This document shows, in pieces, positions 1 to 64,000 of a stretch of 64,000 nucleotides of DNA. How positions within the stretch are numbered: position 1 is the first letter of the stretch; each line of letters begins with the position of its first letter. The notes beneath the pieces were generated by a model. It saw only the letters and a list, made by a program, of their open reading frames with translations. It did no database searches and was not told where the DNA came from. The position numbers were made by a program, and so were the translations under genes. This stretch comes from an uncultured Planctomycetota bacterium (lineage in GTDB: Bacteria; Planctomycetota; Planctomycetia; Isosphaerales; Isosphaeraceae), in assembly GCA_963737655.1 (NCBI GenBank), contig CAVTTN010000002.1, positions 2,592,001 through 2,656,000 of the forward strand, read 5' to 3'.

Positions 1-251
1 CCCACGACCACCTCCGACGAGGGGCTCACCGGGGCGTCGACCGGCCGCGGAGTGGGGGCCGCTTCCACCCGATCCCGGCGCCGCTGCTCCGGGACGCGGG
101 GCGGAGGCCGTCGGGCCGATGCTTCTCCGAGGCACCGGCGATCGACGCCCGGCAGGGCCGGGTCCCGCGTCCGGCTTGCCATCCGTGGCCGCGGGCCCGA
201 AGATCGGGGCGTCTCCGCGTCGCGACCGCAGGGGCGAGGAGGCGCAAGCGC

Positions 252-288
252 ATGGCGGACGAGGCGGCGGGCCATGAGGCGTTCGAGC
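252..288 (+). pseudogene. N-terminal stub of the island Toprim primase gene (MADEAAGHEAFER), truncated at an IS66 remnant
   Basis: Near-identical to the start of the ORF at 23094(-) (MADEAAGREAFERS); upstream 52-250 is homologous to 11332-11503. Confidence 0.6.
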
Positions 289-755
289 GTGTCCTTTCGG
301 CAAGCCTGCCTGAATCCGTTTGCCTGATCCGTTAGGCTGGCGGTCCTTGTCTGGGAGGACCGTGATGGGTACGAGCAAGCATGAGCAATTGCCGCGAGAT
401 CTGCGCGGGGGCGGAGCCGGTTTCAGTCGTGGCGGGTAACGCGGAAGGCGCGTACCCGGATTCCGCCGGCGCTTTGGGAACTGGCCGTATGGCCGGAGAC
501 GCCGCTTCCGGGTCAATCGGTGGCTGCGGGATGCGAACCGCGCCGGAGTTGCTTGAGGTAGACAACAAGCAACTGGAGGACGTCCTCCGCCGCGCCGAGC
601 AATCGCTCGACGAGGAGGACAGCCACCTGATTCGCAGGCTCTTCGAGTCGTACACCTACGTATCCGACCTGATCAAAGATAAGAATTCATCGATTTGTCG
701 CCTGCGGCAACTGTTCTTCGGGTCGCGCACGGAGAAGACCGAGGCGGACCACGCC
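289..755 (+). mobile_element. IS66-family remnant: tnpA fragment (~365-490) joined to tnpC N-terminus (531-755)
   Basis: RFQSWRVTRKARTRIPPALWELAV resembles IS66 TnpA; MRTAPELLEVD...ICRLRQLFFGSRTEKT resembles the TnpC N-terminal leucine zipper. Confidence 0.6.
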
Positions 756-808
756 GTACGGGACCCTTTCACGATTCGGGCCGCGGTACGGGACCCTTTC
801 ACGATTCG
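756..808. repeat. Two direct copies of 23-bp GTACGGGACCCTTTCACGATTCG (30-bp period)
   Basis: Copies at 756-778 and 786-808. Confidence 0.9.
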
Positions 809-1063
809 AGGGTGACAAGCGTCCAGAATAGCGAAGAGCCGCGTGCATGCTTCCGAAGGTGCGACAGTCGACCATACCGAAGCGTTCTGTGACGTGCACG
901 CCGTGCACCAGGAGCCCACACGGGCCGGGGCCGTTGGGGAACTGGCTGGTGTACTACTCACCAGAGATCGTGCGACAATACGCCCGCCGCGGCACTGATC
1001 TCCGCGTGAATTTCGACACCGTAGCAGGTCGACCCGCTGGGACGCCGCCGTGCCCCTCGGAGT

Positions 1064-4000
1064 GTGCTCATGGCCGCCGACAGAATTCGCGTGCGCGACG
1101 TCTTCCGCGCAGCCGTCGAGGTCTCACCCGAAGAGCGGTCCACCTACCTGACCGATACCTGCGGCGGCGATGCCGAGCTCAGGGCAGAGGTGGATCGACT
1201 GCTGGCCGCAAACGCGGCCCCTGAGATCGCTCTTGAATCCATCACTCCTGCGGCCGCCACCGCTGCGTTCGTGCGCAGCCATTCCGCGACCGTCGTACAC
1301 CCGAGTGGAATGCCCCGATCCGACGAAGGCACCTCGGACGCGTCGAGCCAGAAGGACCCGGCGGACGACGACCACGGCCCGTATGGGGCCACCGGAATGT
1401 TTGCCTCACCCGATCCGGATGCCACGACGGCACGGGAATCGGCATCCCCAGCCCCCCTCGCGGCCGAGGCGCCGACAGGCGAAGGCATCGGCACCGTCAT
1501 CGCCGGGCGGTACACGCTCGTGGAAGTGATCGGCGAAGGTGGCATGGGGTCCGTCTATCTGGCGAGCCAGACCGAGCCGGTCAAGCGTCAGGTGGCGCTC
1601 AAGCTCATCAAGACGGGCATGGATTCGCGGGACGTGCTGGCCCGGTTCGACGCTGAGCGGCAGGCCCTCGCCCTGATGGACCATCCGAACATCGCGCGGA
1701 TCTACGACGGCGGCGTCACTGCGGCCAGGCAGCCGTTCTTCATTATGGAACTGGTCAAGGGGCTGCCGCTCACCCAGTATTGCGACCAGCGGCGGCTCAC
1801 GGTCAAGGCCCGACTGGAGTTGTTCGTCGCGGTGTGCCAGGCGGTGCAGCACGCCCACCAGAAGGGAATCATCCATCGTGATCTCAAGCCGGGAAATGTG
1901 CTGGTAACTGAGGTGGATGGGCGCGCCACGCCCAAAGTCATCGACTTCGGCGTGGCCAAAGCGACCGAGGTGAACCTGACCGACATGAGCTTCTCGGATA
2001 CCGGCGCGATCGTCGGCACGCCGACGTATATGTCGCCCGAGCAGGCCGACCCCTCGTCGATGGATATCGATACACGTACCGATGTTTACGCGCTCGGCGT
2101 GATGCTTTATGAACTGCTGACGGGGACGCCACCGATCGATGCCAGGGAGTTCCGGCGGGGAGCGATCCTGGAGATGCTGCGGATGGTGCGGGAAGTCGAT
2201 CCGCCGCGTCCGAGCACGAGGTTGAGCACGGCCGACGCCCTGCCGAACATCGCCGCCAACCGGAGTATCGAGCCGGGCCGCCTCGCGAAGCTGATGCGGG
2301 GCGAGCTCGACTGGGTGGTCATGAAGGCGCTCGAGAAAGATCGGAATCGCCGCTACGACACGGCCAACGGCCTCGCCCGCGACATCCAGCGCTACTTGGC
2401 CGAGGAGGTCGTCGAAGCCCGCCCTCCGAGTCGCGCCTATCGGCTCAAGAAATTCGTCCGCCGCAACCCGCTCCAGTTGGCGCTGGCGGGAACGATTGTG
2501 TTGCTCCTGCTGGGCGGCGGAGCGTTCGCTTGGTGGCAGGACCGACAAACGACCGAGCGGAGTGCGGAAACGCGGAACAGAGAACAACAGGCCAACCAGG
2601 GCGTAGACGCCGCCCTGAAACTCTTCCCGGACCTGCGTAAGCAGTTCAAGTTCGAGGCGGCGAAGAAGACGCTGGAGCAGGCCGCGGTTCTGGCCAAGGG
2701 GGCGGCGCCGGGCCGGCTCGCTGAGGTTGCGCAGGCGATCCAGGACCTCGAGTTCGTCGAGCGATTGGACGCCATTCGCTACCGCAAGTGGCTCTGGATC
2801 ACGGAAGTAGGCGGGAAGGGCCACTTCAATGAGAAGATCGCCCCGCCTGCCTACCGCCAGGCGTTCGCGGAGCGCGATCTGAACCTGACGACCCTCGACC
2901 CGGACTCGGCGGCCCGGCGAATCGCGGCATCCGCGGTGAAGGCCGAATTGGTCGCCGCGGTGGACGACTGGGCCCTGTGCGAACCGGAGCGAGGCTTGCG
3001 GGATCGGTTGCTGGACGTCGCGCGTCGGGCCGACTCCGGTTCATGGACAGATCGCCTTCGCGACCCTGCCCTGTGGAGCGACAGGAATGCCGTCAAGAAA
3101 CTGGAAACAGACGCCGACCTGACCCGCACTTCATCGGCATCGCTGGGTGTGCTCGCGGCGCTCGATGAAGCGCCAGGGATTGGATCCGATACCGCGGCTG
3201 ACCGCAGCTCGCGCCAAATACCCGGCCGATTTCGAACTGGCTTTCCTCCTCGGCCAGCAGCACTTCGCGTCCACCGACGGACAGGGGATCGGTCCCTTCG
3301 AGGCGGCCCGCGCCTTGCGGCCCGAGAACTATGCCGTCTGGGTAAACCTCGGCAATCTGCAGGGCCGCAAGGGCCAGTTAGACGAGGCCATCGAATGCTT
3401 GAAACAGGCCATCGAGCTTGACCCGAGGCTCGCCTTGGCCCACATCGCATTGGGCGCCGTCCTCGGCGACGTCAAACGCGATTACGATGGGGCCATCGCC
3501 TGCTTTCGCAAGGCCATCGAACTCGATCCCAACCTCGCCGAGGCCCACAGCAACCTGGGCGAGGCGCTGAAACACAAAGGTATGTGGGACGAGGCCATCG
3601 CCCAGTACAAGAAGGCCCGCGAGCTTGACCCGAAGTTGGTCGCGGTCTCCGACAAACTGGCCTTTGCGCTGACAAAGAAGGGACGGTTGGACGAGGCCAT
3701 CGCCAGCCTCAGGGAAGCCCTCGAGCTCGATCCGAACGACGCCCTGGCGCACTACAACCTCGGCCTCGCGCTGTCCCAGAAGGGCCAGCCCGACGAGGCC
3801 ATCGCCTCATACCGGAAAGCTGTCGAACTCAATCCGAAGAACGCGGAGGCTCACACCAACCTGGGGCAATTGCTATCGGCAAGGGGCCAGATTGACGAGG
3901 CCATCGCCTGCTACAAGAAGGCGATTGCACTCGACCCGAAGCTCGCCAATGCCTACCGGAGCCTGGGCGCTGCGCTTTGTAATCGCAAGCAGGATTACGA

Positions 4001-5778
4001 TGCGGCCATCGCGTGCTTCCGCCACGCCCTTGAGCTCGACCCGAAGGACGTTGTATCCCTCTTCAATCAGGGCGTTGCCTTCGGAAACAAAGGCCAGTTG
4101 GACTCGGCCATCGACTGTTTCAGGCAGGCCATCGCACTCGACCCGAACCACGCGGATGCCCATCTAGCTCTAGGCGCAGGATTGGTCAATCAGGGCCGGA
4201 TCGCCGAGTCCCTGGCGCCCCTCAAGCGAGGCCACGAGCTGGGGTCGAACCAACCCAACCGGCGCTCTGGCTCGGCCGATTGGATTGGTCGAGCCGAGGC
4301 GTGCGCCGCGATGGAAGCGAAGCTGCCCGAGTTTCTCAACGGCCGGTTCCAGCCTCGCGACAACCAGGAACGCATCGCGTTGGCCGAGGTTTGCGCGACG
4401 AAGAAACTCCACCTTGCCGCGGCGGACCTGTTCGCCCGCGCCTTCGCCGCCGACTCGAAGCTGGCCGCCGATCTCGAGGTTGGGCATCGTTTCAGCGCGA
4501 TCTGCAGCACGGTCATGGCCGCCGCCGGCAAAGGCGAAGATGCCGCCGAGCTCAATGACGAGGAACGGCGCACGCCTCCGTCATCAGGGCCTCGACTGGC
4601 TTCGCGCCGACCTTGCGCTCTGGACCAAACTCCTCGAATCTGGGCCGCCGGCGTCGCGCCAAACCGTCACGGAGAAAATGAACCATTGGAAGCAAGAGCC
4701 AAACCTTGCCTCCGTCCGCGACCCCGCGGTTTTGGCCACGCTCATGGCGGACGAGCGGAACGCGTTTACCCAGCTATGGGCGGACGTGGAGGCGGTGTCG
4801 AAAAGCGCAGAAAAATCCCAAGCGGCGTCGCCCGAAAAGGCCGCGGCGAACGCCACAGCGGCAATGCCGGAGAAGGCACCGAACGACAACGACGTCGATT
4901 TGCTCGCGGCCAAGTCGAAGGAAGCTGAACTGCATCTGAGAGCCGGAAAGCCCGAACTCGCTTTGCCGCTCCTCGTCGAAGTTTTGGCGGGCAGGAAGGC
5001 TAGACTTGGACCAGACCATGCCAACACGCTCGAAACCATGAAGCAACTCGGCGTGATCTGCTGGCGATTGCGCCAATTCGACAAATCGGTCCCACTGTTC
5101 GAAGAGCTCTCGAAACTGCAGGAGGCGAAGCACGGGCGAGACCACCCGGAAACTTTGTTGGCCTTGGCGAACCTCGGCGTGAATTACAGGGACGCCGGCC
5201 GTTTCACGGATGCAATCCCACTCCTCGAGGAAGCCCATCAGGCCGCGAAGAAACATGCCGAGTTTCAATGGGTGAGCGGGGAATTGCTCGACGCCTTCGG
5301 CAAGGCGGGTAAGACCGCCGAGTTCGCCGACTTGGCCCGGGAACGGCTGGCAGAGGCTCGCAAAGCGTTACCGAACGACAGCCCCCAACTAGCCGGTCTG
5401 CTCGCCCAACTCGGCCTGAACTTCCTCCAGCAGAAGAAATGGAGCGAGGCCGAACCGCTCCTCCGCGAGTGCCTGGCGATCAGAGAAAAAGCACAGTCCG
5501 ATATGTGGTCCACGTTCAACACGCAATCGGTGCTCGGCGGCGCCTTGCTGGCCCAGAAGAAATACACCGAGGCCGAACCATTCTTGCGGAAAGGCTACGA
5601 AGGAATGAAACAGCGGGAGACGACGATGCCCCCGCAAGCCGCAACCCGTATCCCCGAGGCCCTCGACCGACTCATCGATTTCTACATCGCCACGGACAAG
5701 CCGGATGAAGTCAAGAAATGGCAAGCCGAACGTGCAAAATACCCATACGCCGCTCCGCTGAATCAACAGAAGAAGTAG
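1064..5778 (+). CDS. Ser/Thr protein kinase with TM helix and extensive TPR repeats (kinase 1); two frameshifts (~3160, ~4570)
   Basis: GEGGMG, VALK, HRDLKPGN, DFG, GTPTYMSPE motifs; TM LALAGTIVLLLLGGGAFAWW; TPR units continue in ORFs 3147-4928 and 4285-5778. Confidence 0.9.
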
Positions 5779-6023
5779 TCGTTTGAGACGGGCCGACTCA
5801 CGCGTAGACGATCGCTGCGGATGAGAGACGATTTCCAGGAGTTCGACAATGTCTCACGCCATGCCGAGGCCGAGCACAGCACAAGAAGCAAGGGAGCAAG
5901 CCGATGCGGTCGGTCCGCCAGTGGTTTGCAAGCTACGGTCCGATACACGCCGAACCCGCCTCGGCCGCCCGTACCAAAGTGACTTCGGACCGCCATGCCG
6001 ACGCGCGGTCCAGGGTTGTCTCT

Positions 6024-6951
6024 AGAGCCTATCCCAGTAGGCCCATAGCCCGATAGGTGATCCAGGCACAGACGAAGTGCAACATGCCGAAGTAATTCTC
6101 CACCTTCTTCTCCCAGCGGATCAGGATCCTCCGGAACCGGTTCATCCAGCTGTGCGTCCGCTCCACCACCCGACGCCGCGCCTTGCGGCCCGCCTCCCTC
6201 TTCAACTCCTCGGCCTCCTCACCTCGGGCCCGCACATGCGCCGTGAAGCCGAACTCTTCCACCAAGCCTCTCGTGTCGTCGTAGTCGTACCCCTTGTCCA
6301 TGCACATCCCCTGCGGCCGCTCCGGCGTCGGCTCGGGCCGCTCCACCGGGATGCTCTCCAGCGTCGCCTCCACCAGCCTCATGTCGTGGCGATTGGCCCC
6401 CTCGACCGTCAGGCCCACCGGTATCCCGCCGGCCTCCGTCAGCAGGCTTCGCTTCGCCCCCAGCTTCCCCCGGTCCGTCGGGTTCTTGCCGACCCGCTCG
6501 CCGCCCAGCGGGGCCTTGGTCATGGCTCCGTCCATCGCCAACCAGGACCAGTCCAGCCCCTTCAGCCCGTCGTACTCGCGGAGCCCTTCGGCCCAGAGGG
6601 TGACGAAGACCCCGGCGGCGGCCCACTCCTGGAACCGTCGATGGGCCGAGCTGCTGGAGCAGATGCCGGTGGCGTTCAGGGCGTTCCACTGGCAGCCGGT
6701 GCGGAGGACGAAGAAGATGCTGTCCATGGCCCTGCGATCCGGGATCCTGGGGTTGTGGCATCCGAGCGGATGGTCCGGGCGCGGCGGCGGCAGCGCCTCG
6801 ATCCTCCGCCAGAGCGGGTCCGGGATGCGCCACTGATCGTCGGGGACGGGCGCGGCTTCGAGGCGGGCCGAGCCTTGGCCATGGGAGGGACTCCTGGGGC
6901 GATCACGAGCTCCAGGAAATCCTACGGTTACCGCCTACTGGGATAGGCTCT
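6024..6951 (-). mobile_element. IS5-family element; transposase 6029-~6882 with N-terminal frameshift
   Basis: Perfect 18-bp TIR AGAGCCTATCCCAGTAGG at 6024-6041 and 6934-6951; FVLRTGCQW, DKGYD, RRVVERTHSW motifs. Confidence 0.9.
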
Positions 6952-6953
6952 TA

Positions 6954-7054
6954 GGGCGCGGGCAAGAATAAAGTCGTCAACTTCCTCTCGGGTCATGGCT
7001 TCGATCCCCGGAGTTCCTACGCACAAGTTGACGACTTTATTCTTGCCCGCGCCC
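6954..7054. mobile_element. 101-bp MITE with perfect 30-bp TIRs and TTA target duplication
   Basis: GGGCGCGGGCAAGAATAAAGTCGTCAACTT at 6954-6983, its reverse complement at 7025-7054; TTA at 6951-6953 and 7055-7057. Confidence 0.85.
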
Positions 7055-7140
7055 TTAGTCCCGTCCCTGAGAACGGCCCGGGACTCTTTCATCTCCCCGT
7101 TCTCGAATACTTGACGCAGCAGATCGAGGTACTGTCTCAT
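7055..7140 (-). pseudogene. thyA: Thymidylate synthase N-terminal fragment, cut by the MITE
   Basis: MRQYLDLLRQVFENGEMKESRAV resembles ThyA N-termini (MKQYLDLxxxVLENG); GGGG RBS upstream. Confidence 0.55.
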
Positions 7141-7263
7141 CGCGCCGCCCCTTTTGGTTCATTCCCCACGACCGACCCTGACGAATCGGCCGCCCCTCCG
7201 CTCCAGCTCACGGACCATCCGCTCACGCTCCTCGAACTCCCGGCGATGTTGTCTGGCATCGTC

Positions 7264-7847
7264 TTATTTCCGCCGGGGGGCACTCCGCGTGTGCGGGCGG
7301 ACGTAGGTCCCGTCCTTGCGGTAGTAGCCGCGCACGGAGACCGTCCCCCCGCTCGATGGCGAGGACGAGGGCGGCGAATACGTCCGCGGGGCCGGGGCGG
7401 ACGATCGGCCATCGCCCGAAGCCGTCGGCCCGGAATACCCGCCGCCGGACGGTGCGGGGGCCGCCGCGACGGCCGGCGCAGCGCCCGGTCCGGCCGGATC
7501 GCGTCCGCCATCCCGTGCCAGGCCCGACACCAGATCCCCGACGTGGGCCGCGCGGAGGCCAACCCGGCCAGGTGGGCCAGGCGCGGGGCGGCGGCCCGAG
7601 AGGCCGCCCTCGCCAGCGCGAGGCGGGGCGGCAGCGCCACGGGCCGGACACCCTCGGGTGCTGCCTCCGGGGCCGCCTCCCAGGAGGCCGGTGCAGGGGC
7701 GTCGGCGACGGCCGTCGGGGTGGGGGTCGGGGCCGAGGAGGCGGGCATCCTCGCGGGCCACGCGGCCAGCGAGACGCCCGCCAGCAGCAGGCCCAGCACG
7801 GCACCGATCGTCTGGAACCCCTTGCGGGTCCATCGCATCTCGCTCAT
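7264..7847 (-). CDS. Membrane-anchored/secreted low-complexity protein with C-terminal VRGYYRKDGTYVRPH motif (frameshifted)
   Basis: Hydrophobic N-terminus in ORF 7137-7862; C-terminal motif in ORF 7264-7833. Confidence 0.55.
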
Positions 7848-8866
7848 CACGAGCGCCTCCACCGGACGGCAGGGCTGCCCGTCCCGGTCATCCGCTCCTC
7901 GGCCTTGCGGACCTCTTCCTCGGGCACCCCGAGGGTATCGCGGAGGCCCCGGAGCATCTCGGCCTCATCGTCGGTGACCACGCCGTCGGCCAGGACGTCG
8001 GCGACCGCCGCCCGATACCGCTCCGCCTTCGCCTCGGACTCGATCGCCGAGGCCCGGACCGGCAGGACGCCGAGGAGCGAGGACAGGCGGTCGATCCGCC
8101 TCCGCTCGTCCTCGGTGATCACCCCGTCGGCCACGATCACGCCCGCGAACCGGCGGTACAGGCGCTCCGCGGCCCGGATGCAGACGCCGTCGCCGACGCC
8201 GTGCTCGGCCGCGATCCGGTCCAGGCGGAAATGGGACGCGGGGCGGGTTCGCAGCGCCTCGGCCAGCACCGAGGCGAACCGCTCGACGTCGCCGGGGTCG
8301 CGGGCGGGCCCGCGGGCCTCGACGGGGTCGGCGCGGTGAGGCGGGTCCTCCTCGGCGTCGCCCTCCTCCGTCGCCTCGGGCCAAGCCGCGAAGGCGTCGA
8401 ACAGCAGGCCGAAGAACGCCCACCAGGACCCGGCCGCGAAGAGGACCATCGCCACGGCGAACGCCGGATGGCGCGGCCCGGCCCACCAGGCGAACGGGAA
8501 GCCCAGGGCCCCGCTGGCGACCAGACCCCACACGATCGGCTGGAACCACTCCGGGAACCGGTCGAGCCAACGCAGGGACACGGCCTTCTCCAGCGTGGCC
8601 CCGGCCGGCGGCGCCGCCAGGCCGATCAGCCGGCCGAGCCGGACGGCGATCGTCCAGGCGAGCCAGCCCAGGAACGCGACGGCCAGGGCCAGCGCCTTGA
8701 GGACGGCGCCGATCCCCAGGACGAGCTGCTGGATCGCGATGGCCGAGGCGAGGTCCGTCGAGCCGCTCCCGCACCGCGGGCAGCTCATCGAGAGGTCCCG
8801 GCCTCGGGGATACCAGGTGTAGGAACAGCCTCGGCACTGGTTGAGCGGGCGTCGGTTGAACCTCAT
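7847..8866 (-). CDS. Hypothetical membrane protein: CxxC-CxxC zinc ribbon, TM helices, tandem TerB-like C-terminal motifs
   Basis: CRGC...CPRC; hydrophobic stretches; ADGVITEDERRRI and ADGVVTDDEAEML. Confidence 0.65.
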   Translation of the reverse strand: MRFNRRPLNQCRGCSYTWYPRGRDLSMSCPRCGSGSTDLASAIAIQQLVLGIGAVLKALALAVAFLGWLAWTIAVRLGRLIGLAAPPAGATLEKAVSLRWLDRFPEWFQPIVWGLVASGALGFPFAWWAGPRHPAFAVAMVLFAAGSWWAFFGLLFDAFAAWPEATEEGDAEEDPPHRADPVEARGPARDPGDVERFASVLAEALRTRPASHFRLDRIAAEHGVGDGVCIRAAERLYRRFAGVIVADGVITEDERRRIDRLSSLLGVLPVRASAIESEAKAERYRAAVADVLADGVVTDDEAEMLRGLRDTLGVPEEEVRKAEERMTGTGSPAVRWRRS

Positions 8867-9987
8867 CGCTCGGTCCCCGCCGAGGCGGCATCGCCTCGGG
8901 TCCTGGGGTTCGGTCACGGGGCCGGGAGTGCCGCCTCACGACGATCCGGGAGGCCCCGCCGTCGAGAACGTGTTCCCGTCGCCCGGCCAATCCTAACGCC
9001 GCCGACCGGCGCCGCCAGGCGATTGTCCGCCCGCCGAAGCGCGAAGTCCCGTGCTTTGACTGGGCACGGCGAGGGCAGGGTCAGGGAGCGATTTCGAGGT
9101 TTTTGTGCCGGCCGCCCGTCCCGATCAACCGGCGGATTTCGGAGGCCTCGTCGGGACTTACGGCGGGACCCGAGGGCCGCCCGAACTTCCCGAGGCCAGT
9201 CGGGGGACGGGCAGGGCGGCGGCGCCGGCTCGACGAACGCCCCCGCCGCGGCCGGTCCGAGGGGTGGAAGCGGCTTCCAGCGCGCACCCTCGACGCTGGC
9301 GACCCCCGGCGGGGACCGGCCGGCTCGATCCCGGGGACGTGGGACGGTTCGGGCGGCCATCGGAGGCGGCCAGGCCCGCCCCCGATGCCTCGGGCGGCCC
9401 GTGGGGCAGGCCGTGGGGCGGCCGATGGTGCGACGGAGGCGGGGCAGGGCGACCCGGCGACCCGGAGGTCGCTTCCGGGGGCGGGGCACATAGCGGGCCA
9501 GCCGGCACAGGAGCGGGCCGGCCGGCCCCGCGTCCCGGTCGTAGTATCCGATGAACCTCAACAGCCCGGTCACCTCGTAGCGCGACGGCACCCCGACGGT
9601 CTCGCCGTGCTCACGCCGGCCTCGATATTCCTCGCGGAGCAGCGACAACCTCCGGGCGGGGCTGGATTTCAGGCGATCGACCAGATCCTTCTTGACCTGC
9701 AGCATGTCGCTGCCGTTGCTATACCAGGAGACGCCCCGGACCAGCCGCGAACCAATCCAGGCGATCTCCCGGTCGGTCGTTTCGAGGGGCAGGCCGGGCC
9801 GCCAGACGCCGAGGCGCCGCTTGTACACCAGGACCGCGACCAAGGCGACGCAAAAGGCCAAGAGCTTCCGGTCGCGGACCCCTGTGCTTAGATTACGATT
9901 CTCCCCCTCGCGGCTTCGGCCGCCTCGGGCGAGGTCTGATTGGATGGATTGAAAAGTCTCCTGCGGGACTTTGATTCGGACGACGGC

Positions 9988-11001
9988 CTAGCGGTGGGCT
10001 TCCTTCGATCTGGCCGACTCGGCCGGCCCAATGCGGCTGTAGTCGAAGGCGGGGTTGTTGAGCGTGTCGCTGATGATCCGCTCCAGGTCGGCGGCGGCCT
10101 CCTCGGGGGTGGAAGCGACCACGCCCCGGTCACGGCCGCGGGCTTCGAGGATCGCGGCGGCTTGCGCGACGTCCTCGGGGTGGTATCGGAGGCGGAACGC
10201 GGACCCGGTCGCACCCAGTAGGCAGTTGTGGCGGGTCGCGTGCTCGACGATCCCGTATCTCGGCTGCAGTCTGTCGGCCAGCCTCTCCGGGTCGATCCGC
10301 CGGGTGCACACGAGCCTGGCCCGGGACGGCCGGCCGGGCTGGGGGGCCGCCTCGTGCCGGACGGAGGCCCCGTGTGGGACGCCGTGGGGCACCACGATAG
10401 TTGCCCGGCGGCCCCGGGGCGGGTCGCGCCGGCCCGGCTCCTCATCGGCCTTCCTCTGCATCCTCGCCAGGGAGTCGGGCAGGTCCGCGATGCCAAGGTC
10501 GAATCCCCGGATCACGCAGTAGGTGTTGCCGCTCTTGTGGAGTGAGCCGGGGCCGATGACGTAGCCCCCTAGACCCTTCAGATCCAGGCCGCGGGAGCCG
10601 CTCAGAGGCCCTTGCTTCGTCGCATGCCCGTACGCGCAGCGGAGCTGGTCCTGCGAGCCGAAGTAATAGTGGCGGCCTTCCGGGTGCCCCCCGCTTCGGA
10701 CCGTCGCGGTCGACGTCAGCACGTCGGGGGCCAGCCCGCAGGAGGCCATGAGGCGGCCCAGGCTCTCGATGCCCCCTGATTTCGGATCGACGTCGAGGAC
10801 AACCAGGTAGCGGCCGTCGGGCAGCGGGCCGCCAGTGCACACCAGGTAGCTGCGGAAGGGGCGGCCGTGGCAGTCTCGCTCCCACCGGCCCCGGACGACC
10901 GGCATGGAGGTGGAGGCGGACTCCTGCCAGCCCGGGGCCATCGGCCGCTTCTTATCCGTGGCGGGCAGTACGGGTAGGCCGTGCCCTGCCAGGCATCCCA
11001 T
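9988..11001 (-). CDS. Bifunctional DNA primase/polymerase (Prim-Pol, AEP) with PriCT-like domain; may continue by frameshift into ~9490-9870
   Basis: LPVLP..KRP..PGWQ, LVVLDVDPKSGG, TVRSGG..GRHYYF, GLDLKGLGGYVIGPGSLH motifs; RHNCLL PriCT-like. Confidence 0.8.
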   Translation of the reverse strand: MGCLAGHGLPVLPATDKKRPMAPGWQESASTSMPVVRGRWERDCHGRPFRSYLVCTGGPLPDGRYLVVLDVDPKSGGIESLGRLMASCGLAPDVLTSTATVRSGGHPEGRHYYFGSQDQLRCAYGHATKQGPLSGSRGLDLKGLGGYVIGPGSLHKSGNTYCVIRGFDLGIADLPDSLARMQRKADEEPGRRDPPRGRRATIVVPHGVPHGASVRHEAAPQPGRPSRARLVCTRRIDPERLADRLQPRYGIVEHATRHNCLLGATGSAFRLRYHPEDVAQAAAILEARGRDRGVVASTPEEAAADLERIISDTLNNPAFDYSRIGPAESARSKEAHR

Positions 11002-11503
11002 CTCCGCCCACAGGGCCGGATCGACGGCCCAACCCCGGGACCGAGGTTTGCCGCCCCCTTGAGCTTCATCAGAATGCCGAATACTATTTGGTGTCACGAA
11101 GACGCTCTGACGAAGCGTAGTTGGCGCTCCTCCGGGCGTCACGCCAGCGACGACCGAGGAAACACGATGAGGCCCCGGGGATCCGCACCCCCGGGGCTTC
11201 TCGAATTTTAGGCGGTCGCCGGCTCCCACGACAGTGGCACACCCTCGCGAGCCGCAGCGCACGATCCTAGGCGACCGAGCCGCCCTGGGTCGAGACGCCC
11301 GGAGGGGCCGGCTCAAGGCGACCGGCGCGGGGTGGAAGCGGCTTCCACATCCGGCACCGCGGCTGCTCCTCCGGGACGCGGGGCGGAGGCCGTCGGGCCG
11401 CCCGGCAGGACCGGGCCCCGCGGCCGGCTTGCCATCCGTGGCCGCGGTCCCGAATAATGGGGTCGTCCCCGCGTCGCGAGGGTGGCCGAGGAGGCGCACG
11501 CCC

Positions 11504-11685
11504 ATGGCGGACGAGGCGGCGGGCCGCGAGGCGCCCGAGCGGTCCCGATCGGCGTATGAGGTCGGCGAACGGAGGCTCGGGCGGGTGGCCCCGGGCCGCG
11601 GCGGCCGGCCCCAGCACGAGGGCCTCTGCCCGGCGCACGCCGACCGTCGCTCGCCGTGACCCACGACCACCGCGACGTGACTTGC
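11504..11685 (+). pseudogene. Second truncated copy of the Toprim primase N-terminus
   Basis: MADEAAGREAPERSRSAYEVGERRL...CPAHADRRS matches ORF 23094(-); early stop. Confidence 0.7.
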
Positions 11686-11698
11686 GGCCGAGGGCGAC

Positions 11699-12055
11699 GG
11701 GGGAAAGCCTCGTAAACCCTTGCCCAAAATCTCTTACCAGGCCGGGCCGGATTCGCAAGCGTCCTCCTACCGGAGCGGAAAATCGCGAGGAATCGCGGCA
11801 TCCCGCCGTCCGACCCGGTAGTCTTCCGGTAGTCGCGGAGGTGACGTCCACGACGCGGATGGACGTCCCTGGTCATCCGGCCCGCGGTCGATCTCAGGCC
11901 CTCCGGCCGAGCGGGTCGGCCGGGTACATCCGGGGCTCGGCGTCCGTCGATTCAAGGAAAATCCCTTGCGGCCCCGCCTCACCCGCCTCAGGAGGACTCG
12001 GTCGGGATGGGTGGACGCCGCGTCCACCCCGCCGCGTCCCGGGCCTCGGTCGGGT
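11699..12055 (-). repeat. Inverted diverged copy of the island right-end segment 45304-45650
   Basis: Collinear identity blocks, e.g. CCACCCATCCCGACCG.GTCCTCCTGA, CTACCGGA.GACTACCGG, GCGATTCC.CGCG, GGCTTTCCCCC. Confidence 0.75.
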
Positions 12056-12182
12056 CGTAGGAGGCCCGGCCCATCGATCCCCGTGCTCCACCCGCAGGCT
12101 TCAATCGTTCCCCGTGGGGGCATGAGGGGCGGTCCGCCCGACATTAGCGGTGGGGCGCCCGGATGGCCCTCGGCGCCCGAGG

Positions 12183-13400
12183 CAGGGTCGATCGGTTATT
12201 TAATCTGTAGTAGACTCCCGGTTCCTCTCTGGGAGTGTATGACACCGATGACCTACGCACCCCCCGGCAGCCTGCTCGCATTCCTCGCCGAGGTCCCCGA
12301 CCCGCGGTCCCGGCACGGCCGGAGGCATCCGATGGTCGCGATGCTGGCCCACGCCTGCTGCGCCATCCTCTGCGGGTGCCGCGGCTATGCCGCCATCGCC
12401 CAGTGGGGCCGGGACCAGCCGATCGAGCTCATGCACCGCCTCGGCTACCGCCGCCGGCCCGCCTCCTTCGGCGCCTTCCAGGCCCTCTTCGCCCGCCTCC
12501 CGGCCGACGCCCTGGAGGCCGCCGTGGCCCGCTGGGCCGAGCACCTGCTGGGGCCGCGGGCCGGCCCGGGCCTGCGGGCCGTGGCGCTCGACGGCAAGTC
12601 CTCCCGCGGCAGCGGCACGGCCGCCGCCCCCGCGGTCCACCTGCTGGCGGCCCTGGACCAGCAGACCGGGTGCGTGCTGGCCCAGGCCCGCGTCCCGGCC
12701 GAGACCAACGAGCACAAGGCGGCGCTGCGGCTCCTGGAGGGGATGGTGCTGGAGGGCCGCGTGATCACCGGCGACGCGGCGTTCTGCCAGCGCGATCTGT
12801 GCCGCCAGGTGGTCGACGCCGGCGGCCACTACCTGGTCAAGGTCGACGACAACCAGCCGACCCTGAAGGCGGACATCGCGGCCGCCTTCGGGCCGGCCTT
12901 TTCCCCCCTACGGCCGGCGGAAGGCGGCCGAGCAGGCCGACGTGGCGACGGCCCTGGACAAGCACGGCGGGCGGGTCGAGCGGCGGGTGCTGCGGACGAC
13001 CACGGCGCTCAACGGCTACCTGGACTGGCCGGGGGTGGCGCAGGTCGGGCTCCTGGAGCGGACGGTCGCGGCCGGGGGTGGGGTGACCGTGGAGGTCCAG
13101 TACCTGATCACCAGCGTGCCGCGCGTCAGCGCCGAGGCGGCGGCGCTCCTGGGGTGGGTGCGGGGCCACTGGGGGATCGAGAACCGGCTGCACTACGTCC
13201 GGGACGTGACGATGGGGGAGGACGCCAACCGGACCCGGAGCGGGTCGGGGCCGCAGGCGCTGGCGGCGCTGCGGAACCTGGCCGTCAGTAAGCTGCGGCT
13301 CGACGGGGTGACGAACATCGCCGCCGGCCTGCGGCGGAACGCCGCCCGCGTCCGAGACCTGCTCGCGAGCTTGTGCATCTTGAAACACTGATCGGCCCTG
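12183..13400 (+). mobile_element. ISAs1-family element; transposase 12248-13391 split by a probable programmed frameshift at TTTTCCCCCC (~12899-12908)
   Basis: VPDPRS..GRRH, ALDGK, ITGDAAFCQ, HWGIENRLHYVRD motifs; imperfect TIRs CAGGG(T/C)CGATC; 10-bp TSD GCGCCCGAGG at 12173-12182 and 13401-13410. Confidence 0.92.
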
Positions 13401-13499
13401 GCGCCCGAGGATCGCTGCTACCGCTGGCCGGTCGAATCTGATTTGATGGAGGCGGAGCCTCGCGACGGTGCGATTCGCGGTCCCCGGGAACGATCTTCG

Positions 13500-16400
13500 A
13501 TGAGCGACCTCACGCCCAACCTGGACGAGACCACGCCCCCCGGGACGGCGCCGAGCACCTGGGCCGTCGTCGCCCCCTCCGGGACGACCGCCCCCGCCGT
13601 CCGCCTCCCCGACGACTCGCCGGAGGCCGCCGCCGGTCCTCCCGGCCCGACCGCCTCGGCGGGCCGCTACGAGATCCTCGACGAGATCGCCCGGGGCGGC
13701 ATGGGCGCCGTCCTCCGCGGCCGCGACCCCGAACTCAATCGCGAGCTGGCCATCAAGGTCCTTTTGGAGCGGTTCCGCGACAATCCCGAGGTCCTCCGCC
13801 GCTTCTTCGAGGAGGCCCAGATCGGCGGCCAGTTGCAGCACCCCGGGATCGTCCCGATCTACGACCTCGGCGTGTTTCCCGACGACCGCCCGTTCTTCGC
13901 CATGAAGCTGGTGAAGGGGCGGACGCTCTCGGCGCTGCTCAAGGAGCGGTCCTCGCCGGCCGACGACCTCCCCCGGTTCGTGGGGGTCTTCCACCAGATC
14001 GCGCAGACGGTCGCCTACGCCCACTCGAAGCGGGTGATCCACCGCGATTTGAAGCCGCCGAACGTGATGGTGGGCGCCTTCGGCGAGGTCCAGGTGATGG
14101 ACTGGGGCCTCGCCAAGGTGCTCGGGGGCGGAGATTCCTCGGACGTCGCCCCGGCCGAGACCGAGGCGGCCCCGAGCCTGATCGAGACGGCCCGGACCGG
14201 CTCGGAAAGCGACGCCACCTCGGCCGGTTCGAAGATGGGGACGCCCGCCTACATGGCCCCGGAGCAGGCCCGGGGCGAGGTCGATCGGACCGACGAGCGG
14301 GCCGACGTCTTCGGCCTCGGCGCGATCCTCTGCGAGGTCCTGACCGGCTCGCCCGCCTACACCGGCCGGAACGGGGCCGAGGTGATGCGCAAGGCCGAGT
14401 TCGCCGACATCTCCGACGCCCTGGCCCGGCTCGGCGCCTGCGGGGCCGACCCGGAGCTCGTCGCCCTCGCCAAAAAATGCCTGGCCCGGGAACCCGAGGA
14501 CCGGCCCCGGGACGCCTCGGGCGTGGCCCTGGCGGTGGCGGATCACCTGGCGGGCGTCCAGGACCGCCTCCGCAAGGCCGAGATCGCCCGGGCCGAAGCC
14601 GCCGCGAGGGCCGTGGCGGAGCGAGCGAAGCGGAAGCTGACGGCGGCCCTGGCGGCGGCCGTCATCCTGGCCGGGGCGGTCGGCGGGGGCTCGTTCCTGG
14701 CCTTCCGGCTCGACCGTCAGGCGAAGCTCGCCGAGGCCGACCGGATCATCGGCGACGCCCTGGCCCGGGCCGAATCCGCGAGGGACGAGGCCCGCCGGTC
14801 GGGTCCCGAGGACACCAACGCCTGGCCCCGGGCCCTGAGGGCCGCCGAGGGCGCCCACGAGGCCATGACCGGCCGACCGGTGCGGGCCGATCTGGCCTCC
14901 CGGGTCGCCGCGACCCTGGCCGACGCCCAAAGGGCCGAGGCCGACCGCCGCCTGGCCGATCGCCTGGACGAGGCCCGCCTCCGCGGCGCCGCCGTCAAGA
15001 ACGGAGGCTACGATGGCGACGCCAAGATCGCCGCCTACGCCGAGGCGTTCCGCGAGGCGAGCCTGTCTCCGGGGGATCGTCCGGCGGCGGAGATCGTCGC
15101 CCGGCTGTCCGGCTCGGCCGAGGCCCCGCGGATCGCCGGGGCCCTGGACGACTGGAGCCGAAACAAGACGGCCGCGCCGATCAAGACCGATCTGATCGCG
15201 GTGGCCGAGGGGATCGACCCGGCGAACAACCCGATCCGGCGGGCGATCCGCTCGAAGGACCGGATGACGCTCGCGAGGCTGACGACCGACGACGCGGCCC
15301 GCCGCCTCTCGCCGGCCGCGGCCATGGTCGTCGCCAAGGCCCTGATCGCCCTGGGGATGCATGACGAGGCGATCGGCGTGCTCTCCGCCGCTCGGGTGCG
15401 ACGGCCCGGCGACTTCTGGCTGAACCAGGATCTCGGGATGGCCCTTCTCGAAGAGTCTCCCTCGCGGCCGGAGGAGGCGTCCCGTTTCCTGACGGCCGCC
15501 GCGGCGTTGCGACCGGAGAGCCCCGGCGTCCACCTGAACCTCGGTAGCGCCCTGTCCGGTTCGGGCCGCAAGTCGGAAGCGGAGAAGGAGTACCGCGAGG
15601 CCATCGCACTCGACCCGAAGTACGCCAGGGTGCACGACGGCCTCGGCATCCTCCTGTCCGGTTCGGGCCGTCTGGCGGAGGCGGAGAAGGAGTTCCGCGA
15701 GGCCATCGCACTCGACCCGAAGGACGCCAGGGTGCACGTCGGCCTCGGCGTCCTCCTGTCCGGTTCGGGCCGCAAGGCGGAGGCGGAGAAGGAGTTCCGC
15801 GAGGCCATCGCACTCGACCCGAAGCTCGCCATGCCGCATTCCAACCTCGGCCTCCTCCTGTCCGGTTCGGGCCGCCGGGCCGAGGCGGAGGAGGAGTTTC
15901 GCGGGGCGATCCGCCTCGACCCGAAGCTCGCCCCGGCGCACGCCAACCTCGGATCCCTCCTGTCCGGTTCGGGCCGTTTGGCGGAGGCGGAGAAGGCGTA
16001 CCGCGAGGCCATCGCACTCGACCCGAAGCTCGCCATGCCGCATTCCAACCTCGGCGGCCTGCTGGCCGGTTCGGGCCGCCGGGCCGAGGCGGAGGAGGAG
16101 TTTCGCGAGGCCATCGCACTCGACCCGAAGCTCGCCGAGGCTCACTGCAACCTCGGGATCGCCCTGCGCGGTCAGGGTCGCCTCCGCGAGGCCCTCGAAG
16201 AGCTGAAGCGCGGCGATGAGCTGGGCTCGGCCCGGCCGGACTGGCGGTATCCTTCGGATCCGTGGGTCAAGGAGTGCGCTGCGATGGTGGCCCTGGAGGA
16301 CCGGCTCCCGGCCTTGCTCCGGGGCCAGGATTCCCCGAAGGATGATGCCGAACGGCTGAAGCTCGGCCAACTCGGATACGACACCAGGCGATTTGCCGCC

Positions 16401-16799
16401 TCGGTGCGGTTTTGGGGCGAGGCGCTCGACCATGATCCCAGGCTCGGCGACGACCGACGAACCCTGGTCCGCTACAACGGGGCGTGCTCGGCGGCGCTGG
16501 CGGCCTCGGGGGCGGGGGTCGATGACCCGAAGCCCGATCAGGCGGCGCGGGACGCCCTGAGGGGCCGGGCCCTGGGCTGGCTCCGCGAGGATTTGAAGGC
16601 GTTAGAGGCGTTCGCCCTCTCGGCCGAGAAGGGGAACCGGGAGGTCGTGGCTCAAACGCTCGCCCACTGGAAGGGGGACGCCGACCTCGCCTCGGTCCGC
16701 GACCGCGACGCCCTGGCGAAGCTCCCGGAGGCCGAGCGGAAGGCATGGGAGGCGCTCTGGGCCGATGTCGAGACCCTTCGGGCCAAGGTCCGCCCCTGA
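13500..16799 (+). CDS. Ser/Thr protein kinase with TM helix and TPR repeats (kinase 2), intact
   Basis: ARGGMG, HRDLKPPN, DWG, GTPAYMAPE; TM segment; six 34-aa TPR units; C-terminal YNGACSAALA region. Confidence 0.92.
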   Translation: MSDLTPNLDETTPPGTAPSTWAVVAPSGTTAPAVRLPDDSPEAAAGPPGPTASAGRYEILDEIARGGMGAVLRGRDPELNRELAIKVLLERFRDNPEVLRRFFEEAQIGGQLQHPGIVPIYDLGVFPDDRPFFAMKLVKGRTLSALLKERSSPADDLPRFVGVFHQIAQTVAYAHSKRVIHRDLKPPNVMVGAFGEVQVMDWGLAKVLGGGDSSDVAPAETEAAPSLIETARTGSESDATSAGSKMGTPAYMAPEQARGEVDRTDERADVFGLGAILCEVLTGSPAYTGRNGAEVMRKAEFADISDALARLGACGADPELVALAKKCLAREPEDRPRDASGVALAVADHLAGVQDRLRKAEIARAEAAARAVAERAKRKLTAALAAAVILAGAVGGGSFLAFRLDRQAKLAEADRIIGDALARAESARDEARRSGPEDTNAWPRALRAAEGAHEAMTGRPVRADLASRVAATLADAQRAEADRRLADRLDEARLRGAAVKNGGYDGDAKIAAYAEAFREASLSPGDRPAAEIVARLSGSAEAPRIAGALDDWSRNKTAAPIKTDLIAVAEGIDPANNPIRRAIRSKDRMTLARLTTDDAARRLSPAAAMVVAKALIALGMHDEAIGVLSAARVRRPGDFWLNQDLGMALLEESPSRPEEASRFLTAAAALRPESPGVHLNLGSALSGSGRKSEAEKEYREAIALDPKYARVHDGLGILLSGSGRLAEAEKEFREAIALDPKDARVHVGLGVLLSGSGRKAEAEKEFREAIALDPKLAMPHSNLGLLLSGSGRRAEAEEEFRGAIRLDPKLAPAHANLGSLLSGSGRLAEAEKAYREAIALDPKLAMPHSNLGGLLAGSGRRAEAEEEFREAIALDPKLAEAHCNLGIALRGQGRLREALEELKRGDELGSARPDWRYPSDPWVKECAAMVALEDRLPALLRGQDSPKDDAERLKLGQLGYDTRRFAASVRFWGEALDHDPRLGDDRRTLVRYNGACSAALAASGAGVDDPKPDQAARDALRGRALGWLREDLKALEAFALSAEKGNREVVAQTLAHWKGDADLASVRDRDALAKLPEAERKAWEALWADVETLRAKVRP
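15540..16150 (+). repeat. Six near-identical 102-bp TPR-coding tandem units
   Basis: GAGGCCATCGCACTCGACCCGAAG at 15597, 15699, 15801, 16005, 16107; variant at 15903. Confidence 0.85.
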
Positions 16800-17065
16800 T
16801 CGCCCCGGCCCGGGGGGATCGCCGAGGGTCCCTCGCACGGTCCTGGTCGTCGGGGATCGGGAGAGTGCCCGGTGCCGAGGGCCGCATCGAGCGTCCTTCA
16901 GGGTGCGGTTCGATCCGTGGAATGGCCGGGCGACGCCACGCCTCACGATCGCGACGCCCGGACCATCCCCATGATCCCGGCCCGGATCGCCTCGGGCAGG
17001 GTCGGCCAGGCGTCCGCTGAAGGCCCGGCGAGGATGCGTCGTCACGCGAGGTCCGGGGGACCGGA

Positions 17066-17200
17066 GTGAACCGCGACGAGGCCCCGCCGGCCGGCCTCCT
17101 AGCCCCGCCGGACTTCGGTCCCGGGCGGGGCGAGGAGGTGCCCCTCGGGCGGGTCGTCCTCGACCCGAGGCTGTCGGCCCGCGCCGAGATCGACGAGGCC
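17066..17200 (+). pseudogene. Degenerate N-terminal copy of the ParB-like gene
   Basis: PPDFGPGRGEEVPLGRVVLDPRLSARAEID versus PPDFGPGQDREVALGRLVLDPGMSARAEVD in 21080(-). Confidence 0.65.
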
Positions 17201-17868
17201 CCGGTCGAGCCCGACCCGGGTGGCGCGGTCGGCCCTGAGGGACCGCGCCTGGAAGCGGCTTCCACCCCCGGGCCGGCGGTTGTGACGGACCCGCCGAGGT
17301 TCGACGAGGAGCACCTGGCCGAGCCGCTGCCGTCCGACCGGCACGAGGGAGAGGCCCGGGAGCGGTGCCGCGGGGTCGCGCTGTTCCGGCGGTCCCGCCC
17401 GGCACCCGAGGGGTCCCGGTGATGAGGCACCCGGAGGCACGGCTCCGCGAGGGCCGGTCCCCTTCCCGCGTCGAGCCCGGGGTCAAGCGGCCTGGCCCCC
17501 GGCGTCGATGGGGCCGCTTCCGCACCGCCCTCACCGCAGCCGGGGCCGGTCTGTGGCCCGCGACGAGCACGCCGGGTCGCGGGGTGGACGCGGCGTCCGT
17601 CCGTCGGGCGTGCCCGGGTTCGAGGGGCATGCCGGGCTGGGACCGAGGCCGCGTCGCGGTCCGATGGGTTCCCGCCCGCGGGACCTCGCGGCGGGACGTC
17701 GGCCTCGACGTCCGCGAGGCCGGGGCGGCGGGCCTCGGCACGACGGTACGCGGCCAATCGCGTCCTCTGCCCGACGACGCCCGCGAGGCCCGAAGATGGG
17801 GGCCGAGGCCGGGGATCGGGGGCGATCGGACCCCGCTCGCGACCCCGGCCCGATGAGGGACTCGCACG

Positions 17869-18300
17869 ATGAGCATCGACCAGCCCGCCGACCTCCCCCG
17901 AGCCGGCCGCCCCGAGCCGGGGCCGCACGACCTGATGACCCCGGCCCAGGCGTGCAGGCACCTGCCCCGGCGTCGCGGCGGCCGGCCGCCCCACGTCGCC
18001 ACGATCTACCGCTGGATGGGTGGCTCGCGGGGCGTGAAGCTGGACTACGTCCAGGTCGGCGGTACCAGGTGCGTGACGCTGGCCGGCCTGTACCGCTTCT
18101 TCGATGAGCTCAAGGCGGCCAAGGCGGCCCGGGCCGGCGACGCCCCGGCCCCGCCGTCGAGGACGCCGTCGGCCCGGGCCCGGCGCTGGCGGCCGTCGAT
18201 CGCGAGCTCGACCGGCTCGGGGTCTGACCGGGGCCCTGGACGCGGCGTCCACGCGCCAGGGCCGACTGCCCCGAGGAACAGGATCGGCCGAAATAAATAG
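17869..18300 (+). CDS. DUF1580-family HTH protein (excisionase-like)
   Basis: LMTPAQACRHLPRRRGGRPPHVATIYRW..G.RGVKL..VQVGG.R.VTLAGLYRFF; GAGGGA RBS; C-terminus may be frameshifted. Confidence 0.8.
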   Translation: MSIDQPADLPRAGRPEPGPHDLMTPAQACRHLPRRRGGRPPHVATIYRWMGGSRGVKLDYVQVGGTRCVTLAGLYRFFDELKAAKAARAGDAPAPPSRTPSARARRWRPSIASSTGSGSDRGPGRGVHAPGPTAPRNRIGRNK

Positions 18301-18341
18301 TCCACATATCATATTTTCCCGACTTGATCAACCCCAGAGGC

Positions 18342-19080
18342 TCACGATCCTGGGGTCGGGGCGATGCCTCGCGGGCCGGCACCTGGCGGCGTCGCCCAGG
18401 TAAAAGGCGACGACGGCATGCCCTGGTGGCCGGCCTGGGGCGGGACCCGGCGATGAGCCGAGGAGGCCCCGCCCCGGGCCGGCCGCATGATCGCCTCGAG
18501 CGCCCCGAGCAGTGTCGCGATGCCCTCGCGGGGGTGGCGGAGCCACTCGTAGGGCTCGCCGATCTCGGGGTGGAGCGAGCCGGCACCGACGACATAGCCC
18601 CCGACGCCCTTGAGGTCCAGGCCCGGGAAGCCTTCCAGGGGCCGCCCTTCTTGCCGCCCCCGGCGGACTTGAGGAGGAGCTCCGACCGGAAGAAGAGGGG
18701 CCGTCCGTCGCGATGGCCCCCGCTCCGGGCGGTCGCGGTCCGCAGGAACTCGTCGCGGTCGATCCCGTGGAGGACCAGGAGCCGCTCCAGGCTCTCCCGA
18801 CCCCCGGACCGAGGATCGATGTCGACGACGTAGAGGTAGGACCGGTCGGGCAGGGCGACGCCCGTGCGGATGCCATAGCCGGTGCAGAACGCCGGGCGGC
18901 GCCCCCACCGCCGCCCCCACTTGCCGCGGAAGCCGGCTATCGTCCGCCTGGCGTCTCGTTGCCACCCCGGCATGAGCGGCGTCTTGCCCTCGACGGGGAA
19001 GACGCTCGGGCCGTGCGCCGTGGCGTCCTCGATGGCCGACCACGGGACGGCCCTGTACCAGGCCGTCGGCCAGACGACAT
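18342..19080 (-). pseudogene. Second Prim-Pol (frameshifted, truncated)
   Basis: SVFPVEGKTPLMPGWQ, YVVDIDPRSGG, TARSGG, then in another frame GLDLKGVGGYVVGAGSLH. Confidence 0.75.
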
Positions 19081-20021
19081 GCCGCGGGGCCCCCGCACCT
19101 GCTTCTGATCGGATCCCTGAGGTGCATTCGTGCTCGGCTTCATCGCGATGCCCTCGTCGAGCGAAGCCCGGACTCGAAGGTCACCCTGCCGGCGGCGAGG
19201 CGACCGAGGAGGCCGGGCGGGGTCGTGGCACCGGCCCCAAGTCGCTCCGTCATCGTCCTGTGGATTCGCGTTTTCGGCGACGGTGGCCCGGCCTCCGCTC
19301 GGCGGCCCAATCTCGCCATTTTACGTGCACTGTAGTACATTAACCAGGGCTCGGTCCTCAAGCTGCCGTGCGCCCGGGCCCGCCTCCCCGGGATCGCGAG
19401 GGTGATCGGGCCACGGCGTCGACCCTCGGCGGGGCATCGAAGGGCCCGAGGCCGCGACCGAACCGGTCCCGGGCGCTGTTCCCGCGGCGAGGCAGGAGGC
19501 CCTCCGGGGGCTTCCCGAGGCTTCGAGACCGGACGGCCGGTGTGGGCCGGGGATCGCTCCTGCGTGGAGCCGGGGCCGCCACACGCGATACTCGGAGGGA
19601 TGGCCGATGCTGAGCCGACGATACGGCCGGGAGTGCCGCCGGGTGACCATGCACCGGCAGACCCGCGTGCCCCTCTCCGACGGGGCGAAGGTCCGCTTGC
19701 CGCCGGCGTGCGAGGACTGCCGGTCCCGCGACGAGCCGGCCCCGGCCCCCGAGGCGGCCCGGGGGCCGGCCGCTCCTGCCTCCTCGAGGGGAGGACCGTG
19801 AGCCTCGCCGGCCCGCCGATCGGGCCGCGTGGCCGGCCTCGGGCGTGGCCGCATCTCGGGCCGGCGGCGCCGGATCGGCCTCCTCGCCGACGGCCGCCGT
19901 CGTGCGGACGAGCGTCGACGGCCCGTGCGGGCGGGGCCCCGGGCCGCCGGACGCGGCGAGTCCCTCGCTCGCCCGACGCCGCCCGCCCCCCGGCCGGACG
20001 GGCCGTGGCGTGCCCTACGCG

Positions 20022-21080
20022 TCAACGGGTCCGGTGATAGCCGTTGCCGCGGCAGTGTCCGCAGGGCTTCCCGTCCTTGAGCGTGGTCCCGTCGCAGCCC
20101 AGGCACAGCTTCCACTGCATCGGCCCGGGCCGCTCGACGAACGACCGGATCGCGACGGCCTCGGGCGTGTCCCAGCCCGACTGCCCCTTCTTGACCAGGG
20201 CGGACAGGTCCTTGAGGGTCTGGGCCATGGTCGGCAGGGCACGGGCCCGCCGGTACAGCAGGGCGGCCATTTGATAATTCTCCCGGGCCTGGCCCCTGAG
20301 CTTCGGGAGCAGGGGCAGCTCGGCCAGGTATTGCTCGTCGGACTTCTCGTCGTCCCGGACCACCACGGGGGCGGCCGGAGGGGACGCCGCTCCGACCTCC
20401 TCGGGGGTCGGGCCCGACGGGTCGATCGAGGCCTCGGGCCGCGGCTCCCGCGACCCGGCCGCAAGCCCCGGGGCCCGGCGGGGCGGGGGCCTCAGCGCCG
20501 CCTCGGGGCGGCCGCCCGCCCCCTCGAGCTGCTGGCGGACCTGGTTCACCAGCGTGTGCCCGACCCCGAGGTGGCGGGCGATCCGCCGATTCGACCACCC
20601 CGCCCACTCCGGGTCGGCGAGCAGGGTCAGGACCGCCTTGCGGAGGTCGGCGGAGGTCCGCCGCCGGCCCGACCGGTCGTGGGCGGCGTTGGCCGCGAGG
20701 CCGAAGAGCAGGGCCTCCCGCCTTCCCCCCGGCCGGAGCGTCGCCGCGATCGATGGCCGGCCCAGCCTCCGGGCCGCGGCGACCCGGTGGAAGCCGTCGG
20801 CCAGCCAGGCCCGGCCGTCGGCGTCGAAGAAAGCGGCGACCGGGGGGAAGGCGTCGCCTTGCCGCATGGCCTCGGCGTAGTTCTCCACCAGCCCGTCGTC
20901 CACCTCGGCCCGGGCCGACATCCCCGGGTCGAGGACCAGCCTGCCGAGGGCCACCTCCCGGTCCTGACCCGGCCCGAAGTCCGGCGGGGCGTCGGGGTCC
21001 GCCGCCTCCACGCCCCCTCCCGGGACCGCCTCGCCCTCGAACACCGGACCTCCGTCTTTGGTCGCGACACCTCGTCGCAT
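20022..21080 (-). CDS. ParB/Srx-like N-terminal domain protein with HTH and C-terminal CxxC-CxxC
   Basis: YAEAMRQGDAFPPV..F...WLADGFHRVAAA; WSNRRIARHLGVGHTLVNQVR; CLGCDG..CGHCRGNG. Confidence 0.8.
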   Translation of the reverse strand: MRRGVATKDGGPVFEGEAVPGGGVEAADPDAPPDFGPGQDREVALGRLVLDPGMSARAEVDDGLVENYAEAMRQGDAFPPVAAFFDADGRAWLADGFHRVAAARRLGRPSIAATLRPGGRREALLFGLAANAAHDRSGRRRTSADLRKAVLTLLADPEWAGWSNRRIARHLGVGHTLVNQVRQQLEGAGGRPEAALRPPPRRAPGLAAGSREPRPEASIDPSGPTPEEVGAASPPAAPVVVRDDEKSDEQYLAELPLLPKLRGQARENYQMAALLYRRARALPTMAQTLKDLSALVKKGQSGWDTPEAVAIRSFVERPGPMQWKLCLGCDGTTLKDGKPCGHCRGNGYHRTR

Positions 21081-21691
21081 CGCCTGCTCTCCCGGTTCGG
21101 AGGACCCCCGAGGCCGGCCCGCCGTGGTGACGGTCCAGTACGCCGTGGTCGGGGCCCTCGCGACCGGACGCATGCTCGCCGATCGGGACGATGCGCGGCA
21201 GTGGACGGCCGGCGGATGGGGCGGCCGGGACGCCCCCCGAGGCCCCGCGGGGCGGAAGCCGCTTCCGGGGACCGGGGCCGCGACGGTCGGAGGTGGGCGG
21301 TCGGTCTCGGCGTGGGGCCCCGGCCGTAGGGGCCAAGCCACGCCCCCCGGGCACGCCGGCGGGACGGCCGGCCGGCGGGCGAGGCCGGGGCCGGGGCCGA
21401 CGAGACGGGCCGGGGCCGGGGCCGGGGCCGGGGGACGTCACCCCCCCGCCCGGCCGGGCGGGGCGGGTCGGAGGTCGTCCGCGGCCCGGGGGCCGTGCCG
21501 AGACGCGGCGGGGCCGGGATCGTCGAAGCCCCCCGCCTCGGGTCGACAGCGACGACCGAACCGGCCGCCGAGCGGCGAGGCCCGCCCGGGCGGGGTCGGT
21601 CCCGAGGCACGCCCGAGTGGGAGGTCGGGCGGCGGCGAGGCGGTGGGTCCCCAGGTCGGTGGCGAACGATCCGTCTGTCCCTGAGGATCGA

Positions 21692-23094
21692 CTAACGCTC
21701 ACCATGGAGGGGATCATCCTCCGAATCGGAGGGAATCTGTCCTCCCAATGAACGTTTCGGGGTCTCTTGGGAGGGCTTCTCGCGGCGACCCCTGAGGAGG
21801 CGGGCGGCCACCGCGGCGGCCACCGCCTGGCCGGCGGGCGTCAGCGACCAGGTCGTCTCCCCGCCCTCGCGGCGGAACTCCAGCAGGCCGCCCTCGCGGA
21901 GGCGGTCCCGGGCGTCGCGGAGGGTCTTGGGCCGGTGGCCGGCCGCCCCGGCGCGGTCCTGGACCTCCCGGCTCGGCAGGGGGCGGCGGGCCAGCACGCC
22001 GAGGATCCAGTCCCCCGCCGCCGCGGTCTTCGGCGGCCTGGGCGGCGCCCCCGCGCCAGGTACCTCTCCGGGTCGATCGTCACGCGGGCCTTGCCCATCG
22101 ACAGGGCCTTGAGATTTCGGGGCGAGTGCTCCTCGAGCCATCGGGGCGGGCCCGCCGCGGCGGCCCGGGCCGCCATCGCCTCGAGCAGCGCCCGGGGCCG
22201 GCCGGGGCCGAGGCCGGGGGGCAGGCCGTCGAGCCAGTCGGCGACGTCGGCCTTCTCCGCCGGGGGAGGGAATGCCGGGTCGATGCCCGCCATGGCGTCG
22301 AGGTCGACGATGGTCACCGCGGCAGGCCGGGGGTTCGGTCGGCGGGCCTTGGCGACGACCGCCGCGGCCCACCGCCGCCCGGCCCTGTCGTGGTCGGGCA
22401 CCACGACGACCCGCCTGCCGGCCAGGGGCTGCAGGGTGGTCCGGCCGACGGCGTCGGCCCCGAAGGCGGGCGTCGTCGCGACCAGGCCGATCGCCCGGAG
22501 TCGGTCGGCGCACTGCTCGCCCTCGCAGACCCAGACCTCGTCGGCGGCCAGGACCTCGGGCAGGCCGTAGAGCGGGAGGCGCGCCCCGTTGGGCTGCTCG
22601 AGGGCCCATCGGCCGTCGGGGCGGCGGACGGCGGTCCGGAACTGCTTGGGGCCACCGTCGCGGGGGCGGAACCGGAGCACGGCGAAGTGCGGCGTGCCGT
22701 CGCGGCGGCGGTAGGGGTACGTCGCGACGTGGTCCCAGGGGCGGGTCCGCAGGACGTAGGCGAGGGCGTCCTCCAGGGTCGCGTTCAGCCGCCTACCCCG
22801 CCCGTGCGGCCCCGGGCGCGTCGAAGGCCGGGCGTCGGCCCATCGCGGCAGAGGCAGGCCGATCGCCGCGGCGACGTCCTCTCGCGGGCAGCCGGCGCGG
22901 CAACGGCAGGTCACGCCGCGGTGGTCGTGGGTCACGGCGAGCGAGGGGCGACGGTCGGCGTGCGCCGGGCAGGTGCCCTCGTACTGGGGCCGGCCGCCGC
23001 GGCCCGGGGCCGCCGGCCGGAGCCTCCGGTCGCCGACCTCGTACGCCGATCGGGACCGCTCGAACGCCTCGCGGCCCGCCGCCTCGTCCGCCAT
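21692..23094 (-). CDS. Zinc-finger + Toprim primase-like protein with frameshifted C-terminal wHTH; no helicase domain seen
   Basis: CPAHADRRPSL..CRAGC; PLYGLPEV..ADEVWVCEGEQCAD; VVVPDHDRAG; KADVADWL; wHTH in ORF 21692-22609. Confidence 0.8.
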
Positions 23095-23310
23095 GGGCGT
23101 GCGCCTCCTCGCCCCCCCTCGCGACGCGGGGACGACCCCATTCTTCGGGACCGCGGCCCCGGGACGGCAAGCCGGACGCGTAGCCTCTCTTCCTGCCGGA
23201 CGGCGACCTCCGCGGGGGCGCCGAGGATCGGCGAGCCGACCGCCTCCGCCCTGCGTACCGGAGGGGCCGTGCCGGGATCGGGGTGGACGCGGCGTCCACG
23301 CCCGGGGAGG

Positions 23311-23451
23311 CTACACGTCATCGATCTCGGCGTCGCTCTCCAGTGGGTGGTACCCGGCCGGGGGCGTGGCGTCGTCCTCGTCGGGGCCCTCGCCGAGGGT
23401 GATGATGTAGCCGGCCGGGCCGGCCTCGGTGATGTCCTCGGCCCGGCTCAT
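23311..23451 (-). CDS. Small acidic hypothetical protein (46 aa)
   Basis: GAGGAAGCC-ATG RBS; MSRAEDITEAGPAGYIITLGEGPDEDDATPPAGYHPLESDAEIDDV. Confidence 0.4.
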   Translation of the reverse strand: MSRAEDITEAGPAGYIITLGEGPDEDDATPPAGYHPLESDAEIDDV

Positions 23452-23483
23452 GGCTTCCTCAGACGCGAGGCCCATCCCTTGCC

Positions 23484-25626
23484 TCAGGGATTCGCCTTCG
23501 CCGGCAGCTTATCCACATCACTCCACAACGCCTTCCACTCCGCTCGCTCGGCGTCCGGCAGCCTGGAGAGGCCGGCCTCGTCGCGGACGCCGGAGAGGTC
23601 GGCGTCCTTCTTCCACCGGCCGAGTTTCTGCAAGATGACGGCCCGATTCTTCCCGGGATCGGCCTCCAGGGACCGCGACCACGCCGCCAGGTCCTCGCGG
23701 AGCCAGCCCAGGGCCTTCGCCCGCAGGGCCGCGCGGGCGGCCTCGTCGGGCTTCGGCTCGTCCTTGCCCTCGCCGCACCCGGCCAGCGACGCGGCGCAGG
23801 CGGTGTTGTAGCGATGCCCGCCCTGGCGGTCGTCGCCGAGTCTTCGGGTCAGCGGATAGCGCCTCGCTCCGGAGCCGTGTGGCCCCGGCATGCCGGCCCT
23901 GATCGTAGGCCATCTGGGCCAGGACCAGCCCCTCGGCGGCATCCTTCGGCCGATCCGTCCCGGCCAGGACGCCCCGAAGCTGGCCCGCCAGCGCCACCAG
24001 CCGCTCGGCGTCGCGGACCCACTGATCCGACGGGTAGGACCATCCCTTCTGCTTCGAGCCGAGCTCGTGGCCGAGTCGGAGCTCGGCGAGCGACTCGATG
24101 TATTCGCCGCGACTTCGAAGGAGATGCCCCAGGTTGCCGTGCGCGTCGGCGTACTTGGGGTCGATGCGGATGGCGTCGCGGTAGGCCGCCTCCGCCTGCG
24201 ACGCGCGGCCCTGGGGGAGGAGGGCGTTCCCGAGGTTGTAGTGCGCCATGGCGTGCTTGGGGTCGAGCCGGATGGCCTCGCGATACTCCACCTCCGCCTC
24301 CTCCAAGCTGCCCCGGGCGCGGAGCTTGGCCCCGAGGCAGACATGCGCAGTGGCGTTCTTGGCGTCGAGGCGGATGGCCTCGCGGCCCTACTGGTCGATC
24401 AGGAAGGCCCCGCCGCCGACGACGGTCGCCACCATGAGCGAGGCCGCGGCGCCGATCGTCATTCGCAGGCGGGCGCGGTCGGCCCGGGCCTTGGTACGTT
24501 CGGCCTCGGCTTTGGTCCGCTCGACCTCGGCCCGGGCGTCGGCCTCGACCCGGGCGATCTCGGCGGCGCGGAGCCGGGCCTGGACGGCCGCCAGGTGCGA
24601 GGCGATCGCTTCGGCGACCTCGGAGGCGTCGGTGGGGCGGTCGATCGGCTCCCGGGAGAGGCAACGATTGGCCAGGGCGATCAGGTCGGGGTCGGCCCCG
24701 CTCCGGTCGAGCCGGTCTCGGGCGTCGTCGAGGTCGGCGAACTCGGCCTTGCGGAAGGTCTCGGCGTGGTTTCGGCCGACGTAGGCGGGCTTGCCGGTCA
24801 GGATCTCGCAGAGGATGGCTCCGAGGCTGAAGACGTCGGAGGGCTTGCCCATCCGCTCGACCTCGCCGCGGGCCTGCTCCGGCGGCATGAACGACGGCGT
24901 GCCCATCCGCGAGCCGGCGGAGGTCTCGGCGGCGTCGGAGCCGTCGCGGCCGGAATCGATCACGCTGACGAGCGATTCCGTGTCGATGTGAGGCGCCGGC
25001 TCGGTCGTCCCGCCGGTGGTGAAGACCTTGGCGAGGCCCCAGTCCATCACCTGGACCTCGCCGAAGGCGCCAACCATGATGTTCGGCGGCTTCAGGTCGC
25101 GGTGGATCACCCGCTTCGAGTGGGCATAGGCGACCGTCTGCGCGATCTGGTGGAAGATCCCCACGAACCGGGGGAAGTCGTCGGCCGGCGAGGGCCGCTC
25201 CTTCAGGAGGGCCGTGAGGGTCCGGCCCTTCACGAGCTTCATGGCGAAGAACGGGCGGTCGTCGGGGAAGACGCCGATGTCGTGGATCGGGACGATCCCC
25301 GGGTGCTGCAACTGGCCGCCAATTTGAGCCTCCTCGAAGAACCGGCGGAGGATGTCGGGGCGGTCGCGGTGCCTCTCCAGGAGGACCTTGAAGGCCAGGT
25401 CCCGATTCAGCTCCAGGTCCCGGCCCTTCAGGGCCGCGCCCATCCCGCCGCGAGCGATCTCGCCGAGGATCTGGTATCGGCCGGCGGAGGCGGTGGGGTC
25501 GGGCCCTTCGGCTCCGGGTTCGGAGCCGTTCTCCCCGAGGTGGACGCTCGGAGGCTCCACCCCGGAGGGCGCGACGGTGTCCAGAGTCCGCGGGTCGTCG
25601 GTGAGGGAACGAAGGTCTCGGGCCAC
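23484..25626 (-). pseudogene. TPR Ser/Thr kinase 3, paralog of kinase 2, with internal deletion and frameshifts
   Basis: Kinase domain very similar to 13500(+); stop after the TM (24388); TPR and C-terminal parts in ORFs 23518-24306 and 23484-24344. Confidence 0.8.
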
Positions 25627-25816
25627 GGGTTGCTGTCGGGCATGAGGGCGGCCTCCCCGGCGTCCTTGAGATCACGTCGTCGTGAACCATCCGATGGACG
25701 GATCAGATTATCGGGGGCGGTGTCGCGGGTCCAGCCCACCCGACGGAGTCGGCGGCCCTCCGGGCTCGGGCGAGAGTCGGAAAAGGGGACGTTGTAGAAT
25801 GCCATGAAGTTAGTGG

Positions 25817-26497
25817 TTATTTCTTTATCGCGAAGAGGAGCAAATGCTCTTCCAGCATGATGTTGAGCTCCTCGGGGCCGTGGCGTGCGAGCGGACCCAG
25901 GGCGCCCTGGAGCACCCACAGCCCCGCCAGCATCCCGCCGGTCGTGACCGGCACACCCCTCTTGGTCTGCCGGCCGCTCAGCCGCATCAGCAGCGCCTTG
26001 AACCCCTCCGACTCCGCGTCGCGCCGCCGCCCCAGCGCCAGATCGACGCGCAGGCGGCCAGCGCGATCAGCTTCTTCTTCAGGACCCGCCCGCCGTCGCG
26101 CTGCAGCCGGCCCTCCAATTGCCAGCCGGCCGACTTGAGCAGCTTGTGCAGGCCCTCGATCCGCCACCGGAAGTCGGACCACCGGGCGACGGCCGCGGCG
26201 TCGCCAAGCTCGGCCGGCGCGTTGCTCAGCAGCAGCCAGCGGGCCAGCACGCGGCCCTCGAGGTCGCGGACCTCGGCCACCACCGGTCATCGCAGAACCG
26301 GTACGGTTTCTGGGCGAAGGAGGCCGGTCGCATGCCGGCGACCGAGGCCCCCGACCCCGGCGCGGTCGCGCAGCCGGCCTTGCCGAACCCCTTGACCAGG
26401 ACGGCGTAAGACCGCTGGAGCCGGACCTCCAGGCGGGTCGGAAGGAGATCATGCGATCTCTTTTACCACCACCGCCGGACTTGAGTAGAGACCAATG
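25817..26497 (-). mobile_element. Internally deleted IS4-like transposase remnant
   Basis: RWLLLSN..WRIEGLHKLLKSAGWQLE and LMRLSGRQTKRG; N-terminal piece at ~26290-26470. Confidence 0.6.
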
Positions 26498-26581
26498 CCG
26501 AGGGGCCGAGGTCGCCCGCTCATCCCGTGGGCACGGGTCCGCAGTCCGCGCAGGGCCGCCGATGCGCCCCCCGGGGGGCCT

Positions 26582-26612
26582 GACACAACGTGTCCGGCCT
26601 CGACGCTAGGAT
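26582..26612 (+). promoter_or_regulatory. Putative WYL-regulator operator/promoter: palindrome GACAC-AAC-GTGTC overlapping TGTCCG-N10-TAGGAT
   Basis: Motif geometry resembles the PafBC-type TGTCGG-N10-TANNNT; lies about 110 bp upstream of the WYL gene. Confidence 0.5.
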
Positions 26613-26723
26613 TGGCCCGGGGCGACGAATCGGGCGGCGATCACCGCCCTCCACTGGATCGGCGGATGAGGACTTGTCATGCTGGGCCGGCCCGAACCGA
26701 CGACCCGCCGGGGCCCCGCGACG

Positions 26724-27767
26724 ATGCCGCGAGACGAGACCTGCCTGCGCCGCCAGTGGGCGCTGCTCCGCGCCCTGTCGGCCGCAAGGACCGGCCTGAC
26801 CCTCCGCGAGATGGCCGCCGAGCTCGGCGTGACCGAGCGGACGATCCGCCGCGACCTCGACGTCTTCCGCGACGTCGGATTCCCCCTGGAGGAGCAGGTC
26901 GGCGACTTCGGCCGCAAGGCCTGGAGGGTCCGGCCGGGCGTCGGCCCCCCGCTGGCGTTCACCTTCGACGAGGCGGTCGCGCTGCACCTCGGCCGCAGGC
27001 TGCTGGAGCCCCTGGCCGGCACCTTCTTCGGGGACGCCTCCCTTAACGCGTTCCGGAAGATCCGCGCCGCCCTGGGCACCGAGGCCCTCCGCTACGTCGA
27101 TCGCTTCGCGGGCACCTTCTACCAGGCCGGCGTCGGCCTCGGCGACTACAGGGCCAAGGCCGAGCTGATCGACGCCCTGGTCGTCGCCGCCGAGGACTCG
27201 CGCGAGGCCCGGATCGTCTACCGCTCCGAGGGCGAGGCCGGGGCGTCGCCGCGTGAGGTCCGGCCCTTCGGCGTGGTGTACCACCGCGGGGCGCTGTACC
27301 TGGTCGCCGAGGACGCGGCCCAGGGGCGGATCAAGCACTACAAGATCGACCGGGTCGAGGAGGCCGAGGCCCTGGGCCGGAGGTTCGAGCGGCCCGAGGG
27401 CTTCGACCTGGCCGAACACATGGCCGCGGCCTTCGGCGTCTATCGGAACGGGGAGCCGACGGCGGTGAAGGTCCGCTTCGGGCCGGCGGCGGCGCGGTAC
27501 GTCCGCGAGGCCCGCTGGCACGAGAGCCAGGCCCTGACGGACCTGCCCGACGGCGGGGTCCTGGCCGAGTTCACCGTCTCCGGGACCGAGGCGATCAAGC
27601 GCTGGGTCCTCGGCTTCGGCGCCAAGGCCGTCGTCGTCGAGCCAGACGCCCTGAGGAGAGAAATCCAGCAGGAACTGGAGGAGACCCTTTCGGCCTACAG
27701 GGGCCCCGAATGCAGCAGCGCAACGCGAAGAGCCGCATCTCCGGTCGGCGACCGGCACCAACGCTGA
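26724..27767 (+). CDS. HTH-WYL-WCX transcriptional regulator
   Basis: TLREMAAELGVTERTIRRDL HTH; VRPFGVVYHRGALYLVA, YKIDRV; WVLGFGAKAVVVEPDALR. Confidence 0.92.
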   Translation: MPRDETCLRRQWALLRALSAARTGLTLREMAAELGVTERTIRRDLDVFRDVGFPLEEQVGDFGRKAWRVRPGVGPPLAFTFDEAVALHLGRRLLEPLAGTFFGDASLNAFRKIRAALGTEALRYVDRFAGTFYQAGVGLGDYRAKAELIDALVVAAEDSREARIVYRSEGEAGASPREVRPFGVVYHRGALYLVAEDAAQGRIKHYKIDRVEEAEALGRRFERPEGFDLAEHMAAAFGVYRNGEPTAVKVRFGPAAARYVREARWHESQALTDLPDGGVLAEFTVSGTEAIKRWVLGFGAKAVVVEPDALRREIQQELEETLSAYRGPECSSATRRAASPVGDRHQR

Positions 27768-27815
27768 CCAGGCTCGTCCCTGGTTGGGCCATCGTCCTGG
27801 GCCTCCCGACTGAAG

Positions 27816-27916
27816 GGGGCGAACGCCCGGAGGCGTCGTGGTCAGGTGAAAGAGCGGGCCTTGCGACGACCTCGCTTTTCTGCTCAACGCCGATACGGCG
27901 TCTTCTGTCGAGTCGG
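27816..27916 (-). ncRNA. CRISPR-like regulatory mini-array (CreA/CreR-type crlRNA): degenerate repeat 1 (27916-27880), 28-nt spacer (27879-27852), degenerate repeat 2 (27851-27816)
   Basis: R1 CCGACTCGACAGAAGACGCCGTATCGGCGTTGAGCAG keeps the TTGAGCAG handle and a hairpin; R2 TTTCACCTGACCACGACGCCTCCGGGCGTTCGCCCC aligns to the main repeat with a covaried hairpin. Confidence 0.8.
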
Positions 27917-27961
27917 GAGTCGGCCCAGGACGGCCGGATACGGATTTTGCCAGAGGGCTGG

Positions 27962-28024
27962 TTGTCAGTCGAGCCTCCTCAGCCGATAGTAATGGCGGAG
28001 GTTCGAGCCTACCTCGCTTTTCGT
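27962..28024 (+). promoter_or_regulatory. Putative sigma/cas operon promoter (TTGTCA-N17-GATAGT) followed by the crlRNA target (28011-28021) and PAM (28022-28024)
   Basis: -35 at 27962-27967, -10 at 27985-27990; ACCTCGCTTTT identical to 27869-27879. Confidence 0.6.
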
Positions 28025-28037
28025 TGGGAGACTAGAG

Positions 28038-28606
28038 ATGTCGGGACCAATTCCGATCGACTGGACGCCGGGGTCGCCCTTCATGCGGCTGCTCCAGGGC
28101 CTCACGGCTCGTTTCTCGAGCCGATGGGGGCCGGACGATCCATGGGAGGCGCTCTCCGACGTGTGGCTGGGGATACGGCGGGCCTTCGACGGGCAGGGGT
28201 TCGTGGATCCGTGTAGCGGCCTCCTTCGGACGGTCGTGGCGCGAGGGGTCATCAATCACTTCCGAAGTCGCGGAGTCAGGCCGCCCCGTCAACTTGCCTT
28301 CTCCTCGTTGGAGGCCCCTGAGGCTTTGCAGGTCGCCTCGGGCCATCGGGCGCCCGTCGAGGAGGTGATCGCCCGCGAAGGACGTCGCCTGATCGAGGCC
28401 CGGATCTCTGGGATGCCCCCCGCCAGGGCCGAGGCCGTCCGATCCCGCCTGGGGTATCCGGGGGCCCCGAGCCCTCGGAACTGGCCCAGATGCAGGGCAA
28501 GACCCGCCAGAGCGTGTACAAGCAGGCCGAGAAGGGCCTCTCGGACCTCCAACACTTCGCCGAGAGTTATTGCCTCGATCCGCGCCCCCAGGCGACGCCG
28601 CGATGA
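28038..28606 (+). CDS. Sigma-70/ECF-like sigma factor; one frameshift (~28475) makes it look fused to cas6
   Basis: Region 2-like LLRTVVARGVINHFRSR; region 4-like ISGMPPARAEAVRSRLG...ELAQMQGKTRQSVYKQAEKGLSDL in the -1 frame, stop at 28604-28606. Confidence 0.7.
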
Positions 28607-28622
28607 GGCGGAGGGAAAGACC

Positions 28623-29330
28623 ATGCCGACGATCGATCTTTCATTGGCCCTCCGGGGGGATACGATCCCCCTGGACTATGGGTATCCCCTCCTCTCGGCC
28701 CTGGCGAGGATCGTCCCCCAGATCCACGGGGACCGCAGGATCGGCGTCCACGGAGTCCGGGGCATCCGGCACTCGCCCCAGCGGCTGACGCTCGTGCGCC
28801 AGTCGCGATTGCGGCTGAGGATGCCGTCGGAGGAGATCCCGACCTACCTGGCCCTGGTCGGGGCCGAGATCGACCTGGACGGCTCCAGGTTATGGATCGG
28901 GCTCCCGGGGGCCGTCCGCGGCCCGGGGGGAGAGCGTGGGGCCCCGGTGGAGGCCATCCGGGTCGAGCCGCTCCGGCCCTCGGCGGACCTGTCCTCCCGG
29001 CTGGTCACGATCGGCCACTACCGCGAGCCGGGGCCGTTCGAGGAGGGCCTGAGACGGCAACTGGCCTCCCTGGGCGTCACCGCCGAGCCGAGCTTCCTCC
29101 CCTCGACCGACCCGAAGGGACGGGGCGGGCCCGAGAGGCGAGTCGTCCGGATCAAGGGGCGGAAGATCGTCGGCTTCCCGATCCGGATCTCGGGGCTGAC
29201 GGCTCAAGAGTCCATTCTTGTTCAGGAAAATGGGCTTGGATCGAGGAGGAGGATGGGCTGCGGCTTATTCGTCCCGACCCCGTCGCGATTAGCGACCGGG
29301 GCCCTTCCCCCGACCCCCTCCGAGGAGTGA
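28623..29330 (+). CDS. cas6: Type I-MYXAN Cas6 (Cmx6)
   Basis: IDLSLALRGDTIPLDYGYPLLSAL; C-terminal GLGSRRRMGCGLF; own RBS GGAGGG. Confidence 0.92.
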   Translation: MPTIDLSLALRGDTIPLDYGYPLLSALARIVPQIHGDRRIGVHGVRGIRHSPQRLTLVRQSRLRLRMPSEEIPTYLALVGAEIDLDGSRLWIGLPGAVRGPGGERGAPVEAIRVEPLRPSADLSSRLVTIGHYREPGPFEEGLRRQLASLGVTAEPSFLPSTDPKGRGGPERRVVRIKGRKIVGFPIRISGLTAQESILVQENGLGSRRRMGCGLFVPTPSRLATGALPPTPSEE

Positions 29331-29333
29331 GCG

Positions 29334-31857
29334 ATGACGACCGAAGGCCCCCTGCTCGCCAAGTCCCCCCCGAAGGGCGGCGGCCCGCCCCCCCACGAGA
29401 TCACCCTGATCGGCCATACGGAATGCGTCCTCCACGCCGTCGATGCGATCTTCGGCGAGAGGGGCCGTCCGACGCCGCTGGCCCGGTCCTGGCTCCGCTT
29501 CTTCGGGATCGCCGAGGACCAATTCGATCGATTCCGCCGCCACCTCCGGGTCTCCGCCGCGGCCCATGATTGGGGGAAGGCGAACGACGGCTTTGGCGCG
29601 ATGATCCGCAAGGAAGGGCAGCAGTCCGTCCGCCACGAGCACCTGAGCGGCTACCTCCTGGCCGACCTGCTCGCCGACCCCGGCGTCTCCGCCTGGCTGG
29701 AGGGCGCCGGGATCGATGGCCGGATCGTCCTCGCGGCGGTCCTCGGGCACCACGCGAAGGCGGCGAAGGCGGGGCGCGACCACGAGGTCGGCCAGTGGTC
29801 CGGCATCGCCGACTCGTTCCGGGTCCGCTCCGATCACACCGACTTCGACGCGATCTGGCGGCTGATCCAGGACGAGGTGGGGACTTCGGCGCCGGCGGGC
29901 CCGACGTTCCCGGGACGCCTGAAGCAGGCGCCCGCCTTCGAGCGGTTCAAGAGGCTCCACGCGACGCTCGGGGCCGAGCAGAAGCGCCTCCGAGAGAATC
30001 CCCAGGCCATGCGCTGGGTCGCGGCCGTCCGCGCCGGCCTGATCGCGGCCGATTCGGTCGGCTCGGCGTCCGTCCGCATGGAGGACCACGAGAAGGACCC
30101 GGGCCGGAGGATCGGCCGGTTCGTCGGCGAGTGCTTCGCGAAGGCCCTGACCGCCGAGGAGGTCTGGGGCAAGGTCGTCGTTGAGCGGGTAGGGAGCCTC
30201 AGGGCGAACCGGCGGTGGGACGACTCGAAGGGCGAGCGGGTCCGCCGCCTCGCCGGGTTCCACAAGTTCCAGGCGGGGATCGCGGTCCAGGGCCCTCGCG
30301 TCCTGATGACGGCGGCCTGCGGCTCGGGCAAGACGCTGGCGGCCTGGGTCTGGATTGTCGAGCAGTTGGAGAGGCGCGAGAGAAGGGATTCGCACGTCTC
30401 GCGTCCTCTTCCTCTACCCGACGCGGGCCACGGCCACCGAGGGCTTCCGCGACTACGTCTCGTGGGCGCCCGAGGACGACGCCGGCCTCCTCAGCGGGAC
30501 CGCCGCCTACGAACTGAAGGACATCTTCGGCACGCCCGACGACTCCGCCTCGAAAGACCCCCGGCGCGGCCGGAACTACCAATCGGAGTCGCGGCTCTTC
30601 GCCCTCGGCCACTGGAAGAAGCGGATCTTCTCGGCGACGGCCGACCAGTTCTTCCCGTTCCTCCAGTTCGAATACGGGCCGCTCTGCCTCCTGCCGCTGC
30701 TGGCCGAGTCGATCGTCGTCGTCGACGAGGTCCACTCGTTCGACCGCTCGATGTTCTCCACCCTCAGGCGGTTCCTCCGCGAGTTCCCCGCCGTCCCGGT
30801 CCTCTGCATGACGGCCACGCTCTCGAAGATCCGGAGGGGCGAGCTCCTCGACCCGGCCATCGGCGGCCTGACCGCCTACCCCAGGGAGATGCCGATCGAC
30901 CTCGAAGAGGACGCCACCCACCCCCGCTATCGCGTCGAGTGGATCGACCGCGAGGGGGCGGGACCCCTCGCCCGCGACGAGCTCGCCGCCGGCCGCCGCG
31001 TCCTCTGGGTCTCCAACCGCGTGGCCGACTGCCAGGACGCCTACGAGGCCGCCCGCGACCCCGACGAGGTCCATTCCGATTCGGATTCGATCCGGCGATT
31101 CTGCTACCACAGCCGCTACAGGCTCAAGGACCGCAAGGACCGTCATCGCGAGCTGGTCGAAGCGTTCCAGGACTCGGCCCGGGGAACGGCGGAAGGGCCG
31201 GGAGTCTTCGGCTCGACGACGCAGGTTTGCGAGATGTCCTTGGATTTGGATGCCCAAGTCCTGATCACGTCTCTCGCCCCGATCGCCTCCCTGATTCAAC
31301 GAATGGGAAGGTGTAATCGTGATTCTAAGAGGATGAAATCGGAGGGGCTCATCGGCCGGGTCTACGTGATCCGGCCCGAGCCCGGGAAGGAACTCCCTTA
31401 CGAAAAAGAGGAGCTGGAGGCGGCCGAGCGGTTCGTGGACGCGATCGTCGGCCTGCGGGGTCCCGAACAGGCGATTTCGCAGCAGAAGTTGGAGGACCTC
31501 TACCGCAAATTCGATCCCAGCCAGGAGGAACCCGAGTTGCTGAGCCCCTTCCTCGACTCCGGACCCTACGCCGCCGCGAAGGAGGCGTCGTTCCGCGACA
31601 TCGAGGCGCATACCGTCCCGTGCCTCCTGGACGACGACCTGAAGCACAAGGTCATCCCCATCCTCCAGGCCCATGACCCGGCCGAGCGGATCATCGACGG
31701 CTTCGTCGTGCCGGTCCCGAGGCGATTCGCGACCGAGCCGAAGCCCGAGGCAACCTGGTTCCCTCGCTGGCTCTCCGTGGCGAGGATGTCGGCCTACGAC
31801 GAGGCGATCGGCTTCGACGAACGGAAGATCGCCCCGGGCGGCGGGGGTGACGCATGA
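29334..31857 (+). CDS. cas3: Cas3 HD nuclease-helicase (frameshift ~30400)
   Basis: HDWGKAN, RHEHLS, HH, AACGSGKT, LYPTRATATEG, DEVH, TTQVCEMSLDLD, QRMGRCNR. Confidence 0.92.
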
Positions 31858-33767
31858 GCAAGGCCAAGGGCAAGGCACCGGCCGTCGAGTCGATCTCCCT
31901 GACCTTCGACCTCCACGACCTCCCCACCGCCCAGCACCGCGCGGGCCTGGCGGGCCTGATCTTCCAGGTCGATGCGATGGTTGCGTCGAAACGGCCCGGG
32001 GCGAGGACGCCGAAGCTCGGGCCGGTCACCGCGACCTCGGCGACCATCACATTCACGCCCGAGTCGATGAGTGGCGTCTTCGACGAGCTGTACGCGGCGA
32101 AGACCGTCGAGGCGAAGTCGGCGACGAAGTGGCCGGGAGACGCCGTTCTGAAGGAGGAGAAGATCGTCGAGAAACCGAACCCGAAGACGGGGAAGATGGA
32201 GAAGCACAAGGTCTTCATCTACGACGTCGTCCAGCCCCAGGCCCCGGCGCTGGCGGCCCACCTCGGCGACGGCCGCGAGGGGTGGCTCGACCTGTGGAGG
32301 CAGATGATCTGGGCGATCCCCCGGGGCGGCAACAACGTCCGGTCGCGGGCCCCGTTCCTGGAGTTCGCCGAGCGAGGGACGTGCGGCGAAGGGGCGGCGA
32401 CGTGGGAATCGCTCCGGAAATCCGACCCGGCGTCGCCTCGCATCGAGCCGATCTCCGGCGCCCTGATGCTCGGGGCCCAGGCGGTCAACGCCGAAGGGGT
32501 CCCCTTCGCGGGACGGGTCGATCAGAACCTCCTGCTCCACTTCTGGCAGGTGGTCGTCCATACGTTCGTCCCCCAGGTCGTCAGCAAGAAAGACGGCACG
32601 GTCGAGCGGGCCGGCTACTCGCTGGCCATCCCCGACGTGGCCGACCTCCTGGAATTCCGCGCCGAATTCCCCGAGATCCTCCAGTCGCTCGCCGCGGACA
32701 CCCCCGGCCACACGCCGTCGAAGGCCCGGCTCGACCTCCCTCAGCAAGCGGGCCTGGAGGTCCTCCGAATGGCCCGACGCCGGGCGATGGCCGCCGCCAG
32801 GGCCGGAGTGCCGGGCGGGACTCCCGAGGCGGTGGAGTCGGCGGCCATCGCCTCGGCCGACCTGCACGAGGCGCGGCGCCTCGCCGGCCGACACGCGGGG
32901 CCTTCGCCCGGTCGGAAGGCGGCGCGGCGGCTTCTCTCCGAAGGGGCCGTCGGCCTCTGGACCCAGAGCGTCCGCGCCGTCGAGACGTATCACATGCTCA
33001 AGCTCGGGAACAACGTGAAGCTCCTCGCGTTCGCTCGGGTCGCCGATCGCGCGGGCCTCGTCGATAAGTACGAGGGCATCGTCGAGAACTTCAAGAACCC
33101 GCTGTTCCGGGCCGCCCGCTGCCGGGCCCTGATCGAGGATCGCCCCTGGCATTGGGGGATGTCCGAGCTGTTCGCCGAGTACCCGCACCCGTTCTTCCTC
33201 GAAGGGGACGAGACGCCGAAGTACCTGCCCGGCTTCGGCCGCGACGTCGGCCGACTCTTCGGGGCCTATGAGAAGGAGATCCGCGACGTGAAGCCGGCCG
33301 AGATGGACAGCGACGAGCGGCTCAAGCGGCTCGGCACCATCATCCGCAACATGATGGTCAGCTACGTCAACCGCAAGGCGGCGAAGAAGCTCGGCCTCGA
33401 CTACGACGACTTCAGGGTCGAGGTGGTCGACGGCCGGAAGCGGAAGGTCGCGCCCGACCCCGAGAAGTTCCGCGAGAAACAGAGGCTCGTCTGCGACGAC
33501 GCCTTCCTCCAGATCCGGTCCCGCCACGACGAGGCCTTCCGCGACTTCTTCACCGACTCGATCCTCTCGGTCCCCCACTACTTCGACGCGAAGGCCGGGG
33601 ACCTCCCGTTCCTCATCCCGATCCTGATGACGCCCCCGGCCCGCGACCCCGTCGGCAACGCCCCCCTGAGCCGGGACGACATCCGGACCCTCGCGATGCT
33701 CGCCCTCTCCGCCCATTCGTCCAACGTCCGCAAGCGCGACCCCAGGAACGGAGACAACGCCCAGTGA
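31854..33767 (+). CDS. cas8a1: Type I-MYXAN large subunit Cas8a1/Cmx8
   Basis: LHDLPTAQHRAGLAGL, LGAQAVNAEGVPF, LLLHFWQ, IPDVADL; position between cas3 and cas7. Confidence 0.88.
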   Translation: MSKAKGKAPAVESISLTFDLHDLPTAQHRAGLAGLIFQVDAMVASKRPGARTPKLGPVTATSATITFTPESMSGVFDELYAAKTVEAKSATKWPGDAVLKEEKIVEKPNPKTGKMEKHKVFIYDVVQPQAPALAAHLGDGREGWLDLWRQMIWAIPRGGNNVRSRAPFLEFAERGTCGEGAATWESLRKSDPASPRIEPISGALMLGAQAVNAEGVPFAGRVDQNLLLHFWQVVVHTFVPQVVSKKDGTVERAGYSLAIPDVADLLEFRAEFPEILQSLAADTPGHTPSKARLDLPQQAGLEVLRMARRRAMAAARAGVPGGTPEAVESAAIASADLHEARRLAGRHAGPSPGRKAARRLLSEGAVGLWTQSVRAVETYHMLKLGNNVKLLAFARVADRAGLVDKYEGIVENFKNPLFRAARCRALIEDRPWHWGMSELFAEYPHPFFLEGDETPKYLPGFGRDVGRLFGAYEKEIRDVKPAEMDSDERLKRLGTIIRNMMVSYVNRKAAKKLGLDYDDFRVEVVDGRKRKVAPDPEKFREKQRLVCDDAFLQIRSRHDEAFRDFFTDSILSVPHYFDAKAGDLPFLIPILMTPPARDPVGNAPLSRDDIRTLAMLALSAHSSNVRKRDPRNGDNAQ

Positions 33768-34701
33768 ACCTCTTCGCCACCGTCCTGACCTACCCCGCCC
33801 CCTCGGCCAACTACCGCGGCGAGAGCGAGGAGAACCGCTCGGTGATCCAGAAGATCACCTACGGCCGGTTCGAGTACCCGATCATCTCGCCCGAGGCCAT
33901 GCGCAACGCCCTCCGCGAGACCCTGAGCGCGCTACGGCCTCCCCAGCAACCGCGAGCGGCTCCGCGACGAGGACCAACTCGCCGTCCGGTTCGCCGACTA
34001 CCCCGACCCGTCCCGGTATCGTCGACGACTTCTTCTTCGGCTACCTCGTCGCCGACCGCAAGAAGGTCGGCGAGGCGATGAAGAAGGCGGGCCGAGACAT
34101 CTCGAAGTTCCAGTACAAGCGCGACTCGATCCTCCGGATGAACCTGGCCAGGGGCCTCGAGCCCTACCGGAACAGCGTCGTCTTCACCCAGTCGCCCCTG
34201 ACGAAGACTTCCAAGGACGGGCCGGACTGGCAGAACTCCACCTCGTCGGCCCTCCTCCACCGCGAGACGGCCCTCACCGCCTTCCAGTACCCGCTGGCGC
34301 TGAACCTCGACGACTGCAAGCCGGCCATCCCGACTGGACGAAGGCCCTGCTGAAGGCCGTCGGCGAGCTGAACGACGTCGCCGGCAACCACGCCCGCAGC
34401 TACTTCGAGATGGCCCCGGCGAGCCTCGTCGTCCGCCTGACGAACCAACTGGTCGCCGGCTACGACACCTACGGATTCGACGCGGAGGGGGACTTCCCCG
34501 AGGTGATCGAGGGCATCCTCCGCGATCAGCCCGACTACCCGGGCCGCCGAGTTCTTCATCGCCGGCAAGATCGTCAAGGGGATGGCGGAGGACAGGCGGG
34601 CGAGGCTCGCAGACAAGGGCGTCACGCTCGAACGCGACCCGCGCCTCCTGCTCCAGGCCGTCGGCGACCGGGCCTTCCCGGCGAAGGGGAAGAGGCCATG
34701 A
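33764..34701 (+). CDS. cas7: Cas7/Cst2/DevR (about 4 frameshifts)
   Basis: PSANYRGESEENRSVIQK, SPEAMRNALRE, DDFFFGYL, LLHRE, VAGNHARSYFEMAPASLV across frames. Confidence 0.85.
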
Positions 34702-35446
34702 TCCGGCTCCGCGTGGAGGCCCCCTTCGCCGCCTTCCGGCCGTTTGCCGCGGGCTGGTATCGGCCGACGGCGGCCTTCCTGGCCCACTCGGCCGCCTACG
34801 GCCTGGCGATGAACCTCGCCGGGGTCGAGACCCGGCGCGACGACGGGGTCTCGGACATGACCGTCACCCGGTTCGGCCTGCCCCGGGCCCGGGTCGCCGT
34901 CGGGGCCGACCCGGCCCGGCCCCTGCCGGCGGTGCAGACGGTCTTCCAGCAGCTCCACAACTACCCCGTCGGGGCCTCGGGCAAGGAGAGGAAGGAGGAC
35001 GCGAAGGGGAACAAGTACAACATCACCCCCGTCCGCCGCGAGTTCCTCTCCGACGTCCGCGCCGTCGTCGCCCTCGACTTCCTCGACGACCCCGAGGAGA
35101 TCGAGGCCCGCGTCCTCGAAGGGCTGCGCGGGGACCTCCTCGCTCGGGGACGCGGTACGGCCTGCCCTTCCTCGGCGACAACGCGTTCCTGATCGACCGG
35201 ATCGCGATCGTCGACGAGACGACCCCGGCCCGCTGGTACTGCCGCCCCGACGCCGACGCCGGGGCCGTCGAGGGTTCCACGCGACTGACGACGTGGATCG
35301 ACCGTCGCGACATGTCGAGGACCCGGTCCGACGTCTACGCCCCGGCGCCCGACGCGACCGCCGCCGTGCCCGAATCGGCCTGGGCGTCGATCGACCCCCC
35401 CGCCGATCCGGCGACCCCCGAGCCGAAGGCCCGCAAGAAAGGGTGA
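34698..35446 (+). CDS. cas5: Cas5/DevS (frameshift ~35150)
   Basis: LRVEAPFAAFR, SAAYGL, QQLHNYPVG, KYNITPVRREFL, RYGLPFLGDN. Confidence 0.88.
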
Positions 35447-35454
35447 GATCCGCC

Positions 35455-37107
35455 ATGATCGCGACGGCACAAGACCCGCCCCTGCGGGTCATATCGCTCC
35501 ACGACCTGGGTTATTGCCATCGGCTGTTCTACCTGGCCGAGGTCGAGGGACTCCAGGCCCCCAACGCCGCCATATACGCTGGGAGGGAGCTCCACGCCTC
35601 GCTCGCGGCCGACGAGGACGGCGAGCGGACCCAGTTCGAGCTGGCCGATCCTGCCCTGGGCCTCGTCGGCAAGGTCGATGCCGTCCGCCGCCGTGATGGC
35701 TCGCTCGTTCCGTATGAGCACAAGCGCGGCAAGGCCCGGCGGGCCGACGACCGGACCCCCGAGGCGTGGCCGTCGGACCGCCTCCAGGTCGTCGCCTACG
35801 CCGCCCTGATCGAGTCGGCCACCGGCCAGGCCGTCCCCGAGGGCCGCGTCCGCTACCATGCCGACGGCGTGACCGTCCGCGTCCCCGTCGACGAGGCCGC
35901 CCGTGCCGACCTGGCCGGGGCGATCGCCACCGCCCGACGCCTCCGCGAGTCCACCGAGCGGCCCCCGGTCGCCGAGAACGAACGCCTGTGCGTCCGCTGC
36001 TCGCTCGCCCCGGTCTGCCTGCCCGAGGAGGTCCGCCAGGCCGAGAGGCCCGACCACCAGCCCGTCCGCCTCTACCCGCCCGACCGCGACGGCGCCAGCC
36101 TCCACGTCGTCACGCCCGGCGCGAAGGTCGGCCGCTCGGGCGATACCCTCGTCGTGACTCCCCCCGACGGCGACCCGCCCACGAAGCACGCCATCCGCGA
36201 GGTCGACTCACTCCTGCTCCACGGCTTCGCCCAGGCCACGACCCAGGCGCTGCAGCTCTGCGCCGAGAGGGGCGTGCCGGTCCACTGGGTCTCGGCCTCG
36301 GGCCACCACTCGGCCAGCCTCACGGCGTCGGCCGGGCAGGTCCAGCGGCGGCTCCGCCAGTACCGCGCCCTGGCCGACGAGGCGACCTGCCTCCGCCTGG
36401 CCAGGGCCCTGGCGCTCGGCAAGGTCGAGGGCCAGCACCGCTACCTCCTCCGCGCCTCCCGGGGCGACGAGGCCCTCCGCGAGGCGATGGCCCCGGACCT
36501 CGTCCCGATCCGAAACGCCCTGGCCTCGATCGCCGGGGCCGCCGACCGCGACTCCCTCCGGGGGCTGGAAGGCTCGGCCGCCGTCGGCTACTTCCGCGGC
36601 CTCGCCCGGCTCCTGGCCCCCTCGGTCCCGGAGGACCTCCGCTACTCGACCCGGACCCGCCGCCCCCCTCTGGACCGCTTCAATGCACTCCTGGGGTTCG
36701 GCTATGGCCTTCTGCACACGGCCGTGATGAGGGCCATCCTCGCGTCGGGACTTGAGCCGTCGCTCGGGTTCTTCCACACGCCCCGGAGCGCCGCCTACCC
36801 GCTGGTGCTCGACCTCATGGAGCTGTTCCGCGTGCCCCTCTGGGACATGGTCCAGGTCGGCTCGCTGAACCGGGGGCAGTGGGACCCCGACGCCGACTTC
36901 GTCGCCACGAAGGCCAAGGTCTGGCTCTCCGACGCCGGCCGGAAGAAGGCCATCGGCCTGTTCGAGGCGAGGCTCGACGAGTCGTGGAAGCACCCGGTCG
37001 TCGGCTACTCGCTGTCGTACGCGAGGGCGATCGAGCTGGAGGCGAGGCTCCTGGAGAAGGAGTGGAGCGGAGAGCCGGGCCTGTTCGCCCGGATGCGGCT
37101 CCGCTGA
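35455..37107 (+). CDS. cas1: Cas4-Cas1 fusion
   Basis: YCHRLFYL, GKVD, EHKRG, C..CSL..VCLPEE; Cas1 GLEG, RRPPLDRFNALL, GFFH, DLMELFR. Confidence 0.95.
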   Translation: MIATAQDPPLRVISLHDLGYCHRLFYLAEVEGLQAPNAAIYAGRELHASLAADEDGERTQFELADPALGLVGKVDAVRRRDGSLVPYEHKRGKARRADDRTPEAWPSDRLQVVAYAALIESATGQAVPEGRVRYHADGVTVRVPVDEAARADLAGAIATARRLRESTERPPVAENERLCVRCSLAPVCLPEEVRQAERPDHQPVRLYPPDRDGASLHVVTPGAKVGRSGDTLVVTPPDGDPPTKHAIREVDSLLLHGFAQATTQALQLCAERGVPVHWVSASGHHSASLTASAGQVQRRLRQYRALADEATCLRLARALALGKVEGQHRYLLRASRGDEALREAMAPDLVPIRNALASIAGAADRDSLRGLEGSAAVGYFRGLARLLAPSVPEDLRYSTRTRRPPLDRFNALLGFGYGLLHTAVMRAILASGLEPSLGFFHTPRSAAYPLVLDLMELFRVPLWDMVQVGSLNRGQWDPDADFVATKAKVWLSDAGRKKAIGLFEARLDESWKHPVVGYSLSYARAIELEARLLEKEWSGEPGLFARMRLR

Positions 37108-37129
37108 GGGGCCGAGGGAGGCCGCCGAG

Positions 37130-37429
37130 ATGAACGACGCGAAATGGTGGCTCGTGTCCTACGACGTCCACGACCCGGGCCGCCTGAAGCGATGCGCCGG
37201 GGTGCTGGAGGGCTCGGGCCAGAGGATGCAGCACTCGGTCTTCCGCTGCTGGATGACCCCGGCGCAGATGCACCGGCTGAGGTGGGAGTTGACGGGGGTC
37301 CTGGAACCCGAGGACGAGGTCCTGATCATCCCGCTGTGCCCGAGGTGCGTGGCCGGGATGGAGACGACGCACTCGGCGAAGAACGCCCCCGACTGGCCCG
37401 AGGCCCCGGAGGGCTACCGGATCGTCTGA
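37130..37429 (+). CDS. cas2: Cas2
   Basis: WLVSYDVHDPGRL...RMQHSVFRC...LCPRC. Confidence 0.95.
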   Translation: MNDAKWWLVSYDVHDPGRLKRCAGVLEGSGQRMQHSVFRCWMTPAQMHRLRWELTGVLEPEDEVLIIPLCPRCVAGMETTHSAKNAPDWPEAPEGYRIV

Positions 37430-37691
37430 GGGCCGTCCGGGCCGATCACGTACCGGTGGGCGCGCCGGTGGCGACCCGGCCCCCGGCCCGGTAAGCTACG
37501 GCAGACCCGGCACTTGCGGCTCATTCTCAATGAGGACGATGGATGAACGATCGGAAGAGCAAGGGCAGCCACCGCTTGCGTCCAGCCGAGCGCCCGGGCG
37601 AGCGATCCTCCCGACCCGAGCGTCACCCTCGGGGAGATGCTTGAAAGGCAAGGACCGTTCCCCCATAATCGCAAGGAGTTACGAGCGGGCC
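37430..37691 (+). promoter_or_regulatory. CRISPR leader with sigma70-like promoter TTGAAA-N17-CATAAT (37641-37669)
   Basis: Near-consensus hexamers 22 bp upstream of the first repeat; supports + orientation. Confidence 0.7.
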
Positions 37692-40600
37692 GTGACCCCG
37701 ACGACGAAGCCTTCGGGCTTTGAGCAGCCCTGACCGACCAGTTCGCGGCCGACGTCGCGAAGGTGACCCCGACGACGAAGCCTTCGGGCTTTGAGCAGAT
37801 CGACCCGCTGTCGGCCCGGCTCTGGGACTCGAGTGACCCCGACGACGAAGCCTTCGGGCTTTGAGCAGACATCCTCTGGCAGGGGGCCGCGCTGACGACC
37901 GACCTGTGACCCCGACGACGAAGCCTTCGGGCTTTGAGCAGCATCCGTTCGAATCGGTCTCGGCGGCGGCGTTGCCGGTGACCCCGACGACGAAGCCTTC
38001 GGGCTTTGAGCAGTCCCGACCGTCGCCGAGCTGCTCGGGACCAGCGCGTGACCCCGACGACGAAGCCTTCGGGCTTTGAGCAGCGAAGTCCACCGACAGC
38101 TCCAATTACGATCCCGCCGTGACCCCGACGACGAAGCCTTCGGGCTTTGAGCAGCCGACCTGGCCGCGCTCGACGCGGCGCCCCGGCGCGTGACCCCGAC
38201 GACGAAGCCTTCGGGCTTTGAGCAGAGCTTGCCCACCGGCAGCGTGATCGGCTTGCCGCCGTGACCCCGACGACGAAGCCTTCGGGCTTTGAGCAGATCT
38301 TGTAGGCCAGGCCGGTCGGCTCCTGGGCGGGTGACCCCGACGACGAAGCCTTCGGGCTTTGAGCAGCTCTCGCTACTCTGGATGTCCCGGGCGCGATGGT
38401 GTGACCCCGACGACGAAGCCTTCGGGCTTTGAGCAGCCATGCAGAAGCTGAGGGCCGGCCTCGCCGGCGAGTGACCCCGACGACGAAGCCTTCGGGCTTT
38501 GAGCAGACACGCAAACCGGGACTTCCGTGCTCAGCGGCGACCGTGACCCCGACGACGAAGCCTTCGGGCTTTGAGCAGCCGCCGCCCTGGTGCTCGCCCG
38601 CGCGGCCTGGGAGCTGTGACCCCGACGACGAAGCCTTCGGGCTTTGAGCAGCCATCCTGGAGGCCATCGCGCTGCGGGTATCCCACCGTGACCCCGACGA
38701 CGAAGCCTTCGGGCTTTGAGCAGCGGAAGCCCTGACGCGGCCCGTCCGGCGCTGGGGGTCGTGACCCCGACGACGAAGCCTTCGGGCTTTGAGCAGATCG
38801 AGTCCGAGGTCTGCCCGGCCGCCGACGCCTTCGTGACCCCGACGACGAAGCCTTCGGGCTTTGAGCAGAAGCCTACGCGACGGCCGAGGCGAAGGAGGCC
38901 CGGGTGACCCCGACGACGAAGCCTTCGGGCTTTGAGCAGCCCAGCGAATTGGGGGGCAGCCCGCTGGAGACCTGGTGACCCCGACGACGAAGCCTTCGGG
39001 CTTTGAGCAGCCCTGGCCGCCGACCTCTCGCCTCCAGCTCCGGCGTGACCCCGACGACGAAGCCTTCGGGCTTTGAGCAGTCCTTAAGGCCGGGAGCGAT
39101 CTCAATGAGACCCTGGTGACCCCGACGACGAAGCCTTCGGGCTTTGAGCAGTCGCCCCCTACGCGCTGATCTTCCTCCGGCCGTCCGGTGACCCCGACGA
39201 CGAAGCCTTCGGGCTTTGAGCAGAGTTGCCGTTGTGCGTGATGAGGACCACGCTCGGGTGACCCCGACGACGAAGCCTTCGGGCTTTGAGCAGATCTCGC
39301 CCTCGTCCTCCAGCGCCTGGAGCGACCGTGACCCCGACGACGAAGCCTTCGGGCTTTGAGCAGAACCAGCGGGCCGTCGCCCAGCTCTCGGCCGCCGGCG
39401 TGACCCCGACGACGAAGCCTTCGGGCTTTGAGCAGTCCTCGCGCCGGAGGAAGAGCGCCTCGTCCCGCCTCGTGACCCCGACGACGAAGCCTTCGGGCTT
39501 TGAGCAGCGACGAAGGACGGCCAGGCAGGCGGCGATCGCCCGAGTGACCCCGACGACGAAGCCTTCGGGCTTTGAGCAGATCAGCCGGGCGGTGTGGCCG
39601 ACGGGGCCCTCGGGTGTGACCCCGACGACGAAGCCTTCGGGCTTTGAGCAGAATGCCCGGATCGTCGGCGCGTCGCTGGGCACCGACGGTGACCCCGACG
39701 ACGAAGCCTTCGGGCTTTGAGCAGTGTACGAGCAGGGCCTCGTCCTCCAGAACCTCTGGGTGACCCCGACGACGAAGCCTTCGGGCTTTGAGCAGATGGA
39801 TCGCTCGGTCGGGACCGCCTCGTCCACCGGGGTGACCCCGACGACGAAGCCTTCGGGCTTTGAGCAGCATCCGGCCCGGTGTCCCGCCCGCTGTTCAGGA
39901 GAGTGACCCCGACGACGAAGCCTTCGGGCTTTGAGCAGATCTCGGACGTCCCAACCGGCTGACCCTGGCGACGTGACCCCGACGACGAAGCCTTCGGGCT
40001 TTGAGCAGATCCTCGGCGACGGCTCGGGCGCCACGGCGTTCGCCAGTGACCCCGACGACGAAGCCTTCGGGCTTTGAGCAGCCGTCTGGGTCGGCGTGGC
40101 CCCGGCCCCGGGCACCTCGTGACCCCGACGACGAAGCCTTCGGGCTTTGAGCAGGCCACGATCAGGACGAGGGCCGTGACGTCGCGGGTGTGACCCCGAC
40201 GACGAAGCCTTCGGGCTTTGAGCAGTCTGGGAGGATCGCCTCGACCTCGATCCCCCGAGGGTGACCCCGACGACGAAGCCTTCGGGCTTTGAGCAGCTGA
40301 AGGTGGTGGACGTGACGGCCCCGATCAGGAAGTGACCCCGACGACGAAGCCTTCGGGCTTTGAGCAGCCGGGTACGACGCGATCCCCGAGGCGCTGCAGG
40401 CGTGACCCCGACGACGAAGCCTTCGGGCTTTGAGCAGTCGGCACGGACGGCTCGGAGATCGTCGCGGCCGGGCCGTGACCCCGACGACGAAGCCTTCGGG
40501 CTTTGAGCAGCCGTTCGGCCGATGGACGACCCTCGGGACGCCCTTCGTGACCCCGACGACGAAGCCTTCGGGCTTTGAGCAGATCCTCGTCGGGAACCGG

Positions 40601-43600
40601 CGAAGGCTCGGGCCGTGCGTGACCCCGACGACGAAGCCTTCGGGCTTTGAGCAGACCTCACGGGCTACGAGTCCGGGGGCCACGTCGTCGTGACCCCGAC
40701 GACGAAGCCTTCGGGCTTTGAGCAGATCATGAACCAGCGCGACTCCGGCGTCTCGAATGAGTGACCCCGACGACGAAGCCTTCGGGCTTTGAGCAGTCGA
40801 GGAGCCATAAGTCGCGATGATCCGCCGGGTCGTGACCCCGACGACGAAGCCTTCGGGCTTTGAGCAGGACATCTTCAAGGAAAAGGACCGGACCGGCGAG
40901 CAGAGTGACCCCGACGACGAAGCCTTCGGGCTTTGAGCAGTGATGGCGCAAGTCATCGACGCCGCGGCCCTGTTCGTGACCCCGACGACGAAGCCTTCGG
41001 GCTTTGAGCAGGGGATGTTCACGTTCACGGTCTGGCCGAAGGTGCCCTGTGACCCCGACGACGAAGCCTTCGGGCTTTGAGCAGATGAATCCACCAACAC
41101 GCTCGGCATCCGGCTGGAGTGACCCCGACGACGAAGCCTTCGGGCTTTGAGCAGTCGTAGGAGACCGGCGAGCCCCGCCCGCTCCAGGCGTGACCCCGAC
41201 GACGAAGCCTTCGGGCTTTGAGCAGCTGCGCGGGGGGAAGTGAAGTGAAGCGATCGCTCGTGTGACCCCGACGACGAAGCCTTCGGGCTTTGAGCAGCCT
41301 CGTTCATGGCGACGGGAGCCAACGGCATCGTCCCGTGACCCCGACGACGAAGCCTTCGGGCTTTGAGCAGCAGCACGAAGCCGCTCGGGCGTTGGGCCTC
41401 TCGCAATGTGACCCCGACGACGAAGCCTTCGGGCTTTGAGCAGCCACCTACGAGGCCACCCCGCGCCGGATCGGCTTTGTGACCCCGACGACGAAGCCTT
41501 CGGGCTTTGAGCAGTGGTAATCCGAGTCGGGGATCGCCGCGAGGTCCGCGTGACCCCGACGACGAAGCCTTCGGGCTTTGAGCAGACCGCGAAGGGAGGC
41601 TCCATGCCGTGGGTGCGTAAGCGGCGTGACCCCGACGACGAAGCCTTCGGGCTTTGAGCAGGCCTGATCTACGAGACGGTGCGCGACCTGTGCTGTCGTG
41701 ACCCCGACGACGAAGCCTTCGGGCTTTGAGCAGCAGACCATCGGGCCCCCGAACCCGAGCGACCGGGCGGTGACCCCGACGACGAAGCCTTCGGGCTTTG
41801 AGCAGTTTAAGGGCAATGGCAAGGAGGAACGCAAGCTGGTGTGACCCCGACGACGAAGCCTTCGGGCTTTGAGCAGCGGAAGGCCGCGGAGTGGCTGAGG
41901 CGCAAGCTCGCCGTGACCCCGACGACGAAGCCTTCGGGCTTTGAGCAGCCCAGGAGGATCGACAGGTCACCCTCTTGACCGGGTGACCCCGACGACGAAG
42001 CCTTCGGGCTTTGAGCAGCATCGAAGGCGAGCGATCTCAAGATGCGTGTAAATGTGACCCCGACGACGAAGCCTTCGGGCTTTGAGCAGACCTCGGCCGC
42101 CCACGGGTTCTCGGTCGGGCAGGCGGGTGACCCCGACGACGAAGCCTTCGGGCTTTGAGCAGCCGCGCGGAACCTCCGGGCGATGAGGCACGCGCGATGT
42201 GACCCCGACGACGAAGCCTTCGGGCTTTGAGCAGGTGAACGTGTTGCGGGCCATGGGGCACCTCGGGGGAGTGACCCCGACGACGAAGCCTTCGGGCTTT
42301 GAGCAGTAATTGCTGGAGTCGCAGGAGTCGGCCATGCCCTTGTGACCCCGACGACGAAGCCTTCGGGCTTTGAGCAGCTGAGGCGAACAGGGGCAGCGGC
42401 CCGGGAGGCGTGTGTGACCCCGACGACGAAGCCTTCGGGCTTTGAGCAGCCGAGCGGGCCGAGGCCGCCGCCTTCCTCGGCCTGTGACCCCGACGACGAA
42501 GCCTTCGGGCTTTGAGCAGAACTCCTGGGGGACGCGGGGCCGGGGCGGCGGCTGGCGTGACCCCGACGACGAAGCCTTCGGGCTTTGAGCAGCCGTAGCC
42601 GTACTCGTCCTTGCACCACTGGAGGAGTGACCCCGACGACGAAGCCTTCGGGCTTTGAGCAGTTGACCTTGCCCGACGGGAACGGCGCCGCCGGGTCCGT
42701 GACCCCGACGACGAAGCCTTCGGGCTTTGAGCAGTGGAGACCTGGAAGGAGACGCGGCGGGTGATCGAGTGACCCCGACGACGAAGCCTTCGGGCTTTGA
42801 GCAGACGCATGACGGGCTGTGGAACCGTTATAGCAGCAGTGACCCCGACGACGAAGCCTTCGGGCTTTGAGCAGCTTCAGGCGTTTGGGGAGGGGTTCTC
42901 CGCCGGGGGTGACCCCGACGACGAAGCCTTCGGGCTTTGAGCAGTCTTCCGCACCGGCACGAACGGCCCGGCGATCGAGTGACCCCGACGACGAAGCCTT
43001 CGGGCTTTGAGCAGCCCTCAGCCCTGCGTGATGGCGACGGATACGTTCGGTGACCCCGACGACGAAGCCTTCGGGCTTTGAGCAGTGTTCATGGCCGGCA
43101 AGCCAGGGGAAGCGGCGGAGAGTGACCCCGACGACGAAGCCTTCGGGCTTTGAGCAGGAGTCGCCGACCTCCATAGCGCCGACGGAGACGCCCGTGACCC
43201 CGACGACGAAGCCTTCGGGCTTTGAGCAGCACGTCAGGACACCTCCACGATGCGCATGTCGGCGGGTGACCCCGACGACGAAGCCTTCGGGCTTTGAGCA
43301 GTCCTTGACCAGCGCGACCATCGCGCCGAGCGACCGTGACCCCGACGACGAAGCCTTCGGGCCTTGAGCAGCTCTGGGCCACCTGGCTCCCGCTGGAGCC
43401 GGAGGGTGACCCCGACGACGAAGCCTTCGGGCTTTGAGCAGAGTCGAACACATCCCCTTCGCCGGGGACGTGGCGACGTGACCCCGACGACGAAGCCTTC
43501 GGGCTTTGAGCAGAACGGACAGGAGCCCCGCGCCGGACCCTCGTCTCGTGTGACCCCGACGACGAAGCCTTCGGGCTTTGAGCAGTCGGGGTGTGTCGAG

Positions 43601-43730
43601 ATGGGCACCACCCGCCGGAATTGTGACCCCGACGACGAAGCCTTCGGGCTTTGAGCAGCTCACGACCCTCCCCGGGAACCCGCTGCGCCGCCTGGTGACC
43701 CCGACGACGAAGCCTTCGGGCTTTGAGCAG
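37692..43730 (+). CRISPR. CRISPR array, about 85 repeats (hand count) of 36-bp GTGACCCCGACGACGAAGCCTTCGGGCTTTGAGCAG, spacers ~33-40 bp
   Basis: Essentially invariant repeats with ~71-bp period; one T>C variant seen at 43363. Confidence 0.98.
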
Positions 43731-43744
43731 GCCCTCGACAAGGT

Positions 43745-44804
43745 CCGCACTTTCCGCGACTTCAAGCATCTGAGCCGCTGAGAAGCGGCACGCAGACGAG
43801 GGCCGGCCCGACCGGGACGATGGCGGTTACCACGCCAGCCGATCATCCCAGGCGGAGCCGGCCCCCGATGATATCCTCGCATCCGCTCGCCGCCCCGTGC
43901 CAGTGGTTCGCGCGATTGGCCGGGGCCCTCGATCGCCGATCCGCGCCCCGGCTCGCCCTCCTGTTCCTCGGCGCCGTCCTGGCCCGGGGGCGGCGGACCG
44001 TCACCAGCTGGATCAGGGCGGCGAGGCTCGGCCCCCAGTTCCGCCCCTGCTACACGGCCGTCGCGGCGGCCGGCAAGAAGGCCGACGCCGTCGCCGCTCG
44101 CCTGGCCCTCGCGGTCGTCGGGCCGCTGGTCGCCGATGCCTCGCGGCTGACCCTCGCCCTGGACGACACCCCGACCCCGCGCCACGGGCCGCACGTCCGG
44201 GGGCCGGCGTCCACCACAACCCCACCCCCGGGCCGGCTGGGTCGCCGTACCTCTACGGCCATGTCTTCGTCGTCCTGGGGCTCCTCGTCGCCCACCCGGC
44301 CTGGGGCGCGATCGCCCTGCCACTGCTGGCCCGGATGCATGTCCGCAAGGTGGACCTCGCCGGCATCGACCCGAGGCACCGGCCCGCGTTCCGGACCAAG
44401 TTGGAGCTGGCCGTCGAGCTGCCGCGATGGGCGAGGGCGTGGCTCGGGCCGCTCGGCAAGCCATTCTGGGTGGTCGCCGACGGGGCCTATGCCAAGGCGA
44501 GCTTCCTCAAGCCGGCGATCGGCCTGGGGATGACGGTCGTCAGCCGGCTCCGCAAGGACGCCGCGTTGCGGACGGTGCCCGGCCCGCGACCGCCGGGGCG
44601 TCGCGGCCGCCCTCGGAAGTACGGCGAGGGCGTCATCGACCTGGCCAAGCGGGGCGGCCAGCGGCGGGGCTGGCGTCGCGAATTGCTGGGCGAGGAGATT
44701 GGTGCGACTCTACGCCCGGGGGCGACCGAGGCGGAAATTCAGGCCACAGCTGAGAGGCTGCTCAGCCTGGCTGCATGACATGCATGGTCCCTCGGAAAGT
44801 GCAG
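43745..44804 (+). mobile_element. IS701-family element, frameshifted and internally deleted, abutting the array end
   Basis: TIR C(C/T)GCACTTTCCG at 43745-43756 and 44793-44804; GRRTVTSW, LALDDTPT, FRTKLELA, VADGAYA, SRLRKDAAL. Confidence 0.85.
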
Positions 44805-44813
44805 GACCCGGCC

Positions 44814-45280
44814 ATGGGGCCCAAATCTCCGACCCACGCACGCAACGGTCGCGGGCCGGCCGGATCGCTGGCGGCATTCGCCTGCCCCGACCCCGACTGC
44901 CCGCTGTTCAACCGCTTCGACGCCGGCAACCTCTCGGTCGTCGAGTACACAGGCAAGCACAAGGACATCCGCCGCCTGTACTGCTCGGCCTGCAAGCGCC
45001 GGTTCAGCGAGCGGCAGGGGACGCTCCTGCGGTACTCGAAGCTCCCCGAGGAGGCCGTCGTCCGCATCGTCAAGTGCCTGGGGCACGGCTGCTCGGTCGA
45101 GGCGACCGCCGACATCTGCGACGTCGACCCCTGCACCGTCGGCCGCATCCTCGAGCAGGCCGGCCGCCGCGCCGAGGACTTCCACAGGCTCCAGCTCGAC
45201 CGACTGGAAGCGGCCCCCGAGGCGGTCCAGCTCGACGAGCCGCACGGCCGGGTCAGCCCCGAGCCGGCGAAAGAGGGGGC
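44814..45280 (+). mobile_element. IS1-like transposase N-terminal fragment
   Basis: ACPDPDC..RRLYCSACKRRFSERQGT zinc ribbon, HTH, VQLDE, then breaks off. Confidence 0.65.
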
Positions 45281-45662
45281 GCCGATCGGCTCCTCGCCGC
45301 GAACCGACCGAGGCCGGGGACGCGGCGGGGTGGCCGCCGCGGCCACCCATCCCGACCGGGTCCTCCTGACGAGGAGCCTCGGGGTCGTCCCTCTACTCGA
45401 CGAACGCCGAGCCCAGGAGGTCCCTGGCCGACCCTCTCGGCCGGCGGGCCCGAGGCCGACCGCGTACAGAAGTACCGGGACATCCATCCACGGCGTGGAC
45501 GCGGCGTCCACGTCTACCGGATGACTACCGGATCAGCCGGCCGGATACCGCGATTCCCCGCGTTTTCTTGAGCCGGTAGGCGAGGGCTTGCAAGAAATCG
45601 TCCCGGGCGTAAAATGAGGCCGGGCTGGGACTTCTATCGGCTTTCCCCCGGCCCCGTGGGTC

Positions 45663-45706
45663 GCCTCCGAAGCTGAAGGTTACAGGTTCAAGTCCTGTCG
45701 GGCATA
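45663..45706 (+). other. 3' half of tRNA-Arg(CCG); putative att site at the right island boundary
   Basis: GCCTCCGAAGCTGAAGGTTACAGGTTCAAGTCCTGTCGGGCATA gives anticodon loop CTCCGAA, T-arm and 3' acceptor strand; no D-arm or 5' acceptor upstream. Confidence 0.8.
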
Positions 45707-45715
45707 CTGCGACGC

Positions 45716-45745
45716 AAACCCCTGGGAGACCGGGGGTTTCTTTTT
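45716..45745 (+). terminator. Rho-independent terminator after the tRNA fragment
   Basis: AAACCCCTGG-GAGA-CCGGGGGTTT stem followed by CTTTTT. Confidence 0.75.
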
Positions 45746-46057
45746 GCGCCGAGGGGCCAAACCGTAACCCTTCGGAGTGCCTCCGTCGTTCTACGAAGTC
45801 GTTTTACGGTCCGCAGATGGCTCGAATCGAGCCTCTTGTCGGACCGAATGGTTGGCTTATTTGAAAAATGAAAAAAGAACGTTATATTTGACGCGCGATC
45901 CGTGGGAAGGCGCGGACTCCGAACCCCTTCGTCGCGGAAGGGCGGCCCGGCGTCGGGTGGCCGTGCGGTTCGTCCCCGGACCTCCTCGGCCCGTCCGTCT
46001 TCCGGCGCCGGCCTGCCGAAGACGGATTGTCCTCCTCCCCAACGGAGCCCATCGGGC

Positions 46058-49000
46058 ATGCGGCACGCAAGGAGAGGACGACGGCGAGCCGACCTCGGCC
46101 GGTCCCTGGCCGCCTCTTCCTCCGACCCGATGGGCCCCGGCCTGGCCGGGGCGTCCGTGCCCCTGGGCGAGGCTTTGGAAGAGAGGCTCTTGCTCAGCGG
46201 GCCCGACGGCGGTGCCCCCGGGACGACGTTCACCGTCACCACGACGGCCGATTCCGGGCCCGGCTCGCTCCGCCAGGCGATCCTCGACGCCGACGGCAAC
46301 CCCGGGCTCGATCGGATCGCCTTCGCGATCGGGACCGGCCCGCAGACCATCCGGCCGTCATCCCCATTGCCGGTGATCGTGGATCCGGTCCTCCTGGACG
46401 CCCGGACCCAGCCGGGTTTCTCGGGATCGCCCTCGATCGAGATCCGGGGAGACGCCGCCGGGTCGGGGGCCGACGGGCTCCAGGTCCGATCGGGTGGGAG
46501 CGCCGTCCTGGGGATCTCGATCGACGGTTTCGACGGGGCGGGCATCGAGCTCGACGCCGGGGGCCAGGACCTCATCCAGGGGGACCGGATCGGGCAGGAC
46601 CCCGAGTTCTCCGGGTCCGTGGGGAACCGCGAGGGGCTCCTGGTCGTCGGATCGGCCGGGAACACGATCGGAGGGGCCGGGGGGACGTTGACCGACGTGA
46701 TCTCGGGCAACCGGGGGGACGGCGTCCACCTCGTCGGCCCGCTGAGCTCGGGGAATTGGATCGGCGGCGACTTCATCGGGGTCGATCCGACCGGGGCGAA
46801 CTACGACGGCAATTTCAGCAGCGGGGTGTTCCTGGACGGGGCCGGCGGCAACACGATCTCGGGCGTCCTGCCGGTCCAGGGCGCCACCCCGGGCGTGGCG
46901 ACCCCGGGCGAGACGGTGATCTCGGGCAACCTGAACGACGGGGTCCGGATCGCCGGGGCCTCGGCGGCGAGCAACGTGATCTCGGGGGCCCTGATCGGGC
47001 TGAACGCGGGGGGGACGGCCCCGATCAGCAACGGCTTCTCGGGCGTGGCGATCCTCGACGCGCCGGGGACGATCGTCGGCGGGCCGTCCGGGGCGAGCGG
47101 GGACGTGATCTCCGGCAACGGGCTGATCTACCTCAACTCCGCCTCCGACCCGATGTCGGCCTCGGGCGTCCTGGTCTCCGGCGCCGGCTCCTCGGGCACC
47201 CGGATCCAGAGCGACCGGATCGGCACCACGGCCGACGGCCGGCTCGACGCCGGGAACCTCGGCGACGGCGTCCGGATCGAAGGGGCGGGGAGCGTCACGG
47301 TCCGGGGGGACGTGATCTCGGCCAACGGGTTGGCGACCGTCGGCCAGACGGCCGGGGTCCACGTCCTGGGCGCCGGGGCGACCGGGAACCTGATCGCCGG
47401 GGACCTCATCGGGACGGACTTCGCCGGCATCGACGCCCTGGGGAACAAGCAGGACGGCGTCCTGATCGAGCTCGGGGCCTCGGGCAATACCGTCGGCGGA
47501 ATCACGGAGGCGGACCGCGACGTGATCTCGGGGAACGACCAGCCGGTCTCCGCGATCCTCTCGACCGGGCCGTTCGGCTATGCCTCGGCGGGCGTCCACC
47601 TGGCGCTCGGCGCGGCCGGGAACCTCGTCGTCGGCAACTTCATCGGCCTGGACGTCGGGGGGATCGAGGCCGTCGCCAACCGTCAAGACGGGGTCCTGAT
47701 CAGCTCGGGCGCCTCGGGCAACACGATCGGCGGCACCCACGTCGGGGCGGGCGACGCGATCTCGGGCAACGCCTTCAATGGCGTCCAGGTCGTCGATTCG
47801 ACGTCCTCCGGGAACGTGATCCTCGGCGACCGGATCGGCACCGATCCCTCCGGCGAGTTCTCGGCGAGGGCCACCGGCAACCTCGGCAACGGCAACGAGG
47901 GGGTCTGGATCGTCGACGCCCCGGGCACGACCATCGGCGGCCCGGGCTCCGGCGCGGCCGACGTGATCTCGGGCAACGGAGGCGCCGGCGTCCTGATCGG
48001 CGACCCCTCCGACCGGCCGCCCACCTCGGACGCCTCCGGGGCGGTGATCCAGGGGAACCTCATCGGCGTGGACGTCCTTTCCGCGAATCGCTTGCCGAAT
48101 GCCCTGGGCGGCGTCTACATCGCGAACCTCCAGGGCGATGCCTCGGCCCCCTCGGTCCAGGTCTTCCAGGACGTGATCTCGGGCAACAACGGCGACGGCG
48201 TCTTCGTCTCGGATTCGTCCGGCGTCCTGTTCCTGGGCGACCGGGTCGGGACCGACTCGAGCGGGACCGTCCCCCTCCAGAACGCGGGCTACGGGGTGAT
48301 CCTCGACGAGTCCTCGGCCGTGACTCTCGGCGGGACGGCCGCCGGGGACGCCAACGTGCTCTCGGCGAACCTCCTGGCCGGGGTCGCCCTGGTCGGCTCC
48401 TCCGGGAACCGGATCCAGGGCAACTTCATCGGGACCGACCCGGCCGGGGCCCTGGACCTCGGCAACCACGACGACGGCGTGATCCTCTCGCTCGGGTCGG
48501 ACGACAACACCCTCGGCGGCGACGCCCCGGGGGCCGGCAACGTGATCGTGGCGAACGTCGGCTCGGGGGTCCTGATCCAGGGGGCCGACGACGACCTCGT
48601 CGCCGGCAACTTCCTCGGGACCCGGGACCTCGGGAACCACGTCGATGGCGTCAACATCATCGACTCCGCCGGGATCGCCGTCTCGTCCGGCAACGTGATC
48701 GTCGCCAACGGGGCCAACGGCGTGGAGATCGTCGGCTTCTCGGCGAGAAACCTCGTCCAGGGCGATCGGATCGGCATCGATCTCGACGACCGGCAGGACG
48801 CCAACGGCGGCGACGGCGTGAAGGTCGTCGGGACGTCGGGCAACACGATCGGCGGGACGTCCCCGGCGACGGGATCGCCCTCGGGCAACCTGATCTCGGG
48901 CAACGGGTCGTCGGGCGTCCACCTGATGTCCGGCGCCTCGGCCAACCTCGTCGCGACGAACTTCCTCGGGCTGGACAGCTCCGGGGCGATCGCGGTCCCG

Positions 49001-51753
49001 AACCGGCAGACCGGCGTCGAGATCGACGATTCGGGCGGGAACACGATCGGGGGGTCGTCGGCGGGGTCGCGGAACGTGATCTCGGGCAACCGCGGGGCCG
49101 GCGTCCTGACCTCCGGGTCGCCCAAGGACGGGCCCGGCAACCTGATCGCCGGCAATTTCCTCGGGACCGACGCCTCGGGGCCCGCCCCCTCGGCAACGGC
49201 CTGGACGGCGTCCAGATCGTCGATTCTCCGGGCAATACCGTCGGCGGGGCCTCGGCCGGGCTCCGCAACGTGATCTCGGGCAACCGCGAGGGCGGGATCC
49301 GACTCTCGGGCCCGGACTCGACCCGAAACGTCCTGGCCGGGAACTTCATCGGGACCGACGAGACGGGCGAGGCCGGCATCGACGACCTCGGCCGGTCGAT
49401 GGGCAACGGCCTCGACGGCATCCTCCTGACGTCCGCCGGCGGGAACCTCATCGGAGGCCCCTCGGCCGACTCGCGGAACCTGATCGACGACAACCTCGCC
49501 GACGGCGTGGCGATCCTGGGCCTCTCCGAGGCCAACGTCCTGTCGGGCAACTGGATCGGCCTGGACGCCCTGGGGATCGCGCCTCTGGGGAACCTGGGCG
49601 ACGGCGTGTTCGTCAACGGGTCGGGGTTCAACCAGATCGGCTCCGGGACGCTCGGGAACGTGATCTCCGGGAACCTCGGTAATGGCGTTCGGATCACGGA
49701 CAACACGATCCCCGGGACGTCCCCCCTGCTCCAGGGTTTCAACGAGGTCCAGGGGAACTTCCTCGGGACCACCGCCTTCGGGGGGCCGGCGACGGTCTCC
49801 GGCCTCGCCGTCCCCGCGGCCGTCCCCAACGGGCTCGACGGCATCCTGATCGACAACGCCCTGGGCGACCTGATCGGAGGCCCCGGGGGCGGAGACCTCG
49901 GCCAGAGCCGCTCCCCCCTGGGCAACGTGATCTCCGGGAACGCCCAGAACGGAATCCACGTCCGGAACTCGGTCCCCGGGGGCGACCAGAGCCGGAGGGT
50001 CGTCATCCAGGGCAACGACGTCGGCCTGGACGCCTCGGGCACCTCTCCCGTCCCCAACGGCGTCGATGGCATCTTCCTCGACAACTCCGGGTCGGTCGAG
50101 GTCGCCGACAACCTCGTCTCGGCCAACCGCCAGAACGGCGTGGACGTCCTCTCCGGGCCTCTCGGCGCCCCCGATGCGTCCCACACGATCCTCCACAACC
50201 GGATCGGGACGGACTTCCTCGGGACGGCCCCCCTCGGCAATGGCGCGGCCGGGGTGTTCATCAATAACTCGTCAGACAACGTCATCGGAGGGATCAATCC
50301 GACGACGAACACCACGCCATCGCTCGGCAACGTGATCTCGGCGAACCTCGGGGCCGGGATCGTCCTCGAGGGCGACCTCTCGACGGGCGACCTGGTCCTC
50401 GGCAACTTCCTCGGGACGGACGCCTCGGGGACCGCGGCGCTGGGCAATCCCATCGGCGTCTACCTCCTGCATTCGAGCGGCAACACCATCGGATCGGCCC
50501 AGGCCGGGGCCGGGAACGTGATCTCGGGCAATCTCGCCGAAGGGGTCCGGGTCGAGGGCGGCGATTCCCTCTCGAACCTGGTCGTGGGCAACCGGATCGG
50601 GACCGACCCGGCGGGATCGCTCGCCGTGGGCAACCTCACCGGGGTGGCGGTCGTGGGCGCGGCCGGGACCACGATCGGCGGCCTCTCGGCGGGGTCGGGC
50701 AACGTGATCTCGGGGAACTCGGCGGCCGGGATCTCGATCCAGGCGGGAGCCGCGGAGACGATCGTCGAGGGAAACGTCCTCGGGCTCGGCGCGTCGGGCG
50801 AATCCCTTTTGGTCGGCCCCGATGGCCGGCCCGTCGTCGCGGACTCGGCCCGGCAGCAGGCCGGGGTCGTCGTCGATTCCTCCCCGGGCACGGTCCTCGG
50901 AGGGCCGTCGCCGTCGGCCCGGAACGTGATCTCGGGGAACCGCGTGGGGGTGGTCCTGGAAAGCCTGAACCCCTTCGCCCCGGGCCAGCCCGCCGGAGCC
51001 CTCGGGACGATCGTCCAGGGGAACTTCATCGGCCCGGGGGCCTCGGGAGCGGCCGGGACCTCCGTCGGCAACCGGTTCGGCGTCTACATCGACGGATCGA
51101 CGTTCAACCTGATCGGCGGGACCGCTCACGGCGAGGGCAACGTGATCTCGGGGAACTCGGCGGCGGGCATCGAACTCTTCGGCAACCTCGCCGCCGGGAA
51201 CCTGGTGGAGGGGAACTCGATCGGCACCGACGCGGCCGGGTCCGGGTCCCTGCCCAACGGCTCGGGCGTGTACATCGAGGGCGCCCGCCCCTTCGGCTTC
51301 GTCGATCCGACGAACCCCCAGGCGAGGCCCACTGTCCTGGGCAACACCATCGGCGGGAAGGCCGCCGGCGCCGGCAACCTGATCGCCCACAACGCCGCGG
51401 GCGTGTACCTGTTCGGAGGGGCGGCGGGCAACTCCGTCGTCGGCAACCGCATCCTCGACAACACGTCCTATGGCATCCTGCTGTTCAACTCGGCGGGGAA
51501 CTCCGACGACGCGAGCGCGAAGGGCAATACGGTCCGAGGCAACACCCTGGCCGATTTCCGCGAATACACCGGGCCGACGACCCCCCGGACCGACCCCTCC
51601 GCGGCTCCGCCGAGCCAGCCCATCCGCAGGGGGCGGGCCCATCGAGCCGCCCCGGGGTCGAAGGCGTCGCGACCGGCCCGCCATCGCCGGGCGTCGGCCG
51701 CCGTCGAGGTCGGCTCGCCCGTCCCCGGCGGCCCCCTGCGACGGGGCCTCTGA
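46058..51753 (+). CDS. Large secreted right-handed parallel beta-helix repeat protein (frameshift ~49180)
   Basis: EALEERLLLS (LEPR-XLL-like), DSGPGSLRQAI, many NVISGN/GNFIGTD repeats. Confidence 0.85.
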
Positions 51754-51765
51754 GGCTCAACCGCC

Positions 51766-53217
51766 TCAACCGCCGAGGAACGGCGTGGCCGTCTGCGACC
51801 GCCTCGGCGCCCCGAACCGGAAGTTCAGGAGGGCGATCGCCTCGACGCCGAACGGCCGGGGGTCGGTGACCGGCGCGGCCACCCCGAAGGTCAAGACGCC
51901 CCGCGACCGGATCTCGAAGTTCACGCCCGACGTCAGGTTCACCACGTCGGGCGTGGCGCCCTTGTCGAAGAGGCTGTAGGCGTCGCGGTGGTTGATCGGG
52001 GTCGTCACGTGGACCTCGAACGTGGGGACCACGGCGGTCAGCCACCGGCCCGGCGAACGGTCCTGGTAGAGGAAGTAGCCGAGCGCGGCATCGCTGTAGA
52101 TGATCGTCGGCAGGTTGTAGTTCTGGGGGACGTCGATCGCCTCGAACCCCTGGAGGAACAGCTTCCCGAAGGTCAGGTAGTAGCCGAAGAACGGCTGGAC
52201 GGTCGTGGTGTGGTAGGCCCGCGGCGTCTGCCGGAGGAACGGGGCCCCGGCGAACGTGGCCGGGCCGGTCGGCGGAGTCACGGCGAGCCCGACCGAGGCG
52301 AGGTTGTTCCGCCGGGGGTCGTAGGCGATCACGTACTTCAGGTACGGAGTGAGGTCTCCCAGGGCCGTCGAGGTCCCGCCCTGGCTCCGGAGCTGACCGG
52401 CCCGAGCCTCCGCCGAGGCCGTGTTCAGGGGGAGCCGGAGGCCGATCGACCCGTTCCCCTGGGCGAACGTCTTCTCGACCCCGAAGACGCTCCGATCCAC
52501 GCGGAGGTGATCGTAGGGCGTCTCGAACACCCGGTTCAAATGCTCGTTCACGTCGCTGAAATAGTTGAACGAATAATAGATGCGATCCTGGGGGAAAGGC
52601 GATTGGTTGTCGGCGATCTTGAACCCGCGGACCGTCGGGTTCAGGAGCGATCGGGAGTTCGGATTCGGCAGCCGGGGCGGGGAATTGGGCGGGAACGGCT
52701 GGGGGAGCACGGGCCCGCCCGGGACCGTCGCCAGTTGATGGATCGAGAACGGCCCCATGTCCCCGATCATGGGGAAGTAGCCGCCCCCGCCCCCGCTCAC
52801 GACACCCCCGAGGCCCGACGACGGCGAGGCCACCGCGCCTGCCCCGCCGAACGGATCGGCGCCCAATGCACCGTCCGAGACGGCCCCGCCCGGCCCGAGG
52901 CCCGGCGGTGCGATCGAGGACCGGCCGCCCTCCCCTCCGGGAACGGCCGACGAGGCGGCTCCCCCGTCGCCGGTCGAGCCCCCGATCTCCTCGGATCGAC
53001 CACGATCATTTCCCGGGCGGGTCCGGGGGACGTTCGACTGCGACGACGGCCGAGGCGCGGAATCCGTCCTCGACGGTGACGATCCTTGGGCCGCCCCGAC
53101 CGGGCCCGGCCCGGCGTCCCCAGGCTCCTGCGCGAACAGAGGGGCCGCGATCGCCAACCGCAGGCAAACGAGCATCCCGAACCTGCCCGCAAGACCGACC
53201 GCTTTCCTTCGTCGCAT
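51766..53217 (-). CDS. Conserved planctomycete-type secreted/outer-membrane beta-barrel-like protein
   Basis: Signal peptide, low-complexity linker, RGFKIADNQSP.PQDR, amphipathic strands ending LLNFRFG. Confidence 0.7.
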   Translation of the reverse strand: MRRRKAVGLAGRFGMLVCLRLAIAAPLFAQEPGDAGPGPVGAAQGSSPSRTDSAPRPSSQSNVPRTRPGNDRGRSEEIGGSTGDGGAASSAVPGGEGGRSSIAPPGLGPGGAVSDGALGADPFGGAGAVASPSSGLGGVVSGGGGGYFPMIGDMGPFSIHQLATVPGGPVLPQPFPPNSPPRLPNPNSRSLLNPTVRGFKIADNQSPFPQDRIYYSFNYFSDVNEHLNRVFETPYDHLRVDRSVFGVEKTFAQGNGSIGLRLPLNTASAEARAGQLRSQGGTSTALGDLTPYLKYVIAYDPRRNNLASVGLAVTPPTGPATFAGAPFLRQTPRAYHTTTVQPFFGYYLTFGKLFLQGFEAIDVPQNYNLPTIIYSDAALGYFLYQDRSPGRWLTAVVPTFEVHVTTPINHRDAYSLFDKGATPDVVNLTSGVNFEIRSRGVLTFGVAAPVTDPRPFGVEAIALLNFRFGAPRRSQTATPFLGG

Positions 53218-54284
53218 GGCGGGTCGCACCTCGGTGGTCCTCGACGCGGGCTGGCTCGGGACGATGAACGAGTTCCCCGAGGGCCGGGACCGGCAGGCCG
53301 CCGGATCGGGGCGATGGGAGGCCCATCCCCCCGGACGTCGTTCGTGCCGACCGAAACGATCGTGTCGAATCTATCGGTTGCGGCGAGCGGAGAAGATGAG
53401 GCGATTCTACGCTCTGGGACGACGGCATCCGACCCGGGGCGCGATCCGCACGCAGGGCGGATACGCTCCTCGCCGGCCGGAGACGTGGCGGTGGAGTCCC
53501 GGGTCCGGAAAATTCAACGTCGGCGGAGTCATGAAATGATATGATATTATTTTTATATTGTTCGAATCCTAATTCAAATAATCGAGAATTTCCAAGAAGT
53601 TGACTACACTTTTCCCCGAAAAACGCGCCGGACCCAGGAAAAACCGCCATTTCCGGCGCGCAACGACTCGTGCCACAGGAAAAAACATCATAATTTAATC
53701 TGTCTAAATCTGCAGCCCATCGTTATGCTGGCGCGGGACTTCCGCCGCGGTCGAAATTTGCCGCGATCGGTCCCCGGGGGCCGAAAAAGTGTCCGGAGGC
53801 CCGCACGCTTCGGCCGCCTCGGACCGGGCCGAGGGGGATCGATCGCGGGCCGTCGAAGAGCGGGGCGTCCGCGGATCGCCTCGCGAAGAAATCGCATGAT
53901 CGCCGGCCCGGCCGGACGCGATCCTATCCCTCGTCGGGCGAAGAACCGAGGGGCCGGCGCGGGTCCTCGGGGCGTGATTGGCCCGAGAGATCGGGGGGAT
54001 TGACGATGCGTGACATGACTTGGCGTGTCAAACTCGGTGCCACGAATCCGGCGGATGTGGCGTCAAAGCCCCCCCAGACGGCGAGTTTTCCGGGAAAATC
54101 GGCGATCGACCCCCGAAAAACTCGGGAAAATCGCGCCTTCTCGGTGGAAAACGGCGATTTTTCCTGTATCTTTAGCGCATTCTCGTCGATCACGTTCCGG
54201 CAGGAGCCGCCGGTCTGGCCCTCAAGGGGAGGGCCCGGCCGGGAGGACCGTCGAGGACCGAGGACGAGGAGGACCGAACGACCC

Positions 54285-54680
54285 ATGGCCAAGAAAGCCG
54301 CGCCGAAGGCCGCCGAACCGAAGGCGGCGCCCGCCCCCACCCCGAAGCCGGCCGAGGGTGGCGACAAGTCCTCCCGGGCCAAGTCGGCCACCAAGGCCGA
54401 GGTCTACACCCAGCTTGCCGAGAAGACGAATCTCAGCAAGAAGGACATCGCCACGGTCTTCTCCGCCATGAGCGAGCTGATCTCCAAGGAGCTGGGCAAG
54501 AAGGGCCCCGGACTCTTCGTGATCCCCGGCCTGGTCAAGCTCAAGGTCGTCCGCAAGCCGGCGACGAAGGCCAAGCAGTCGATCAACCCGTTCACCAAGG
54601 AGCCGATGACGATCAAGGCCAAGCCGGCCCGCAACGTCGTCAAGGCCACCCCGCTGAAGGGCCTGAAAGACTTCGTCTGA
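54285..54680 (+). CDS. hup: HU-family DNA-binding protein with Lys/Ala/Pro-rich N-tail
   Basis: TKAEVYTQLAEKTNLSKKD..FVIPGLVKL..INPFTKEPMTIKAKPA. Confidence 0.9.
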   Translation: MAKKAAPKAAEPKAAPAPTPKPAEGGDKSSRAKSATKAEVYTQLAEKTNLSKKDIATVFSAMSELISKELGKKGPGLFVIPGLVKLKVVRKPATKAKQSINPFTKEPMTIKAKPARNVVKATPLKGLKDFV

Positions 54681-54875
54681 TCCCGGGCCGATCGCCACGG
54701 ACGCCTCGCCGGCCTCGCCCTCCTGACTGGGGCCCCGGCCGGGCGTCTGTCGCCTTTTCCCGATTTCCGCGACGACGCCCGATCGACGGACGCGACGCAA
54801 CCCGGCATAATGGGACGAGGAGGCGTCCGGGCCAGGCTCTCCCCGGCGGCTCGCCCCCCGCCCGCGGCGACGGGG

Positions 54876-54960
54876 GCCGGCGTGGCGGAATGGCAGACGC
54901 TGGGGACTTAAAATCCTCTGGGGGGAAACCCCCGTGTGGGTTCGACTCCCACCGCCGGCA
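54876..54960 (+). tRNA. tRNA-Leu(TAA)
   Basis: GCCGGCG/CGCCGGC acceptor, GGCAGACGC D-arm, CTTAAAA loop, long variable arm, GGTTCGACTCC. Confidence 0.95.
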
Positions 54961-55033
54961 GTCCCCGGACCGGACCCGTTCGTCTCGACTCGACTCGACT
55001 CGCCCCGGGACCGAAGGGCTCCCCTCGGCCCGA

Positions 55034-55231
55034 TCAGGCCGCGTGGGCCCCGATCGTCGGCGGGCGGACCGCATCCGTATCCAGGGGGACGATCTCCTCC
55101 CGGTATACCGTCACGTCGCCCGGGGCCTCGATCCCGATCCTCACCGAGTTCCGGTCGATCTTCACGATCGTGATCCGCACGTCCGGGCCGACCTGGAACC
55201 GTTGACCGAGCTTCCTGCTCAGGACCAACAT
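55034..55231 (-). CDS. csrA: Carbon storage regulator
   Basis: MLVLSRKLGQ...VRIGIEAPGDVTVYREEI. Confidence 0.92.
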   Translation of the reverse strand: MLVLSRKLGQRFQVGPDVRITIVKIDRNSVRIGIEAPGDVTVYREEIVPLDTDAVRPPTIGAHAA

Positions 55232-55506
55232 GGCTCTCTCCTCCGATGTGTCTCGTCCGTGAGGGACAACCGGCAGACCACGTTGTTGCCGATCCGGGAA
55301 ACCCTCCACGCATCCGCCGTGCCGGCCGCGCGGCCGACGACCCCGAAACACCGAGAAACCCTTCGCAAGTCATCTTCAACAATCCATTTGGGATTTTTCC
55401 GAGTTTCTTCAGGCCTCGTCCCATCGGCGGGACGACCGCGGATCTTGAGTCCATTTTGTAAATTGTTCCCCTTGTAACTTTTTCCAGAGCCGACCGGAGG
55501 ACCCTC

Positions 55507-57954
55507 ATGGAAGCCGAGCCCGGGAAACCCCGTCCGGGACGGGGGACGCTCGCCTTCCTCGCCATGATCGCCGCCGTCCTCGGCAACCTCTGGCCGATCG
55601 GCCTGGGCGGGCGGATGCCGATCGGCGGAGACGTCACGGCGTTCTCGATCGGCCCCATGGCCGTCCTCTCCCGGTCCCTCAAGGCGGGCCGGCTCCCCCT
55701 CTGGAATGACCTCTGGGGCTATGGGTTCCCCGCCCTGGCCGAGAGCCAGATGGGCGTGTTTTATCCGCTTCACCTTATCCTGTATGGACTTCTGACGACC
55801 GAGGCCGCCTTCACCGCCAGCCTCGTCCTCCACGCCCTCTTCGCCGCCGCCGGGACTTTCTGGGCCGCCCGCCGGTTCGGAGTCGGACCCGTCGGGTCCG
55901 CCCTCGCCGGTTTCGCCTGGACCTGCTCCGGCTTCTTTCAGATCCACCTGAGCCACCACTGGGCCTACCCCACCGCGAGCTGGATGCCCTGGGCCTGGGG
56001 CCTCGCCTGGAAAGTGGCCCAGGGAGGGGGAGGACGACGATCGGCCGCCCTCCTGGCCTCGGCCCTGGCCCTCCAGGCCCTCCTCGGCCACTTCCAGCTC
56101 GGCTTTCAAACCGGGCTGTGCGTCGGAATCATCGCCGCCTGGACCCTGATCGATCACCGCGGATCGTTTTTTTTGGCGGTTCGACGCTCGGCCGCCGTCG
56201 CCGCGGCCCTCCTGGCCTCACTCCTCCTCGCCTGGGTGCAAATTGGCCCCACCTGGGACCTCGCCCGGCTCACCGAATCGAGCCGAACACCCGAATACCT
56301 CGGGGCCTTCGCATCTCCCCCAACTCACTTCATCAACCTGATCGCCCCAGAGCTGTTCCATCGCTCCTCGCTCTGGAGGTCCGTCGCCTGGGACCCGTTT
56401 CGGGCCATGCCCGAGGAGCACTTGCCCTATCTCGGGCTGATTCCTTTATTTCTGGCCCTGGTGTCCTTGAAACGCCTGCGTGGCGATCCCCCCACACGAC
56501 TCCTGATGGTGCTCTGCCTCTCCGGCCTCGTCCTCAGCTTCGGACCCTATGCCCCGGGATTCGCCATCCTCGTCCAATGTCCTGGTTTCTCCTTCTTCCG
56601 CGCCCCGGCCCGCTGGGATACCTCGCTGCTCCTGGCCCTGGCGATCCTGGCGGGCAAGGGACTGGACCTGCTGGGCGACCTCCGCCGACCCGGTAGGGCT
56701 CTGGCCTTGTTTAGCGTTTTGGCGGGGATCGGGATTGGCCTTGCGGTCCTGACCGTCGAGGCCGCCCTCGCCTCGGGCGAGAGACCCGAGGCGGGCGGGG
56801 CCTCCGGCCTGTTCGATCGGGCCTTTCGACTCATCCCAGACTCGGAAGTTGGGGCCTTCTCGAAGGCGATGAGGGCCGCCCGGACGCCGCCCACCGACCC
56901 GATCGCCCGCCTCGGCCTGATCCGCGAGGGGGCCCGGCTTGCTGATCTCGATCGCTTGAGGTTCGATCGGAAACGTTTTGAAATCTACGGTGAAGAATTG
57001 ATCGAGACTGGCCTTTTCCTCGTCATCATCCTCGCGTTCACGCCCACGGTCGCCCGGCATCGACGAGTCGGCAAGGCCCTTCTGCTCCTCTGCACCCTGG
57101 TCGATTTGACCGTCCTCGCCCGCCACCGGGGGATGGAAACGGCCCCCATCCGCCCCTTGACCAAACAAAGCACGGTCCTCGCCCGGATGGCGGCCGAGCC
57201 ATACGGGGCCAGGACCGTGGATGGGTTGAGGAACCTGCCGATGGTGGCCGGAATGGCGCCGGTGGCCGCCTATCGAACACTCGACCGTCCCGCGGTCCCT
57301 GGGCTTGCCCAGCTTGCCCTGGGTCCCCCATCAAGTCCAACGACCCTATCTGCGATAAGGGCGGTCGGCGCGACCCTCCGCGTGTTCGAACCCCTGGAAG
57401 TAAGCCCCGAATCGGCCGTAACCGTCCATGACCCCGAGCTTTCCGCCTGGATCTACGGCCGAGCCTGGTCGGAATCGGCCGAGGGGAGGCGTGCGAGGGG
57501 CTTCCGCCTCTGGCGTCCGGTCGCGAACCCAACCCGCGCCTGGTTTGTCTCGGGAGACGGGGTTTCCAACGAAGCAAACCCGGAGGAAGTCCTCCGGGTG
57601 CTGGCCGAGGCCCGGCCCCTGGAGTGGCGATTCGACCTCGACCGCCGCGAGATGATCGTGGACCTGGCAACCGACCAGGCAGGCTGGGTGATCGTCAGCC
57701 AGCTCGACGACCCGGGGTGGTCGGCTCGCTGGACATCCGGCCAAAAAACGCAGCCCGCCTGGGTCCATCCCGCATTCGGAACACGTCGCGGGGGGGCCTG
57801 GCAGGCGGTCCAGGCTCCCGGGCCGGGAAGATGGACCCTTCAGCTGACCTATGCCAGTCGACCCGCCCGGATTAGGATGATCATGTCGGCCGGGGGCTGG
57901 CTCCTCGCGATTGCCGTGATCGCCTGGCCGAGCAAGAGGACGAAGGTCGGATGA
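55507..57954 (+). CDS. YfhO-like polytopic membrane protein
   Basis: GRLPLWN..GYGFP..AESQMGVFYP, FSFFRAPARW, DPGWSA; many TM segments. Confidence 0.75.
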   Translation: MEAEPGKPRPGRGTLAFLAMIAAVLGNLWPIGLGGRMPIGGDVTAFSIGPMAVLSRSLKAGRLPLWNDLWGYGFPALAESQMGVFYPLHLILYGLLTTEAAFTASLVLHALFAAAGTFWAARRFGVGPVGSALAGFAWTCSGFFQIHLSHHWAYPTASWMPWAWGLAWKVAQGGGGRRSAALLASALALQALLGHFQLGFQTGLCVGIIAAWTLIDHRGSFFLAVRRSAAVAAALLASLLLAWVQIGPTWDLARLTESSRTPEYLGAFASPPTHFINLIAPELFHRSSLWRSVAWDPFRAMPEEHLPYLGLIPLFLALVSLKRLRGDPPTRLLMVLCLSGLVLSFGPYAPGFAILVQCPGFSFFRAPARWDTSLLLALAILAGKGLDLLGDLRRPGRALALFSVLAGIGIGLAVLTVEAALASGERPEAGGASGLFDRAFRLIPDSEVGAFSKAMRAARTPPTDPIARLGLIREGARLADLDRLRFDRKRFEIYGEELIETGLFLVIILAFTPTVARHRRVGKALLLLCTLVDLTVLARHRGMETAPIRPLTKQSTVLARMAAEPYGARTVDGLRNLPMVAGMAPVAAYRTLDRPAVPGLAQLALGPPSSPTTLSAIRAVGATLRVFEPLEVSPESAVTVHDPELSAWIYGRAWSESAEGRRARGFRLWRPVANPTRAWFVSGDGVSNEANPEEVLRVLAEARPLEWRFDLDRREMIVDLATDQAGWVIVSQLDDPGWSARWTSGQKTQPAWVHPAFGTRRGGAWQAVQAPGPGRWTLQLTYASRPARIRMIMSAGGWLLAIAVIAWPSKRTKVG

Positions 57955-58963
57955 TCGACGTAGCTATTGTAGGGGCCAGCGGTTACGCCGCCCTTGAGCT
58001 GATTCGAATCCTCCTCCGTCATCCCGGAGCGAGGGTCGCCGTCGCCACGTCCCGCGCCGACGAGGCCCCGCGGCTCGACGCCATCCATCCCAGCCTGACC
58101 GGCCGGATCGACCTGAGCTGCTCGACATTTGATCCAGCCCAGATTGCCCAGACCTGTCCATTTGCTTTCCTTGCCCTGCCGCACGCCGCGAGCCTGGCTT
58201 CCGCCCCCGAATTGCGACGGCGAGGGGTCCGCGTGATCGACCTTTCCGCCGACTATCGCCTCAAAGATCCGCTTATTTATGCTGACTGGTACGACCACGA
58301 ACACACCGATCCCGCGGGCCTGGCGGAGGCCGTCTACGGCCTTCCGGAGCTTTTCCGCGAGGCGATCCCCGCCGCAGGCCTGATCGCGAACCCGGGATGT
58401 TATACCTCGGCCTCGATCCTGGGACTCGCGCCTCTTTTGGCCGAATCGAAGATCGAACCGACCCGGATCATCATCGACGCCAAGAGCGGGGTCTCCGGAG
58501 CGGGTCGGGCCCGAAGCTTTCGACCCTGTTCCCCGAGTGCAACGAAAGTTTGTCCGCCTACGGGATTGGCCGACATCGCCATACCCCCGAAATTGACCAG
58601 ATTCTCACCCAGGTGGCCGGACAAGGCGTCGAAGTCCTCTTCACCCCCCATCTCGTCCCGATGGACCGGGGAATCCTGGCGACCATGTACGCCGACCCCA
58701 CGCCCGGGCCGGTCGTCGAGCATGACCTGATGGACCTCTTCCGCGAGTTCTACCGGAGATCCCCGTTCGTGAGGGTCGTCGATCGGCCGCCGGCGACCAA
58801 GGATTCGGCCTATTCAAACTTCTGCGATATCACCGTGAAGGTCGTCCGCGGGAAGGTGCTCGTCCTCTCGTGCCTCGACAACCTGCTCAAGGGGGCGGCG
58901 GGAGTGGCCATTCAGAACTTCAACCTCATGACCGGCCATCCCGAGGCCACGGCCCTGCCTTGA
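57951..58963 (+). CDS. argC: N-acetyl-gamma-glutamyl-phosphate reductase (frameshift ~58510)
   Basis: [44 protein letters not shown]. Confidence 0.95.
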
Positions 58964-58997
58964 GGCGATCCCGATCGATCCCCAGGAGGGGGAGCCG

Positions 58998-60662
58998 ATG
59001 AATCGGCCCTGGACCCGAGGATGGCGTGCCTGGGCCGTGGCCCTCTTGCTGATGGCCCCGGCCTCGATCCCCTATCTCACCCATTTCCTGGAAAACCGGC
59101 CGTATTCGCGACCCTCCGGCTATATCCAGCCCGACATGCCGATTTACATGGCCAAGGCCCGCGAATACTTCGATTCCGGTCGGTTTTTCCCCGTTTACGC
59201 AAATCCCTGCGGAGGTTCCTTCGACGGACCCCGCCTCTATTTCCAGCCCTGGACCCTGGCCCTCGGAGCGATCCATCGATTCGGAGGGGTCCGTCCCATC
59301 CTCCTCTTCCCCGCCTTCTGGCTCGTCACCGCATGGACGTGCGCCCGGGTGGCCCTGGCACTCTACAACGAAATCGTGGGCACGGAAACCCGGGCGAAAC
59401 GGGTGGCCCTGGGGCTTTTTTTCTGGGGGGGAGGGCTTTTGTGCCTCGCGGGAGCCGTCGTGGCCCTGTTCAGGACGGGTCACGTCGCATGGGACGATCT
59501 GTTCGCGCTCGACCCCTTCGAGGGGTGGTGGTTCCTCAATTTTGGCCGAAACCTCGTGTATCCCACCGAGTCGCTCTATCACGCCCTGATTTTCGGCACC
59601 CTCCTCCAGATGCTTCGCGGCCGGAACGCACTCGGGTGGCTCCTCGCGGCGCTGACCGCCACCTGTTCTCCATTCGCCGGGGCCGAAATCCTGGCGATCC
59701 TGGGGGTCTGGAACGTCTGGGAGATCATCACGGCAAGAGAGAGCCGCCCCAAATTAGCCAATTTATTGGTACTTTTCGCATTAATTGGCGGATTCTTGTC
59801 TTATTATACTTTCCTGCTAGAGAATTATTCCGAACATCGCCAAATTCGGGAACAGATGTCGCTCGACTGGCACCTGCCTCTGGAAAGTGCCGTGCTCGGC
59901 GGGGCGTTCGTGATTCCTCTGGCGACACTAGGGGTCCTTTCCTCCCGGGCGTATGCATCTCCCCGAGGTCGGCTCTTGATGAGCTGGGCGATGGCCGCGT
60001 TCGCCCTGTCGGAACACGATTGGTTGATCCAGCCTCGTCAACCTCTCCATTTTACCCGTGGTTATGCCTGGACCGCCCTCTTCTTCCTCGCCGCCTCGCC
60101 GCTGATTGGCCTGATTGAGCGTTTGGGCACACTGCGCCGCCCGTGGCGAGGAATCGCGACGGCCCTCCTCGTCCTGGCCTTTGTCTCGGATAATACGCTC
60201 TGGTTCTCCGGATTCGTCCGGGATCGGAAATCCCCGGGGCGGAATGGCGTTCGATTTCGGCAGGACGAATGGGAAGTACTGAGAACAATGGATCGGCCCG
60301 AGAACCGTAACGTCCTGGTTCTCTGCCAGGACGATCGGTTGAGTTACTGGATCATCGCCGAGACTCCCGCTCGCTCGTGGGTCGGTCATCACCTCGAGAC
60401 CCCAGGCTACCCAGACCGCCGGGCCGAGATTGAGGCCCTGTTCCATCATGGTCGTTTCCTGGCGGAATGGGAGAATCGGGAAATCCTGGTCATCGAGGAA
60501 AGACAGTCGGACGTTGATCGCTCGATCGAATGGGTCAAGTCGAGGGGCGGTTTCCTCGTCCTAAGCAATCGCAAGTTTCGGCTGTACCGGATCGTAACAA
60601 AGTGTCGGGCATTGCAGTCGATCCCGGGAAGACATGGACCGGAGGAAACAAGGCCGGACTGA
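58998..60662 (+). CDS. Polytopic membrane protein (possibly GT-C-like)
   Basis: Long ORF with many hydrophobic segments; AGGAGG RBS. Confidence 0.7.
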   Translation: MNRPWTRGWRAWAVALLLMAPASIPYLTHFLENRPYSRPSGYIQPDMPIYMAKAREYFDSGRFFPVYANPCGGSFDGPRLYFQPWTLALGAIHRFGGVRPILLFPAFWLVTAWTCARVALALYNEIVGTETRAKRVALGLFFWGGGLLCLAGAVVALFRTGHVAWDDLFALDPFEGWWFLNFGRNLVYPTESLYHALIFGTLLQMLRGRNALGWLLAALTATCSPFAGAEILAILGVWNVWEIITARESRPKLANLLVLFALIGGFLSYYTFLLENYSEHRQIREQMSLDWHLPLESAVLGGAFVIPLATLGVLSSRAYASPRGRLLMSWAMAAFALSEHDWLIQPRQPLHFTRGYAWTALFFLAASPLIGLIERLGTLRRPWRGIATALLVLAFVSDNTLWFSGFVRDRKSPGRNGVRFRQDEWEVLRTMDRPENRNVLVLCQDDRLSYWIIAETPARSWVGHHLETPGYPDRRAEIEALFHHGRFLAEWENREILVIEERQSDVDRSIEWVKSRGGFLVLSNRKFRLYRIVTKCRALQSIPGRHGPEETRPD

Positions 60663-61052
60663 GGCACCCTTGTTCGCCGCCACGGCCTCGGGAATATCAA
60701 TCGCTGAACCCAAAGTAAGCAGATTGCACTGCTTGAATGATCTGCGCAATCTGTGGTAAACGCGTCATTTGTGGTTATCGAAGATCCGTGCTTTTGGACC
60801 GCTCAAGCCAAAATTCACCCAGGACGAGTGACGATCGCCAGGCGCTTGTCTCCCCATTTTGCCGCCCACTCTCGACATCGTTCCGCTTTAATAAAACCTT
60901 GGAACACGAACGAACGGTGTCCAAGTGATGCAAAATCGAAATGGATTCGACCTTTCGCGGCCCGATTGCGTATGCTGGTGGTGTCGATGATTCTGGGAGC
61001 CGACCGGGGAAGGAACCTGGGTCCGGTTTCCAGGCCCCTGAGAGAATGGTTG

Positions 61053-61307
61053 ATGATTTCCGCAGCCCCCGCCCCGGGCGAGGCCGCCGCGCTGGCCGCG
61101 ACGGTTCGCCGCCTGGCCTTGCTTGCCCACCGCCTTCATGGCCCCCACCCCGACCCGAGGGATGCCCGCGATTTCGCGCGCCTGGCCTCCCGCCTCCGAG
61201 ACGACCTGACCGACCGGCCTGATAGCTCGCTTTCGGCCTGGCTGACCAACCTGGAATGCCGGGTTTCGACTCGGGGCATCCTGGCGGATTCGGCCGGCCG
61301 AAACTAG
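61053..61307 (+). CDS. Small hypothetical protein
   Basis: GC3-biased C-terminal part of ORF 60753-61307. Confidence 0.4.
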   Translation: MISAAPAPGEAAALAATVRRLALLAHRLHGPHPDPRDARDFARLASRLRDDLTDRPDSSLSAWLTNLECRVSTRGILADSAGRN

Positions 61308-61444
61308 CGGTCCGCCTCCCTCCGCCGCCCCATCGCCGATTCCGGACCGGCCCCGACGGTGACTCCGCCGGGGTGGTCCGTTAGGATGGGTCCGGGGCCC
61401 GATTCGGAGCGTCCTCCCGTGGGGCCCGCCGAGGAGGCATCTCC

Positions 61445-62284
61445 GTGCCGTCGTTCCCTTTTGCCGAAAGCCCCGAGTTTCTCCGTCTTCTCCGGGGCGA
61501 CGGCGAACCCGACCTCACCCGCCTGGCCCTCGAGATCGCCAGGGACGCCTACCCCTCGCTCGACCCGGCCGACACCCTCCGCCGGATCGACGCGCTGGCC
61601 GCTCGCGTTCGCGACCGGTGCCCCGACGGCGCCCGGCCTCGCCACATCGTCGGCCAGATCAACTGGGTCCTCTTCGTCGAGGAAAAGTATCAGGGGAACT
61701 CGGAAGATTATTACGACCCCCGGAATAGCTATTTAAATCAGGTTGTCGACCGAAAGTTCGGCATCCCGATCAGTCTGTCCGTGCTTTACATGGCGGTTGC
61801 CGAGAGGATCGGCCTGGAGATGGCGGGTGTGAACTTGCCCGCCCATTTCGTGGTGAGGACGGGCCGGGGGACTTCCACTCTCTTCGTCGATCCCTTCCAC
61901 GGCGGGGCGATCCTCGATCGCTCGGGGTGCGAGGCGCGGGTCGCCGAGGTCACGGGTCAGGATGTCGCCTTGCCCGACTCGGCGTTCGCCCCCAGCGGAG
62001 TCGGCGAAATCGCGGCGAGGATGCTTCGCAATCTCAAGGCGGTTTACCTGAGATCGCAAGACTTTGCGTCGGCGCTGCCGGTTCTACGGCGCCTGGTCGC
62101 CCTGTCTCGGGAAGACCCGATCGAGAGGAGAGACCTGGGCGTGGCCTGCCTGAAGGCCGACCGACCGGGGGAGGCCCTGGACCACTTGCCCGCCTATCTG
62201 GAAGCCCGGCCCGAGGCCGATGACGCGGACGTTGTCGCCTCGCTGGTCCGCGCCGCGCGGCGTCAGTTGGCGGGGTGGAATTGA
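61445..62284 (+). CDS. SirB1-family (transglutaminase-like + TPR) protein
   Basis: GNSEDYYDPRNSYLNQV..GIPISLSVLY..GVNLPAHF..RMLRNLK. Confidence 0.9.
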   Translation: MPSFPFAESPEFLRLLRGDGEPDLTRLALEIARDAYPSLDPADTLRRIDALAARVRDRCPDGARPRHIVGQINWVLFVEEKYQGNSEDYYDPRNSYLNQVVDRKFGIPISLSVLYMAVAERIGLEMAGVNLPAHFVVRTGRGTSTLFVDPFHGGAILDRSGCEARVAEVTGQDVALPDSAFAPSGVGEIAARMLRNLKAVYLRSQDFASALPVLRRLVALSREDPIERRDLGVACLKADRPGEALDHLPAYLEARPEADDADVVASLVRAARRQLAGWN

Positions 62285-62501
62285 CGCCAAATTGGGCGTT
62301 CGCTTCTTTTCGGGAAATTTGTGTGGAGAGGCACGGCCCTCCCCGCCGATGAGATCATATGGACTGCTCTCGACTGGCTGGCTCGGCCCGGGTCGAGGGC
62401 GGTTCGCCCGGGGCCAGCCTCTCGGGACGTCGGCCGGAGCGCCGACGGTGGCCCGGGGGAACGTCCCTCCGGCTGTCCCCCCTCGACTTGCAGGAGGCCC
62501 G

Positions 62502-64000
62502 ATGCGCACCCCCGATCTCCCCTCCCGAGCCGCGTGCCTCCTCGCCCTCGGCCTGGCTGGTTGCTCCTCGATGGCGGGCCGTCCCCCCGGGATGACCTCG
62601 CGGCTCCGGACCTTCGCCTCGTCGGGCGAGAGGCCCTTGCTGGCCGACGCCGGTTCCCCGTCGTCCGCCACCGGCTCGGAACTGGCCGGCCTAGAGCCCC
62701 GAACCCCGGCCGACGGAAGGATTTCCGGCCGCGTCGTCGATGAACGCGGCGAGCCCGTGGCCGGGATTGAGGTCCGCCTGGCCGACGGTGGCTCGCGAGG
62801 CGGTCGCGACCTGAAAGACGTGACCGACGACTCGGGCGCCTTTACCCTCAAGGGTTTACGACCCGGGGCATCGTATCAGCTCGTGGCCGAGGAAGACGGT
62901 CAGGAGGGGGCGGTCGGCCGGGCCTCGGCCAAGGCGCCCAACGGTCAGGTCAAGATTCGCCTGGTCCGTGACGACCCCGGCTCGACGGAAGCCCGCGCGG
63001 CGACGGCCTCGGAGGAGCCGGCGTCGCGGGTTCAACGGGCCTCGGGTCGCGCCGCGACCGACGAGACCCAGGAGCCGACCCCTCGGCGACGATCTCGGGT
63101 GAATGAGGAGGACCTTCCCCCGGCCGAGGAGGCCGAGGCGCTGACCTCATCGACCGCCTCCGCACCCGGCCGGCCGATCTGGAAGCGCGTGGGGGCGGCG
63201 GGTTCGGCCCTGGCATCGGCCGACCGAAGTTCTCTTCGAGACTCAACTTCCGGCCCATCCGCATCACCCCGATCCCCGGCAACTGCCCCGGCCGAGGAGG
63301 AGGCGAACCCGCTGCCTCCCGCCAAGGAGCCTCCGTCGTCCCCCGCCCCGACCCCCGAGCCGGGCCCGGCGGCCTCGCCGCGGCCCGCGCCGGCCACGGA
63401 GTCCGCAAATCCTCCCTCGGCAACGACTTCGGAACATCCGTCCCCAGCTCCGGCGGAGGCCCCGGCGAGCGAGCTACCGCCTTCGCCCTTCCCCGGCGAT
63501 CTGCCCGCCTCGCCCCCGCCCGAACCGAAGCCCGCCGCACCGACCCCGTCGGCCTCGCCCGATCCGTCGGCAGGCAATTCGGGCACGGTCCCATCGACGG
63601 CCTTGAATGCCGAGGCCGCCCCCAAGAAGAAGACCACCTGGCAGGAAGTGACCGACCGCGAGACCGCCCCGGTTCGGCTGGCCTCCTCCTTTCCCCGGTC
63701 GGTTCGGCGGTCGGCGGCATCCCCGTCGGCCGTTGAGGAACCCGGAACCGTCGCGAAACGTTCTGGATTATTCGCTTCGCGGGGCCGAGCGGAGTCGGAG
63801 CCGGGCCTGGTTGCGGCCTCCTGTCAGTTCGATTCACGCAAGCAGAGGATCGTGGACTTCGTCCTGCCTGACCTCAACGGCAAGCCGATCCGGTTCCGCG
63901 ATCTGGACTCGGACTTCGTCCTCCTGGACTTCTGGGGAACCTGGTGTGGTCCCTGCCGCGAGTCGATCCCTCACCTTGTTGATCTCCAGAAACAGTATGG
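62502..64000 (+). CDS. Lipoprotein with carboxypeptidase-regulatory-like domain and TlpA/redoxin domain (runs off the window)
   Basis: Lipobox LAGC; ISGRVVDERGEPVAG; in-frame LLDFWGTWCGPCRESIPHL. Confidence 0.8.
   Translation, partial: MRTPDLPSRAACLLALGLAGCSSMAGRPPGMTSRLRTFASSGERPLLADAGSPSSATGSELAGLEPRTPADGRISGRVVDERGEPVAGIEVRLADGGSRGGRDLKDVTDDSGAFTLKGLRPGASYQLVAEEDGQEGAVGRASAKAPNGQVKIRLVRDDPGSTEARAATASEEPASRVQRASGRAATDETQEPTPRRRSRVNEEDLPPAEEAEALTSSTASAPGRPIWKRVGAAGSALASADRSSLRDSTSGPSASPRSPATAPAEEEANPLPPAKEPPSSPAPTPEPGPAASPRPAPATESANPPSATTSEHPSPAPAEAPASELPPSPFPGDLPASPPPEPKPAAPTPSASPDPSAGNSGTVPSTALNAEAAPKKKTTWQEVTDRETAPVRLASSFPRSVRRSAASPSAVEEPGTVAKRSGLFASRGRAESEPGLVAASCQFDSRKQRIVDFVLPDLNGKPIRFRDLDSDFVLLDFWGTWCGPCRESIPHLVDLQKQY

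What the first reader, a model, noticed from the sequence alone, without database searches (positions are those of the whole stretch)
27816..28024. Hidden CRISPR-like mini-array whose spacer targets the leader of the cas operon
Seen: on the minus strand between the WYL gene and the sigma/cas operon, two degenerate repeat copies flank a 28-nt spacer, AAAAGCGAGGTCGTCGCAAGGCCCGCTC. R1 keeps the exact 8-nt handle TTGAGCAG. Both copies keep the hairpin with compensatory changes (GAAGCC/GGCTTT to GACGCC/GGCGTT). Spacer nt 1-11 and nt 13 match 28021-28009(-), and nt 12 is a flipped-out position in Cascade. The 5' flank is ACG. The site lies 16 bp before the ATG at 28038 and just downstream of a TTGTCA-N17-GATAGT promoter. 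Known: CreA/CreR-type crlRNAs use ~11-nt seed pairing to make Cascade repress without cleaving, and from memory related type I-B Cascades use an AYG PAM. Inference: Cascade autorepresses this operon.
Basis: partly seen in the sequence, partly recalled or inferred. Interest (0 to 1): 0.9.

Follow-up and report, generated by a model that had tools for sequence, protein, structure and literature searches.

The report
Mini-CRISPR that likely represses its cas operon
A degenerate two-repeat mini-CRISPR next to a type I-B cas operon carries a spacer whose first 11 bases match the operon's own promoter region, a known kind of self-regulation that related genomes show with different but co-varying sequences.

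Summary
On the minus strand, psiR1 (27916-27880), psiS (27879-27846) and a weaker psiR2 (27845-27815) sit between a WYL regulator gene and a type I-B MYXAN cas operon. PsiS nt 1-11 and 13 match 28021-28009(-), flanked 5' by ACG. The site abuts the only sigma70-like promoter found in 27600-28200. The split seed occurs nowhere else in the 7.6-Mb genome.

I found 16 distinct mini-array/target pairs, in Isosphaeraceae, other Planctomycetota, Cyanobacteria and Acidobacteriota. Their spacers differ, but each matches a nearby site flanked by ATG (14) or ACG (2). Identity falls to background at positions 6, 12 and 18, as expected for Cascade pairing. Shuffled seeds give 0.15 such AYG-flanked hits where 11 were observed.

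This is a CreR/CreA-type crRNA-like RNA, so a new member of a known kind. In the 12 Planctomycetota loci, the first gene after the target is a small sigma-region-4-like gene. That gene was not seen in loci lacking the mini-array.

Caveats:
- No RNA data are available.
- The PAM is only weakly supported by protospacers.
- cas3, cas7, cas5 and the sigma-like gene carry frameshifts in this assembly. rpoC does too, so these may be assembly errors.

The parts
26679..27767 (+). WYL/WCX-domain HTH regulator gene directly upstream of the mini-array
   Evidence: Pfam WCX 3.5e-21, WYL 4.2e-14, HTH_11 1.5e-7. Homologues lie directly upstream of cas6 in about 40 of the 79 public Cmx6 loci.
27815..27845 (-). 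psiR2: degenerate downstream repeat (CTGACCAC + hairpin GACGCC-TCCG-GGCGTT + CGCCCCC). It has no TTGAGCA handle.
   Evidence: Sequence and fold. It is 21/23 identical to the G006 counterpart and aligns with psiR2 of 7 relatives. The family covariance model does not detect it.
   Evidence: It starts directly after the handle. Its length fits the array spacers of 34-37 nt. Its seed is unique in the genome apart from the target.
27880..27916 (-). psiR1: degenerate upstream repeat with hairpin GACGCCG-UAU-CGGCGUU and the exact handle TTGAGCAG (27887-27880)
   Evidence: Local alignment to the array repeat and fold. It is the best hit outside the array of covariance model R1, which was built from foreign repeats (16.8 bits, E 0.033).
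27944..27972 (-). Candidate promoter of the mini-array: TCGACT (27972-27967), 17 nt, CAAAAT (27949-27944). This is inferred only.
   Evidence: An A-rich motif (GGAAAAA/CAAAAT) lies at a similar distance upstream of psiR1 in 8 aligned loci. The promoter scan did not call it, since it scores 8 of 12.
27962..27990 (+). Predicted cas-operon promoter TTGTCA-17-GATAGT
   Evidence: It is the only sigma70-like match in 27600-28200; shuffles give 0.0.
27988..28021 (-). Target (protospacer-like site). PsiS nt 1-11 match 28021-28011 and nt 13 matches 28009. A full-length footprint would reach the -10 box.
28022..28024 (-). PAM-like 5' flank ACG
   Evidence: AYG flanks 16 of 16 homologous targets. The two best array protospacer candidates with this flank are sp5 (3 mismatches) and sp3 (7 mismatches).
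28038..28606 (+). Small sigma-region-4-like HTH gene, the first gene after the target. It is frameshifted near 28460-28475 in this assembly, so it reads through into cas6 as a 430-aa ORF.
   Evidence: Homologous to separate ~180-aa genes in G496a (E 3e-18) and G006 (E 5e-15). See the alignment. The HTH continues in another frame. The profile hits sigma region 4 in PDB: RpoH 6.8e-4, FliA 0.002.
28623..29330 (+). cas6 (Cmx6)
   Evidence: TIGR02807: 177 bits, cut-off 98.85. Pfam Cas6 3.4e-50.
29334..37429 (+). Rest of the operon: cas3 (29334-31857, frameshift near 30364-30377), cmx8/cas8b (31854-33767), cas7 (33746-34689, at least 2 frameshifts), cas5 (34695-35443, 1 frameshift), cas4-cas1 (35293-37107), cas2 (37130-37429)
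   Evidence: tblastn with the Tautonia sociabilis orthologues.
37692..43730 (+). CRISPR array: 85 repeats and 84 spacers

Best explanation
The mini-array is a CreR/CreA-type 'cas-regulating' gene of a type I-B MYXAN system.

Inferred steps:
1. It is transcribed on the minus strand.
2. Cas6 cuts at psiR1 and psiR2, giving a crRNA-like RNA with the normal 5' handle.
3. Cascade (Cmx8-Cas7-Cas5-Cas6) loads this RNA and recognises the ACG-flanked site at 28021-27988. It pairs with the + (non-template) strand over about 11-13 nt only.
4. That pairing is enough for stable binding but too little to license Cas3.
5. The bound complex covers the -10 box, the start site and the 5' UTR of the operon (sigma-like gene, cas6, cas3, cas8, cas7, cas5...). 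This blocks RNA polymerase. Cas output then falls when free Cascade is plentiful and rises when Cascade is titrated or inhibited.

Shown here: the anatomy, the uniqueness of the match, its conservation with covariation, the 6-nt periodicity, the conserved AYG flank, and the overlap with predicted promoters.

Inferred only: transcription, processing, binding and repression.
For: Anatomy and chance:
- psiR1 has the exact 8-nt handle and is the top hit of a model built from foreign repeats.
- The 11-mer occurs twice in the window against an expected 0.01.
- The split seed occurs only at psiS and the target in the whole genome.

Covariation:
- 10 of 28 family-level loci (9 of 25 genomes) have psi-spacer/target pairs.
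- In 79 public loci, 24 orphan handles were found. 12 have a site with at most 1 seed mismatch within 1.2 kb, and 11 of those 12 are AYG-flanked. With shuffled seeds the means are 3.65 (any flank) and 0.15 (AYG flank), maximum 1 in 40 shuffles.
- In an unbiased pair test, 5 of 7 split-seed pairs preceded by GAGCAN have AYG on the partner, against 34 of 1677 other pairs.

Cascade signature across 16 distinct pairs:
- Positions 6, 12 and 18 match in 4, 2 and 2 of 16.
- Unselected positions 13-17 match in 13, 11, 9, 9 and 8 of 16.
- Later positions (19-35) mostly match in 2-8 of 16.

Geometry:
- The predicted cas-direction promoter abuts or overlaps the PAM-distal end of the site in the window, G006 and G478, that is 3 of 4 loci scanned (none called in G017).
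- The site lies 16-18 nt before the start codon in the window, G496a, G496b and G478.

psiR pattern: psiR1 keeps the 5'-handle bases, and psiR2 keeps the 5' part plus the hairpin. The CreR preprint describes the same pattern (section 8 read).

PAM in print: an ATG PAM is stated for cyanobacterial type I-B CAST systems (passages in PMC9881144, and 10.1101/2021.10.18.464778).
Against: - No RNA evidence of any kind is available, and no sigma70-like promoter was called for the mini-array on the minus strand.
- psiR2 is weak in the window and is not found by the model.
- The PAM is poorly supported by real protospacers. Of the three best hits for 84 spacers, two have ACG (3 and 7 mismatches) and one has TCG (2 mismatches). 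No full-length (near-complete) spacer match was found in the own genome, in phages, or in one viral-contig scan.
- 18 of 28 family-level loci and 68 of 79 public loci show no mini-array by my criteria, so the element is optional.
- In this assembly cas3, cas7, cas5 and the sigma-like gene are frameshifted. If these frameshifts are real, Cascade cannot be made here and the circuit is dead.
- The target overlaps a terminator-like hairpin (27998-28015), and psiS itself can fold.
Confidence: 0.75

Rival explanations
1. CreTA-like guard module. The crRNA-like RNA is the 'antitoxin'. The gene it directly represses, the small sigma-region-4-like gene placed first in the operon, is a cargo that becomes harmful or triggers a response when Cascade is lost or inhibited. 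Regulating cas dosage would then be secondary.
For: - In all 12 psi-positive Planctomycetota loci, the ORF(s) right after the target are sigma-like. This rests on homology or alignment in 7 loci and on inspection by eye in 5.
- No homologue was detected in 18 psi-negative family loci or in 68 psi-negative public loci.
- In many psi-negative loci the WYL gene ends within about 150 nt of cas6, which leaves no room for either element.
- CreA in haloarchaea represses both creT and cas8 (CreR preprint, passages).
Against: - The four psi-positive loci outside Planctomycetota have the target 70-240 nt before cas6 with no sigma-like gene, so the RNA works without it.
- The tblastn test returned mostly self-hits, so its sensitivity is low.
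- Nothing suggests toxicity. The protein looks like a transcription factor.
Confidence: 0.12
2. Fossil in this genome. The circuit is real in the family, but here the interference module is decaying, so the mini-array and its target are leftovers without current function.
For: At least 5 frameshifts lie in 9.4 kb of the operon: the sigma-like gene, cas3, cas7 (at least 2) and cas5. By contrast cas8, cas4-cas1, cas2 and cas6 are intact.
Against: - The assembly has indel errors elsewhere. rpoC, an essential gene, is split over two frames, and completeness is 87.7% for a 3-contig genome.
- 84 of the 85 array repeats are identical and one differs by 1 nt.
- The seed, PAM, handle and promoter are all intact.
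Confidence: 0.1
3. Not a guide RNA at all. On this reading the two 11-mers are repeated protein operators (for example for the WYL regulator) or parts of two terminator-like hairpins, and the resemblance to a repeat is a decayed array remnant or a chance likeness.
For: - Both copies sit in hairpin-forming contexts followed by T-runs on the + strand.
- The psiR1/psiS junction is 24/26 identical to the antisense of the HTH-coding part of the Kolteria novifilia WYL gene.
Against: - An operator or terminator model does not predict a conserved repeat handle exactly before one copy, AYG exactly before the other, and loss of identity at every 6th position in 16 loci with unrelated seeds.
- The Kolteria match is unique among the roughly 45 WYL genes held, and that genome has no target.
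Confidence: 0.03

Closest known systems
CreR (Cas-regulating RNA) from degenerate mini-CRISPRs (bioRxiv 10.1101/2023.03.10.532045; abstract, passages and section 8 read)
   Same: - A psiR1-psiS-psiR2 mini-array sits beside the cas genes.
- psiR1 keeps the 5'-handle bases and psiR2 keeps the 3'-handle part.
- The spacer is complementary only at its PAM-proximal end.
- The target is PAM-flanked and lies at the promoter of the effector operon.
- No obvious toxin gene is present.
   Different: - The subtype is I-B MYXAN, in Planctomycetota, Cyanobacteria and Acidobacteriota. Neither 'Myxoc' nor 'Planctomyc' occurs in that paper's main text.
- The flank is AYG.
- The first repressed gene here is a sigma-region-4-like gene.
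- Nothing is tested experimentally here.
Regulatory mini-arrays of type I-B upstream of cas6 (Shmakov et al. 2023, 10.1101/2023.03.03.530964; abstract and passages read)
   Same: The mini-array lies upstream of cas6. Its target lies between the mini-array and cas6, with a partial match of at least 10 nt and a PAM.
   Different: - Their survey used complete genomes of 2021, and their I-B examples named in the passages are Clostridium and Fusobacterium.
- WYL, Myxococcus and Planctomycetes are not mentioned in the main text. I did not read the supplements, and they may list such loci.
CreTA (CreA antitoxin RNA / CreT toxin) of haloarchaeal type I-B
   Same: A crRNA-like RNA with a seed-only match makes Cascade repress an adjacent promoter. 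CreA also represses cas8.
   Different: No small toxin RNA gene is recognisable here. The repressed gene encodes an HTH/sigma-like protein of unknown effect.
tracr-L autorepression of cas9 (type II-A)
   Same: A natural guide with an 11-bp match to its own cas promoter represses without cutting (as summarised in the introduction of 10.1101/2023.03.03.530964).
   Different: It belongs to class 2, uses a single effector, and has a different RNA architecture.
Negative autoregulation of the Myxococcus xanthus dev operon by DevT/R/S (Cas8/Cas7/Cas5 of the same MYXAN subtype)
   Same: It is the same CRISPR subtype. NCBIfam names the Cas7 family 'DevR family CRISPR-associated autoregulator'. That DevTRS repress dev is recalled from memory; only a search listing was seen.
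   Different: I found no orphan handle with a target in 8 loci of Myxococcus, Corallococcus, Vitiosangium and related records (L133, L140, L147, L150-L153, L160). No link is shown.

Membership tests
CreR/CreA-type regulatory mini-CRISPR (crRNA-like RNA gene) | Two repeat-like sequences flank one spacer-like sequence, outside the array and within or beside the cas locus | tested here: met
   psiR1 is at 27916-27880 (model hit 16.8 bits, E 0.033). psiR2 is at 27845-27815 (hairpin plus 5' part only). The element lies 122 nt upstream of the operon's ATG.
CreR/CreA-type regulatory mini-CRISPR (crRNA-like RNA gene) | psiR1 conserves the nucleotides that become the 5' handle, and psiR2 conserves the part that becomes the 3' handle | tested here: met
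   The handle TTGAGCAG is 8/8 identical to the array repeat. GGCGTTGAGCA is invariant in 41 foreign repeats and is followed by the spacer in all 16 psiR1. psiR2 keeps GAYGCC-N4-GGCG in 8 of 8 aligned loci and keeps TTGAGCA in only 1 of them (G017).
CreR/CreA-type regulatory mini-CRISPR (crRNA-like RNA gene) | The spacer is only partially complementary to its target, at the PAM-proximal seed | tested here: met
   In the window nt 1-11 and 13 match. In the 16 pairs identity decays to background after nt 17.
CreR/CreA-type regulatory mini-CRISPR (crRNA-like RNA gene) | The target is flanked by a PAM that the cognate effector accepts | tested here: inconclusive
   AYG flanks 16 of 16 targets (14 ATG, 2 ACG). 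An ATG PAM is printed for type I-B CAST systems. Array protospacer candidates are weak: ACG, ACG and TCG. No PAM assay was possible.
CreR/CreA-type regulatory mini-CRISPR (crRNA-like RNA gene) | The target lies in or next to the promoter of the effector cas genes | tested here: met
   The predicted promoter is at 27962-27990, and the site at 27988-28021 overlaps its -10 box. The same layout is seen in G006 and G478. These promoters are predictions only.
CreR/CreA-type regulatory mini-CRISPR (crRNA-like RNA gene) | The RNA is expressed, processed by Cas6 and loaded into Cascade, and repression depends on Cascade | not testable with these tools
   No RNA run was listed. There is no bench work.
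CreR as opposed to CreA (CreTA) | No coupled toxin gene under the same repression | tested here: inconclusive
   The gene directly after the target is a sigma-region-4-like HTH gene. Its effect is unknown.
Type I-B, MYXAN variant CRISPR-Cas | Signature proteins Cmx6 (Cas6), Cmx8 (Cas8b) and Cas1_MYXAN score above the curated cut-offs | tested here: met
   TIGR02807 scores 177 bits (cut-off 98.85). TIGR04413 scores 366.8 (cut-off 150). TIGR03983 scores 468.7 (cut-off 358.05). Cas5/Cmx5 scores 80.7, below its cut-off of 111.5, and Cas7 is fragmentary; both genes are frameshifted.

The most novel reading that the evidence does not exclude
In Planctomycetota the mini-array and the small sigma-like gene may form one portable cassette, inserted between the WYL regulator gene and cas6. 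Cascade occupancy of the site would then control a dedicated sigma-like factor. That factor would be released when Cascade is titrated by crRNAs, lost, or blocked by an anti-CRISPR. It would either boost cas/CRISPR transcription (a Cascade-sensing feed-forward switch) or act as a penalty for losing Cascade. This would be a protein-output version of CreTA/CreR logic, layered on top of the WYL sensor.
Probability: 0.25. Interest if true: 0.7.

Novelty: new member of a known kind. Interest (0 to 1): 0.55.

Why it matters
This extends RNA-guided Cas autorepression to the MYXAN variant of type I-B and to at least three further phyla. It rests on purely comparative evidence that is unusually specific: unrelated spacers each match their own promoter, the flank is a conserved AYG, and identity is lost at every sixth position.

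It gives a likely PAM (ATG, with ACG tolerated) for a subtype that has no published PAM in the papers I searched. It also identifies a compact natural CRISPRi circuit (mini-array, 34-nt site, promoter) that could be moved to a reporter.

The link between the mini-array and a sigma-like first gene, next to a WYL sensor, points to layered control of CRISPR immunity and can be tested directly.

Tried and rejected
- RNA evidence: no RNA holder was listed for 27600-28400.
- Rfam: no match in 27600-28200 at E up to 1.
- Earlier notes of this scan: nothing near the site.
- Protospacers for a PAM:
  - The own genome has no full-length spacer match.
  - The phage collection gave no match with the window array.
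  - Family genomes gave only three usable candidates.
  - The G485 array gave none with fewer than 6 mismatches.
  - 1153 spacers from all held arrays, compared with the own genome and all held loci, gave none.
  - One viral-contig scan with part of spacer 5 found nothing.
  - Myxococcus arrays against phages gave a 65-nt, 82% match to Mx8/Mx4 that is longer than a spacer and was not usable, or no match.
- Other handle variants: the psi-negative loci had no mini-array with relaxed handle motifs. The relaxed motif gave mostly noise, so only the strict subset was counted.
- Hairpin covariation in psiR1: not pursued, because the right arm GGCGTT is invariant and several psiR1 copies lack a stem.
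- 'psi region is a relic of a WYL gene': rejected. The 24/26 match is to one distant genome only, and the window's own WYL HTH is coded differently.
- 'Cas6 is fused to a sigma domain': rejected. The HTH continues in another frame, so the fusion comes from a frameshift.
- Link to the Myxococcus dev operon: no mini-array was found there.
Full report
**Context**

The window holds a type I-B MYXAN CRISPR-Cas locus on the + strand.
- A 430-aa ORF (28038-29330) has a C-terminal half that is Cas6/Cmx6.
- It is followed by cas3, cmx8/cas8b, cas7, cas5, cas4-cas1 and cas2.
- The array (37692-43730) has 85 repeats of GTGACCCCGACGACGAAGCCTTCGGGCTTTGAGCAG. Of its 84 spacers, 83 are 34-37 nt and one is 40 nt.
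- A WYL/WCX HTH regulator gene (26679-27767, +) lies just upstream.
- Public relatives place the locus in Isosphaeraceae (Planctomycetota).

The minus strand between the WYL gene and the operon reads ...CCGACTCGACAGAAGACGCCGTATCGGCGTTGAGCAG | AAAAGCGAGGTCGTCGCAAGGCCCGCTCTTTCAC | CTGACCACGACGCCTCCGGGCGTTCGCCCCC.

- psiR1 ends in the exact 8-nt handle of the array repeat and folds into a 7-bp hairpin.
- A covariance model built only from 41 repeats of other genomes finds 27880-27916(-) as its best full-length hit outside the array in 37.6 kb (16.8 bits, rough E 0.033; next best E 1.2).
- psiR2 keeps a repeat-like 5' end and the hairpin but not the handle, and the model misses it.
- The stem pair that differs from the local array repeat (C-G instead of A-U) is the family-typical state (U-G or C-G in 41 foreign repeats). 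The psi repeats therefore keep the ancestral stem, and the local array carries the double change.
- AAAAGCGAGGT occurs twice in the window, against an expected 0.01.
- The split seed AAAAG-N-GAGGT occurs only at psiS and at 28021(-) in the whole 7.63-Mb genome.
- The second copy has ACG on its 5' side, mismatches at nt 12 and matches at nt 13.
- It lies 16 nt before the ATG at 28038 and directly after TTGTCA-17-GATAGT (27962-27990). That is the only sigma70-like site in 27600-28200.
- By homology of CTGACCAC to the repeat start, I set the spacer at 34 nt rather than 28 nt.

**Comparative test**

I collected cas6 loci from relatives. In each locus I took the 36 nt after every TTGAGCA as a candidate spacer.

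*Family-level set*
- The set is 28 loci from 25 genomes. I left out the short partial cas6 matches L044-L048 and L009. L044-L048 gave no pair; L009 was not scanned.
- 10 loci in 9 genomes have a nearby site with at most one mismatch in seed positions 1-5 and 7-11. All 10 sites are flanked by AYG.
- The spacers are unrelated: AAAAGCGAGGT here, TTGCTTGACAC in G006, CAATATCCGGT in G485, TTGGTGGTCGT in G516, and so on. Each matches its own locus.
- An unbiased census of all split-seed pairs in these regions found 1684 ordered pairs. 7 have GAGCAN before one member, and 5 of those 7 have AYG before the other. Among the remaining pairs, 34 of 1677 do.

*Public set*
- A scan of public genomes with a Cmx6 alignment gave 79 loci.
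- 53 arrays there show the invariant 3' part GGCGTTGAGCA.
- 24 orphan handles lie outside arrays. 12 have a seed-matching site within 1.2 kb, and 11 of these are AYG-flanked.
- Shuffled seeds give on average 3.65 sites with any flank and 0.15 with AYG.
- Five of the 11 repeat loci of the first set. Six are new: Fuerstiella, a Planctomycetaceae MAG, two cyanobacterial MAGs and two Acidobacteriota MAGs.

*Position pattern in the 16 distinct pairs*

| Spacer positions | Pairs matching, of 16 | Used to select the pairs? |
|---|---|---|
| 1-5 | 16, 15, 16, 16, 16 | yes |
| 6 | 4 | no |
| 7-11 | 15, 16, 12, 12, 16 | yes |
| 12 | 2 | no |
| 13-17 | 13, 11, 9, 9, 8 | no |
| 18 | 2 | no |
| 19-35 | mostly 2-8 | no |

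- The selected positions are circular evidence. The unselected positions are independent evidence.
- A dip at every sixth position is what Cascade pairing predicts (established for type I effectors). A duplicated operator or a terminator would not predict it.
- psiR2 homologues keep GAYGCC-N4-GGCG and mostly lose TTGAGCA. This matches the CreR description (section 8 of 10.1101/2023.03.10.532045).

**PAM**

- AYG flanks 16 of 16 targets: 14 ATG and 2 ACG, the latter in the window and G006.
- Independent support from array protospacers is thin. Of 84 window spacers, the three best matches in 121 family genomes are sp5 (3 mismatches, ACG), sp67 (2 mismatches, TCG; a low-complexity spacer that hits many genomes) and sp3 (7 mismatches, ACG).
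- Every other search found nothing usable.
- In print, an ATG PAM is called 'expected with type I-B' for cyanobacterial I-B transposon systems (passage in PMC9881144). It was also used for a I-B2 CAST (passage in 10.1101/2021.10.18.464778). Whether those Cascades are close to the MYXAN variant was not tested.

**Geometry and likely mechanism**

- A full 34-nt footprint from the PAM (28022-28024) would span 28021-27988 and overlap the -10 box (27985-27990).
- In G006 and G478 a predicted promoter in the cas direction likewise abuts or lies inside the site. None was called in G017.
- The guide would pair with the + strand, which is the non-template strand.
- Binding through an 11-13-nt seed without further pairing is the condition under which CreA, CreR and tracr-L repress without cleavage.
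- The mini-array's own promoter is not established. A conserved A-rich motif about 45-60 nt upstream of the handle suggests TCGACT-17-CAAAAT (27972-27944, minus strand), back to back with the cas promoter. The promoter scan did not call it.

**The first regulated gene**

- The N-terminal 195 residues of the 430-aa ORF are homologous to separate ~180-aa genes that precede cas6 in relatives.
- Their alignment shows an ECF-sigma-like layout.
- The profile hits region 4 of sigma factors in PDB: RpoH 6.8e-4, FliA 0.002, and 27 of 30 listed hits are sigma factors. Pfam hits are only weak.
- In the window the HTH continues in another frame and ends in a stop before cas6. The 'fusion' is therefore a frameshift product.
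- All 12 psi-positive Planctomycetota loci have such ORF(s) right after the target, by homology in 7 loci and by eye in 5.
- The four psi-positive loci in other phyla have the target 70-240 nt before cas6 without this gene.
- No homologue was detected in psi-negative loci, but that search returned mostly self-hits.
- In many psi-negative loci the WYL gene ends within about 150 nt of cas6.

**Caveats**

- There is no expression data.
- Compared with the Tautonia sociabilis orthologues, cas3 has one frameshift, cas7 at least two and cas5 one. cas8, cas4-cas1 and cas2 are intact.
- rpoC is also split over two frames, while rpoB is intact. Completeness is 87.7% for a 3-contig assembly. Assembly indels are therefore likely, but real decay of the effector genes cannot be excluded.
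- The target overlaps a terminator-like hairpin (27998-28015), and psiS can fold on itself.
- One oddity remains. 26 nt spanning the psiR1/psiS junction are 24/26 identical to the antisense of the HTH-coding part (DLAVLLKAG) of the Kolteria novifilia WYL gene (E about 4e-4 to 8e-4). This is unique among the roughly 45 WYL genes held, and that genome has no target. I take it as coincidence.

**What is known and what is new**

- Autorepression of Cas by degenerate mini-CRISPRs is published for I-B, I-E and V-A (CreR preprint). Mini-arrays targeting the region upstream of cas6 in type I-B are also described (Shmakov et al.).
- The main texts of these two papers and of 10.1101/2024.12.27.630466 do not contain 'Myxoc' or 'Planctomyc'. 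The latter two also lack 'WYL', and the last lacks 'sigma'.
- A search for mini-array, cas6, WYL, sigma factor and type I-B found nothing closer. I did not read the supplements.
- I found no mini-array in 8 Myxococcus-group loci. The classic dev-operon autoregulation, which I recall from memory and saw only as a search listing, is therefore not explained by this element.

**Verdict**

This is a real and well-supported new member of a known kind. It gives a useful comparative signature and raises an open question about the sigma-like gene.

Noticed in passing
window 28460-28475, 30364-30377, 33927-34549, 35135-35156: The sigma-like gene, cas3, cas7 (at least 2) and cas5 carry frameshifts relative to the Tautonia orthologues. 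cas8, cas4-cas1, cas2 and cas6 are intact. rpoC elsewhere in the genome is also split over two frames, so assembly indels are likely but real decay is not excluded.
   Followed up: partly
window 27867-27892 versus L014 3284-3309 (Kolteria novifilia WYL gene): The psiR1/psiS junction is 24/26 identical to the antisense of the HTH-coding segment of a distant WYL gene. No other WYL gene among about 45 shows this, and that genome has no target. It is unexplained and is probably coincidence.
   Followed up: partly
window 37692-43730 versus foreign arrays (alignment A4): The local array repeat differs from the otherwise invariant family 3' part. It has GGCTTTGAGCAG instead of GGCGTTGAGCAC, with a compensating change in the left stem arm. 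The two psi repeats keep the family form.
   Followed up: partly
window 27998-28015 (+): A terminator-like hairpin with a T-run (GAGGT..ACCTC GCTTTTCGTT) lies in the predicted 5' UTR, and its 3' half is the target seed. It could be an attenuator or could affect access to the site.
   Followed up: no
L049, L043, L050/L036, L051/L039 (G496, G478, G465, G495); L149: Several Planctomycetota loci carry two cas6 genes. They are about 0.7-1.4 kb apart in G496 and G478, and about 3-4 kb apart in G465, G495 and L149. The mini-array, target and sigma-like ORF(s) lie in front of the second cas6. In G465, G495, L149 and L165 the sigma-like gene is split into two ~85-aa ORFs, and the target is on the sense strand.
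   Followed up: partly
L016 1650-1790 (-) and L016 8501 (+): G017 has a three-repeat mini-array (two spacers) upstream of the operon. Only the first spacer has a target. A further orphan repeat lies inside the cas operon.
   Followed up: no
L003 2728-2756 (+): In G006 a second predicted promoter (TAGACA-17-TACTAT) lies inside the target site and points towards the mini-array. Cascade binding there could therefore also repress the guide's own gene.
   Followed up: no
L089 1680-2030 (G002, same genus as the window): A small array of 5 repeats in the family-typical form (…GACGCCCACGGGCGTTGAGCAC) is present in a same-genus genome in which no cas6 was found. That genome is 71% complete.
   Followed up: no
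window 3345-4210, 15435-16244, 24126-24384 and 46600-51410: There are long runs of 102-nt (TPR-like) coding repeats, and a very large gene with degenerate ~190-210-nt repeats (GNxxxG/ISGN-type motifs). They are unrelated to the finding.
   Followed up: no
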